Origin: Enhydrobacter aerosaccus
GTDB lineage: Bacteria; Pseudomonadota; Alphaproteobacteria; Reyranellales; Reyranellaceae
Direction: 5' to 3'
Length of the DNA stretch: 32,000 nucleotides
Assembly (NCBI RefSeq): GCF_900167455.1
Contig: NZ_FUWJ01000008.1
Span: 153,378 to 185,377, forward strand
Part shown: piece after piece, positions 1 through 32,000 of the stretch
Numbering within the stretch: the first letter of the stretch is position 1
Layout of the letters: each line of letters starts with the position of its first letter
Translations under genes and position numbers: made by a program
The notes under the pieces: model-generated
Told to the model about the DNA's origin: nothing
The model's input: the letters and a program-made list of their open reading frames with translations, nothing else
The model's database searches: none

Positions 1-720
1 CCCGAAATCGCAGCACCTGCACCAAGCCCTGTGTCCAGCCTCGCAAATCTGGGCTTGGCGCCATCCATGATATCATCGGCCCAGGATCAGAAGCTTGCCT
101 TCCTGAATGCCGCTCCCGACCGGCGCACCGTGTCGCCGGATCGGATAGTGGCGCCGGCGTCGCCGAACATCCTTCAGGCGGGCGCCGTGATCCCGGCCGC
201 GCTGATCACCGGCATCCGCTCGGACCTTCCCGGTCAGATCATCGCGCAGGTCACGGAGAACATCCATGACAGTCCGACCGGTCGCATTTTGCTCGTGCCC
301 CAGGGCACGCGCATCATCGGCCAATACGACAGCAATGTGCAGTTCGGCCAAGGACGCGTCTTGCTGGTCTGGAACCGGCTGATATTCCCGAACGGCCGGT
401 CGATCGTCCTCGAGCGGCAGCCCGGCGCCGACGCCGAGGGTTATGCCGGCCTTCAGGACGGCGTCGACTATCATTGGTGGGATCTCGCCAAGGCGGCAGG
501 CCTGTCAACCTTGCTCAGCATCGGCGCCGAGCTGGCCACCAACAACGACGATGCGCTGATCCGGGCGATCCGCAACGGCGGTCAGGACACGATCAATGAT
601 GCCGGCCAGCAGATCATCCGGCGGCAGCTCAACGTCGCACCGACGTTGACCATCCGGCCAGGTTTTCCCGTGCGCATCATCGTCACGCGGGACTTGGTCC
701 TCGAACCGTTTGGAGGCTAG
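1..720 (+). CDS. trbI: Conjugal transfer protein TrbI (VirB10 family), C-terminal portion; 5' end lies outside the window
   Basis: Frame 1 is open from base 1 into the listed ORF 31..720. The translation (GRILLVPQGTRIIGQYDSNVQFGQGRVLLVWNRLIFPNGRSIVL ... TLTIRPGFPVRIIVTRDLVL) matches my recollection of the conserved TrbI/VirB10 C-terminal region. A DUF2274-like ORF follows 3 nt later, as in trb operons. Confidence 0.85.
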   Translation, partial: PEIAAPAPSPVSSLANLGLAPSMISSAQDQKLAFLNAAPDRRTVSPDRIVAPASPNILQAGAVIPAALITGIRSDLPGQIIAQVTENIHDSPTGRILLVPQGTRIIGQYDSNVQFGQGRVLLVWNRLIFPNGRSIVLERQPGADAEGYAGLQDGVDYHWWDLAKAAGLSTLLSIGAELATNNDDALIRAIRNGGQDTINDAGQQIIRRQLNVAPTLTIRPGFPVRIIVTRDLVLEPFGG

Positions 721-723
721 CCC

Positions 724-981
724 ATGGCCAAGCTGAAGCTTGGACCCCTCGAGAGCGACCGGCCAGTGAAGTTGACCGTTGAACTGCCGGCGGCAGTCCA
801 CCGCGACCTGCTGGCCTATGCCGAGGTGCTAGGACGCGAGACGGGACAGCCGATTGCTGACCCGGTCAAGCTGATTGGGCCGATGCTCGCCCGCTTCATG
901 GCGACGGACCGTGCCTTCGGCAAGGCGCGTAGGCAGGCAGGCCCATCGGGGCCTCAGCTGGGATCGCGCAACGCCGGGTAA
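724..981 (+). CDS. DUF2274-family small protein, the usual last ORF of trbB-I conjugation operons
   Basis: 85 aa. The pattern MAKLKLGPL..PVKLTVELPAAVHRDLLAYAEVLGRETGQ..LIGPMLARFMATDRAF is recalled from DUF2274 proteins downstream of trbI in Tn4371-like ICE/plasmid trb operons. There is a 3-nt gap after the trbI stop. Confidence 0.65.
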   Translation: MAKLKLGPLESDRPVKLTVELPAAVHRDLLAYAEVLGRETGQPIADPVKLIGPMLARFMATDRAFGKARRQAGPSGPQLGSRNAG

Positions 982-1865
982 CGCTCTCGCAGCAATCTTA
1001 AGAATGGTACCAGGGCAGGATTGTCGTTGTCCTTCGACCAATGCGCCGCATAGCCTATCCGACAGCCGCCCTTGCTGTCGCGGGCTTCGCGATAGACGAC
1101 ACCCGCATAATGCGCGCCAAGACAAGCATCGGAGACTAGGGTCACTCCGTGTCCCAATCCGACAAGCGCCTTGATGTTCGCGTGGCTGACATTGTGCTTG
1201 ACCACCCTGGGGCGGTCACCGGGTGTTGCAAGGTTGGCAATCAGCAGGTCGTGGACGTCGGGACCTGGGTCGTGCTCCCCGATCAGGAAAGTTTCGCCTC
1301 TGAGATCGCCCCAGCTTACGACATCCTGTGAGGCAAGCGGATGATCCGTCGGCAAGGCGACGAGTATCCGCTCGCTCCATAGTGCCAACGCCTGGCTTTC
1401 AACAAGCGTCGGATTGCCCGTAACGATCGCGACATCGAGCGCATCGATGGCGAGATCGCCGAGCAGACGCTCCCGCGCCGCCTCGACTGTGCGTATCTCC
1501 ACCGCAGGATAGCGTTGCGCATAGTCGAGGAGCGTGGCTCGCAAGCTTCCGGCGGACAATGAATTGTAGAAGCCAAGCCGCAGGCGCCCAGCCTCGCCCC
1601 GGGCAGCAGCCTTGGCGATGCTGATGGTTCCCTCGACCTCTTGCACGACGCGACGTGCGCCCGAGATGAAGGCTGCCCCCGCTACTGTCGGCCGCACGCC
1701 GGCGCGCGAGCGTTCGAACAGAACGACGTCCAAGCCTGCTTCCAGGTCGCGCACACAACGGCTCAGCGTGGACTCCTTCAGGCGTAACGCCTCCGCCGCC
1801 CGGCGCATGCTGCGGTAATCGGCCGCCGCAATGGCGTAGCGCAACTGCCTAAGATCGACCGGCAA
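954..1865 (-). CDS. LysR-family transcriptional regulator
   Basis: 303 aa. N-terminal winged-HTH (LRQLRYAIAAADYRSMRRAAEALRLKESTLSRCVRDLEAGLDVVLFERSRAGVRPT) followed by a LysR substrate-binding fold of typical length. Its 3' end overlaps the DUF2274 ORF by 28 nt, convergently. Confidence 0.9.
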   Translation of the reverse strand: MPVDLRQLRYAIAAADYRSMRRAAEALRLKESTLSRCVRDLEAGLDVVLFERSRAGVRPTVAGAAFISGARRVVQEVEGTISIAKAAARGEAGRLRLGFYNSLSAGSLRATLLDYAQRYPAVEIRTVEAARERLLGDLAIDALDVAIVTGNPTLVESQALALWSERILVALPTDHPLASQDVVSWGDLRGETFLIGEHDPGPDVHDLLIANLATPGDRPRVVKHNVSHANIKALVGLGHGVTLVSDACLGAHYAGVVYREARDSKGGCRIGYAAHWSKDNDNPALVPFLRLLRERYPALRDPS

Positions 1866-2525
1866 TGCCCTTTTCCCTCATGCTGTTTCAATTGCGTAGA
1901 CGCCGGCCGCCATCACAGTCCCAGTCTCCTCGCCGTGGCCGTTGCGGTTGCTTGGGCCGGAACGCGATCATTGCCTCTGCCATGACGAGCAATCCGGCTC
2001 GTTACACAGCAGCGTGCGCAATCGTGTGGTCCGCTGGCTTGGCGCCTTGAAGATTCTGCCTTTGATACCGGCTGTTCGGCACTCGACCATGGCAATTTCG
2101 TTGCGCACCATGTGAGCCGCCGGACCGTACCTTAAGCCCGACTCGATCGGTCGGAACCCACCGAGGTCGGCGGCGCAGCATTTCGGCTCTGCAAGGCTCT
2201 CTGCAAATCGGCCACGGACCAGTGCGGGTGTTGGATGCCAGCCTTTAGTGATCGCTTCAGGATGTCGGCCCAGATCAGCGACGACGTCACGGATATTCGT
2301 CGACTATGAGCTTCTGAATCGAGCCCTCTAGCGTCGGGCACTTGAAGGCCCACGAGAGCGGACTCCCTTTTGCTGGCGGGAACTCGCGTCTGAAGCAGTG
2401 CAAACCGGCACCACTTCATTCTGGCCCTTTGCCTCCCGGCTGTTGGCGCGCATCTGTGCCGCTTGTCGGAGGTCATGTTGCGTTCGTGCCAACTTCCGAG
2501 GGCATTGGCTCCATCGCCATTTGCG

Positions 2526-3284
2526 CTAGAACCATGCACGGAGGCCTACCGTGAACCGAATCTGTTGGGTCGAGCCGCCGGCTGCGCTGACATAGTCGGC
2601 AGTCGCGCCGTATTGGCCCAAATAGGTAATGCCGACATAGGGCGCGAACTCGCGCGTAATCTCGTAGCGCAGGCGCAGCCCCGCGTCGAGTTCCGACAGG
2701 CCGGCGCCAACCAATCGCGCTGGATCATCCTTGGTGTAGAAATTCATTTCGAGTTGCGGCTGCAGGATGAGGCGTTGCGTGATCAACAGGTCGTAGCTGG
2801 CCTCCAGCCTGGCCGCGAGATGGCCTTCGCCGCTGACGTAGCCTATGGCCGAGACCTTGAAGAACTGGGGCGCCAGCCCCTGGATGCCGATCGCGCCCCA
2901 GCCGCGGCTCGGCGCGGAGTCCAGATCGTATCGGATGCCGACGAGAGCGTCGAAGTAAGTGGTGATCGCCCGGCCGTAGAGGAGCTGCTGGATACCGTCA
3001 TCCAGTTCGTTGTTGGTGAACCTTCCTTCGCTGAGCAGCCATACCCGGTTCTCGTCCGTGCCCAGCCACCCTTGCGCTGACCACCGGAAGGTGTTGCCTT
3101 CGGCGAAGCCGAACCGCCCTTCGAGCTGGTCGAACAACAGATGGGCAAAGATGGCCTGATCCAACATCTTCGGCATGCTGTGCGGCTGTCCCTGGTCGGC
3201 GGCAGGTGTCTGCTGGGCGTGGGCGCCGCCCGCGAAAATGGCGACCATAAGAGCAGCGCAGAGAGCGGCGACGAGCTTCTTCAT
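2526..3284 (-). CDS. pcoB: Copper resistance outer-membrane protein CopB/PcoB family
   Basis: I chose the internal ATG at 3284 (MKKLVAALCAALMVAIFAGGAHA signal peptide). It overlaps the upstream oxidase stop in an ATGA. The listed 352-aa ORF start would run 300 nt into the oxidase gene. Beta-barrel-like alternating sequence with a terminal F (...FTVGLRAWF), plus the CopB-like LFDQLE and WLGTD..R.W segments. Confidence 0.85.
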   Translation of the reverse strand: MKKLVAALCAALMVAIFAGGAHAQQTPAADQGQPHSMPKMLDQAIFAHLLFDQLEGRFGFAEGNTFRWSAQGWLGTDENRVWLLSEGRFTNNELDDGIQQLLYGRAITTYFDALVGIRYDLDSAPSRGWGAIGIQGLAPQFFKVSAIGYVSGEGHLAARLEASYDLLITQRLILQPQLEMNFYTKDDPARLVGAGLSELDAGLRLRYEITREFAPYVGITYLGQYGATADYVSAAGGSTQQIRFTVGLRAWF

Positions 3285-5167
3285 GATATGCGCACCTCGC
3301 GCATCATGCCGAGCTCCATGTGGTAGAGGAGGTGGCAGTGGAAGGCCCACCGGCCAGGCTCGTCGGCGCTCACCAGGAAGCTCAGCTTCTCGCCAGGCTT
3401 GACCAGGATGGTGTGCTTGTAGGGGCGATAGTCGCTCTGCCCGTTCTCCAGCTCGCTCCACACGCCATGCAGGTGCATGGGATGATCCATCATCGTGTCG
3501 TTGATCAAGGTGAAGCGCACGCGCTCGCCGAGCTTCAGCATGATCGGCGCGGCATCCGAGAACTTGATGCCGTCGAGGCTCCACATGAAGCGTTCCATGT
3601 TGCCCGTCAGGTGCAGCACGATCTCGCGCGTCGGTGGCCGCAGATCGTTGCCGCGTTTGGCGTTGCGCAGATCGCTGAGCAGCAGCACACGGCGGCCGTT
3701 ACCGTCGAGACCATCTCCGGCTTCTGAGAGACGCGACTTCGGCGCCATCGCGACATTGTCGACGCCGACCCGGCCTTCAAGCTGGGACGCGGTATTTGCC
3801 GCCGACATATCAACCATCGATCCCTGGCTCGGCATTGCGCTGCCCGCGCCCGGCATGCCTCCGTGCGCGCTGTGGTCCTGCGGGGTGACAGCGTTTGGTC
3901 CCGGCTCCATGCCCGGCATCGAGTGCTGCATTCCAGGCATCGCAGCTTGGTTCCCCGCCGGCATAGTGTGGCCGGCGTGAGGGTTACTCGATGCCGCCGG
4001 CACCGCATCACTGGGTGCCGTTCCACCATGCGCGCCGTGCCCAGCCGCACCGTGCTCCATTCCCATGTCGGCCATCGTGCGCATAGGCCGAGGGTCCATC
4101 GGCGGTACTGCCGCGCTCATGCCCGACCGTGGGGCCAAGGTGCCGCGGGCGTAGCCCGTGCGATCCTGGGCTTGGGCGAAGATCGTGTAGGCTTGCGCCT
4201 CGCGCGGCTCAACGATCACGTCGTACGTCTCGCCCGGACCGATGCGGAATTCATCGACTGTCACCGGCACGATGTCGTTGCCGTCGGTCTGTACCACCGT
4301 CATCGGCAAGCCGGGGACGCGCACGTCGAAGATGCTCATGGTCCCGGCGTCGATGAAGCGCAGCCGCACGCGCTCGCCCGGGTGAAACAGCGCCGTCCAG
4401 TTGGCGGCTGGCGGCCGGCCGTTCATGAGATAGGTGTAGGTGGCACCCGACACGTCGAGGATATCGGTGGGGGCCATGCGCATATTGCCCCACATCAACC
4501 GATCCGACACCGTTGCACCGAGACCGCTGCGGCGGATGTCGTCGATAAACGTCCCCAATGTCCGCTGGCCATAGTTGTAATAGGTGCTCTGGAACTTGAG
4601 GTTGCTGATGATTGCAAGCGGGCTCTCGTCGCTCCAGTCCGACAGCACGACGACATAGTCGCGATCGAAGCGTTGCGCGAAGCCTCCCTTGGGCTCGATA
4701 ACCAGCGAGCCATAGACGCCGGTCTGCTCCTCAGGGCCATGCGCGTGATACCAGTAGGTGCCACTCTGGCGGAGCGCGTACCGATACACGAAGGTCTCAC
4801 CCGGGGCGATGCCGTTGAAGCTGAAGCCCGGCACACCGTCCATGGGGGACGGAATGCGCAACCCATGCCAATGGATCGATGTCGTGAAGGCCAGCCGATT
4901 AGTAACAGCGAGTGTGACCGTATCACCCTCGCGAAAGCGCAGCGTGGGTCCCGGAACCTGCCCGTTGATGGCGGTGGCGGTCATCGTCCGACCGGTGACG
5001 TTGAAGCGCAGAGGTGCAATTTCGAGCTGGAATTCGGTACCGCTCAGCACCGAGGGCGACGCGGCCGACGCGCTCCAAGGAGGCAGCGCCGTGGCAGCGC
5101 CCGCAGCCGCAATGCCCTGGACGAAACGACGACGGCCGACAGGTGGCTTGGAAGGATGGCCTGCCAT
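3281..5167 (-). CDS. pcoA: Periplasmic multicopper oxidase of the CopA/PcoA copper-resistance type (Tat-exported)
   Basis: 628 aa. Twin-arginine leader (GRRRFVQGIAAAGAA), copper-ligand motifs HWHG, WYHAH, HPMHLHG and HCHLLYHMELGMM, and an internal Met/His-rich insert (MDPRPMRTMADMGMEHGAAGHGAHGG...MPGMQHSMPGM). Confidence 0.93.
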   Translation of the reverse strand: MAGHPSKPPVGRRRFVQGIAAAGAATALPPWSASAASPSVLSGTEFQLEIAPLRFNVTGRTMTATAINGQVPGPTLRFREGDTVTLAVTNRLAFTTSIHWHGLRIPSPMDGVPGFSFNGIAPGETFVYRYALRQSGTYWYHAHGPEEQTGVYGSLVIEPKGGFAQRFDRDYVVVLSDWSDESPLAIISNLKFQSTYYNYGQRTLGTFIDDIRRSGLGATVSDRLMWGNMRMAPTDILDVSGATYTYLMNGRPPAANWTALFHPGERVRLRFIDAGTMSIFDVRVPGLPMTVVQTDGNDIVPVTVDEFRIGPGETYDVIVEPREAQAYTIFAQAQDRTGYARGTLAPRSGMSAAVPPMDPRPMRTMADMGMEHGAAGHGAHGGTAPSDAVPAASSNPHAGHTMPAGNQAAMPGMQHSMPGMEPGPNAVTPQDHSAHGGMPGAGSAMPSQGSMVDMSAANTASQLEGRVGVDNVAMAPKSRLSEAGDGLDGNGRRVLLLSDLRNAKRGNDLRPPTREIVLHLTGNMERFMWSLDGIKFSDAAPIMLKLGERVRFTLINDTMMDHPMHLHGVWSELENGQSDYRPYKHTILVKPGEKLSFLVSADEPGRWAFHCHLLYHMELGMMREVRIS

Positions 5168-5775
5168 CAGTGCCCACCCCCAGCTGTCACTGATTGGATG
5201 ACGTACATGCCGTCAGGACTCCGATCCATCATGAAGTTGACGCGCGCCCCGGGTTTCAGCGCGCTCAAATCGACAGAGGGAGCCACAGCGAAGTCCATGG
5301 TCATGGCCGGCCAGCCGATCGCCGGAATCGCATTGTGGCTCAGATTGACCTTGCGGCTCGCGGGATCGACCGCGTTGACCGTGCCGGTGCCCTGGACGTG
5401 TGCCGCTTGTGCCATTTGTGGGGCGGCGGCCGGCGAAGGGGTCACGCTCGGCGTTGCACCATGGCCCATCTTGCTGTGATCCATGGTGCTCTGGCCAGCC
5501 GTCGTGATTGACGCGTTGGCCATCGTTGAAGTGGCCTGGTGGGACATCCCAGTCATCGACGTATGAGCCGCGGAGGCGGCTTGTACCATGCCATATCCCT
5601 CGCCCTCGCCCGCCGATCCAACGATGTGGGGAATGCGCGACGAGGCTCCTAGATCGACTGTCGGGGGTGCATTGTCAGATCCCGCTGTCAGAGCGACCGG
5701 GCTGGTGCTGGCACAAGCCGTTGCCAGGAGCAGGAGAGTGGCCGCTGACGGCGCGAGGAAGCAACTGATTCTCAT
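5167..5775 (-). CDS. Periplasmic copper-binding protein with a C-terminal CusF-like domain and a Met/His-rich N-terminal region (possible lipoprotein)
   Basis: Start chosen at ATG 5775 (MRISCFLAPSAATLLLLATAC, signal/lipobox-like). The C-terminus has the CusF signature (VNLSHNAIPAIGWPAMTMDFAV...LKPGARVNF). The stop overlaps the oxidase ATG (ATGA). Confidence 0.7.
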   Translation of the reverse strand: MRISCFLAPSAATLLLLATACASTSPVALTAGSDNAPPTVDLGASSRIPHIVGSAGEGEGYGMVQAASAAHTSMTGMSHQATSTMANASITTAGQSTMDHSKMGHGATPSVTPSPAAAPQMAQAAHVQGTGTVNAVDPASRKVNLSHNAIPAIGWPAMTMDFAVAPSVDLSALKPGARVNFMMDRSPDGMYVIQSVTAGGGH

Positions 5776-6481
5776 AGGACTTTTACCAACGGTCCGGACG
5801 TCTGTGTCCAAGCAAGTGTTAAGCCCTCTCCTCTGCTGATGGGAGGTGCTACCCGGCGATTGGCAAGTCGATCCCATGGCGTCCCTTCGAAAGGTCCAGA
5901 GCGTATCGACATCGATGCGAAGCTCCTATTCAGCTGAAATCACATCATCGAAAAACATCGCCACAGTCATGCGTTCTCATCATGGGAAACGTAACCGCAG
6001 GCGTCGCAACGACCACAGGCGGGGAAACCCCCGACCGTAGTCTTGAGAAAGAACTTCCCCGTCCAAGGAACATCATCTGGCACAGTCGTAAGCGGCAAAG
6101 CTCATCCTCCAGCGATGCCGCCAAACCGCATCACTTTGTAAAACATTGGAACAAAGAAGCCGTGCACGCTGTCCAATTTGGGACTCCTCTCCACGTCGCA
6201 TATTGGGGAATGCTACGCTGGATTGGTTGGAGCAGGAGCGCCGACACGAATGGCCGATCCGACACAGTTTCGCTGGTCTTTTCGTGCGTCCGCTGGCTTG
6301 AGGGGCTTGGCTGCATCCGCACTTGCTGATCCACCTCATGGCTGTCACGCTGAGAGGAAAGGTGTTCTCTTGTCGGGTTTTACGATGTCGGGTTCGGACC
6401 GCGGCCTGATGACAAGGTCGGTCGGCCACCGCTCAGATGTCCCTTGCCCTAATCGGTGGTGGCCCGTGGACTACCCGTGAC

Positions 6482-7613
6482 ATGGCTGAGCTCGGGTCCG
6501 TTATACGTGGACGCCCGGTAGAGCAGTTTTGGCGAGCGGCACGGGGATTCTGGCGTGGCAACACACGTTGGTATGCTTGGGGACTGATCGCGTTCCTGGT
6601 TGTCTGCGTGATCCTTCAGTTGCTGGTGCAATATCGGCTGAATCTCTGGAATCGAGATTTCTTCAACGCTCTTGGTCGGCGTGACGGCAGCGAAATCTGG
6701 CAACAGGCTCGCGCAGTGTTGAGCTTGGTCGCCCAAAGTGTCGTTCTGGCGATCGCTGCTGTCTGGGGCCGCATGAGTTTTCAGCGCCGGTGGCGCGCTT
6801 GGCTGACCTCACGGCTGATCTTGAACTGGTTTTCTGTGGGCGGCGAGGGTGATGACAAGGCCGGTGAGAGCGAGCCGCAATTCATCGAATACCGCATCGC
6901 CGACGATGCCCGGATTGCCACGGATGCCCCGATCGATTTTGCCGTCGGGCTTCTTGCCTCCGTGCTGACTGCGGGCACGTTCGCAGCGGTCCTATGGAAT
7001 GTCGGCGGCTCCCTCAGCCTCGCCCCTTTTGGCATTGAGGCGCAGGTGCCAGGTTATTTGGTCCTCGCAGCGGTGCTGTACGCTGCCTCGACAACGACGG
7101 CAATGATGGTAATCGGCGGCAATATGGCTTCCGTCATCGAACGGAAAAGCCAAGCCGAGTCCGAGTTCAAGTTTGCGGTTGCGCGCTTGCGTGAGAATTT
7201 GATGAGCCGTCGGGGGCCAGCGACCAGCAGTCCCGACAAGGCCTTGGTGGTGCCCCGTCGAGACAAGCCTGAAGCAGGTCATTTCCCAATGGCGTCGCCT
7301 CTGCGGTCAGCACATGCGGACCACCCTTGTATCCCATGGCAACTCCCTCCTGGCGCCGTTGATGGGACTTCTCCTTTGTGTACCGAACTACGTCCATGGG
7401 CCCATGCAGCTGGGCGAGATGACCCAATCGGCGGGCGCTTTCGTTGCCGTGCAGGGAGCATTCAATTGGTTGGTGGACAATTATCCTCGACTGGCGGACT
7501 GGGTGTCGTCTGCCGGCCGGGTCGGCGTCCTCTTGGCAAGTCTCGAAGATGCGCACCCTGCTATCGAACGAGTTCCCACTCAGCAGCAGAAGCAGAGGGA
7601 ATATCCAGCCTGA
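6482..7613 (+). pseudogene. SbmA/BacA-like (ABC-transmembrane type 2, no ATPase domain) inner-membrane transporter, reading frame broken
   Basis: Frame 2 from ATG 6482 gives an SbmA/BacA-like N-terminus (FWRAARGFWRG...LNLWNRDFFNALGRRD...ESEFKFAVARLREN). The matching C-terminal part (SLKQVISQWRRL...PMQLGEMTQSAGAFVAVQGAFNWLVDNYPRLADWVSSAGRV) is in frame 3 and ends at 7613. Frame 2 continues as Arg/Pro/Gly-rich nonsense to 7714. The frame switch lies between about 7200 and 7270. Confidence 0.6.
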
Positions 7614-7883
7614 TCTTCTTGTACTCACATTCGCCAGAGGGTTTGGCGCAGCGATCGGCAACTTGGCAGGGGCAGCTCTTCAGACTCCGGTGCTCGGTAC
7701 GGGGCCTCTCCTGATAGTGACTTGGCCGCCGACCACCGCAGCAACACGCGTCCTGCTGGCTGCGTCGATGCATCTCGATCAACGCCTTTCCCTACCAGCA
7801 CGTGGCTGTCGAAAGAGCACATCACACCAGGGAGGACTCGCTTGAGTACTGCCGAGCCATTTGGAGAAGGCGAGGTCCCCCCG

Positions 7884-8249
7884 ATGGTGGCCGCGATCCT
7901 GAACGAAGTAATTGCAGGGCTGCACACGCTGGTGACGACGGGCCAGCCGACGACAATCGATCTGCGGCGCTTGCCGCTGCTTCCGTACGATTTGCAACGC
8001 CTTCGCGGTATCCTTGGAAAAGGCGAAGTGGCGATCGAGGTAAGTGCTCTCGGCGCAACGCGTATTCAAGAAACCTCGCTGGCAGCCGTATGGTGGATCG
8101 ACCATTCAAACGACCTTGGTGATCATCTCTGGTCTACAGTCGAGATGGCTTTCGTCCCAACCCTGCTGCCGGCGACCATCGAGGAGGCGAGCGAAGCAGC
8201 CGACAAGCTGCAGGCCAAGCTGGAAACCTGGGCACAACCGTATCAGTAA
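7884..8249 (+). CDS. HupH/HyaF-like hydrogenase accessory protein, single domain
   Basis: From ATG 7884: ILNEVIAGLHTLVTTGQPTTIDLRRLPLLPYDLQRLRGILGKGEVAIEVSALGATRIQETSLAAVWWIDH...VEMAFVPTLL. By eye this parallels the repeated domain of E. coli HyaF/HupH as I remember it (INLTQLPISEADRLFLSRLCGPGNIQIR...). The start is uncertain because the ORF is open from 7722. Confidence 0.5.
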   Translation: MVAAILNEVIAGLHTLVTTGQPTTIDLRRLPLLPYDLQRLRGILGKGEVAIEVSALGATRIQETSLAAVWWIDHSNDLGDHLWSTVEMAFVPTLLPATIEEASEAADKLQAKLETWAQPYQ

Positions 8250-8252
8250 CGC

Positions 8253-9278
8253 TCAGCAGATCCTCGGCAAGGGATCGTGTTCGAGTTCCTCGATCAGGCG
8301 TTCACCCAATTCGGTCCTGAGTGTTACATAGCTCTCGGTCGTGATGGAGCCGACGATCGCTGCGTCTGGGCATCCGTGTTGCTGCATCGCCGCCAGTGAT
8401 CGTTCAGCTGCAGCGGGCGCTACGACAGCGACTAGCCGACCCTCACTGGGAAGGATCAACGGATCAAAGCCAAGTATCTCGCAGACGCCTTTGGCCGCTT
8501 CGCTTACGGGAATATTCTGCTCATCCAGTCGAACACCGCAGCCAGTGCCGCGCAGGATATCGTGAGCGACGGTCGCAAGGCCGCCCCGTGTGGGATCCCG
8601 CATGAAGCGCAGGCCGGGGACATCTATGAGGGCCATCGCCACTCCGACCAAGCAGCCACAATCCGAGCGCAGATTCCCCGTCAGCCCGAATTCCTGCCGA
8701 GCCAGCAGCACCGCTGCGCCGTGGTCGCCGATGGTTCCACTGACCAGCAGCCTGTCGCCCACTCGAATGTGTTCGAGGCCAAGTTTCGGCGTACGTCCCC
8801 GCACGCCGACGCCGGCCATGCCGAGATAAAGGCCGCTTCCTTCGCCCTGACGGAGAACCTTCGTATCGCCGGCGACGATCGCGGCGCCGGCAGCATGGGC
8901 GGCTCGAGCGGCATCGGCCACCAGTCGATCCAGGAGGCGGATTTCTAAGCCTTCTTCGATGAAGGCGTTCAAGGTGAGGTAGAGTGGCCTCGCGCCCATG
9001 ACCGCGAGATCGTTCGCGGTGCCGTTTACGGCGAGGCTGCCGATGCTTCCGCCAGGGAATTCCAGCGGCTCGACGATGAAACCGTCGGTCGTCATCACCA
9101 ACTCGCCGTTCACCGGGCTCAGCGGCGCGGCATCAACCGTGGTGTTCAAATCATCGCCAAAATGGAAGGCAAAGATGCCCTCGACCAGGTCACGAGTCAG
9201 ACGTCCTCCATTGCCATGGGCCAGACTCACCGTTTGCTGGAGCAGTTCATGGCGTAGCTTGTGAAGATCATTGTCCAT
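8253..9278 (-). CDS. hypE: Hydrogenase maturation protein HypE (carbamoyl dehydratase)
   Basis: Start taken at ATG 9278 (MDNDLHKLRHELLQQTVSLAHGNGGRLT). AIR-synthase-like fold pattern and the diagnostic C-terminal PRIC. Overlaps the hypF stop by 11 nt. Confidence 0.92.
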   Translation of the reverse strand: MDNDLHKLRHELLQQTVSLAHGNGGRLTRDLVEGIFAFHFGDDLNTTVDAAPLSPVNGELVMTTDGFIVEPLEFPGGSIGSLAVNGTANDLAVMGARPLYLTLNAFIEEGLEIRLLDRLVADAARAAHAAGAAIVAGDTKVLRQGEGSGLYLGMAGVGVRGRTPKLGLEHIRVGDRLLVSGTIGDHGAAVLLARQEFGLTGNLRSDCGCLVGVAMALIDVPGLRFMRDPTRGGLATVAHDILRGTGCGVRLDEQNIPVSEAAKGVCEILGFDPLILPSEGRLVAVVAPAAAERSLAAMQQHGCPDAAIVGSITTESYVTLRTELGERLIEELEHDPLPRIC

Positions 9279-11559
9279 TGGCGCCAACGCTTTGTGCCGC
9301 CAGCAGGGCCGCCGCCTCGATGATCTGTCCGTAGCTGAGACCGGCATCGTTCATGGGCACGGCGCTCGGCAACAAGACCTCGAAATCCGCCTCGGTAAGC
9401 AAATGTGCGGCGCGCTCGGTCAGCCGTTTGTTCTGGAACACGCCACCGACGAGTCCGACCTTGCAGATTGGAGTCGTTCGGCGGATCAGTACCGCCTGGT
9501 CGCGAATGGTTTCCGCCAGCCACTCGTGGAAAATGGCGCTGCGCTCGCCGACCGATCGGGAAGCATCTGCCACGATCCCGATCAGCGGCTCCCAATCGGC
9601 GATCGTCAGGCTGGCCGGCGTCTGTAGGGCGATCCGTGTCGCGTCGCCGAGATTGGCTTCCGTCTCCAGCCAAATCGCCGCCTGTGCCTCGTACGTCGCC
9701 CGACCGGCAAAGCCCAGCATGGCAGCCACCGCGTCGAACAGCCGTCCGACCGACGTCGTGACGGGACAGTTGATGTTGCTTTCCCAGGCCCGTCGCAACA
9801 GCCTGGTCTCCACGGCTACGTCGTCCGAATCCAGGCCGGCCTCCCAGCAGAGACCCAGGGCGCAGCGCCAGGGCTCGCGTGCGGCTCGTTCTCCACCAGG
9901 CAGTCGAAACGGTCGCAGCGAGGCGACGCGACGCCAATGACCTGGTCCTCCCAGGAAAGCCTCGCCGCCCCACAACGTGTCGTCATCCCCTTTGCCCACG
10001 CCGTCCCAGGTGAACACCAACATGCCGGAGGATTGCTTATGTTCTCCCGCCAACGCCGATGCGTGCGCCCGATGATGTTGTACGGCAATCAAGGGTAACC
10101 CGCTGCGTCGGGCCCAACGCGTCGAGCTGTAGTCGGGATGCTGGTCGCAAACGATGGCTTGCGGCTGCACGCCGAACAACGTCTGAAGGTCCAGTACCGT
10201 ATCGACGAACAGTGACTGAGTTCGCAGCGATCCCAGATCGCCAATGTGGGGAGACACCACCGCGCGGTTCGCCCAGGCTAGCGCAACCGTGTTCTTCTTC
10301 TGACCACCGACTGCCAGCAATGGGCGGTCCAGCGCGACCGGCAGGTGGAGCTGTAACGGCGCGTTGCCGCGGCCCAGGCGCAACGGCCGCACGTGGCCTG
10401 CAATCCGTCGGCAAACCGGATCGTCGGCGGGCCGCCGTATCGGCCGGTTGTGAATCAAGAAGGCGTCCGCGACATCCTTCAAGCGCTCAACGGCTGCGCT
10501 CTCGTCGATCTCCACCGGATCCCCGGAGCGATTGCCGCTGGTCGCAACGACCGGACCGCCAAACCCATCGAGCAGCAGCGCATGGAGCGGGCTGTAGGGG
10601 AGCAGGAGGCCAATTTCACGCAGCCCCGGCGCTATGGAGGAGGCAAGCGCCTGCGGCCGCTTGGCGGCAATGACCACAGGTCGTACGGGATCGAGCAAGG
10701 CGACAGCCTCTTCGTCGGTCAATCGGGCAATTGCCCGCGCTTCGGCCAAACCGTCGGCCCCACGCTCCCTGACCATGACGGCCAACGGCTTGTCCGGCCG
10801 TTGCTTACGCCGCCTCAGATGGCGCACCGCGGCCTCGGACCGAGCGTCACAAAACAGATGAAATCCACCGATCCCCTTGACGGCCACAACGCGTCCCTGG
10901 CGCAGATGCGCAATGACCGCCCGGAGGGCTTGTTCACCGGTTGATTGGCCAGGGGACATCTTAGGGTCGCCCGGCACTACAAACTGCAGCCTGGGGCCGC
11001 AGTCGGTGCAAGCCAGCGGCTGCGCATGATATCGACGATCGTCGGGTCGCTCATACTCCGACTGGCATGCTGCGCACATCGAAAAGGCCGCCATCGCCGT
11101 GTTGGGCCTGTCGTACGGCAGAACATCGATGATCGTATATCTCGGGCCGCACTGCGTGCAGTTGATGAACGGATAGCGATATCGCCGGTCGGACGGATCG
11201 CGTAGTTCCATCAAGCACGCGGGGCAAGCGGGATAGTCCGGCGGAATCGACGCCATTGCCATCTCGCCTTGAGCGCTGGTGTCGATCGAGAAGCCGGCAA
11301 GAGCGGCCCAGTCCAGCCGCTTGCGGGTCACCAGCCGCGGCCGCGCGAAGGCGGGTGCCCTCTCGATTAGCTTGCCGGAGAAAGCGTCAATCGCATCTTC
11401 CGCTCCTTCCAGGCGGATCAGTACCCGGGCACCTTCGTTGCGCACCCAGCCGGCCAGATGATGATCCCGAGCCAGTCGCCAGACAAAGGGGCGGAAGCCG
11501 ACGCCTTGAACGCGCCCTTCGACGAGCAGCAGAACCGACGCGAGAGACCCGACGGTCAC
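9268..11559 (-). CDS. hypF: Carbamoyltransferase HypF
   Basis: Acylphosphatase domain (LLLVEGRVQGVGFRPFVWRLA), two zinc-finger pairs (CPACLMEL..CTQCGPRYT; CAACQSEY..CTDCGPRL), and YrdC-like and Kae1-like regions. I prefer the GTG start at 11559, 1 nt after the endopeptidase stop. The listed ATG at 11643 is an alternative. Confidence 0.92.
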   Translation of the reverse strand: MTVGSLASVLLLVEGRVQGVGFRPFVWRLARDHHLAGWVRNEGARVLIRLEGAEDAIDAFSGKLIERAPAFARPRLVTRKRLDWAALAGFSIDTSAQGEMAMASIPPDYPACPACLMELRDPSDRRYRYPFINCTQCGPRYTIIDVLPYDRPNTAMAAFSMCAACQSEYERPDDRRYHAQPLACTDCGPRLQFVVPGDPKMSPGQSTGEQALRAVIAHLRQGRVVAVKGIGGFHLFCDARSEAAVRHLRRRKQRPDKPLAVMVRERGADGLAEARAIARLTDEEAVALLDPVRPVVIAAKRPQALASSIAPGLREIGLLLPYSPLHALLLDGFGGPVVATSGNRSGDPVEIDESAAVERLKDVADAFLIHNRPIRRPADDPVCRRIAGHVRPLRLGRGNAPLQLHLPVALDRPLLAVGGQKKNTVALAWANRAVVSPHIGDLGSLRTQSLFVDTVLDLQTLFGVQPQAIVCDQHPDYSSTRWARRSGLPLIAVQHHRAHASALAGEHKQSSGMLVFTWDGVGKGDDDTLWGGEAFLGGPGHWRRVASLRPFRLPGGERAAREPWRCALGLCWEAGLDSDDVAVETRLLRRAWESNINCPVTTSVGRLFDAVAAMLGFAGRATYEAQAAIWLETEANLGDATRIALQTPASLTIADWEPLIGIVADASRSVGERSAIFHEWLAETIRDQAVLIRRTTPICKVGLVGGVFQNKRLTERAAHLLTEADFEVLLPSAVPMNDAGLSYGQIIEAAALLAAQSVGANGQ

Positions 11560-11560
11560 G

Positions 11561-12043
11561 CTAGCTCCATCCGCGGCGCAACAGCTGGAGGAGCTTATCG
11601 CGCACAAGCGGAAGCGATCGTTCCACTTCCGGCGAGAGCCCAACTTTGAAGTCCAGGCTCTTGGGTTGGACGCCTATCAGGGCGCGCTCTAACGGCAGCA
11701 CCTCCTGCAGGCGGGCGACATCCAGAATATCGCGCAACGCTACCTCATGGGCGGTGTGCCGCGCGCCTCCCAGCTGACGGTCCATGTCGATGCCAAGAAA
11801 GCAGCGCACCGTGCCCGGTTCTGCCGCCAAGTGTGCCGCGTCGACCACGACGAGACGGTTGCATCGCTCGATATGCGACAACAGTTCGAATACTGCCGTG
11901 CCGCCGTCCAGAAGAAGCAGGTCCGCGGGGAAATCGGAAGCGTCCTGGGACCTAAGATAGGCAATCGCGCGAGTCCCCAGGCCATCGTCCGCGTAGGATG
12001 AATTGCCGTAACCCAGCACCAGCGTCGAGAGCCGATTCTGCAT
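11561..12043 (-). CDS. HyaD/HybD/HupD-family hydrogenase maturation endopeptidase
   Basis: Start at ATG 12043 (MQNRLSTLVLGYGNSSYADDGLG), which is the G-x-G-N-x-x-x-x-D-D-G-x-G signature. About 160 aa, the typical size. Sits 2 nt after the hypD stop. Confidence 0.85.
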   Translation of the reverse strand: MQNRLSTLVLGYGNSSYADDGLGTRAIAYLRSQDASDFPADLLLLDGGTAVFELLSHIERCNRLVVVDAAHLAAEPGTVRCFLGIDMDRQLGGARHTAHEVALRDILDVARLQEVLPLERALIGVQPKSLDFKVGLSPEVERSLPLVRDKLLQLLRRGWS

Positions 12044-12045
12044 TG

Positions 12046-13173
12046 TCAGGCCGCGACGCCAGTACGCCGATGAGGCGCGTGTGTGCGGTTGTGTAGGCCC
12101 GAGGTCCACCAGATGTGACAGGCGCCTTCGTCCGACACCATGCACGGTCCGATCGGACGTCGGGGCGTGCAGGCTTTGCCGTAGAGCTTGCAGTTCGTGG
12201 GCACCACCTTGCCCAGGACCACACGGGCGCAATCGCAGCCCGGCGGCATTTCTCCTGCGTGTCGACGGGCGGCGTCCTGTGGTGACGCCAGCAGGCTGCG
12301 CGCGTCACGGCTTGCAAAAGTTTCTGAAAGGGCAAAGCCGGAGCGGGCAATCGTGCCAATGCCGCGCCAATTCGCATCCACGATCCGCATCGAGTGCGAC
12401 AACTGCTGCTGCGCCACGCGATTGCCGCCGGGCCGTACGATCGCCGGATAGCAGTTCTTCAAGTGGGCCGTGGTCGCGAGAAGCTGCGTCAGGACGTAGT
12501 AGGTGGCGGCCAGCAGGCTTTCCGCCGTGAAGCCCGCCACGGCAATCGGCAGGCCATAGCGTTCCGCCACGAACGACCATTCTTCCGGCCCCATCACCGT
12601 GGCGACGTGACCCGGTGCAATCAGGGCATCGAACCCTGGCTTCTCTGAAGCGAGCAGCATGTCGACCGCCGGCCAGGTCAGCCGGCCTGACACCAGGAGG
12701 AAAAGATTGTCTGGCACGCCTTGGCACAGCATCGCGGCGACCGGCGCCATCGTGGTCTCAAAGCCAGCGGCGAAGAAGACCACGCGCTTGTCCGGAAGCG
12801 CCCGCGCAATCGCCACAGCCTCCCGCGGACTGGCAATCGGCCGGATGTCGGCACCGGCGCCGCGCGCATCACTGAGGCAACGCGGATCGCTTCTGGCGGC
12901 GTTGATCGGCACACGCAGCATGTCCCCGAACGCAACGACGACGACATCGCATTCGCGCGCAAGCCGCATGGCGTCGCAAATGTCTTCTTCGGGGCAGACA
13001 CAAACCGGACAGCCCGGTCCGGGAATGATCCGAATTGTCTCGGGCAGGGCCGCCCGCAACCCGGTGTGAGACAGCGTGCGTTCGTGTCCGCCGCAGACAT
13101 TGAGAATGCTAACCGGGTGATCCAATGGCAGATCGCGGAGTCGATCCAACCAGACCTTAGCCGTGGCGCTCAT
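12046..13173 (-). CDS. hypD: Hydrogenase maturation protein HypD
   Basis: 375 aa with the CGGHE and GPGCPVCV motifs. Confidence 0.93.
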   Translation of the reverse strand: MSATAKVWLDRLRDLPLDHPVSILNVCGGHERTLSHTGLRAALPETIRIIPGPGCPVCVCPEEDICDAMRLARECDVVVVAFGDMLRVPINAARSDPRCLSDARGAGADIRPIASPREAVAIARALPDKRVVFFAAGFETTMAPVAAMLCQGVPDNLFLLVSGRLTWPAVDMLLASEKPGFDALIAPGHVATVMGPEEWSFVAERYGLPIAVAGFTAESLLAATYYVLTQLLATTAHLKNCYPAIVRPGGNRVAQQQLSHSMRIVDANWRGIGTIARSGFALSETFASRDARSLLASPQDAARRHAGEMPPGCDCARVVLGKVVPTNCKLYGKACTPRRPIGPCMVSDEGACHIWWTSGLHNRTHAPHRRTGVAA

Positions 13174-13939
13174 GGGCCGACTCTCCTATGACGGTTGCCG
13201 GCTTCGCCGCTCGACGATCCAGCCGCTGCCGATCAAGCCAGTCGATCCATGGGTCAAGGCCGCCCTTGCTGCGCACCGAGATGCCGATGACGGGAGAGAC
13301 ACAGCCGATCTCCCGGACTGCCGCTTCCGCCCGGTCGAAACGAAAATCGTCAAAGTGCGGCAGCAAATCGGTCTTGCTGACCAGAATGATGTCGCTGCCC
13401 CGGAACATGATCGGATACTTGGCCGGCTTGTCGTCGCCTTCGGGCACCGACAGCAAGGTGACGTTCCGATGCTGGCCAAGGTCGAACGACGCTGGGCAGA
13501 CGAGGTTCCCTACGTTTTCGATGAAGAGAACATCGAGGCCCTGTAGCGGCATGTCGTGCAAGGCCGCGTGGATCATTTGCGCGTCGAGATGGCAGGCCGT
13601 TCCAGTGGTGATCTGCACTGCCGGAACACCATGTCTCCGGATTCGCGCCGCGTCGTTCTCAGTTGCGAGATCTCCCTCGATGACGCCGATGTGCAGTCGA
13701 CCTTTCAGGGCTTCGATCGTCGCTTCGAGGAGCGCGGTCTTGCCGGACCCCGGTGCCGACATAAGGTTCACAGCGAAGACATTCGCCTCGTCTAGATGCG
13801 CCCGATTATGCTTCGCCATCCGATCGTTCTCGGCCATGAGATCGTGGAGCACGGTCAACGACCGGGGCTGACGGCGTGGCGTTGAGTCATCGTGATCATG
13901 GCGCGAATCATGCGCCGCGCATCCACAGTCATTGCACAT
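13157..13939 (-). CDS. hypB: Hydrogenase nickel-incorporation GTPase HypB
   Basis: N-terminal MCNDCGC metal site plus a short His/Asp-rich stretch, P-loop SAPGSGKT, and ENVGNLVCP and SKTDL motifs. Confidence 0.93.
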   Translation of the reverse strand: MCNDCGCAAHDSRHDHDDSTPRRQPRSLTVLHDLMAENDRMAKHNRAHLDEANVFAVNLMSAPGSGKTALLEATIEALKGRLHIGVIEGDLATENDAARIRRHGVPAVQITTGTACHLDAQMIHAALHDMPLQGLDVLFIENVGNLVCPASFDLGQHRNVTLLSVPEGDDKPAKYPIMFRGSDIILVSKTDLLPHFDDFRFDRAEAAVREIGCVSPVIGISVRSKGGLDPWIDWLDRQRLDRRAAKPATVIGESAHERHG

Positions 13940-14294
13940 GAGCTTCCTCCGCTGTTTCCAGCTCCAAGCTTTGGAAAATCAGGTCCTTCCCGCTGGCGAC
14001 ACGAACGTCGGCTGTATCGCAGGCCGCGCATCGCATATGACTGAGCCGGCCCGGCGTCTGCCTGCCGCACCGGCGGCATTCGAGAATCAATGGAGCCCTC
14101 TCAATGACGAGCTGAGCGTCATTGGCGACCGTGCCTCGCCGGGCGGCAGTGAAGGCCCGTTGCAGCAGCCCCGCCTCCACCCCCGCCAAAGGTCCGATTC
14201 GGACGGTCACGGACAGGACCCTGGCCGCGCCGTGCTTTCGGGCAAAGCGAGCGACCTCGTCGAGCAGAGCCTGACATATCGAAAGTTCGTGCAC
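13929..14294 (-). CDS. hypA: Hydrogenase nickel-insertion protein HypA
   Basis: 121 aa. MHE N-terminus and a zinc site CRRCG...CAAC. Confidence 0.9.
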   Translation of the reverse strand: MHELSICQALLDEVARFARKHGAARVLSVTVRIGPLAGVEAGLLQRAFTAARRGTVANDAQLVIERAPLILECRRCGRQTPGRLSHMRCAACDTADVRVASGKDLIFQSLELETAEEAHVQ

Positions 14295-14304
14295 GATACT
14301 TGCT

Positions 14305-14529
14305 TCACTGTCCGGAGAGAGCTTCGTCGATCACTTGCCAAGTTGCCGCTGCGTCCGTGCCGCTGATGACCTGGATTGCATAGCCAACGTGGACAAGTAC
14401 GTAATCCCCTGCGAGGACCGAGCCCTCTTCCAGCATGAAGAGACTGACATCGCGGGACACGCCACGGACCGAGCACCGGGCGACGAACCCGTTGATCGAC
14501 TCGACCCGCATCGGGATGGCCAAGCACAC
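14305..14529 (-). CDS. hypC: Hydrogenase assembly chaperone HypC/HupF family
   Basis: 74 aa. MCLAIPMRV N-terminus with the essential Cys2. Confidence 0.9.
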   Translation of the reverse strand: MCLAIPMRVESINGFVARCSVRGVSRDVSLFMLEEGSVLAGDYVLVHVGYAIQVISGTDAAATWQVIDEALSGQ

Positions 14530-14543
14530 GATATCCTCCTTCC

Positions 14544-15398
14544 CTAGAGGACCTCTAGGATCAATGAGAAGCGTTCATTGGCGACTTTGCGTTGCTGTTC
14601 GGTCAGGTCCGGCAGGAGCCGGGTGAAAGCCGTCGCAACGTAGCGAAGCGCCGCAATTCGCGCGGAAAGACGCCGTTCCTGCTGGCGCACCAGGGCTACG
14701 GCGTCCAACGGCTCGTTCGAGGGCGTCTGTTCCGTGAATGCCCGGCGGTCCGCCGCTGCTGCTGAACGTACCGATTCGGCAAAGCCAGTCCAATTCGCAG
14801 GTTCGGGCTGACCGATTCCGATCTCGTCGCGGAATCGCGTCAATCGGACTTCGACTTCTGCCGGCGCTACTGGTTGCCGGTCGGCAACAGAAGGAGGGGC
14901 AGGGGCAGGGCGCGCAGCAGGCATGGGCATGGTATGCGGCTCTGGTGATGCTGCAGATCCCGCTCCCTGCTGGGGGGCTGGCGGGCGTCCGTGCATTGAC
15001 ATCGTGGGCGACCCGGAGAGCTCTCCAGTGCCGCTTGAGGGTGCCGGTTCCGCAGTGGCTGCGGAGGCAGGGGGAGAAGCCCCGGTGCTGCCGCCTGGAC
15101 AGAAGAAGCTGAAGTCGCCGGTCGCCCTGCCTTTGTCGAACTCGGCCCAGTTCGGCTGAACACGATGGGCAGGAAGACTGTCGAAGGTTCCTGTCTGATG
15201 GCACATCGCACAGTGGGACTGGTGAGCCGGCACACGCAGGCGCCCTTGCGAAATGCAGTAGGTGTCGATCAAGTCGCCATAGCCTTGGCTTGGCCTTGCC
15301 ATCGTTGACACGCCGCCGGCGAGGGCGAGCGTCGTGATCAGCAGCCCGGCCAAGGTCATCTTACGGTCAAGCATGCTGGTGTTCCGCGTACTCGGCAT
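14544..15398 (-). CDS. Secreted fusion protein: N-terminal domain with one CxxCH (putative monohaem cytochrome c), Pro/Ala-rich linker, C-terminal LTXXQ (Spy/CpxP-like) domain
   Basis: 284 aa. Begins 6 nt after the hydrogenase large-subunit stop. Hydrophobic leader (MTLAGLLITTLALAGGVSTMA), CAMCH motif, and C-terminal LPDLTEQQRKVANERF. The C-terminal ~100 aa align by eye with the C-terminus of the protein at 18292..19011. The start codon is uncertain (M1, M9 or M14). Confidence 0.6.
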   Translation of the reverse strand: MPSTRNTSMLDRKMTLAGLLITTLALAGGVSTMARPSQGYGDLIDTYCISQGRLRVPAHQSHCAMCHQTGTFDSLPAHRVQPNWAEFDKGRATGDFSFFCPGGSTGASPPASAATAEPAPSSGTGELSGSPTMSMHGRPPAPQQGAGSAASPEPHTMPMPAARPAPAPPSVADRQPVAPAEVEVRLTRFRDEIGIGQPEPANWTGFAESVRSAAAADRRAFTEQTPSNEPLDAVALVRQQERRLSARIAALRYVATAFTRLLPDLTEQQRKVANERFSLILEVL

Positions 15399-15404
15399 GG
15401 CGCC

Positions 15405-17129
15405 CTAGAGGACCTTGACCTCGACAAGCTCACGTCCGCCCGGGTCGATGACGTGCACGGCGCAGGCCAGGCAAGGGTCGAAGCTGTGGATGGTCCTCAG
15501 GATCTCGAGCGGCCGCGTAGCATCGGCGAGACGATGCCCTCGCAGGGCGGCCTCATAGGGGCCATCTTGTCCCCGCGCGTCGCGCGGACCCGCGTTCCAG
15601 GTGCTGGGAACGACCGCCTGATAGTTTGCGATCTTGCCTTTCTCGATGGCAACCCAGTGTGCCAGCGCGCCGCGTGGCGCTTCCATGAACCCTGCGCCAC
15701 GGGCCTGAGGTGGCCACGTTGAGGGATCGAACAGGCTGTCGTCGAACGTGGCTCGATCGCCGGCCGCGATGTTGCGCAGCAGCGCGCTGTGCATGTCCGC
15801 GAGCGCATCAGCCAGAATCTTCGTTTCAAGGGTTCGTGAGGCAACGCGGCCCAACGTTGAGAAAAGACCTTCGATCGGCAGATCCAGCCGCTTAAGGCTG
15901 CTATCGATGAGTTCTCTCGCCTTGCGATCTCCGGTCGCATAGAGCAGCAGCATGCGCGCCAGCGGGCCGACTTCCATTGGTTTGCCACGCCAACGCGGTG
16001 ACTTGATCCAGGAATAGGAACGATCGACGTCGAGGTGCTCGTACGGTGGCTGTGGTCCCGTGTAGTTCGGGCGCGTTTCGCCATCGTACGGGTGAAGCGG
16101 CTTGTGCTTGCCGACCGAATAATCGTACCAGGAGTGGCTCACGAACTCCTGGACCTGCGCCGGATCTTCGAGATCGACGGGTAGCACCTTCGACAAATCG
16201 CGATCGAGAATGGCGCCGCGCGGAAACAACAGGGTCGACGAATTGAATGTATCGGTCCCGCGTGGAAGATCACCATAGCATAGGAAGTTGCCGGTGCCTT
16301 CGCCTACCTTGCTCCAATCCTTATAGTAGCTCGCGATCGCCAGGGTGTCGGGTAGGTAGACGTGATCTACGAAGTCACGCATCTTCTCGATAATGACGCC
16401 CACCTGCTTCAGGCTTGCAGCAGATACGGCCGTCACCTGCTCGCCCTCGCTGATCGTACAGGGAGCGCCCCCGACCACGAAGTTCGGGTGCGGATTGCGG
16501 CCGCCGAAGATGGCGTGAATCTTGACGACCTCGCGTTGCCACGCCAACGCCTCCAGGTAGTGGGCAAAGGCCAGCAGATTGACCTCGGGGGGCAACTTGT
16601 ACTCGGGGTGACCCCAATAGCCGTTGGTGAAGATCCCGAGCTGGCCACCGTCAACAAAGCGGCGCAGTCGGTCGCGGACAGTCGCGAAATAGTCCGTGCT
16701 GTTGTTGGTCCAGGGGCTGAGAGAGCGCTGCAATCGTGACGTTGCACCGGGGTCGGCGCTGGCCGCCGACATCACGTCCACCCAGTCGAGGGCATGAAGA
16801 TGATAGAAGTGCACCACATGGTCGTGGACGAACTGCGTCGCGATCATGATGTTGCGGATGAGCTGGGCGTTCGGGGGAATCTCGTATCCCAGAGCGAACT
16901 CGACGGCGCGCACCGATGCGATGCTGTGAACCACCGTGCACACGCCGCAGAATCGTTGCGTGAACGCCCAGGCATCGCGTGGGTCACGTCCGTTCAGGAT
17001 CAGTTCGATGCCACGCATCATGGTGCCGGAGCTCGAAGCGCGGGTGATGAACCCGGAGGCATCGGTCTCCGCCTCGATCCTGAGGTGCCCTTCGATGCGG
17101 GTCACCGGGTCAACGACGATGCGCGCCAT
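15405..17129 (-). CDS. [NiFe]-hydrogenase large subunit (group 1, periplasmic uptake type)
   Basis: 574 aa. N-terminal RIEGH and RFCGVCTVVH motifs, C-terminal DPCLACAVH followed by a 15-aa extension (VIDPGGRELVEVKVL) for endopeptidase processing. GGAG-type RBS about 10 nt upstream. Confidence 0.95.
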   Translation of the reverse strand: MARIVVDPVTRIEGHLRIEAETDASGFITRASSSGTMMRGIELILNGRDPRDAWAFTQRFCGVCTVVHSIASVRAVEFALGYEIPPNAQLIRNIMIATQFVHDHVVHFYHLHALDWVDVMSAASADPGATSRLQRSLSPWTNNSTDYFATVRDRLRRFVDGGQLGIFTNGYWGHPEYKLPPEVNLLAFAHYLEALAWQREVVKIHAIFGGRNPHPNFVVGGAPCTISEGEQVTAVSAASLKQVGVIIEKMRDFVDHVYLPDTLAIASYYKDWSKVGEGTGNFLCYGDLPRGTDTFNSSTLLFPRGAILDRDLSKVLPVDLEDPAQVQEFVSHSWYDYSVGKHKPLHPYDGETRPNYTGPQPPYEHLDVDRSYSWIKSPRWRGKPMEVGPLARMLLLYATGDRKARELIDSSLKRLDLPIEGLFSTLGRVASRTLETKILADALADMHSALLRNIAAGDRATFDDSLFDPSTWPPQARGAGFMEAPRGALAHWVAIEKGKIANYQAVVPSTWNAGPRDARGQDGPYEAALRGHRLADATRPLEILRTIHSFDPCLACAVHVIDPGGRELVEVKVL

Positions 17130-17163
17130 CGAACATTTTCTCCCTCAAGCCGGGCTCGTTTGG

Positions 17164-18132
17164 CTAGAACGGCTTTGTGTAGAAGCCGCCAGGGCGATCC
17201 CAGAAACTCGGCTGCGCACAGCCCAGACAACCGTGGCCGGAATACATTGGAAAGCTGGTCCCTTGGTTCCACTTGATCGTCGTGCAGGCATTGAACGTTA
17301 GTGGCCCCTTGCAGCCGAGATCCTTGAGGCACCAGCCCTTGCGAGCGCCTTCGTCGTCAAAGCTGCGCGCGAACTGCTGGCGCTCGAAGAACGGCAAGCG
17401 CGTGCAATTGTCGTGAACGGTCTTGCCGAAGAAGATCTTGGGCCGGCGCAGATCGTCGAGGGCGGGAATCGAACCGTAAGTGAGATAGTAGGTGACAAGG
17501 CCTGTGATCACTTCGGGCACGGGGGGACAACCAGGAATGTTGACGATTGGAGCCGTCACCTTGCCGGCCGCCACGAGGTCGCCGAGCGCGTCTGCCGCTC
17601 CGAAAGCACCGGAAGGATTTGGTGCGGCCGCCCCGATGCCGCCAAAGGCGGCACACGTACCGACCGAGGCAATAACCGCCGCCCCTTGGGCGGCATTGCG
17701 GACCAGCGACAGGCCTGCCTTGCCTCCGGTCGTTGACCGCGCGCCCGCATCCTTTCCGGGAATTGAGCCATCGACGATGAGGAAATACTTGCCCCAATTC
17801 TGCTCGATCGCCCGATCGCGCGCTGCCTCCGCCGCTGCGCCGGCTGCCGCTTGAAGCACGTGGTGGTAGTCCAACGAGATGGAGTCGAGGATCAGACTCT
17901 CCAGAGTTGGCTCGAAGGAGCGGAGCAGCGATTCGCTGCAGCCGGTGCATTCTTGTACCGACAGCCAGATCACGCTTGGCCGGGGCTTGGACGCAAGAGC
18001 TTGCGCAATCACTTCCGCGCTTCCCACCGGCAAGGTCAGCACCGAGCTCATGTACCCACAGAACTTCAGGAAGCCGCGCCGTGACACACCTTGGTTTCGC
18101 AATTCTTCGTAGAGCGATGGACGGACTCCCAT
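17164..18132 (-). CDS. [NiFe]-hydrogenase small subunit, Tat-exported, no C-terminal membrane anchor
   Basis: 322 aa. Tat motif SRRGFLKF, proximal cluster ECTGCSES and GTCAAFGG, GCPP, distal/medial cluster cysteines (HDNC, GCKGP, GHGCLGC). The protein ends 12 aa after FWD. Confidence 0.95.
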   Translation of the reverse strand: MGVRPSLYEELRNQGVSRRGFLKFCGYMSSVLTLPVGSAEVIAQALASKPRPSVIWLSVQECTGCSESLLRSFEPTLESLILDSISLDYHHVLQAAAGAAAEAARDRAIEQNWGKYFLIVDGSIPGKDAGARSTTGGKAGLSLVRNAAQGAAVIASVGTCAAFGGIGAAAPNPSGAFGAADALGDLVAAGKVTAPIVNIPGCPPVPEVITGLVTYYLTYGSIPALDDLRRPKIFFGKTVHDNCTRLPFFERQQFARSFDDEGARKGWCLKDLGCKGPLTFNACTTIKWNQGTSFPMYSGHGCLGCAQPSFWDRPGGFYTKPF

Positions 18133-18291
18133 GGCACCGCCTCCTTCCGACTAGCGACGGTCTCTTAGTTGGCTTTTGGCGACACCAATGCGTGAGAAGC
18201 GATATCGCGCCCCCAGCTGAGGTTGGGGGATACTGGGGTTTACTTCAGCCAAGGACGCGATATCGCCGGGGGGCCACGGTGCGCTCGCTTG

Positions 18292-19011
18292 CTACCGAAT
18301 GCCCATGTGCGGCGCGATGAGTTCGTTGGCGATTTTCTTCTGCTTGTCGTCGAGCGCCGCATAGAGCTTCGCGTAGGCGGGCTTCAACGCCTTCACGCTT
18401 TCCAGGCGCACCGTGAGCCAGCGCTCTTGATCATCCAGTCGGTCGGCGGCGGTTGTCGTGGTCCGCTGCGGCTGACCCTTTTGGGCGTCCTCGACGCGCT
18501 TTGCATTCGTGCGCATAACGGTCGCAAACTCTGTCCATGTCGGCATCTGCGGTTCCGTGATCTTCAGCTCAGCATGAAGGTAGGCGATGCGACCGTCGAT
18601 GTGGTCCGTGGGCAGATCCATCATGCGGGTTTGCATCATCATCTGCATCATCTGGGGGCCCATCATGGCTCCGGGTCCCATTGGTCCCGCCACTTGACCC
18701 TGCACGCCAGGACCTTGCATCGCTCCGCACTGTCCGCCAGAGCAATCACCGGGTGTCTGCATGTTCTGCATGCCCGAGCCACCCATGTTGTGGCCTTCCA
18801 TGCCCATGCTCTTTCCCTGGCTCTGCATGCCCTGGCCTTGCATGCCTTGGCCCTTCATACCCTGACCCTTCATGCCCTTATCGTCGTCCATCATCTGCGC
18901 AACGACGATCTTTGTCGGATCGAGGGTCTGCGAAGAACCGATCGCCGGGGCAAGTACGATGGTCGCCATCGTCGCTAGGCTTGCAGCAGATAAGAAGTTC
19001 ATACGTGTCAT
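18292..19011 (-). CDS. Secreted Met/Gly/Gln-rich protein with a C-terminal LTXXQ (Spy/CpxP-like) domain
   Basis: 239 aa. Signal peptide (MTRMNFLSAASLATMATIVLAPAIG), a KGMKGQGMKGQGMQGQGMQSQG repeat tract plus MMGPQMMQMMMQTRMM, and a helical C-terminus ending LDDKQKKIANELI. AAAGGAA RBS upstream. Confidence 0.7.
   Translation of the reverse strand: MTRMNFLSAASLATMATIVLAPAIGSSQTLDPTKIVVAQMMDDDKGMKGQGMKGQGMQGQGMQSQGKSMGMEGHNMGGSGMQNMQTPGDCSGGQCGAMQGPGVQGQVAGPMGPGAMMGPQMMQMMMQTRMMDLPTDHIDGRIAYLHAELKITEPQMPTWTEFATVMRTNAKRVEDAQKGQPQRTTTTAADRLDDQERWLTVRLESVKALKPAYAKLYAALDDKQKKIANELIAPHMGIR
18823..18880 (-). repeat. About 3.8 tandem copies of a 15-bp unit encoding the G-M-x-G-Q pentapeptide repeat
   Basis: Plus-strand units ctgcatgccctggcc / ttgcatgccttggcc / cttcataccctgacc / cttcatgccctta, read directly from the sequence. 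Confidence 0.85.
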
Positions 19012-19270
19012 GGGAGTTCCTTTCTTCTGAAGCCAGTTTGTCAGCTACGTGGTTGCCTGCTCTTTTGCAGTGGCGCGGAACGCGGGGCAGTCGGGCGTCC
19101 TCTAAGTTGAGGCAATGCCGTTCGTGGCCAGCGACGTAGCAATATGCGTTTGAGCGGTTCCGGGCGGTCAGCGTGCTTTCACGTCAATCCCCTCTAGAGC
19201 CAGCCTTCTGGCCGTGCCGTGTCTCGTTGCGATGCATTTGAAAGTATTCGGCCAATGAGGCTGATCACGC

Positions 19271-19286
19271 TGTCCCATTTGGGACA
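19271..19286. promoter_or_regulatory. Candidate operator, palindrome TGTCCCATTTGGGACA
   Basis: Perfect 6-bp inverted arms with a 4-bp spacer, in the 708-bp divergent intergenic region between the hydrogenase cluster and the reductase module. Confidence 0.4.
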
Positions 19287-19504
19287 CGTGCGCGAATTCT
19301 GCCGCGGGCTCGTACAAGGGGCATGCGCCAAAGCAATAGGCCCCGTTTCTGCGCCGGACATCTCAGGGGCCGAGGCTATTGCGGTGGGAGTGAACTCGCC
19401 AAGCTTGATGCCCTAAGCGATCGCGACAGTCCCAGGTCGAGCAGATTGAGGGGGCGCCATTGAGGGCCCGGCAGGCGGCAGATCACGCTAGAAATCTGCA
19501 TATG

Positions 19505-19520
19505 TGTCTCAAATTGGACA
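19505..19520. promoter_or_regulatory. Candidate operator TGTCTCAAATTGGACA (same motif, 14/16 to site 1 on the opposite strand)
   Basis: Lies in the same intergenic region, 200 nt upstream of the GTG at 19720. Confidence 0.4.
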
Positions 19521-19719
19521 GCGCAATTCGCCTCTTTGATCAATAGACGCAGAACCGATGCGGAGAAGGTCGGGCAGCGGGCAAGGATGCTTGTAACCAT
19601 GCGGGGCAGGGTTGTTCATCCTGAAGTCAACGTCGCTCGTCAATCTGTTGAAGGGGCAACGCGTGCAGAGCGTCCAGCAAAGGTGTGTCAAGAACATCGA
19701 GTAATATTGGGAAGCAGCG

Positions 19720-21672
19720 GTGAAGAGTGAATATCCGCCGGCCCGCAATAAGGCGATGCGCCGTGGCTTGATGCTTCTGGCGGTAGCCGTTTTTGGAGGT
19801 GCAGCTCCCGCTGCTGCACAGCCCGCAGATTCCCATTCCGAGCATCATCCCGGTCAGACGCCGTCCGCTCCGTCTGCCGGCCAACCGGCACCATCATCCG
19901 CCGGCGGCATGGAGATGATGGGCTCGATGATGGGCGGCCCACCCAGAAAGCAGCTCTATCCCCAGCTGATGGAGTTGCCGGTCATGACCCCGGAAGCCCG
20001 TCTCAAGATTGAGACGGACGCGCGAGCCCGAATTGTCACCGGCAACGCGGCACTCGTACAGGGGCAGGACGATTATCACCGCGCTGCGATGAATAATGAC
20101 GCGGCCGCAATGTCAGCCGCCTTGTCTCGCCAGCGTGCTGCGTTGGCAGAGATCGAGAGCGGCACATCAGCGTTGCGTGCGCTCGCAGAGGGGAGTCCGC
20201 CCCACGAGATTGCCTTGAGCTGGTTCCGTGACCAGATGAATCTCGCTCGGCCGACCTCGCCAGTACAAGAAGAGGTTGGACCGCTCAACCTATCTTGGTT
20301 CCACATCGTCTCCATGACGGTGGTACTGCTGTTCGCGCTGACGATGCTTGTCGTCGGTGTTGGGCGTCGACATCGCTCGCTTGCCTTGGTCAATCGTTTG
20401 ACTCGACCAGCCGGCCCCCAACCAGCGCAGGGTCGTGCGCCCGTACCGATCTCTGCCTCCCCTACGCCCACGACTCCAGCGGTATCCCCTCCACCACCGC
20501 CGTCGACAAAGGTCCAGCAGTCACCTCCGCTACCATCGCCTCCAACGTCTATATCGACATGGTCCGGAACGCTGCGCGTCGCCAGCATTGTTCGTGAGAC
20601 ACCTCTCGTAAAGACCTTCCGGCTGGTTGAGCCAGGAGGTGGCGCTATCCCGTTCTCCTATGCCCCCGGCCAGTTCTTGACTTTCTCAGCGCAGATCGAC
20701 GGCAGACTGGTGCGCCGATCCTACACGATCGCCTCGCCACCAACACGGACCTCGTACGTGGAGGTCACCGTCAAGCGCGAGGAGGAGGGGGCGTATTCAC
20801 GCTTCCTGCACGACAGCGTCGTGCCTGGCAGCGTGCTGCAGGTTCGTGGCCCCTCGGGTGTGTTCACCTTCGATGGGGGAAACGCCGAAAGTATCGTCCT
20901 GATCGCCGGCGGCGTCGGTATCACGCCCATGATGTGCGTGATCCGCTATCTGACGGACATGAGCTGGCCAGGCGAGATCTTCCTGATCCTTGCTGCACGG
21001 AACACCGACGAGCTGATCTTCCGTGAAGAGCTCGAGTACCTGCAGCGCCGTCATCCCAAGCTCCATGTTGTGGCGTCGGTCGGCGCGAGGTCGGAAGGAT
21101 CAGCATGGATGGGCTTGGAAGGCCAGATAACGAAGGACGCACTCGCCCATGCAGTACCTTCACTAGAAATTCGACGCGTCCACCTGTGCGGTCCACCGCC
21201 CATGATGGAGACTATACGGCGCATCCTGAGCGAATTGGGTGTGCCAGCCAACCAGGTCAAGACTGAAGCTTTTGGTCCGGCCACCGGGGCCGTGCCGCCG
21301 CCGCGTCCTCTGCCGCCCCCACCGCCACCTTTGATGGTGACGGAGCTTGTCGAGCGGGTCGAGGCTGCCACACCTCCGTTGATGGAACCCATACCGGTGG
21401 CGGGTCCGGCGACGGCGACCATCTCCTTCGACCGGTCTCACAAATCAGCGCCTCTCCCGCCCGACAAGACGGTCCTTGAGGTGGCGGAGTCGATCGGCGT
21501 GCCGATCGACTACTCCTGCCGCGTAGGGACCTGTGGCCTCTGCAAGACCAAGTTGCTGGCTGGTCAGGTTACTATGGAGGTTCAGGACGCGCTGACGGAC
21601 GACGATAAGGCGTCCGGGATAATACTCGCCTGCCAAGCCCATTCTCTGGGCGACATCACGGTCGACGCCTGA
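19720..21672 (+). CDS. Membrane-tethered oxidoreductase: signal peptide, His/Met-rich periplasmic helical domain, one TM helix, FNR-type FAD/NAD(P)-binding core, C-terminal plant-type [2Fe-2S] ferredoxin domain
   Basis: 650 aa. MRRGLMLLAVAVFGGAAPAAA/QP leader; HSEHH and GGMEMMGSMMGG; TM at about residues 191-215 followed by RRHR; Pro-rich linkers; RRSYTIAS (FAD), VLIAGGVGITP (NAD(P)), HLCGPPPM; CRVGTCGLC...ACQA (2Fe-2S). GTG start at 19720, or ATG at 19756. Confidence 0.8.
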   Translation: MKSEYPPARNKAMRRGLMLLAVAVFGGAAPAAAQPADSHSEHHPGQTPSAPSAGQPAPSSAGGMEMMGSMMGGPPRKQLYPQLMELPVMTPEARLKIETDARARIVTGNAALVQGQDDYHRAAMNNDAAAMSAALSRQRAALAEIESGTSALRALAEGSPPHEIALSWFRDQMNLARPTSPVQEEVGPLNLSWFHIVSMTVVLLFALTMLVVGVGRRHRSLALVNRLTRPAGPQPAQGRAPVPISASPTPTTPAVSPPPPPSTKVQQSPPLPSPPTSISTWSGTLRVASIVRETPLVKTFRLVEPGGGAIPFSYAPGQFLTFSAQIDGRLVRRSYTIASPPTRTSYVEVTVKREEEGAYSRFLHDSVVPGSVLQVRGPSGVFTFDGGNAESIVLIAGGVGITPMMCVIRYLTDMSWPGEIFLILAARNTDELIFREELEYLQRRHPKLHVVASVGARSEGSAWMGLEGQITKDALAHAVPSLEIRRVHLCGPPPMMETIRRILSELGVPANQVKTEAFGPATGAVPPPRPLPPPPPPLMVTELVERVEAATPPLMEPIPVAGPATATISFDRSHKSAPLPPDKTVLEVAESIGVPIDYSCRVGTCGLCKTKLLAGQVTMEVQDALTDDDKASGIILACQAHSLGDITVDA

Positions 21673-21673
21673 C

Positions 21674-22354
21674 ATGGGCGACAAAGAGCGAGTTGTCGTC
21701 CTGGCGCTCGGAACACTGCTGCTCTTCCTTGCGCCTGGCTATCTCTTGCACGTTTCGCCGCGCTTTGCGGGCAGCCTGGCCGGCGGAGTACTGGGGATCA
21801 TGGCAGCAACTTTCATGCTGCTGGCGCTCGTCTACCCCGCCGTCAAGTACATCGGTTGGCTGAAAGTTCGCGTGACGCGGCATGTTTCGCTGGGCCGCCT
21901 TCTTAGCTTCCACATCTACGGCGGGCTTCTAGCATCCCTGATTGCCATCCTGCATTCGGGACACAAATATCAAAGCGGCCTGGGCATCGCGCTGATTGCG
22001 GATATTGTGATTGTGATCGGGACGGGCTTTATCGGCCGTTACTATCTTGCACATCTCGGGACGGAAGTACGCCGGCAGCAGGCGCTGCTCGGGACGTTAC
22101 GCACGGCCTATGATCGCATCGCGCTTCACCTCGGGCGCCAAGCCACTGTCGGCGCAGCCGCACCGGATGTCCCTATCCTGACACTCGTCGATGCGATTGC
22201 AGACATCGAATACTCGCTCGGGATGCGCGACACCGCCAAACGTATCGCCGGTCGATGGATTGTCGTCCACATCGTCGCGTCGATTCTAATGTACGGGCTC
22301 CTGTTGCTGCATATCGGCGGAGGAATCTATTATGGGCTGCGGTGGCTTCCATGA
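21674..22354 (+). CDS. Integral membrane protein, about 5 TM helices, with H-x13-H on two helices (putative dihaem cytochrome b, ferric-reductase-domain/DUF4405-like)
   Basis: 226 aa. H80/H94 in predicted TM3 (FHIYGGLLASLIAILH) and H199/H213 in TM5 (VHIVASILMYGLLLLH). Starts 1 nt after the reductase stop. Confidence 0.6.
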   Translation: MGDKERVVVLALGTLLLFLAPGYLLHVSPRFAGSLAGGVLGIMAATFMLLALVYPAVKYIGWLKVRVTRHVSLGRLLSFHIYGGLLASLIAILHSGHKYQSGLGIALIADIVIVIGTGFIGRYYLAHLGTEVRRQQALLGTLRTAYDRIALHLGRQATVGAAAPDVPILTLVDAIADIEYSLGMRDTAKRIAGRWIVVHIVASILMYGLLLLHIGGGIYYGLRWLP

Positions 22355-23091
22355 AATGGAAGGCGCTTATTTACCTGTTGCTTGTAACGGTGACCGTCGC
22401 CAGCTCTATCATGGCTGTCGGTACCGTCTATCGTAAGGGATCGGCAAGCTTGCCTCACTGGGCGACATTGGTGAGGCCGGGCGCCCTTTCAACCAAGCAC
22501 GCCTTTCTCTCCAATCAGTGCGAGGCGTGCCATACGCCGGTCAAGGGCGTGGAAGCCGCAGCCTGCATCTCATGTCATGCGGCCGATGCCACGACGCTCG
22601 CCCGCGAATCGACGGCCTTTCACGCGACCATTCAGACCTGTGCGACATGCCACGTCGAGCATTTGGGTGAAGTCCGTCCGACCCGCATGGACCACGATGC
22701 TCTGATCGCAATCGGGCGCTCGAGGCTCGTGAACCAACCGTCTCCCTGGTTTGCGTCACTGTCGGGTCACGCGCCCGCTGACTTGGGCACGCTCGATTGC
22801 TTCGCCTGTCACAGCAACCGCAGTCCGCACCGCGACCTGTTCGGTAAGGAGTGCGCTGCCTGCCATTCGACGGCGACGTGGAATGTGGCGGGCTTCAAAC
22901 ACCCGTCGCCCAGTTCGACCGAGTGCGCGCAGTGCCATCAAGCCCCGCCCAGCCATTACATGGGTCACTTTGAGATGGTCTCGGAGAAGGTGGCGGGCCA
23001 GGAGCATGCCCGGGTCGAGCAATGCTATCTCTGCCATCAAACTGATGCTTGGAACGACATCAGGGGGGTGGGCTGGTACAAACATCACTAA
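22351..23091 (+). CDS. Membrane-anchored heptahaem c-type cytochrome (cytochrome c3/multihaem family)
   Basis: Start at ATG 22351, overlapping the upstream stop (ATGA). N-terminal TM anchor (ALIYLLLVTVTVASSIMAVGTV). Seven CxxCH motifs: CEACH, CISCH, CATCH, CFACH, CAACH, CAQCH, CYLCH. Confidence 0.85.
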   Translation: MKWKALIYLLLVTVTVASSIMAVGTVYRKGSASLPHWATLVRPGALSTKHAFLSNQCEACHTPVKGVEAAACISCHAADATTLARESTAFHATIQTCATCHVEHLGEVRPTRMDHDALIAIGRSRLVNQPSPWFASLSGHAPADLGTLDCFACHSNRSPHRDLFGKECAACHSTATWNVAGFKHPSPSSTECAQCHQAPPSHYMGHFEMVSEKVAGQEHARVEQCYLCHQTDAWNDIRGVGWYKHH

Positions 23092-23166
23092 GGGAGTAGA
23101 CATACAGAAGAAAGAAGAGGGCTCGACACTTTCGCATTATTGCGCTCAAGTGAATACCTCTGGCGA

Positions 23167-23182
23167 TGTCCCAAATTGGACA
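23167..23182. promoter_or_regulatory. Candidate operator TGTCCCAAATTGGACA (15/16 identical to the 19271 site on the opposite strand)
   Basis: Lies in the 378-bp lower-GC intergenic region upstream of the DUF2933-ICMT pair. Confidence 0.4.
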
Positions 23183-23469
23183 TCAGCGAAGGGTGAACTA
23201 CCAGTAAAGTTCCTCCCTCATCGCTCTGGCCGTACTTCGTTGGTGGTTTCGGAACCTTGGTCCGCTGTTTAACAATCACGGGCTCCTGCATCCTCACAAG
23301 CCCCCGCCTTGCGGCTCATCTGCCATGGTCAATGGCATGACCCCAGCCATTCGCGGATCTACAGCGCGCGCCAGTGCACGCGTTCCTCAGAAGGGGCCAC
23401 ATTCGAAGTGTCCAACGACTTCTGGCGGCGCTGTCTCGCCTCGATCAACACAGAGGGGCCGACGGACAA

Positions 23470-23712
23470 ATGGATCATACAAATAAGCCAGCTTGGTGGC
23501 GTCAACCGTTCCCCTGGGTGCTGATCGGCTTCCTCACTGCAGGCGGTTTTCTCCTGTTTACCGAACACCGAGCGCACGTTCTAGGTGTTCTGCCCTTCCT
23601 CCTTCTCTTGCTGTGTCCTGTGATGCATCTCTTCATGCATCATGGGCACGGCGGTCGCAGCGGGCAGCGACGCAACGCTGATGATCGGCTTAACGAAACC
23701 CATCACGACTGA
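23470..23712 (+). CDS. DUF2933-family small membrane protein
   Basis: 80 aa from ATG 23470. One TM helix, then EHRAHVLGVLPFLLLLLCPVMHLFMHHGHGG, the pattern I associate with DUF2933. Confidence 0.65.
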   Translation: MDHTNKPAWWRQPFPWVLIGFLTAGGFLLFTEHRAHVLGVLPFLLLLLCPVMHLFMHHGHGGRSGQRRNADDRLNETHHD

Positions 23713-24404
23713 TGACGAAGGCGATCTTGCAAGATCACTCTCCTGCCTATGGGCTCTGGTTTCTGGTCATCGTCAACTCGGTGATCTTCATCGGATTCGC
23801 CTTCGCCTTCTTCAAGCCGCATACAGGGCGTGACTGGCGTTCCTTTGGCGCCTTCAGTGCCTTCTTGGTTGCACTGTTCGCCGAAATGTATGGCTTTCCG
23901 CTGACGATCTACGTCTTGTCAGGTTGGCTGCAGAGTCGCTTCCCTAATGTTGACTGGTTCTCCCACGACGCCGGTCATCTCCTCGAGATGATATTTGGCT
24001 GGCAGGCAAATCCACACGCCGGCCCGTTCCACGTGTTGAGCTTCCTCTTCATCGGTGCGGGCTTCTTGCTGATATCGGTAGGCTGGAAGGCACTCTATCA
24101 GGGCCAACGACAGCACCAGCTGGTCACGACTGGCGTTTATGGCTACATGCGTCATCCCCAATACGTCGGCTTCATCCTTGTGATGTTCGGCTTCCTGCTT
24201 CAGTGGCCGACCTTGTTGACCCTGACGATGTTCCCCGTGCTCGTCTTCATGTATGTGCGCTTGGCTCGCGTCGAGGAGCGGGATGCCGCCGCTGAATTCG
24301 GCAGTCTGTATGAACGCTATCGACACGACGTTGCTGGCTTCGTCCCGCGGCTATCGGGATTCTTTTCCGCACCCTCTCGCCGGGCTGCGAACGATGAAGA
24401 ATGA
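23712..24404 (+). CDS. Isoprenylcysteine carboxyl methyltransferase (ICMT)/PEMT-like membrane methyltransferase family protein
   Basis: 230 aa, multi-TM. Carries the LVTTGVYGYMRHPQYVGF signature and RLARVEERDAAAEFG. The ATG overlaps the DUF2933 stop (TGATG). Confidence 0.85.
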   Translation: MTKAILQDHSPAYGLWFLVIVNSVIFIGFAFAFFKPHTGRDWRSFGAFSAFLVALFAEMYGFPLTIYVLSGWLQSRFPNVDWFSHDAGHLLEMIFGWQANPHAGPFHVLSFLFIGAGFLLISVGWKALYQGQRQHQLVTTGVYGYMRHPQYVGFILVMFGFLLQWPTLLTLTMFPVLVFMYVRLARVEERDAAAEFGSLYERYRHDVAGFVPRLSGFFSAPSRRAANDEE

Positions 24405-24783
24405 GCGAAAACCGGGGTGCCCTGGCAGGAGAGGCATCGGCTTCGCTTGCAGCGTGATGTACTTCGGGGTCTTGGTCATTGCGACTATCGGCCTACCTGG
24501 TGCCGCACGGGCCACTGACACGTGCCGCAGTGCACTTGAGGACTTGGTAACGGAGTGGCGATCCATCGCCGTGCCGGGCAAGCCCGAGCCGCCCGACCAC
24601 GTCCACACAGCGCTCGAGGTCTGGTACATGCGCGGCCAACTACGACTGGCGCTCCGGTTGTGCGAAGAGGACAAAGACCACGAAGCCATGCTGCGAATGG
24701 ATCTCGTAAGAGCTTGGCTCAGACTTCCAGAAGTGCGCCATCCGGCCGATCACCGTTATCGCTATGACGACGATCTTCGCTGA
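24394..24783 (+). CDS. Hypothetical small exported protein
   Basis: ATG 24394 overlaps the ICMT 3' end by 11 nt. Hydrophobic leader (MYFGVLVIATIGLPGAARA). No recognisable domain, so coding status is uncertain. Confidence 0.3.
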   Translation: MKNERKPGCPGRRGIGFACSVMYFGVLVIATIGLPGAARATDTCRSALEDLVTEWRSIAVPGKPEPPDHVHTALEVWYMRGQLRLALRLCEEDKDHEAMLRMDLVRAWLRLPEVRHPADHRYRYDDDLR

Positions 24784-24958
24784 GTTGGGTTCGCGGGTTG
24801 GCGGTTTGTCAGGTGGGTGACGATCGCCGGAAGAGGGGATGCGCTCGCCAACCAAAGCCTGGATCCATTCATCGACAATCATTGATTCGACCTGAAGCCG
24901 AGCGATGTCGCGTGCAGCCGTGCTTCCGTGCGGCGTGGTCTTTTGAGGGCAAGATGAC

Positions 24959-25864
24959 ATGCGTCGCATGAGCCATTCCGCCTCGGCGTTGGGCAGGTTG
25001 GGCCTTACCGTCGTTGCGGCATTGGATGCCCTCTGCTATCCGCTCATTTTGGTGGGTGCGAGCAGTGCTCCTCATTTGACGTTTGCCGCCCTAAGAGCAT
25101 TGGTTGCTGGCGCAGTATTGGCTGGAGTTGCGATCCGCCTCGGCCGCCCGATACCTCGTGAACCGCGTACTTGGGCATATCTCGCGCTCATCGGCATTGG
25201 GACGATAAGCTTTGGCTACCTGGGAATGTTCAGAGGTGCCGAGTTTGTTTCGCCTGGTATGGCAACCACAATTACTCACGTGCAGCCGTTCATTGCCGCG
25301 CTACTGGCATATCCGCTCTTGGCGGAGAGGCCGACTTCCCATCAGGTCATCGGTCTCATGCTCGGTTTTGTGGGCGTTCTCGTTGTTGCGATCCCACCTT
25401 GGATGGGCGGTCGCTCCAGCGACTTCTCTCTAGGCTTTTTGTACCTCGTGATCGCAGCCATAGGCGTCGCAACCGGCAATGTCCTCACTCGCAAGGTCGC
25501 TGGCAACGTTGACCCGATCGTGGCTACGTCTGCACAGTGTCTTTTCGGCTTCTTGCCGTTGAGTGCCACCGCTGTTGTTGTTGAGGACCCGCTGGCCGTT
25601 GTGTGGTCCTACAGTTTTGTCGGAAGCCTGCTCGGTCTGGCCTTGGTCGGCACAGCCTTGGCTCGGTGCCTATGGTTCGCACTCCTGAGCCGTGTCCCGC
25701 TACATGAAGGCAATGCCTTTACTTTCTTGACGCCGTTCATCGCACTGGGCTACGGCGCATTGTTCTTCGGAGAGGATATTGAAACCTCTACCTTCTTGGG
25801 CTTGGGCGTCGCAGCCTTGGGCATTTTGTTCGTGGAATCAGACAGCGCACGTCAAAGGAAGTAA
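24959..25864 (+). CDS. EamA/DMT-superfamily transporter
   Basis: 301 aa with about 10 hydrophobic helices arranged as two EamA-like halves. Confidence 0.85.
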   Translation: MRRMSHSASALGRLGLTVVAALDALCYPLILVGASSAPHLTFAALRALVAGAVLAGVAIRLGRPIPREPRTWAYLALIGIGTISFGYLGMFRGAEFVSPGMATTITHVQPFIAALLAYPLLAERPTSHQVIGLMLGFVGVLVVAIPPWMGGRSSDFSLGFLYLVIAAIGVATGNVLTRKVAGNVDPIVATSAQCLFGFLPLSATAVVVEDPLAVVWSYSFVGSLLGLALVGTALARCLWFALLSRVPLHEGNAFTFLTPFIALGYGALFFGEDIETSTFLGLGVAALGILFVESDSARQRK

Positions 25865-26094
25865 CGGACTCAGTGGCCAACACGATCGGTGAGTCGTGAA
25901 GGCTACAAGGAGTGGGCCACAAGATGAAGGCGCCAGCCCTTGGCTGGGGTTAAGCAATTGAGCCAAGAGGACACGCCTTGCTGGTCTACCAACTGCTTGT
26001 CTCTGTTTGGCTCTTCAATTGCCCGCGGACGTACCTTTGTCCTTCGCCCTAATGAGCGATAGTCTTGTGGCAGTCCTGTAAAAAGGGGGCTTGC

Positions 26095-26358
26095 CTACTG
26101 ACCAGACTTGCCGGTAGCTGGTCCACTCGAATGGCTTGGCGTAGCCGGCATGTTGTGCTGCTGCTGTTGAATCTCCTTCGTTTCACCCGGCTTGGGTGAC
26201 GAGGAGTGGCCGTGCGTTCCGGGTCCGGGTTGCGTTCCGCCCTGTATGTGCTGGCCCTTCGTGGCATCGGTTGATTGCGCCCACGCGACTTGAGTGAACG
26301 CCATGAACCCCAACGCACTTGCGGCAGTCGCCAAGGCCAGTTTCCAACGATTCATCAT
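26095..26358 (-). CDS. Small secreted low-complexity (His/Gln/Pro/Gly-rich) protein
   Basis: Start at ATG 26358, with AGGAGA 6 nt upstream. Signal peptide MMNRWKLALATAASALGFMAFTQVAWA. The mature ~60 aa includes THGHSSSP and QQQQHNMP. Confidence 0.45.
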   Translation of the reverse strand: MMNRWKLALATAASALGFMAFTQVAWAQSTDATKGQHIQGGTQPGPGTHGHSSSPKPGETKEIQQQQHNMPATPSHSSGPATGKSGQ

Positions 26359-26530
26359 GACAGGTCTCCTTTGATGAAACCTTGGACCAAGTGTGCGGTT
26401 CACGCTGTTCAATCTGAGACTCGAATTCAATCGTGCCAATGATCTCGCATCAGCTGTCCGGGGACGACCAGCACAGGAGTAGTTCTTGCATTTATCGCTA
26501 ATGGGCGACGCAATCGAATCCATCGACATT

Positions 26531-27241
26531 TCAATCCATTTCGCCCAATCGTCTCAGACGAGAATGCACCTTGATTGTGCCGGGCGGCGTCCGGCCTCCG
26601 TATTCGATTAGGTTGAGACGCCTGAACTTGTTCAGGAAGTAGTTCACTCGCGGACGCGTTGAGCCGATGAGATTTGCCAGCATCTCCTGCTTGACGTTCG
26701 ATGTGATGCCGAAGTCGCGACTCCCGTTGCCGACGTTGGCAAGTTTGAGCAGTACGCGCGCCAAACGCTGTTCGGCCGATCCGACGAGCTGATCAATCAA
26801 GGCGGCTTCGGTTTCGAGGCTGTGTGCAACCAGAAATGCCGTAAACGCGCCAGCGAGGTCTGGCCACTCCCGGAGCAAGTTGGGCATCAAGCTCCTATCG
26901 ATCCTCGCGATTTCAGCGTCTTCAACGACAACGGCTGATGTAGTGCGATACGGCTTGTTCGCGAGGCATTCCTCGCCACAAAAATCACCGGGGCCGAGGA
27001 TTGCGACGAGACGGTCGTCGCCTTTCTCGGTCGTCACTAACCGGTGCACTTGTCCGTACCCGATGTAAAAGATTGCATCCGCTGGATCCCCCTGGCGGAA
27101 CAGGGGGCGGCCTGCTGAGTACCTCATATGTGGAAACTGGACGCAAAGCTTTGCTTGCGAACCGTTGACGTACGCCCGCTTGAGAGGGACATCGTCCAAG
27201 TGTTCAATCCCGCTCGACGGACCAAGTGTCTGCTCGCCCAT
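26531..27241 (-). CDS. Crp/Fnr-family transcriptional regulator
   Basis: cNMP-binding-like barrel (RPLFRQGDPADAIFYIGYGQV...LGPGDFCGEECL) and a C-terminal HTH (QEMLANLIGSTRPRVNYFLNKF). The start is uncertain: ATG 27241 gives 236 aa, ATG 27367 gives 278 aa with an extra Cys-containing N-terminus. Confidence 0.85.
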   Translation of the reverse strand: MGEQTLGPSSGIEHLDDVPLKRAYVNGSQAKLCVQFPHMRYSAGRPLFRQGDPADAIFYIGYGQVHRLVTTEKGDDRLVAILGPGDFCGEECLANKPYRTTSAVVVEDAEIARIDRSLMPNLLREWPDLAGAFTAFLVAHSLETEAALIDQLVGSAEQRLARVLLKLANVGNGSRDFGITSNVKQEMLANLIGSTRPRVNYFLNKFRRLNLIEYGGRTPPGTIKVHSRLRRLGEMD

Positions 27242-27519
27242 TCTCCGAAGAGGGTCCGTGACGGGACAAGGTTTGGTTTCAAGCGCGCGGTGGCGAAGTT
27301 GACTGATGGGCGGATTTGGGCAGACGCATGGGAGAGCGTCATGCCTCGATGACAGTGGAGATTTCATAGCTGAGCCATGGTCTAGAAGGGAGAGAAGCGC
27401 GAATGATGCGGCGCACGAATCATCCGATCCGTGTCGTCCCTCAAATGGTCGCACGCGAATCACCAACACCGATGGCCTAAGGAGCCACCGAGCTTCTGGC
27501 TTGCACTACGACGATTTGA

Positions 27520-27936
27520 CTAGTGAGCGCGCGGAGGTCTCTCTAGCCGACCTTGGCTTCTGCCGCACAGCGACGCCGCTACAGTGACAACTGCGCTGAG
27601 TGGCAACTGCGATGTTCGACTGTAGTAGTTTCTGCTACCGATGGCGGCGTGACAAGCGACACCGCAGCAATCGTCGTTGAGATCGACATCCGATGATGTG
27701 TCGTTCGAGCGACCAATGTCCCGTGACTGAGCGAATGCCGCGGGCGACAAGGCAGCCGCTGCTCGCTCTCGCGGTCCCACTGCGTGTATGGATCGCGAGG
27801 CGTCGCCATAGACGGAATGATCCGGGTGGGCAGGAACTGCTCGCTGCTCATGATGAACAGGCGAGTGAGCCGACGCCGCACCACCAAAGGCGAGTGCGCA
27901 TATCAAAGCTACGAAGACTATGCCCAAAACGCGCAT
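27520..27936 (-). CDS. Secreted His-rich protein with a DDCCGVACHAA motif (uncharacterised; paralogue at 31647)
   Basis: Start at ATG 27936 (MRVLGIVFVALICALAFGGAASA signal peptide). 138 aa. Shares its architecture and the CC-x-VACHAA motif with the partial ORF at the right edge of the window. Confidence 0.5.
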   Translation of the reverse strand: MRVLGIVFVALICALAFGGAASAHSPVHHEQRAVPAHPDHSVYGDASRSIHAVGPRERAAAALSPAAFAQSRDIGRSNDTSSDVDLNDDCCGVACHAAIGSRNYYSRTSQLPLSAVVTVAASLCGRSQGRLERPPRAH

Positions 27937-28082
27937 GCCACATCCGCGTGCTTCAGGGTTGGCCGAACGGCACACAACCGATGGCGCTTCGACTATGCGT
28001 CAGAAGCCCGGAACAAGCCAGTATCATCGACTGCTGCATGAAAAGACTACGCTAACCGTAGGCTCTGCCGGCCCGGTTTTCC

Positions 28083-28096
28083 TTGATCTGGATCAA
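28083..28096. promoter_or_regulatory. Perfect FNR/FixK-type box TTGATCTGGATCAA
   Basis: Exact match to TTGAT-N4-ATCAA and the only perfect one I found in the window. It is intergenic, centred about 153 nt upstream of the ATG at 27936 on the minus strand. Confidence 0.55.
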
Positions 28097-28192
28097 CGAC
28101 TTGAGGTTGTGGCTGCCTCCAGCTCTCAAATCGCGGCGTCGGGCTTCTGGCCCCGTTGGTATTTGGAAAACCTATCCGGAGCGCTTCCATGG

Positions 28193-28570
28193 CTATCGTC
28201 CTTCGATCTCGACTTCGAGCGAAAAGCTCAAGAAGGTTTGTATTGTGATGATCAACCCCAACACGCCGAGACTGTGAAAGGTCGGTGCCACGGCAACGGT
28301 TCCGATGATATCGGCCGCTACGAGGATATCGGCCGCTACGAGGAACTCCAGTCCCAGCAATATGCCGCGGCCGAGATCAGCCCGATAGCTCGGCATCGCG
28401 CCATTCCAGCCACTCCTCACCCCCGCCTTGACGAAAACGATAGTCGACGCAACTGCCGCGATGACGATGGCCCCCACGCCCACGACTTCAATGATCGTTG
28501 CAATCCAATGCAAGACCTGGACCATTACGGCGCGTGCATCTCCCGTCGACACGACCTCGAATGAATTCAT
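28193..28570 (-). CDS. DUF1622-family membrane protein (carries an in-frame 6-aa duplication)
   Basis: 125 aa. YRADLGRGILLGLEFLVAADI...TFLSFSLEVEIEGR matches my recollection of DUF1622. GGAGA RBS. Starts 21 nt after the ATPase stop, so probably co-transcribed. Confidence 0.7.
   Translation of the reverse strand: MNSFEVVSTGDARAVMVQVLHWIATIIEVVGVGAIVIAAVASTIVFVKAGVRSGWNGAMPSYRADLGRGILLGLEFLVAADILVAADIIGTVAVAPTFHSLGVLGLIITIQTFLSFSLEVEIEGR
28307..28342. repeat. Perfect 18-bp tandem duplication (gatatcggccgctacgag x2) inside the DUF1622 gene
   Basis: Read directly from the sequence. It encodes LVAADI-LVAADI within the most conserved motif. Confidence 0.9.
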
Positions 28571-28591
28571 GGCGGCGGGATCTCCTCGCCC

Positions 28592-30940
28592 TTACAGATG
28601 CAGGGTGCGCAACCGAAGCGCATTGCCGATGACACTCACCGAGCTCAGCGCCATGGCTGTTGCCGCGATGATAGGCGACAGCAAGATGCCGAAGATCGGA
28701 TACAGCACGCCGGCCGCGATCGGCACGCCGGCGGCGTTGTAAACAAAGGCGAAAAACAGGTTCTGCCGGATGTTGCGCATGGTCGCCTGGGACAAGCGCC
28801 GCGCCTTGACGATCCCCATGAGATCCCCCTTGAGCAGAGTGACGCCGGCGCTCTCGATCGCGACGTCGGTGCCGGTGCCCATGGCGATGCCGACCTCGGC
28901 TGCGGCCAGCGCTGGCGCGTCGTTGACGCCATCGCCCGCCATGGCCACCACGCGGCCCTCGCGGCGCAGTTTCTCGACCACGGCGCTCTTCTGGTCGGGC
29001 AGCACCTCGGCTTCGACCTCGGCAATGCCGAGCCGTCGAGCAACGGCCTGCGCGGTGGTAAGGTTGTCGCCGGTCAGCATGACGACGCGGATCTTCTCTC
29101 GCGCCAGCGCCGCAAGGGCGGCGGGTGTCGTCTCCTTCACTGGATCGGCAATGGCGAATATCGCAGCCGGACTTCCGTCGACCGCGAGGAAGATGGCAGT
29201 GGCGCCCTCCTGGCGCTGCCGCTCGGCCTCGCCCTCGAGCGCGGTCGTGGCGATGCCGAGCTCGCCCAGAAACCGCGCATTGCCGAGCGCCAGGCGGCGG
29301 CCCTCCACCGTGCCGACCACGCCCTTGCCGGTGGGCGAATCGAAATCGGCGACGTCGGACAGGGCGAGCTTGCGCTCGGCCGCCGCGGCGACGATCGCCA
29401 GCGCCAATGGATGCTCGCTGGCCTTCTCTGCGCTGGCCGCGAGGCGCAGCACATCGGCCTCGGCGAACCCCGCCGCCGGAACGATCGCTACCACCTTGGG
29501 CTTGCCCTCGGTCAGCGTGCCGGTCTTGTCGATCACCAGGGTGTCGACCCGCTCCATTCGCTCCAGCGCCTCGGCGTTCTTAATCAGGACGCCGGCCTGA
29601 GCGCCGCGCCCGACGCCGACCATAATCGACATCGGCGTCGCGAGACCGAGCGCACAGGGGCAGGCGATGATCAGCACCGTCACCGCCGCCACCAGGCCGA
29701 AGGCGAGGCGCGGCTCGGGGCCCCAGATGGCCCAGGCCGCGAAGGCCGCGAGCGCGATGGCGATGACCACGGGCACGAAATAGCCCGAGACCATGTCGGC
29801 TAGACGCTGGATCGGGGCGCGCGAGCGCTGCGCCTCGGCCACCATCTGCACGATGCGCGACAGCATGGTATCGCGGCCGACCTTCTCGGCCCGCATCACG
29901 AAGCTGCCGGTCGTGTTCAGCGTGCCGGCGATCACCTTGGCGCCGACCTCCTTTGTGACCGGCATGGACTCGCCCGTCACCATCGATTCGTCGAGCGAGG
30001 AACGGCCTTCGCTCACCTCGCCGTCGACCGGCACCTTCTCGCCCGGCCGTACACGCAGTCGGTCGCCGACGCCGATGGCGTCGAGGGAAACCTCCTCGTC
30101 GGTGCCGTCGGTCTTCAGCCGCTGCGCGGTCTTAGGTGCCAGATCGAGCAGGGCGCGGATCGCGCCTGACGTCTGGTCGCGGGCGCGCAATTCGAGCACC
30201 TGGCCGAGTAGCACCAGGACTGTGATGACCGCCGCGGCCTCGAAATACACCGCCACCGTTCCCTCAGCCCCTCGAAAGGCCGGCGGGAAGAGGTCAGGTA
30301 TGGCAATTGCCACCACGCTATAGGCCCAGGCGACGCCGATGCCCATGGCGATCAGGGTGAACATGTTGAGATTGCGCGTCTTGAGGGACTGCCACGCACG
30401 CTCAAAGAACGGCCAGCCGGCCCAAAGGACCACCGGCGTGGCCAACACGAACTGGATCCAGCTTGAGGTTTTGGCGCCCAGAAGCATGTGCAGGTTAGTC
30501 AGGTGACCTCCCATTTCCAGGGCCAGCACAGGCAAAGACAGAACAAGCCCGATCCAGAACCGCTTTGTCATGTCCGCGAGTTCGGGATTGGGCGCGGCTT
30601 CGCCCGTTATCAGCTCCGGCTCCAGAGCCATGCCGCAAATCGGACAGTTGCCCGGCCCGGCCTGTCGGATTTGGGGATGCATGGGACACGTGTAGATCGT
30701 CCCGGCAGGGGTATCCGGCTGCTTGGCCGGGGAGGGCTTCAAGTAACGCTCAGGCTCGGCGATGAACTTCGCCAGGCATTTGGCGCTGCAGAAGTAGTAA
30801 GTCTGCGCGCGATGCACCGTTTTGTGCTTCGCGCCCTCGATCTTCACTGCCATCCCACACACCGGGTCGATCGCGGTCGTGGCAGAGCCGTGGGAATGCG
30901 TCGCGTGGTCATGACCAGCGTGGCAGCAAGTGTTCTTCAT
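28592..30940 (-). CDS. copA: Copper(I)-translocating P1B-type ATPase with N-terminal TRASH/YHS and YTCPMHP-type metal-binding domains
   Basis: 782 aa. CPC in TM6, [17 protein letters not shown], and the YN...P and MALSS Cu(I)-type TM motifs. N-terminus: [20 protein letters not shown]...YYFCSAKC (YHS/TRASH) and [24 protein letters not shown]. Confidence 0.95.
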
Positions 30941-30952
30941 GACTTGCTATCT

Positions 30953-30969
30953 ATACCCTGCGGGGGTAT
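30953..30969. promoter_or_regulatory. CsoR-type operator ATACCC-TGCGG-GGGTAT in the 39-bp copA/csoR divergent spacer
   Basis: Perfect 6-bp inverted arms. It resembles the GC-rich TACCC-N5-GGGTA operators reported for Bacillus CsoR, as I recall them. It lies between the divergent ATG codons at 30940 and 30980. Confidence 0.7.
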
Positions 30970-30979
30970 TATTCAAGCC

Positions 30980-31255
30980 ATGGACGATAAGATCAAGAAA
31001 TCCCAGCTCGCTCGACTTAGCCGAATCGAGGGCCAAGTTCGTGGCGTCGCCCGCATGATCGAAGAAAATCGCTATTGCATTGATGTGCTCACTCAGATCA
31101 AGGCGGTGCGAGCGGCGCTAGACAAGGTCGAGCAGGAAACCTTGAGCGACCACCTACACCATTGCGTCGCACACGCTTTTCACGCGGGCTCGGCGCGGGA
31201 CCGTCAGACCAAGATCGACGAATTGATCGCGGTGCTCGACAATCGAGGGCGTTAG
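30980..31255 (+). CDS. csoR: CsoR-family copper-sensing transcriptional repressor
   Basis: 91 aa from ATG 30980. RLSRIEGQVRGVARMIEENRYCIDVLTQIKAVRAAL...HLHHCV, which is the x-C-H-C ligand fingerprint (Cys in YC, His and Cys in H-x3-C). Confidence 0.9.
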   Translation: MDDKIKKSQLARLSRIEGQVRGVARMIEENRYCIDVLTQIKAVRAALDKVEQETLSDHLHHCVAHAFHAGSARDRQTKIDELIAVLDNRGR

Positions 31256-31291
31256 CCGCCCGCGGTCCGGTATCGGCCTCTTTGGCGGGTC

Positions 31292-31337
31292 GATCTAAGT
31301 CACTGACCGGAAATGATCTAAGTCACTGACCGGAAAT
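31292..31337. repeat. Perfect 23-bp tandem direct repeat (gatctaagtcactgaccggaaat x2)
   Basis: Read directly from the sequence, 37 nt downstream of the csoR stop. Each unit contains the small palindrome GTCAcTGAC. Confidence 0.9.
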
Positions 31338-31646
31338 GAGGCTGAGTAAGTTGCCGCCTCTCTCCCCGACTTCTGCTCATTCTAGCCGCACACCCGAGAG
31401 CGGTCGGCCTTGCGTCCTTACGCTCGGGCATTCCGGATTACTATGGATCCGGCGCTTATTCTTGTGCTGGGCCATTCCGATCCTCCCGTGGGTTCGCCTG
31501 GCCGTTACCAGTCAGAGCAAATCACATACCCTGCCAGGGTGGGGTGTATGGGCGTCAAGCTCTTGATTCATCGACTCTTTCAACGCTCCGGCATTGATAT
31601 CGATGCAGTGTAAGGCGAATCTCGGGGCGCCACTGCATTGACAACG

Positions 31647-32000
31647 ATGATCGCTGAAGCCATTTTGATTGCGATGCGAAGAATTGATCCCTTGAGCCAC
31701 ATTGGGCGAGTCGTATTGCTCGCTGTGCTGGGATTCGTCATCGCATCCGGTACGGCCCTAGCTCATGGTGGAACATCTCCCACGTCTGCCGAACGCAGCC
31801 ATGTGCAGACTTCCACCGGCCGGCACGTAGAGCACGACCAGCCCATCACGACGCCGGCAACGATCGCTTCGCCGCTCGAGCAGGCCACTCATTCGGATGA
31901 ACCTTGCTCGGATCGGCAGCCACGCGGACATGCTGGCGACGGATGCTGCAATGTGGCCTGCCACGCTGCCCTCGCGACGCCACTGTCGAGCGTGGGCAGC
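31647..32000 (+). CDS. Secreted His-rich protein with a DGCCNVACHAA motif, 3' end outside the window (paralogue of 27520..27936)
   Basis: Frame 3 is open from ATG 31647 (or ATG 31674) to the window edge. It is absent from the ORF track because it lacks a stop. Hydrophobic leader (GRVVLLAVLGFVIASGTALA), His-rich spacer, then GCCNVACHAAL. Confidence 0.45.
   Translation, partial: MIAEAILIAMRRIDPLSHIGRVVLLAVLGFVIASGTALAHGGTSPTSAERSHVQTSTGRHVEHDQPITTPATIASPLEQATHSDEPCSDRQPRGHAGDGCCNVACHAALATPLSSVGS

Follow-up and report, generated by a model that had tools for sequence, protein, structure and literature searches.

The locus raises the question of how a soluble periplasmic [NiFe]-hydrogenase passes on its electrons when no cytochrome b is encoded beside it. 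The window, i.e. the whole 32,000-nt stretch of Enhydrobacter aerosaccus DNA analysed here, carries on its minus strand, in this order, a gene for a Met-rich LTXXQ protein, hynS, hynL, a gene in which a CxxCH domain is joined through a linker to an LTXXQ domain, hypCABD, an endopeptidase gene and hypFE (Table 1). No genes for cytochrome b, Isp1/2, HybA/B or a Ni permease were found within the window, as a sequence-only reading of this DNA had reported. The answer that we favour, with confidence a little better than even, is that a mobile cassette here encodes an uptake [NiFe]-hydrogenase of group 1e descent, which is soluble in the periplasm and has the CxxCH-LTXXQ protein as its dedicated redox partner there.

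Table 1. Features of the window, in order of position
Feature	Position	Strand	Evidence or remark
TrbI	31-720		
CopB	within 2526-3584	-	
CopA multicopper oxidase	3281-5167	-	
CusF-like gene	5167-5877	-	
HupH_C-like gene, convergent with hypE	7722..8249	+	PF04809, E=1.3e-25
hypE (maximal ORF)	8253..9347	-	AIRS + AIRS_C
hypF (maximal ORF)	9268..11643	-	HypF domain set
Maturation endopeptidase, HynD/HupD type	11561..12043	-	PF01750; TIGR00072, E=8.4e-33; ATG at 12043 likely, maximal ORF from 12232
hypD	12046..13173	-	PF01924, E=7.8e-115
hypB	13157..13939	-	PF02492, E=3e-20
hypA	13929..14294	-	PF01155, E=1.4e-28
hypC, 74 aa	14305..14529	-	TIGR00074, E=3.9e-21; GTG start behind GGAGG
Third operon gene, 284 aa: signal peptide, CxxCH domain, Pro/Ala linker, LTXXQ domain	14544..15398	-	
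LTXXQ (Spy/CpxP-like) helical domain of fusion, D173-L284	14547..14882	-	PF07813, 26.6-29.3 bits
N-terminal CxxCH domain of fusion, A34-G102 (~70 residues)	15093..15299	-	alignments; CAMCH at 15198-15212
hynL, large subunit, 574 aa	15405..17129	-	PF00374, E=1.7e-226; 3MYR_B, E=5e-257, 65% identity
hynS, [NiFe]-hydrogenase small subunit, 322 aa	17164..18132	-	PF01058, PF14720; TIGR00391, 385 bits
Intercistronic RNA hairpin, LTXXQ gene / hynS gap	18199..18266	-	-43.9 kcal/mol, z=-4.2
Exported Met-rich LTXXQ protein, 239 aa	18292..19011	-	PF07813, E=2.7e-15
Met-rich periplasmic domain, one TM helix, FNR-like FAD/NAD(P), 2Fe-2S ferredoxin, 650 aa	19720..21672	+	PF00970, PF00175, PF00111
Membrane protein, two H-x13-H pairs, ferric-reductase-like dihaem-b candidate	21674..22354	+	
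Heptahaem c-type cytochrome, 7 CxxCH	22351..23091	+	homologue of Alteromonas 'cyt'
Cu P-type ATPase	28592-30940	-	translation inspection
CsoR-like repressor	about 30950-31255	+	translation inspection

The structural subunits are largely as the sequence-only reading described them. HynS has the Tat motif SRRGFLKF and the standard proximal-cluster cysteines (ECTGCSES and GTCAAFGG) but no supernumerary one; its best PDB match is 3MYR_A (E=3.6e-106). Comparison of C-termini showed that it lacks a C-terminal membrane anchor and ends 10 aa past FWD; the anchorless enzyme with a Tat leader and standard proximal cluster thus stands, all its genes being present on the minus strand, and only the earlier distance of 12 aa has to be corrected. 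HynL contains RFCGVCTVVH and, near its end, DPCLACAVH followed by a 15-aa extension, which the endopeptidase cuts off. The hairpin in the gap upstream of hynS is conserved in two related loci, L001 and L007, and includes a single compensatory pair. The full hyp set claimed earlier is also there, but the accessory set was incomplete because the HupH-like gene, which lies at the same position in all related loci, had been overlooked; the maturation genes are therefore hyp plus hupH.

In a single NJ tree, which carries no support values, the window enzyme nests in a derived clade among group 1e sequences, and the CxxCH-associated enzymes form one clade. Isp-type relatives at 69% LSU identity have the arrangement S(anchor)-isp1-isp2-L, whereas the CxxCH-associated enzymes have neither isp1-isp2 nor the anchor. 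From these comparisons, the window hydrogenase appears to be derived from group 1e (Isp type) by loss of isp1/isp2 and of the small-subunit anchor, and a gene with an N-terminal CxxCH domain appears to have been gained directly 3' of hynL in the derived 1e clade. The enzyme had been taken for a Desulfovibrio-type group 1 hydrogenase; the tree and the closest structure, 3MYR, place it as 1e-derived and not 1b.

The sequence-only reading had proposed comparing gene order around orthologous hydrogenases and looking there for a canonical partner, and both comparisons agree with it. Among alpha- and gammaproteobacterial records at 69-98% LSU identity, including the conjugative plasmid pBBta01, the order S-L-[CxxCH gene]-hypCABD-protease-hypFE is the same wherever the flanks are long enough to show it, with hupH convergent and the CxxCH gene always lying directly between hynL and hypC. 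In about 12 related lineages, the 10 kb around the cassette contain no gene for cytochrome b, Isp1/2 or HybA/B. In a sister clade, the CxxCH domain forms the start of the protein encoded after hynL, but PKD/MopE repeats and a further two CxxCH motifs follow it, which amounts to a multihaem-cytochrome-like make-up. This other fusion is why we read the window protein as a dedicated redox partner, and the conserved slot, the invariant CxxCH and the lack of a canonical partner fit a partner that would replace the cytochrome b/Isp genes.

The fusion ORF begins 6 nt past hynL, although translation may really begin at M9 (15374), and it has the signal peptide, CAMCH motif, Pro/Ala linker and LTXXQ domain noted earlier; its CxxCH domain is about 70 aa long and not ~90 aa. 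C48, C63, C66, H67 and C100 are invariant in an alignment of 19 diverse domain sequences, and the CxxCH motif, whose conservation had been named as a check, is invariant in every homologue found. The domain is rare (a search of 1.84 billion proteins gave 22 cluster representatives), belongs to no Pfam family and matched no known fold, its AF2 model being poor (pLDDT 64.6). Within the alpha clade it is 74-96% identical, i.e. constrained like HynS/HynL, as against 21-77% for the linker. When its profile was searched against the PDB, 26 of the 28 matches were c-type cytochromes, with overlap limited to the motif itself. Within the window, CxxCH occurs only in the fusion ORF (once) and the heptahaem ORF (seven times). 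The LTXXQ domain matches PF07813 over residues 201-275 (26.6 bits; cut-off 24.3) and is modelled by AF2 as all-helical with a long helical hairpin (pLDDT 84-95); its top Foldseek matches, Spy, CpxP and CnrX, are weak and not significant (E>=0.56). This CxxCH domain fused to a stress-chaperone-like domain appears to be a previously undescribed small haem-motif protein.

We propose that the invariant CxxCH would hold a single c-type haem in the N-terminal domain, that the two other invariant Cys probably form a clamping disulfide, and that electrons would pass to this haem from the distal FeS cluster of HynS. A Pro/Ala linker containing Met/His motifs would join the N-terminal domain to the Spy/CpxP-like domain, which may serve in dimerisation or in docking to a downstream partner and not in catalysis; the alignment shows no conserved His, Cys or Met in the latter domain. 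From the haem, electrons might go on to the cytochrome c/terminal oxidase pool of the periplasm, to the heptahaem cytochrome in those loci that have it, or to an acceptor related to copper.

The four invariant Cys and the His could just as well bind a metal or supply a redox-active disulfide. In that case the fusion would be a metal-handling or chaperone factor and not a cytochrome: Cu(I) would bind to the Cys4-His set and the Met-rich linker, or these would work as a thiol-disulfide switch. The Spy/CpxP-like domain would either protect the FeS hydrogenase, which is sensitive to copper, or serve as a stress sensor, in a periplasm loaded with copper, and a generic acceptor would be encoded elsewhere. 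LTXXQ proteins are known as chaperones and metal-stress proteins and not for electron transfer. The linker of the window protein carries HxMxM motifs, and all linkers keep MxM, HxMxM or MxWMxLGxPxGH (Met 2.5-10%, and at least 3.8% in 18 of 19); both LTXXQ domains exceed the Pfam cut-off, the upstream paralogue has a Met-rich region typical of the Cu(I) type, copper genes lie nearby in most lineages, and the CxxCH family shares no His or Met suited to be the distal haem ligand. We nevertheless consider this explanation unlikely. A His right after the second Cys is the haem c signature, unlike CxxC copper or thioredoxin sites, and it is invariant even in very distant family members; one of these, without LTXXQ, is encoded between multihaem-c and cytochrome-b genes. 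The two extra CxxCH of the sister-clade proteins and the absence of conserved His, Cys and Met from the fusion LTXXQ domain also speak against it, and it would leave the enzyme without an encoded acceptor in all loci examined.

Another candidate for the partner is the NOX-like module on the plus strand. The FNR-Fer2 gene recurs in four related loci (L005, L010, L013 and L024) and in Alteromonas. The dihaem-b candidate gave only sub-threshold Ferric_reduct and DUF4405 matches, but its four transmembrane His are conserved in comparison with Alteromonas and its BTAi1 homologue carries the NCBI annotation 'iron reductase'. The three genes together could form a split NOX-like conduit to which the fusion adapts HynS via the heptahaem cytochrome. 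The outcome would be a coupling between H2/H+ in the periplasm and NAD(P)(H) in the cytoplasm, through H2-driven NAD(P)+ reduction or through pmf-assisted H2 release. In the window, L005, L010, BTAi1 pBBta01 and L024 the three genes adjoin the cassette, in L024 directly upstream on the same strand, and in Alteromonas macleodii, where they go by the names orf1 and cyt, they are directly upstream of hynD-hupH-hynSL. We think it very improbable that this is the real partner. The module is absent within 10 kb in L001, L004, L009-type loci, L011, L014 and L021, and Alteromonas has it without a CxxCH-LTXXQ gene; with four LTXXQ-type lineages and Alteromonas as the only cases of adjacency to the cassette, it cannot be an obligatory acceptor. 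Inward transfer from H2 to NAD(P)+ would moreover run against the membrane potential with a drive of ~100 mV, as estimated from standard potentials. Dye-linked hydrogenase activity in E. coli did not need Orf1 or Cyt (PMC3102683), although coupling in vivo is a separate question.

The upstream LTXXQ protein has an N-terminal half rich in MxxQGM/MMxxQMM repeats and a C-terminal LTXXQ domain. Its paralogy to the fusion, previously judged by eye, is borne out by alignment (26% identity over 97 aa, E=9e-10), and both proteins pass the PF07813 cut-off in the Pfam search that had been suggested. In L004 and L014 its gene has the opposite orientation and is linked to copA; in BTAi1, L010 and Alteromonas it stands at the head of the FNR-Fer2 module, and other loci lack it. 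With such differences in orientation and presence, it does not count as a fixed part of the hydrogenase operon.

The association with copper genes, mentioned only in passing in the sequence-only reading, was unexpected and is the strongest contextual signal: CopA/CopB, CusF or Csp lie within 10 kb in nine of 12 lineages. The locus itself appears to be a self-contained, horizontally mobile cassette. The copper neighbourhood could reflect hitch-hiking on shared mobile fitness islands or plasmids, functionally unconnected with an ordinary energy-conserving uptake hydrogenase that feeds the aerobic chain. TrbI in the window, the conjugative plasmid of BTAi1, where IS66 elements separate the cop and hydrogenase genes, and the IS and integrase genes flanking L020 are in line with this, as are Alteromonas islands in which Hg, Cu and Czc resistance genes occur with the hydrogenase (PMC4781885). 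We regard hitch-hiking as a serious possibility, if on balance a doubtful one. The linkage is seen at LSU identities between 98% and 69%, although the loci differ in which copper genes they have and in the order and strand of these (CopAB upstream or downstream, Csp, CusF), and retention through such rearrangement argues for selection; furthermore, cop genes are absent from three outgroup loci (L012, L025 and L026), and the fusion protein itself has Met/His motifs.

Comparison with known systems sets the proposed redox partner in context. Like Spy, CpxP and ZraP (PF07813), the LTXXQ regions of the window score above the Pfam threshold, are predicted to form a long helical hairpin and occur in a periplasmic metal-stress context, but the fusion domain has neither conserved metal ligands nor a significant structural match to them, and we know of no family member fused to a CxxCH domain or lying inside a hydrogenase operon. 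The Desulfovibrio group 1b enzyme is also a soluble periplasmic heterodimer with no membrane anchor, and both enzymes are expected to donate to a c-type cytochrome. It is, however, far more distant (543 bits, against 857 for 3MYR), and its cytochrome c3, encoded to our knowledge outside the hydrogenase operon, is tetrahaem and unrelated in sequence, whereas the window candidate has one CxxCH in a new domain fused to LTXXQ.

The Alteromonas macleodii 'Deep ecotype' cluster (orf1/cyt/orf2-hynD-hupH-hynSL-hypCABDFE), for which the published work on HynSL covers dye-linked activity only (PMC3102683), shares with the window the anchorless S-L pair, the full hyp set, a setting of mobile metal-resistance DNA (island or plasmid), homologous Met-rich/LTXXQ-like, FNR-Fer2, dihaem-b-like and heptahaem genes, and, in the neighbourhood, homologous DUF2933, ICMT-family and P-type ATPase genes. 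It differs in an LSU identity of only 57%, in the upstream position of protease and hupH, in an extra 407-aa membrane protein (orf2), and in a post-hynL gene that encodes a 71-aa TM protein and not CxxCH-LTXXQ. The closest solved relative for both subunits is the group 1e HynSL of Allochromatium vinosum and Thiocapsa roseopersicina (3MYR), with which the window shares the O2-sensitive-type proximal cluster, the Tat leader and the HupH-like gene. The small subunit of an Isp-type locus (L026) has a C-terminal TM helix that the window HynS lacks, and where the 1e type has isp1 (membrane dihaem b) and isp2 (HdrD-like) between S and L, the window has instead the CxxCH-LTXXQ gene after hynL.

Gene calls from an ORF listing, translation, and Pfam and NCBIfam scans recovered every minus-strand gene proposed in the sequence-only reading of the window, and the motifs it had noted in HynS and HynL, including the 15-aa HynL tail, were all found in the translations. 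Two lengths needed correction: 10 aa, not 12, follow FWD in the small subunit, and the CxxCH domain of the fusion ORF spans about 70 aa instead of ~90. The accessory gene list held for the hyp set and the endopeptidase but had overlooked a HupH_C-like gene. Domain scans upheld the proposed absences, i.e. no HupC-type cytochrome b, Isp1/2, HybA/B or Ni permease is encoded among the window ORFs. Counted across the window, CxxCH motifs occur once in the fusion, seven times in the heptahaem ORF and nowhere else. No Rfam families or tRNAs were found by scanning, and promoter and terminator scans stayed at chance level. A TrbI gene was found by domain scan at the start of the window, which therefore belongs to a conjugative element.

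Features of the window discussed in the text
Feature	Coordinates	Strand	Remarks
TrbI gene	31-720		domain scan
SbmA/BacA-like membrane protein	6437-7714
HupH_C-like gene	7722-8249	+	E=1.3e-25
hypA, hypB, hypD, endopeptidase, hypF, hypE	downstream of hypC	-	Pfam/NCBIfam
hypC	14305-14529	-	GTG start behind GGAGG
CxxCH-LTXXQ fusion ORF	14544-15398	-	start 6 nt past hynL end
hynL	15405-17129	-	Pfam/NCBIfam
hynS	17164-18132	-	Pfam/NCBIfam
Hairpin	18199-18266	-	between Met-rich LTXXQ gene and hynS
Met-rich LTXXQ protein	18292-19011	-	PF07813 57.3 bits
FNR-Fer2 protein	19720-21672	+	periplasmic Met-rich segment, one TM helix, FNR-like and 2Fe-2S domains
FNR-Fer2, N-terminal about 225 aa	19720-20400	+	signal-like segment, Met-rich GGMEMMGSMMGG, helical periplasmic region, one TM
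Dihaem-b-like candidate membrane protein	21674-22354	+	two H-x13-H pairs
Heptahaem cytochrome	22351-23091	+	seven CxxCH
DUF2933 and ICMT-family methyltransferase pair	23374-24404		near heavy-metal P-type ATPase
Small exported His-rich protein	26095-26529	-
Crp/Fnr-family regulator	26531-27469
Small exported protein, first paralogue	27520-27975	-	DxCC(G/N)VACH
Perfect FNR/Crp-type box	28083-28096		TTGATCTGGATCAA
Small exported protein, second paralogue	31614-32000	+	DxCC(G/N)VACH; cut by window end

Several neighbouring genes recur elsewhere. The SbmA/BacA-like gene is also kept in comparison locus L005, and a small exported His-rich protein, which may bind metal, is also encoded in L001 (18393-18623) and L003 (11372-11551); in both of these lineages it comes just after the HupH-like gene. 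Some lineages carry a Ni transporter directly upstream of hynS (L011, 6753-7427; L024, 4506-5123; L020, 3118-3705), either NicO-like, recognised by the GLRHALEPDH motif only, or HupE/UreJ (PF04955); the window has none.

Both subunits carry the sequence features of a group 1 [NiFe]-hydrogenase. The large subunit contains RFCGVCTVVH and DPCLACAVH followed by 15 aa, scores 753 bits against PF00374 and is accompanied by an endopeptidase gene. The small subunit has a twin-arginine motif (SRRGFLKF), scores 385 bits against TIGR00391 (cut-off 179.5) and holds the FeS ligand motifs ECTGC, GTCA and GCPP, HDNC with CLKDLGC, and NAC with GCLGC. In its proximal-cluster region (ECTGCSES, GTCAAFGG) Gly occupies both supernumerary-Cys positions, in agreement with the lack of extra Cys read from the sequence; with the absence of a hupC/hyaC cytochrome b gene, this led us to drop an O2-tolerant group 1d assignment. 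The Desulfovibrio-type (group 1b) assignment, on which the sequence-only reading had drawn for comparison, was abandoned on sequence similarity. For both subunits the closest solved enzyme is that of Allochromatium vinosum (3MYR), with 857 bits and 65% identity for the large subunit, against 719 bits for the best group 1d enzyme in the PDB, a lead of 138, and about 543 bits for Desulfovibrio. As 3MYR is far ahead in the scores of both subunits, the enzyme is related to group 1e; by similarity and a neighbour-joining (NJ) tree its large subunit is predicted to lie nearest to the A. vinosum and Thiocapsa roseopersicina Hyn enzymes. Large-subunit homologues (at least 120 matches, all with at least 66% identity among the matches listed) fell into a tight layer of 574-aa proteins with at least 82% identity, a second layer at 73-76% that includes Bradyrhizobium diazoefficiens, and a broad layer at 66-71%.

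Neighbourhoods were compared across these layers, with 27 fetched loci mapped by tblastn using window proteins as queries, and three operon architectures emerged. In the Isp type (L026, large subunit 69% identical to that of the window) the order is hupH-hynS-isp1-isp2 (Fer4+CCG)-149-aa gene-hynL, and the 361-aa small subunit has a C-terminal hydrophobic anchor/TM stretch. In the PKD type (L012, from Thiorhodococcus, and L025; large subunit 68%) hynS encodes 336-338 aa with no anchor and hynL is followed by a gene for a 615-664-aa PKD/MopE-motif protein, with hupH first, as seen in L025. In the window type an anchorless hynS (322-325 aa) is followed by hynL, the CxxCH-LTXXQ fusion, hypCABD, the protease and hypFE, with hupH convergent. 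Checking the conservation of gene order, as the sequence-only reading had proposed, showed this succession to be strictly syntenic across related loci. Neither isp1 nor isp2 is present in the window or related loci, including between hynS and hynL, which are 34 nt apart in the window. In the NJ tree (rooted on Salmonella Hyd-5), a single tree without support values, the window type was monophyletic with the PKD type as its sister, and the Isp-type enzymes (L026, 3MYR) and Alteromonas branched below both. isp1/isp2 and the anchor are lost in exactly the clade that carries the CxxCH domain.

The 284-aa fusion protein has a 100% identical counterpart at NCBI, 'LTXXQ motif family protein [Enhydrobacter aerosaccus]', from an alphaproteobacterium. 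Its gene has only 12 cluster-level homologues in an index of 5.8 billion proteins, and a profile of the N-terminal 73 residues found only 22 representatives among 1.84 billion proteins. The CxxCH domain (A34-G102) matches no Pfam or NCBIfam model, a word-indexed protein search with a diverse alignment of it gave zero matches, and a scan of genome contigs returned one MAG only, one already known. CAMCH occupies residues 63-67, after an N-terminal signal-like hydrophobic segment, and an exported polypeptide with this motif has the sequence signature of a c-type cytochrome, with putative haem attachment. The proposal that the fusion accepts electrons had been made to depend on conservation of the CxxCH, and the motif proved invariant in 19 diverse sequences, as did one Cys, a final F-C and the Ala where signal peptidase is predicted to cut. 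No conserved His or Met was found across the 19 as a candidate sixth haem ligand. Within the alpha clade, identity to the window is 74-96% for the N-terminal domain, which is therefore about as constrained as HynS and HynL, 48-95% for the LTXXQ domain and 21-77% for the linker. A PDB search with the domain profile gave c-type cytochromes for 26 of 28 matches, the alignments spanning the CxxCH neighbourhood only. In AF2 the full fusion reached a pLDDT of 64, with the LTXXQ hairpin alone confident, and the isolated N-terminal domain 64.6; as AF2 thus yielded no usable model of the N-terminal domain and Foldseek gave no significant PDB match for either model, the N-terminal domain has no fold-level assignment.

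The domain also occurs in other settings. The long proteins encoded after hynL in the PKD-type loci open with the same CxxCH domain and close with two more CxxCH, and further family members are fused to cadherin-, PKD- or He_PIG-like repeats. In L028 (the contig of P0142) a 673-aa protein consists of an N-terminal CxxCH domain followed by He_PIG/Big_9 repeats, and its gene is flanked by a pair of multihaem cytochrome c genes and by one for cytochrome b. This 4.8-kb contig holds no hydrogenase genes, indicating that the domain family is not confined to hydrogenase loci. The synteny, the invariant motif, the loss of isp1/isp2 and the anchor in the domain's own clade, and the reuse of the domain in electron-transfer contexts together point to a haem partner. 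We regard the fusion as very probably a periplasmic partner specific to the hydrogenase, and plausibly as the haem-c electron acceptor of the enzyme. On balance we favor a reading in which the N-terminal domain is a monohaem c-type module acting as dedicated periplasmic acceptor and the LTXXQ part is a dimerisation/docking module. The linkers of the fusion homologues retain MxM, HxMxM or MxWMxLGxPxGH motifs, and the main rival explanation, which we consider improbable, is that a Cys4-His site and this Met-rich linker handle copper or switch thiols, with the LTXXQ part serving as a chaperone; no conserved His, Cys or Met was seen in an alignment of the fusion LTXXQ domain.

The paralogy of the two LTXXQ proteins, first seen by eye, was confirmed by alignment (26% identity over 97 aa, E=9e-10), and both exceed the PF07813 gathering score of 24.3 bits, the fusion with 26.6 bits and its isolated domain with 29.3. 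The C-terminal domain of the fusion is confidently helical in AF2, and its top Foldseek matches are Spy, CpxP and CnrX, all weak. The pair does bracket the hydrogenase in the window, but the upstream paralogue is not fixed across loci. It points in the same direction as hynS in the window, L001, L005 and L007, is inverted and adjoins Csp and copA in L004 and L014, and has no homologue adjoining hynS in L003, the L009-type loci, L011 or L024. This changing strand and presence rules it out as a fixed operon member. A Met-rich 126-aa gene takes its position in L011, the sole LTXXQ relative in L010 is a Metal_resist gene ahead of the FNR-Fer2 gene, and an LTXXQ or Metal_resist gene heads the FNR-Fer2 module in BTAi1, L010 and Alteromonas. 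The hairpin downstream of the upstream gene has 25-bp arms (-43.9 kcal/mol, z=-4.2), and both L001 and L007 keep it, one of the changes being compensatory and several one-sided. With no U tract behind it, it may act in processing, stability or attenuation instead of being a canonical terminator.

The FNR-Fer2, dihaem-b-like and heptahaem genes form a module that, we infer, resembles a split NOX-like conduit from cytoplasmic NAD(P)H to the periplasm. The dihaem-b-like ORF gave PF01794 at E=0.44 and DUF4405 at E=0.21, both far below threshold; its H-x13-H pairs are conserved with Alteromonas, and the BTAi1 homologue is annotated 'iron reductase' by NCBI. The periplasmic part of the FNR-Fer2 protein matches no Pfam family, and the Alteromonas homologue has the same N-terminal layout. 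Like the window, L005, L010, L024 and pBBta01 (the conjugative plasmid of Bradyrhizobium sp. BTAi1) carry this module next to the cassette, and it also lies directly upstream of the biochemically studied HynSL cluster of Alteromonas macleodii, in which its genes, named orf1 and cyt, were unneeded for methyl-viologen activity in E. coli (PMC3102683). As no such module is present within 10 kb of the cassette in six or more other lineages, the heptahaem module, proposed earlier as a possible next acceptor, cannot be an obligatory one.

At least one bona fide copper gene lies within 10 kb of the cassette in 9 of 12 distinct lineages; the flanks of the remaining three (L007, L020, L024) are short or IS-interrupted, and the three outgroup loci (L012, L025, L026) have none. 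CopA multicopper oxidase and/or CopB genes occur within this distance in the window, L001, L004, L011, L013, L014 and L021, CusF-like genes in the window, L001, L003, L005 and L013, genes for an apparently exported Csp in L009-type loci, L011, L013, L014 and L021, and PF13801 metal-resistance genes in L010 and L011, with an L013 homologue (tblastn) annotated 'periplasmic heavy metal sensor'. Genes for a Cu P-type ATPase, a CsoR-like protein, DUF2933 and an ICMT-family protein are present in the window as well. Copper genes differ in order and strand between loci, which speaks against one frozen island having simply been inherited, and the cassette is evidently mobile, given TrbI, the conjugative plasmid and IS elements.

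The DUF2933/ICMT pair near a heavy-metal P-type ATPase recurs in Alteromonas (L027, 25243-26209), i.e. the hydrogenase is not all that the two islands have in common. The two small exported paralogues (30% identity, E=8e-6; no Pfam family) lie on either side of the Cu P-type ATPase/CsoR region and are possible copper-island proteins. The one perfect FNR/Crp-type box of the window is near the Cu-ATPase and far from the hydrogenase; L003 and L010 each have a similar perfect box, TTGATTTGGATCAA, about 140 nt ahead of hynS, and Crp/Fnr-family regulator genes are nearby in the window, L007 and L010. Boxes and regulators give a hint of O2-responsive control; the box count of the window is at chance level.

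This recurrent embedding among CopA/CopB, CusF and Csp genes poses the question of whether H2 oxidation is functionally tied to copper handling. It is conceivable, though we think it doubtful, that the cassette serves periplasmic copper homeostasis as an accessory and is not primarily an energy module. In that case H2 oxidation by the soluble hydrogenase would give low-potential electrons, via the CxxCH-LTXXQ protein and its Met/His linker, to a copper redox step. This could be the reduction of Cu(II) to yield Cu(I) that exported Csp, CusF or Met-rich LTXXQ proteins capture, or the holding of copper-binding thiols in the reduced state, and it would run alongside the NAD(P)H-fed FNR-Fer2/dihaem-b/heptahaem conduit. 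In the papers searched we found nothing on a functional link between hydrogenase and copper, and no description of LTXXQ proteins with hydrogenase, hydrogenase with Csp, or this fusion gene; the Alteromonas (PMC4781885) and pBTAi1 papers note the co-occurrence of hydrogenase and metal resistance and go no further. If true, the copper role would make this the first hydrogenase dedicated to metal homeostasis, and might also bear on the place of the Alteromonas hydrogenase in a metal-resistance island. As a compact mobile cassette with its own maturation genes is present on the conjugative plasmid of BTAi1, a sequenced isolate that we assume to be tractable, the idea is directly testable.

The physiology of periplasmic hydrogenases is set by their connection to the rest of the cell. 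To our knowledge few types of partner have been described, namely cytochrome b, Isp1/2, HybA/B and cytochrome c3. The locus points to a further solution, in which an unclassified CxxCH domain, joined to different modules in sister clades, would replace Isp1/2 in one branch of group 1e. The system is a soluble hydrogenase derived from group 1e and very probably served by a new partner domain: whereas Isp-type group 1e enzymes have isp1, isp2 and an anchored small subunit, the window enzyme is without all three.

Follow-up and report, generated by a model that had tools for sequence, protein, structure and literature searches.

Copper regulons in bacteria are normally assigned to regulators of the CueR (MerR family), CsoR, CopY or CusRS/CopRS types, and a limited literature search of incomplete coverage found no copper regulator belonging to the Crp family. 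Within this family, CRP of Escherichia coli, which combines cNMP-binding and HTH_Crp_2 domains and controls catabolic genes, binds 16-bp dyads of 5-6-5 geometry (TGTGA-N6-TCACA), while FNR and FixK recognise TTGAT-N4-ATCAA; a site centred at -41.5, over the -35 region, is the arrangement of class II CRP/FNR activators. In copper-resistance contexts, CsoR operators are GC-cored dyads of the form ATACCC-N4/5-GGGTAT. The site of MrpC (GTGTC-N8-GACAC) was not found in our literature search and was kept out of the evidence. Two further members of the Crp family have TGTC...GACA as the outer part of their sites: Cmr (Rv1675c) of Mycobacterium tuberculosis, which carries a proline at the position of the CRP glutamate, binds TGTCA-N6-[C/T]GACA (PMC4705688), and CooA, a CO-sensing activator whose target operons include a hydrogenase, binds TGTC-N8-GACA / TGTCGGCnnGCCGACA (PMC7306483; PMC545781).

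Here, we present the analysis of a window of 32,000 nucleotides, i.e. the whole stretch of DNA under study (Enhydrobacter aerosaccus, contig NZ_FUWJ01000008.1, positions 153,378 to 185,377), in which copies of a 16-bp palindrome lie ahead of several operons. Judging from sequence comparisons, these palindromes are most likely CRP/FNR-family operators of the TGTC-N8-GACA class: operators of this kind are well known, while the regulon that they would define on this mobile copper island was previously undescribed.

Methods

Homologues of the Crp/FNR-family regulator of the window were traced to their contigs, mainly from Reyranella and further Alphaproteobacteria, with a Nitrospirae MAG in addition, and locus maps were established by tblastn synteny. 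A position weight matrix (PWM) was built from the four strong sites of the window alone and applied to 11 diverged loci bearing the regulator gene (crp), amounting to 192 kb and encoding regulators 42-59% identical. A second set was gathered independently of the regulator: the unk226 gene (described below) served to retrieve 79 metagenome loci, from which 33 non-redundant clusters with a minimum length of 8 kb were formed.

Results

Genetic context of the window

The window belongs to a conjugative element (TrbI at 31-720) with a copper-resistance island, and a near-identity search of its positions 18100-24500 against plasmids returned no match. A CusF-domain protein, the multicopper oxidase CopA and CopB are encoded on the minus strand at 2526-5877 (Pfam), next to an SbmA-like gene at 6437-7714 on the plus strand. 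The reading frame of this SbmA/BacA-like gene shows an apparent frameshift after roughly 270 residues: the second segment of the tblastn alignment lies in a different frame of the intact gene of another locus (L003).

A hydrogenase cluster occupies 14544-19011 on the minus strand (Pfam) and reads, in the direction of transcription, LTXXQ1, NiFe small subunit, large subunit, LTXXQ2, followed on the same strand by the hyp/hup maturation genes (8253-14294). The NiFe hydrogenase (15405-18132) is a Tat-exported uptake enzyme, its large subunit being closest to that of Allochromatium vinosum (3myr, E = 5e-257), and it has no adjacent cytochrome b or Isp genes, LTXXQ proteins standing on its flanks instead. 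LTXXQ1 (18292-19011) is extremely Met-rich, with 28 methionines, MKGQG-type repeats and DNA repeats at 18765-18877, and LTXXQ2 (14544-15398) holds one CxxCH haem-binding motif. At three related loci (L005, L007, L017), the small-subunit gene matches only the first ~148 residues, and the cluster is seemingly truncated there.

Three genes follow on the plus strand at 19720-23091. The first encodes a membrane FAD/NAD/2Fe-2S reductase, Red650 (19720-21672; Pfam, NCBIfam), composed of a signal/transmembrane segment, a Met/His-rich periplasmic domain, a transmembrane helix and the FAD/NAD/2Fe-2S domains; the second, a His-rich membrane protein, unk226 (21674-22354; sequence features), with 5-6 transmembrane helices and six invariant histidines; and the third, a seven-haem cytochrome c (22255-23091; Pfam, NCBIfam, sequence features). 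Taken together, the predicted products resemble a chain for electron export from NAD(P)H to the periplasm. This operon is widespread, and most of the 79 metagenome loci have it next to copA/copB/ATPase/csoR; we know of no described function for it.

Downstream, a DUF2933 protein and an ICMT-family methyltransferase are encoded at 23374-24404 (plus strand; Pfam), and EamA at 24959-25864 (plus strand). The minus strand then carries the genes of a small secreted His/Met-rich protein (26095-26358), of the Crp/FNR-family regulator (26531-27367; Pfam cNMP_binding and HTH_Crp_2), of a small exported Cys-rich protein, unk151 (27520-27975; synteny, alignment), and of a copper P-type ATPase (28592-30940). 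In most loci, the gene of unk151 directly precedes crp; the protein combines a hydrophobic segment at its N-terminus with an invariant D-C-C-G-x-x-C-H motif and, at the C-terminus, a conserved GRSQGPPERPPR, and it may be a metal-binding partner of the regulator. At the end of the window, csoR (30980-31255, plus strand) is followed by a perfect 23-nt tandem duplication (GATCTAAGTCACTGACCGGAAAT x2, 31292-31337). A canonical CsoR operator, ATACCCTGCGGGGGTAT (30953-30969), sits in the 39-bp gap between the ATPase start at 30940 (minus strand) and the csoR start at 30980, so that the ATPase/csoR pair would form a regulon separate from the genes preceded by the TGTC motif.

Distribution and sequence of the palindromes

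A first-pass annotation of the window had listed three palindromes, at 19271-19286, 19505-19520 and 23167-23182, each between annotated genes, and had put the chance expectation for copies with at most two mismatches at 0.02. The coordinates are exact and the arithmetic is right (1129 variants x 64,000 positions / 4^16), although two sites had been overlooked, at 6170-6185 and, in degenerate form, at 26406-26421. When the window was searched with the 23167 site, allowing up to three mismatches, four independent loci (6170-6185, 19271-19286, 19505-19520 and 23167-23182) came within one mismatch, vs 0.16 matches expected from dinucleotide shuffles. All the window sites are intergenic and pointed at a gene start.

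Site 1 (6170-6185, minus strand; TGTCCAATTTGGGACT forward, AGTCCCAAATTGGACA on the minus strand; one mismatch; 22.4 bits) is located between the CusF-domain gene and the SbmA-like gene and faces CusF-CopA-CopB, its predicted target operon. Site 2 (19271-19286, minus strand; TGTCCCATTTGGGACA forward, TGTCCCAAATGGGACA on the minus strand; 24.9 bits) faces the predicted LTXXQ1/hydrogenase target, and site 3 (19505-19520, plus strand; TGTCTCAAATTGGACA; 22.9 bits) the predicted Red650-unk226-cytochrome c target. Site 4 (23167-23182, plus strand; TGTCCCAAATTGGACA; 24.8 bits) faces DUF2933-ICMT, also a predicted target. The degenerate site 5 (26406-26421, minus strand; AGTCTCAGATTGAACA on that strand; 13.2 bits) was found by comparison with relatives, directly after crp and 45 nt ahead of the start (ATG) of the small secreted protein. 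No strong site was found upstream of the unk151-crp pair of the window, though some orthologues have one. Two weaker relatives proposed in the first-pass annotation, at 24807-24822 and 27253-27268, both scored below 8 bits with the PWM and were rejected as sites, and the latter, believed to lie upstream of a crp ATG at 27241, falls inside an N-terminal coding extension whose conserved start is at 27367.

The four strong sites of the window are 16-bp dyads, TGTCC-N6-GGACA, with two 5-bp half-sites 6 bp apart, and the 38 non-redundant sites collected from all loci gave the consensus wGTCyMAW|WTKrGACw, with an A/T-rich centre and no variation in GT and AC. In a half-site covariation test, the variable pairs were complementary at or below the independent expectation; the half-sites thus vary independently, as in the site of a dimeric protein, which argues against a hairpin. 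A structured RNA element was discarded, compensatory changes not being seen and an Rfam scan of the window giving no match, and a sigma-54 or extended -35 reading of TTGGACA, examined by eye, has a spacing that does not fit.

The dyad shares its 16-bp 5-6-5 geometry and the TGT start of its half-sites with E. coli CRP sites, and differs from them at positions 4-5 (C-C/T here vs G-A). It has the outer TGTC...GACA of Cmr, with other inner bases (C/T-M-A-W here vs A-N), and orthology with Cmr, a regulator of dormancy-related genes outside any copper context, is not indicated. The outer consensus is also that of CooA sites, whose centre is GGCnnGCC instead of A/T-rich. A CooA regulon or orthologue was nevertheless rejected, since the window has no CO dehydrogenase gene and CooA was absent from the nine NCBIfam matches and the 60 best PDB sequence matches of the regulator; moreover, the hydrogenase of the window is of the periplasmic uptake type. 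FNR/FixK sites differ in both half-site sequence and spacing, and CsoR operators resemble the palindromes in being GC-cored dyads found in a copper-resistance context, and differ from them in lacking the TGTC/GACA flanks.

Four of the five sites (1, 2, 3 and 5) share more than the dyad. A module of about 45 nt, made of the palindrome and a further ~29 nt and oriented to the downstream gene, is 71-76% identical across these four window promoters (repeat scan families D1 and I1, site 5 being in D1). Part of the likeness within the window therefore reflects promoter duplication and not independent selection, and the evidence from other genomes is independent of this duplication.

Co-occurrence with the regulator across genomes

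Scanned with the window PWM at a threshold of 13.5 bits or more, the 11 diverged crp loci gave 17 matches vs 0.98 expected, each locus having at least one. Orthologous positions were hit repeatedly, namely those ahead of Red650-unk226-CytC, of LTXXQ genes, of the small secreted protein and of unk151-crp. The position of site 2 is occupied at the orthologous LTXXQ genes of L008, L012, L013, L014, L023 and L034, and that of site 3 at the Red650 operons of L012, L013, L014, L033 and L034. Site 4 is kept in close relatives (L005, L006, L007, L017), the position of site 5 holds 16-20-bit sites in L001, L002, L005, L023 and L047, and the unk151 orthologue is preceded by a site in L009, L023 and L098. 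In the diverged loci, the 16-bp dyad and an A/T patch resembling a -10 box are kept and the flanks differ.

In the set chosen through unk226, a site of at least 16 bits was present in 6/6 clusters with crp vs 2/27 without it (Fisher p = 2.5e-5). Both crp-less exceptions are cut at a contig end, and one of them, L061, is homologous to L066, where crp sits further along. Matches of at least 14 bits numbered 16 in 111 kb of crp-bearing sequence and zero in the 429 kb of 25 crp-less representatives, and crp was the only DNA-binding gene of these clusters that tracked the motif. A tblastn search of plasmids with the regulator yielded nothing beyond distant paralogues (44% identity or less); these have an RSRVS helix and no motif nearby, and they served as a negative control. 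Our scans covered the loci around these genes, and the regulon may be wider, or a second regulator may have the same specificity.

Promoter geometry

Over the 38 sites, TA-initiated -10-like hexamers peaked 22-23 nt after the palindrome end (19/38 sites vs ~1.6 per other offset, in an orientation-blind count), with a position-specific A/T signal at offsets 22-29. The corresponding predicted -10-like patches of the window lie at 6143-6148 (site 1, minus strand), 19244-19249 (site 2, minus strand), 19542-19547 (site 3, plus strand, offset 22-27) and 23204-23209 (site 4, plus strand). These boxes are weak; since sigma-70 consensus scans around the sites called no promoter, the geometry was derived from position-specific composition. 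Setting the hexamer at -12 to -7 places the centre of the dyad at -41.5/-42.5, in the -35 region, an arrangement under which the regulator would probably work here as a class II activator, the site replacing the -35 element as in E. coli CRP. The predicted 5' leaders would be ~160-360 nt long for 4/5 units, and with such lengths the true promoters could lie elsewhere, the sites acting at a distance or as repressor sites.

An inverted repeat with 25-bp arms and no T-run after it lies at 18199-18266, between LTXXQ1 and hydS. This hairpin may act as an attenuator or mRNA stabiliser setting the LTXXQ1:hydrogenase expression ratio, and the hydrogenase operon is a probable target of site 2, assuming read-through from LTXXQ1 past it.

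The Crp-family regulator and its possible signal

The regulator is a 278-aa protein from the ATG at 27367, with PF00027 and PF13545 domains. Databases probably give its gene a wrong start, the ATG at 27241, with a product of 236 aa, and homologues conserve the 42-residue N-terminal extension with its C-x-C...C motif. Residues 78-268 align to solved CRP-family structures, and the AF2 model has a canonical CRP core (pLDDT around 90) preceded by a disordered, Cys-bearing N-terminal stretch of 70 residues, for which it is uninformative on a metal cluster. No named NCBIfam equivalogue matched the protein, which scored 50 bits vs a CRP cut-off of 266 and stayed below the FNR cut-off.

In the recognition helix (TRPRVNYF), R-P-R-V-N-Y aligns to the R-E-T-V-x-R/K of solved CRPs, R-E-T-V-G-R in E. 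coli CRP, so that the CRP arginine is kept and a proline replaces CRP Glu181. The retained arginine is consistent with the conserved TGT of the half-site, and loss of the glutamate that reads the fourth base would account for the change from G to C, for which Cmr, with both the proline and a TGTC site, offers a precedent. The effector pocket is also modified: the cassette reads F-C-G-E-E/D-C (FCGEEC here), with one invariant and one nearly invariant cysteine flanking G-E, and the phosphate-binding arginine of CRP is not conserved within the subfamily. An E. coli-type CRP site or regulator was thus rejected on the TGTCy core, the helix, the low score and the variable cassette arginine, and the regulons differ likewise, a mobile copper island here vs catabolic genes there. 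Most members of the subfamily have an N-terminal C-x-C-x17-C tail. An N-terminal cysteine tail with internal cysteine(s) and the class II geometry recall the FNR/FixK branch of the family, yet C-x-C-x17-C with FCGEEC departs from the C-x2-C-x5-C and C122 of FNR.

The predicted products of the regulon are Met/His-rich and periplasmic, and copper resistance is the gene neighbourhood in nearly every locus, which makes copper stress, or a consequence of it, the most likely stimulus. In locus L097, a class III nucleotide cyclase gene (395-1696) lies ~8 kb from the crp orthologue, among CusF/cytochrome c genes, and a cyclic-nucleotide input to the regulator family is thereby possible.

Discussion

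We favour, with a probability of about 0.78, the reading in which the palindromes are operators of the Crp/FNR regulator encoded at 26531-27367, which would act as a class II activator of five units of the island. The comparisons show the sites, a statistical excess of copies, conservation across loci, joint occurrence with the regulator and a -10-like box at constant spacing; binding by this protein, activation as opposed to repression, and a copper signal are inferences. A dimer of the regulator would recognise the consensus via its TRPRVNYF helix and sit ~41.5 bp upstream of the transcription start, in place of a -35 element, with a weak -10 box 21-22 nt later. It would switch on cusF-copA-copB, LTXXQ1 with the periplasmic NiFe hydrogenase, the reductase/membrane protein/multihaem cytochrome module, DUF2933-ICMT and the small secreted His/Met-rich protein, in response to copper stress or its consequence, possibly sensed via the invariant cysteines of the effector pocket. 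The first-pass annotation had seen in the palindromes a CRP-type operator with an altered core, which agrees with their TGTC-N8-GACA class and with the tracking of the local Crp-family gene by the motif. Its proposal that DUF2933-ICMT, the reductase/cytochrome module and the hydrogenase side have an operator in common is supported by the conservation of the motif upstream of orthologous operons, but drew the regulon too narrowly, cusF-copA-copB and the small secreted protein being predicted members as well.

The same protein could instead work as a repressor or dual regulator, its site lying over the real promoter or forming a roadblock that copper or another signal would release. CRP-family proteins can repress, site 5 is very close to its ATG, no good -35 or -10 was called, and class II activation, if correct, would imply long leaders; on the other hand, the constant distance of 21-22 nt between palindrome and -10-like box is a signature of class II activation, and repression would lack an independent promoter to occlude. 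We consider this mode of action unlikely. Still less probable is that crp merely travels with an operator owned by another regulator, be it CsoR, LysR or an unlinked copper-responsive factor. The CsoR and LysR genes of the window had made both proteins candidate binders in the first-pass annotation, and the CCC-N4-GGG core of the 19271 site is superficially CsoR-like. Nevertheless, a canonical operator of its own is available to CsoR at 30953-30969 and loci with CsoR and without crp (L027/28, L029, L085) are without the motif, which removes the palindromes from the CsoR operators. LysR is an unlikely binder: no other locus bearing the motif encodes it, and its T-N11-A geometry does not match an even 16-bp dyad. 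Two-component response regulators, for their part, usually bind direct repeats, and no DNA-binding gene other than crp tracks the motif.

A duplicated promoter fragment, a small mobile or REP-like repeat, or an RNA/DNA hairpin, any of them acting with no dedicated regulator, would explain the 45-nt module shared by four promoters of the window, and the palindrome could form a 6-bp stem. This is nonetheless very improbable: diverged loci keep only the dyad and the -10 patch, complementary pairs are not in excess, Rfam has no match, and the crp-less loci, of similar context, are devoid of matches over their 429 kb. A MITE- or REP-type dispersed repeat was rejected as well, given that only 16-45 nt are common, that the sites always face gene starts and that these control loci have none; neither the surroundings of the sites nor the repeat scan gave a sign of terminal repeats or target duplications.

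Beyond the operator reading itself, a more far-reaching proposal would make the regulator a new sensor of copper, or of a copper-induced thiol/redox change, binding Cu(I) on its pocket cysteines, possibly together with the N-terminal C-x-C...C, and activating the -41.5 sites. Copper detoxification would thereby be coupled to a periplasmic uptake hydrogenase and to electron export from NAD(P)H to a multihaem cytochrome. In this complete form the proposal is speculative and somewhat unlikely; if true, it would describe a reductant-powered periplasmic copper defence carried by a conjugative element.

Conclusions

Genes of copper efflux and oxidation, Met-rich periplasmic proteins, a NiFe hydrogenase and a widespread, unstudied reductase-cytochrome module appear to be united under one CRP/FNR regulator with a distinct site. 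The predicted operator would provide an experimental handle on the role of this module and of the hydrogenase under copper stress, and on the signal to which the regulator responds.

Follow-up and report, generated by a model that had tools for sequence, protein, structure and literature searches.

The window analysed here is a 32,000-nt stretch of the Enhydrobacter aerosaccus genome (contig NZ_FUWJ01000008.1, positions 153,378 to 185,377), and it carries a run of three forward-strand genes, which we call g1, g2 and g3, or collectively the trio. ORF and Pfam analysis identifies g1 (19720-21672, + strand, 650 aa) as a membrane-tethered NAD(P)H:[2Fe-2S] flavoprotein reductase. It is followed by g2 (21674-22354, + strand, 226 aa), which has five TM helices and is predicted to be a dihaem cytochrome b from a family that lacks a model, and by g3 (22351-23091, + strand, 246 aa), a periplasmic c3/c7-type cytochrome c with seven haems and a membrane anchor. 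The stop codon of g1 and the start codon of g2 are separated by a single nucleotide ('gcc TGA c ATG'), and g2 and g3 overlap by ATGA. A sequence-only reading of this stretch had listed three ORFs with a 1-nt spacer and an ATGA overlap between them, together with FNR and [2Fe-2S] motifs, two H-x13-H pairs and seven CxxCH motifs, and translation of the window's ORFs found every one of them where it had been placed.

Our synteny census covered 80 loci from GTDB species genomes, with neighbourhood tallies made on 43 non-redundant loci. Homologues of g1 immediately precede g2 in 79 of the 80 loci, homologues of g3 follow it in all 80, and the 1-nt spacer between g1 and g2 recurs in 46. The trio is also plasmid-borne in Alpha-, Beta- and Gammaproteobacteria and in Bacteroidota. 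Gene structure and synteny are shown directly by these data, and the order kept in 79-80 of the 80 loci far exceeds what chance adjacency of three genes would give. We regard the trio as an uncharacterised electron wire, predicted to span the membrane and kept across bacterial phyla, for which there is as yet no experiment.

The start codon of g1 is GTG, and an alternative ATG at 19756, which would give a protein beginning MRRGLMLLAV, is equally plausible. The periplasmic part of g1 (19756-20289, + strand) consists of a Sec-type signal peptide (residues 13-33), an H39-x2-H42H43 motif (nt 19834-19848), a Pro/Ser linker, the Met cluster GGMEMMGSMMGG (residues 62-73, nt 19903-19938) and a family-specific helical domain (residues 76-190). 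In the alignment, 42 of 46 orthologues, Alteromonas and Legionella included, have HxxHH, and conservation extends to a cluster of Met or of Met and Cys. A Pfam search with the periplasmic domain gave no match, profile comparison by hhalign found it dissimilar to LTXXQ (probability 0.4%), and searches with the domain returned g1 fragments only, with no detectable relative of known function. Alignments place the single TM helix at 20293-20364 (+ strand, residues ~192-215), where S-W-x-H195 is invariant at the periplasmic end (H195 in 46/46 sequences) and RRHR, with R216 (43/46), lies on the cytoplasmic side. The cytoplasmic FNR module and plant-type [2Fe-2S] domain follow (20569-21672, + strand; residues 284-521 and 568-650), bearing the motifs RRSYTIAS and VLIAGGVGITP and a C-terminal C-x4-C-x2-C-x29-C. 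Three Pfam models match above their cut-offs, namely FAD_binding_6 (312-383), NAD_binding_1 (394-500) and Fer2 (572-640), whereas the ferric-reductase NAD_binding_6 model scores 22.1 bits against a cut-off of 22.2. R333, Y335 and C605 are invariant in 46/46 sequences, and the four cluster cysteines are kept in all aligned orthologues, so that both domain content and residue conservation are shown for this protein. The best NCBIfam matches are GbcB, Hcr-like and PaaE (180-213 bits, all far below equivalog cut-offs), and the nearest solved relatives are MMO reductase, cytochrome b5 reductase, PDR and flavohaemoglobin, all of which oxidise NAD(P)H. Haem is among the acceptors of several of these relatives (cytochrome b5 reductase, flavohaemoglobin).

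The second protein has five hydrophobic segments, and two parallel helices among them, TM3 and TM5, carry H80-x13-H94 and H199-x13-H213 respectively (H80, nt 21911-21913; H94, nt 21953-21955; H199, nt 22268-22270; H213, nt 22310-22312). We found 443 homologues of g2, and 1511 representatives at E<=1e-3. The four histidines were invariant in 23/23 and then in 56/56 diverse homologues, down to 22% identity, while the neighbouring histidines H26 and H97 vary. These four residues are the predicted haem ligands, with haem b binding itself an inference. No Pfam or NCBIfam model matched g2 at E<=0.01 and the threshold of no haem-protein family was reached, but weak matches recur over the 56 members to DUF4405 (30/56), Ferric_reduct (24/56) and Ni_hydr_CYTB (21/56). 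All three are dihaem cytochrome b families, no other family recurs, and haem b binding by DUF4405 has been demonstrated experimentally (PMC11334425). The AF2 model is confident (pLDDT 93.7, pTM 0.84), yet none of its matches to solved structures is significant, the best being cytochrome b6 (E 0.6) and STEAP1 (E 1.9). In this model, TM4 and TM5 are prolonged into a cytoplasmic helical hairpin of ~70 residues. The sequence-only reading had described a basic loop of 65 residues here, which held only in part, as the charge of the hairpin is about balanced (K+R 12.2 against D+E 11.3). By the positive-inside rule (K+R bias), the hairpin and the FNR module of g1 are cytoplasmic and the g2 C-terminus periplasmic, a topology with which the AF2 model agrees. 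We propose that g2 is a new two-haem membrane cytochrome b whose family has not been modelled, a prediction that again rests on inferred haem b binding. Because its Pfam matches are sub-threshold and it has no structural match, its resemblance to NOX and ferric reductases, which the sequence-only reading had emphasised, is functional only, and family membership has not been shown.

The third protein, g3, has a hydrophobic anchor at its N-terminus, carries CxxCH seven times (at C57, C72, C97, C150, C168, C192 and C225), and matches Cytochrome_C7, Cytochrom_c3_2 and Paired_CXXCH_1 above the Pfam cut-offs. Seven CxxCH motifs are present in 86 of 87 orthologues. They are invariant in the 46 sequences, as are H50, H91, H104, H115, H160, H184, H202 and H206, and since there are at least eight further invariant histidines, all of the haems are probably bis-His ligated.

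Copper genes dominate the surroundings of the trio, and this context is shown by several counts. At least one of MCO, CopB, CusF, CsoR and P1B-ATPase is encoded within 10 kb in 28/43 non-redundant loci, with an MCO in 23/43, and the same dominance appears in Pfam neighbour censuses. No copper gene lies within 10 kb in the remaining 15/43, many of which are short contigs. The window itself encodes CopB, MCO, CusF, a P1B-ATPase and CsoR, and copper or heavy-metal genes occur in 7/7 annotated plasmid regions bearing the trio. We sought a copper-responsive operator upstream of g1 and identified none. Divergent from g1 and upstream of hydS is a gene for a Met-rich periplasmic protein of the LTXXQ family (18292-19011, - strand; 11.7% Met; Pfam LTXXQ E 2.7e-15). 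Of the 43 non-redundant loci, 23 have an LTXXQ gene within four ORFs of the trio, in most cases just upstream of it and in the same orientation. The Met content of these proteins is 7-13%, and a Met-rich equivalent is found upstream of g1 in Alteromonas and Variovorax. The trio is mostly an inhabitant of mobile copper-resistance islands, sometimes beside a periplasmic hydrogenase.

Such a hydrogenase is present in the window, with adjacent genes for a Tat-exported [NiFe] small subunit (17164-18132, - strand) and the large subunit (15405-17129, - strand). It is group-1e-like, its best solved relative being the Isp-type enzyme of A. vinosum (3myr, E 5e-257), but isp1/isp2 genes and a C-terminal anchor are absent. 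Directly downstream of hydL is a gene for a secreted protein with one CxxCH (CAMCH; 14544-15398, - strand), which has an LTXXQ-like C-terminus (Pfam LTXXQ E 1e-5) and is 44% identical to the product of the gene after hydL on the Bradyrhizobium BTAi1 plasmid. Orthologous Isp-less hydrogenases occur near the trio in Reyranella, at two Bradyrhizobium/Xanthobacteraceae loci, on pBBta01 (BTAi1) and on Alteromonas/Glaciecola plasmids (loci L043 and L056 of the genome census are among these), in arrangements that differ between lineages. The sequence-only reading gave this recurring link too little weight. A hydrogenase lies within 10 kb of the trio in only ~5/80 genome loci, however, and Legionella, Sphingobium, Spirosoma and Variovorax hosts have copper genes beside the trio without one. 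The trio is absent from the neighbourhood of a classical relative in Methylovirgula that does have isp genes.

In our preferred reading, the three proteins would form a single inner-membrane complex that moves electrons outward. Cytoplasmic NAD(P)H would reduce the FAD and then the [2Fe-2S] cluster of g1, which would pass electrons to the cytoplasm-side haem b of g2 (His80/His199), on to the periplasm-side haem b (His94/His213) and into seven low-potential bis-His haems of the anchored g3, with the membrane potential aiding outward movement. The TM tether would keep g1 beside g2 and put the HxxHH/Met-rich domain in the periplasm. We favour outward flow because, among the closest solved or annotated g1 relatives, every one takes electrons from NAD(P)H and hands them on. 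A transmembrane conduit fed by NAD(P)H is likely, with haem b binding, complex formation and flow direction all inferred. The sequence-only reading had proposed this wire, and every in-silico refutation test that it had suggested came out in its favour: the four histidines held in 56/56 homologues, the weak family matches of g2 are all to dihaem families, the FNR module is predicted to be cytoplasmic, and the genes occur together essentially always. Its suggestion of copper as a candidate acceptor was strengthened by the neighbourhood census, and we lean towards a role for the trio in copper or soft-metal homeostasis. The trio would then act as a periplasmic metal reductase, with Cu(II) to Cu(I) as its most likely reaction, and the Cu(I) may be caught by the Met-rich motifs of g1 and the co-encoded LTXXQ protein and handed to Cu(I)-handling proteins. 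Cu(II) reduction specifically is tentative, the acceptor being inferred, and we would lean slightly against it; making Cu(I), the more toxic species, beside a re-oxidising multicopper oxidase looks paradoxical for a resistance island. Where a soluble Isp-less [NiFe] hydrogenase is nearby, as in the window, H2 would probably be a second donor into the g3 heptahaem hub. Taken whole, as an outward NAD(P)H-to-periplasm conduit that is a copper-island accessory and probable periplasmic metal reductase, this reading seems to us as likely to fail as to hold.

Several known systems share parts of this design. Eukaryotic ferric-cupric reductases (FRE/NOX/STEAP), and among bacteria the NOX homologues SpNOX and CsNOX5, likewise run from NAD(P)H through flavin and two stacked b haems to the outside and ligate haem with His pairs on TM3 and TM5, as predicted for g2; yeast Fre1 reduces Cu(II), which is captured by Met-motif proteins. 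The trio differs in being split into three proteins, in the extra [2Fe-2S] between flavin and haem, in the five rather than six TM helices of g2 with its cytoplasmic hairpin, in the added heptahaem cytochrome c outside, and in the merely sub-threshold PF01794 match and missing structural match of g2. In bacteria, the two-component, NOX-like MsrQ-Fre of E. coli, DUF4405 and the PepSY_TM cytochromes (FoxB/FsrB, CrpH) also combine a periplasm-facing haem b membrane protein with a flavin reductase that is a separate protein in the cytoplasm. Ferric siderophores are the substrate of the reductase FsrB (PMC10760861), and CrpH, a putative copper reductase of the periplasm (PMC13038864), works in copper acquisition under starvation, whereas the trio sits in copper-excess islands. 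Its donor, unlike those of the MsrQ-Fre group, is genetically coupled, membrane-tethered and [2Fe-2S]-bearing, and on the acceptor side it has a multihaem cytochrome c where those systems use MsrP, a flavinylated protein or the substrate itself. Desulfovibrio Tmc/Hmc and Thiocapsa/Allochromatium Isp1-Isp2 join a periplasmic multihaem c or hydrogenase, a cytochrome b and a cytoplasmic Fe-S protein, and the window hydrogenase resembles the Isp1-Isp2 systems in being Isp-type by sequence. On the cytoplasmic side, however, the trio has an FNR-ferredoxin of the NAD(P)H type in place of an HdrD-like protein, g2 is unrelated to Isp1, and most trio loci lack a hydrogenase. The PDR/PaaE/Hcr/GbcB reductases have the same FAD-NAD-[2Fe-2S] order and motifs as g1, but none has a signal peptide, periplasmic domain and TM tether, and their acceptors are soluble oxygenases. 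In the HynSL cluster of the Alteromonas macleodii Deep ecotype, orf1 is a g2 homologue (33% identity) and cyt a g3 homologue (45%), as assigned by gene order on the near-identical pAM1A3 island (PMC3102683, PMC5217437). A role for both in hydrogenase maturation was tested and none found (PMC3102683); the upstream g1 homologue was outside the cluster studied, and orf1 and cyt were given no function.

The main rival makes the trio a stand-in for Isp1/Isp2, serving the neighbouring periplasmic [NiFe] hydrogenase as its redox partner in the membrane. Electrons would run inward from H2 through HydSL, possibly the monohaem c protein, g3, g2 and g1 to NAD(P)+, or in reverse from NAD(P)H to H2 evolution helped by the membrane potential. 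In its favour are the Isp-type window enzyme without isp genes or anchor, its Isp-less orthologues beside the trio in several lineages and varied arrangements, and the isp-containing Methylovirgula relative that lacks a trio; soluble periplasmic hydrogenases usually partner c3-type cytochromes. We nevertheless consider it unlikely, given the scarcity of hydrogenases within 10 kb of the trio, the copper-associated, hydrogenase-free loci in four genera, a driving force from H2 to NAD(P)+ of only ~90 mV at 1 atm H2 against the membrane potential, and the lack of homology between g2 and Isp1. Moreover, Orf1 and Cyt of A. macleodii, which gene order identifies as homologues of g2 and g3, were dispensable for HynSL activity in E. 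coli (PMC3102683).

Much less support exists for a ferric-iron or ferric-siderophore reductase serving iron acquisition. NCBI names several g2 homologues 'iron reductase', g2 is remotely similar to Ferric_reduct, FsrB is a bacterial periplasm-facing haem b precedent (PMC10760861), and c3/c7 cytochromes reduce Fe(III) in vitro. However, no TonB receptors, FeoB or siderophore genes are among the recurrent neighbour families (one Nramp only), copper genes dominate instead, the Met-rich motifs suggest soft metals rather than Fe(III), and no NCBIfam model match stands behind the name, making this very unlikely. Equally improbable is a CymA-, CbcL- or HyaC-like arrangement, in which the inner-membrane cytochrome made up of g2 and g3 would be linked to quinone. 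In that case g1 would work on its own, for instance as a reductase that is cytoplasmic or of the NAD(P)H:quinone type, and no wire would lead directly from NAD(P)H to the periplasm. The 21/56 weak matches to Ni_hydr_CYTB, a quinone-reactive family, point this way, and quinol-using inner-membrane multihaem/dihaem b fusions occur in Geobacter. Against it, g1 is membrane-tethered and translationally coupled to g2 in 79/80 loci, and a quinol dehydrogenase would need neither a dedicated cytoplasmic [2Fe-2S] donor nor the conserved g2 hairpin. Mere adjacency, with g2 a non-haem membrane protein and its His pattern a coincidence, can appeal to the absence of any family threshold reached or structural match, but it is made extremely unlikely by the invariance of the four histidines over 56 divergent sequences in which H26 and H97 vary, and by gene order and translational coupling kept across phyla.

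Directly downstream of the trio, Pfam identifies a DUF2933 and ICMT-like methyltransferase pair (23374-24404, + strand), which is found near the trio in 8-11 of the 80 loci. This pair is a recurrent copper-island cassette, and in A. macleodii it adjoins copA (PMC8478169).

Re-reading the window sequence confirmed exactly the extents, motifs and junctions that the sequence-only reading had given for the three ORFs of the trio, all of which lie on the forward strand. The tethered FNR-[2Fe-2S] reductase, g1, spans 19720-21672 (650 aa) from a GTG start, with an equally plausible alternative ATG at 19756. The predicted dihaem membrane protein, g2, occupies 21674-22354 (226 aa) and starts 1 nt past the g1 stop, and the heptahaem cytochrome c, g3, at 22351-23091 (246 aa), overlaps g2 by ATGA and carries seven CxxCH motifs, so that translational coupling is seen directly at both junctions. 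Synteny is likewise shown: in a sample of 80 loci from species-representative genomes, g3 followed g2 in every case and g1 preceded g2 in 79, and the failure to co-occur elsewhere that would have refuted the earlier reading did not occur. The periplasmic domain of g1 was recognisable in 76 of the 80 loci, the g1-g2 spacer was 1 nt in 46 loci, and seven CxxCH motifs were present in 86 of 87 g3 orthologues.

The reductase opens with a Sec-type signal peptide (MRRGLMLLAVAVFGGAAPAAA, followed by QP), and its periplasmic part contains H39-x2-H42H43, then a Pro/Ser linker, then a Met cluster (GGMEMMGSMMGG). After this come a helical region of about 115 residues, a single TM helix, RRHR and a Pro-rich linker, leading to a cytoplasmic FNR module and a plant-type [2Fe-2S] domain. 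The proposed identity of this cytoplasmic part held, with Pfam matches to FAD_binding_6, NAD_binding_1 and a C-terminal Fer2 all exceeding their cut-offs and the motifs RxYS/T, GGxGxxP and Cx4Cx2Cx29C present in the window protein and invariant in orthologues. The nearest NCBIfam models were GbcB (213 bits vs 500), Hcr-like (185 vs 383) and PaaE (180 vs 421), and g1 fell far short of all three equivalog thresholds. Its closest solved relatives are MMO reductase, cytochrome b5 reductase, phthalate dioxygenase reductase and flavohaemoglobin, all of them NAD(P)H-oxidising donors. On the periplasmic side, 42 of 46 orthologues keep HxxHH, and a cluster of Met or Met/Cys is likewise conserved; the TM helix begins on this side with an S-W-x-H motif (residues 192-195; window 20293-20307, forward strand), whose H195 is found in all 46 aligned sequences. 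The helical periplasmic domain had no match in Pfam, and single-sequence and profile searches with it returned only short g1 fragments, with the domain in no other context. A local L(T/S)PEQR suggested that it might be LTXXQ/CpxP-like, a candidate we rejected when hhalign against the LTXXQ domains of neighbouring Met-rich periplasmic proteins gave a probability of 0.4%. We infer from the null Pfam, LTXXQ-profile and homologue searches that the domain is specific to this family.

The membrane protein was harder to place, as no Pfam or NCBIfam model matched g2 at E<=0.01. By a word-indexed search, 443 homologues were recovered; some of them are named 'iron reductase' by NCBI, and three have a precomputed match to DUF4405 (PF14358). 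When 1.84 billion cluster representatives were searched exhaustively with the family profile, 1511 reached E<=1e-3, and 313 of these passed E<=1e-10. No change at H80, H94, H199 or H213 occurs in 23 close sequences or in any of 56 diverse ones (22-75% identity), so the loss of these ligands that would have counted against the sequence-only reading did not occur; H26 (37 of 56) and H97 (41 of 56) are not invariant. When the 56 members were scanned singly, weak Pfam matches recurred to DUF4405 (30), Ferric_reduct (24) and Ni_hydr_CYTB (21) and to little else, with a best E of about 2e-5. All three are dihaem cytochrome b families. Haem b binding by DUF4405 has been demonstrated (PMC11334425). 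The window protein itself stayed below threshold for both families that had been put forward for checking, namely PF01794 (11.1 bits vs a gathering score of 28; 24 of 56 members weak, best E 1.8e-5) and PF14358 (12.6 bits vs 26.7; weak matches in 30 of 56 members, best E 5.2e-5).

Five hydrophobic segments were identified in g2, with a topology bias: loops 2-3 and 4-5 have K+R counts of 4.9 and 12.2, against 0.8-1.2 for loops 1-2 and 3-4 and the C-terminus. This places the N-terminus inside and the C-terminus outside, with TM3 and TM5 parallel, both running from inside to outside. By the positive-inside rule we infer that H80/H199 lie near the cytoplasmic face and H94/H213 near the periplasmic face. 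The protein thereby has the ferric-reductase type of His pairs, 12-14 residues apart on parallel TM3 and TM5. An AF2 model from the 56-sequence alignment (pLDDT 93.7, pTM 0.84) extends TM4 and TM5 as helices of about 57 residues, forming a cytoplasmic hairpin. Foldseek of this model against the PDB gave nothing significant (cytochrome b6, E 0.6; STEAP1, E 1.9), the only relevant match of the family profile to PDB sequences was the NOX5 TM domain at a non-significant E of 0.82, and no six-TM core superposable on solved FRD domains was found in g2. The comparison to NOX and FRE proteins thus held for His-pair geometry but not for profile or fold membership. We infer that g2 is functionally FRD-like, with membership of the ferric-reductase family not demonstrable, and regard it as a predicted dihaem cytochrome b, its haem b binding being inferred, that defines a new family currently missing from Pfam and NCBIfam. 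As a separate observation, the invariant g1 H195 and the semi-conserved, periplasm-side H26 and H97 of g2 could together make up an additional metal or haem site at the surface of the membrane. Two proteins from the representative search with the g2 family were considered as Rosetta stones and rejected: P0204 looks like a frameshifted g1-g2 junction rather than a real fusion, and P0129 joins g2 to DUF547 and is uninformative. In P0129 (545 aa), the DUF547 is attached to the periplasmic C-terminus of the g2 homologue in place of a separate cytochrome c partner, which suggests that proteins of this family can also supply other periplasmic modules.

The cytochrome g3 passed three Pfam cut-offs, Cytochrome_C7 (PF14522; 30.4 vs 24.8), Cytochrom_c3_2 (PF14537; 27.6 vs 25) and Paired_CXXCH_1 (PF09699; 22.7 vs 20.6), and the expected match to multihaem models held as c3/c7 membership. 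Across 46 sequences, including those of Alteromonas and Legionella, every one of the seven CxxCH motifs is retained, and H50, H91, H104, H115, H160, H184, H202 and H206 are likewise invariant. The seven motifs and eight invariant histidines provide enough ligands for bis-His coordination at all seven haems. We infer from this conservation that g3 is probably bis-His throughout, as in low-potential c3/c7 cytochromes, with no obvious open catalytic haem.

We regard the window as a copper island on a conjugative element. Its genes include TrbI, LysR, CusF, a multicopper oxidase (MCO), CopB, a YHS/HMBD P1B-ATPase and CsoR; HupH, HypE, F, D, B, A and C; a secreted CxxCH-LTXXQ protein; HydL and HydS; and a Met-rich LTXXQ protein, DUF2933, an ICMT-like methyltransferase, EamA and a Crp-family regulator. 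To see which genes accompany the trio elsewhere, the Pfam content of the four ORFs flanking the trio on either side was tallied at 43 non-redundant loci. Upstream, LTXXQ (19), OpgC-like acyltransferases (10), DUF1622 (7) and multicopper oxidases (6) were most frequent, with CopB (4), CusF (2) and cupredoxins (2) rarer; downstream, we found ECF sigma factors (5), LTXXQ (4), DUF305 (4), cytochrome c (4) and multicopper oxidases (3). Using tblastn within 10 kb, at least one of MCO, CopB, CusF, CsoR or P1B-ATPase was present in 28 of the 43 loci, and MCO in 23. The LTXXQ neighbours, present at about half of loci, contain 7-13% Met; the one in the window (18292-19011, reverse strand) has 11.7% Met and GM(K/Q)GQ-type repeats, and Met-rich equivalents lie upstream of g1 even in Alteromonas and Variovorax. 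A Cu(I)/Ag(I)-binding role of these proteins is suspected. The census and the Met-rich neighbours together indicate, at the level of gene context, a robust, cross-phylum association with copper and soft-metal homeostasis. As for regulation, no FNR/CRP box or sigma-70-like promoter was found upstream of g1. A perfect FNR/CRP-type palindrome (TTGATCTGGATCAA) lies at 28083-28096, in the stretch that separates the P1B-ATPase gene from the region of the Crp-family regulator, and is the single perfect site in the window; near-matches over the whole window are as many as expected by chance.

The trio is found widely: its family has 313 representatives at E<=1e-10, and it always forms a complete predicted NAD(P)H-to-periplasm wire. 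Its hosts are mainly Alphaproteobacteria, including Reyranella, Bradyrhizobium, Microvirga, Sphingobium, Roseomonas and Rhodopseudomonas. It is present as well on 54 plasmid records, of which 27 are predicted to be conjugative, in hosts that include Legionella, Alteromonas, Variovorax, Methylophaga, Spirosoma and Pontibacter, and its architecture was unbroken in every plasmid region inspected. Carriage by conjugative plasmids and integrative elements extends to drinking-water, soil, marine and pathogen-related bacteria. In the window, a TrbI conjugation gene sits at the left edge (31-720, forward strand), and an integrative conjugative element likely carries the copper-hydrogenase island as cargo. 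Contigs of Reyranella MAGs and of Rhodospirillaceae bacterium CCH5-H10 match the window almost identically, and g2 of two Reyranella MAG loci (L008, L009) is 100% identical to that of the window. About eight Sphingobium/Sphingomonas genomes of different species (loci L074-L083 and L087) share identical trio match statistics (52% identity to the query, equal E-value), a sign that the trio has spread horizontally very recently. This element is also found on pUPO218, a conjugative plasmid of Rhizorhabdus wittichii, where the trio's neighbours are MerR-type regulators, DUF1622, DUF305 and an Nramp transporter.

A [NiFe] hydrogenase (hydS/hydL) is encoded at 15405-18132 on the reverse strand and is Isp-type (group 1e) by closest relative: the large subunit finds its nearest counterpart in the A. 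vinosum enzyme, itself Isp-type (3myr, E 5e-257). No isp1/isp2 genes separate the two adjoining genes, and the Tat-exported small subunit lacks an anchor at its C-terminus. The trio has orthologous Isp-less hydrogenases in its vicinity at two further loci (L043, L056) and on the Bradyrhizobium BTAi1 plasmid, and on Alteromonas and Glaciecola plasmids the trio is directly upstream of one on the same strand. A hydrogenase is near the trio in only about 5 of 80 loci plus some plasmids, and is absent from the Legionella, Rhizorhabdus, Spirosoma and Variovorax trio regions. Methylovirgula has a classical isp-containing relative with no trio nearby, and the candidate homology of g2 to Isp1 was rejected (g2 profile vs the Methylovirgula Isp1-like protein, E 3.8, negative score). 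The hydrogenase is therefore best seen as an optional partner of the trio, not its reason for existing. By gene order, the Alteromonas g2 and g3 homologues correspond to 'orf1' and 'cyt' of the HynSL cluster; HynSL activity in E. coli did not need them, and the study left them without an assigned function (PMC3102683). Directly downstream of hydL, at 14544-15398 (reverse strand), lies a gene for a secreted single-CxxCH (CAMCH) protein with an LTXXQ-like C-terminus, 44% identical to an equally placed gene on the Bradyrhizobium BTAi1 plasmid. It could possibly act as a monohaem cytochrome joining the hydrogenase to the heptahaem cytochrome.

In the mechanism we propose, NAD(P)H would reduce FAD and FAD the [2Fe-2S] cluster, both within g1; electrons would then pass to the inner haem b of g2 (H80/H199), the outer haem b (H94/H213) and the seven c haems of g3. 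The domain content and conserved ligands on which each step is drawn are shown; the path itself is inferred, and we consider it likely. At loci with a hydrogenase, H2 could also reduce the heptahaem hub, possibly via the CxxCH-LTXXQ protein. By thermodynamic reasoning, the reverse direction, from H2 inward to NAD(P)+, has little driving force and is opposed by the membrane potential. We infer that outward flow is favoured, because every g1 relative is an NAD(P)H-oxidising donor and because the membrane potential assists outward and opposes inward electron movement.

The terminal acceptor is less certain. Copper was among the candidates of the sequence-only reading, and the gene context fits (28 of 43 loci), with the identity of the acceptor remaining an inference. 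Periplasmic Cu(II) would be reduced to Cu(I) and captured on Met-rich motifs. We favour this acceptor because of the genomic context, the His/Met motifs on g1 and its LTXXQ partner, and the metal-reductase behaviour of c3/c7 cytochromes, which is known; even so, we hold it tentatively, and would not be surprised if it proved wrong. Our literature search found no expression or mutant data bearing on a copper role of the trio. The main weakness is that producing Cu(I) beside a Cu(I)-oxidising MCO looks paradoxical, and the product may instead be a more deeply reduced metal, or the function sequestration or upkeep of periplasmic redox components under copper stress, all of which are possible. A bolder reading is that the trio, with the hydrogenase where present, is a dedicated reductive Cu/Ag detoxification machine, in which NAD(P)H or H2 would provide the electrons to bring periplasmic Cu(II)/Cu(I), or Ag(I), down into a reduced and sequestered form that may be metallic Cu(0)/Ag(0). 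The reduced metal would be kept by the Met-rich LTXXQ protein together with the periplasmic domain of g1. If true, such a machine would be a haem-based equivalent of MerA in the periplasm and would explain hydrogenases travelling with metal-resistance islands, but we consider this reading unlikely.

In its way of working, the trio resembles the FRE/NOX/STEAP, MsrQ-Fre, DUF4405 and PepSY_TM systems, with a predicted parallel-helix haem-ligand geometry in g2 like that of NOX/FRE domains and cytochrome b/b6, and in its composition it resembles the Tmc/Hmc/Isp transmembrane complexes. It differs from all of these in its tethered FNR-[2Fe-2S] donor with a His/Met-rich periplasmic domain, in its 5-TM predicted dihaem b protein, which represents a new family and has a hairpin in the cytoplasm, and in its outer heptahaem c and copper-island setting. 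No FNR/cytochrome b/multihaem c copper system was found described in the literature searched. The oxidising side of bacterial periplasmic copper redox chemistry is known, in the form of multicopper oxidases; to our knowledge, no dedicated machinery in resistance islands has been assigned to the reducing side. If the trio does reduce copper or other soft metals, copper-resistance models would gain a new step, and the trio would be a bacterial analogue, built of different parts, of the eukaryotic FRE/STEAP reductases. It would also give a rationale for the Alteromonas 'hydrogenase-metal resistance' islands, which have been noted without explanation (PMC5217437; PMC8478169).

Two smaller features of the window deserve mention. 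A 176-aa ORF at 24253-24783 (forward strand) matches no family and has homologues close to the trio in 7 of 80 loci; a hydrophobic N-terminal stretch past an internal Met suggests that the product is secreted or anchored. The CopB and multicopper oxidase ORFs, at 2526-3584 and 3281-5167 on the reverse strand, overlap by about 300 nt, with CopB running into the end of the oxidase ORF, and the real CopB start likely lies further downstream than the mechanically called ORF start.
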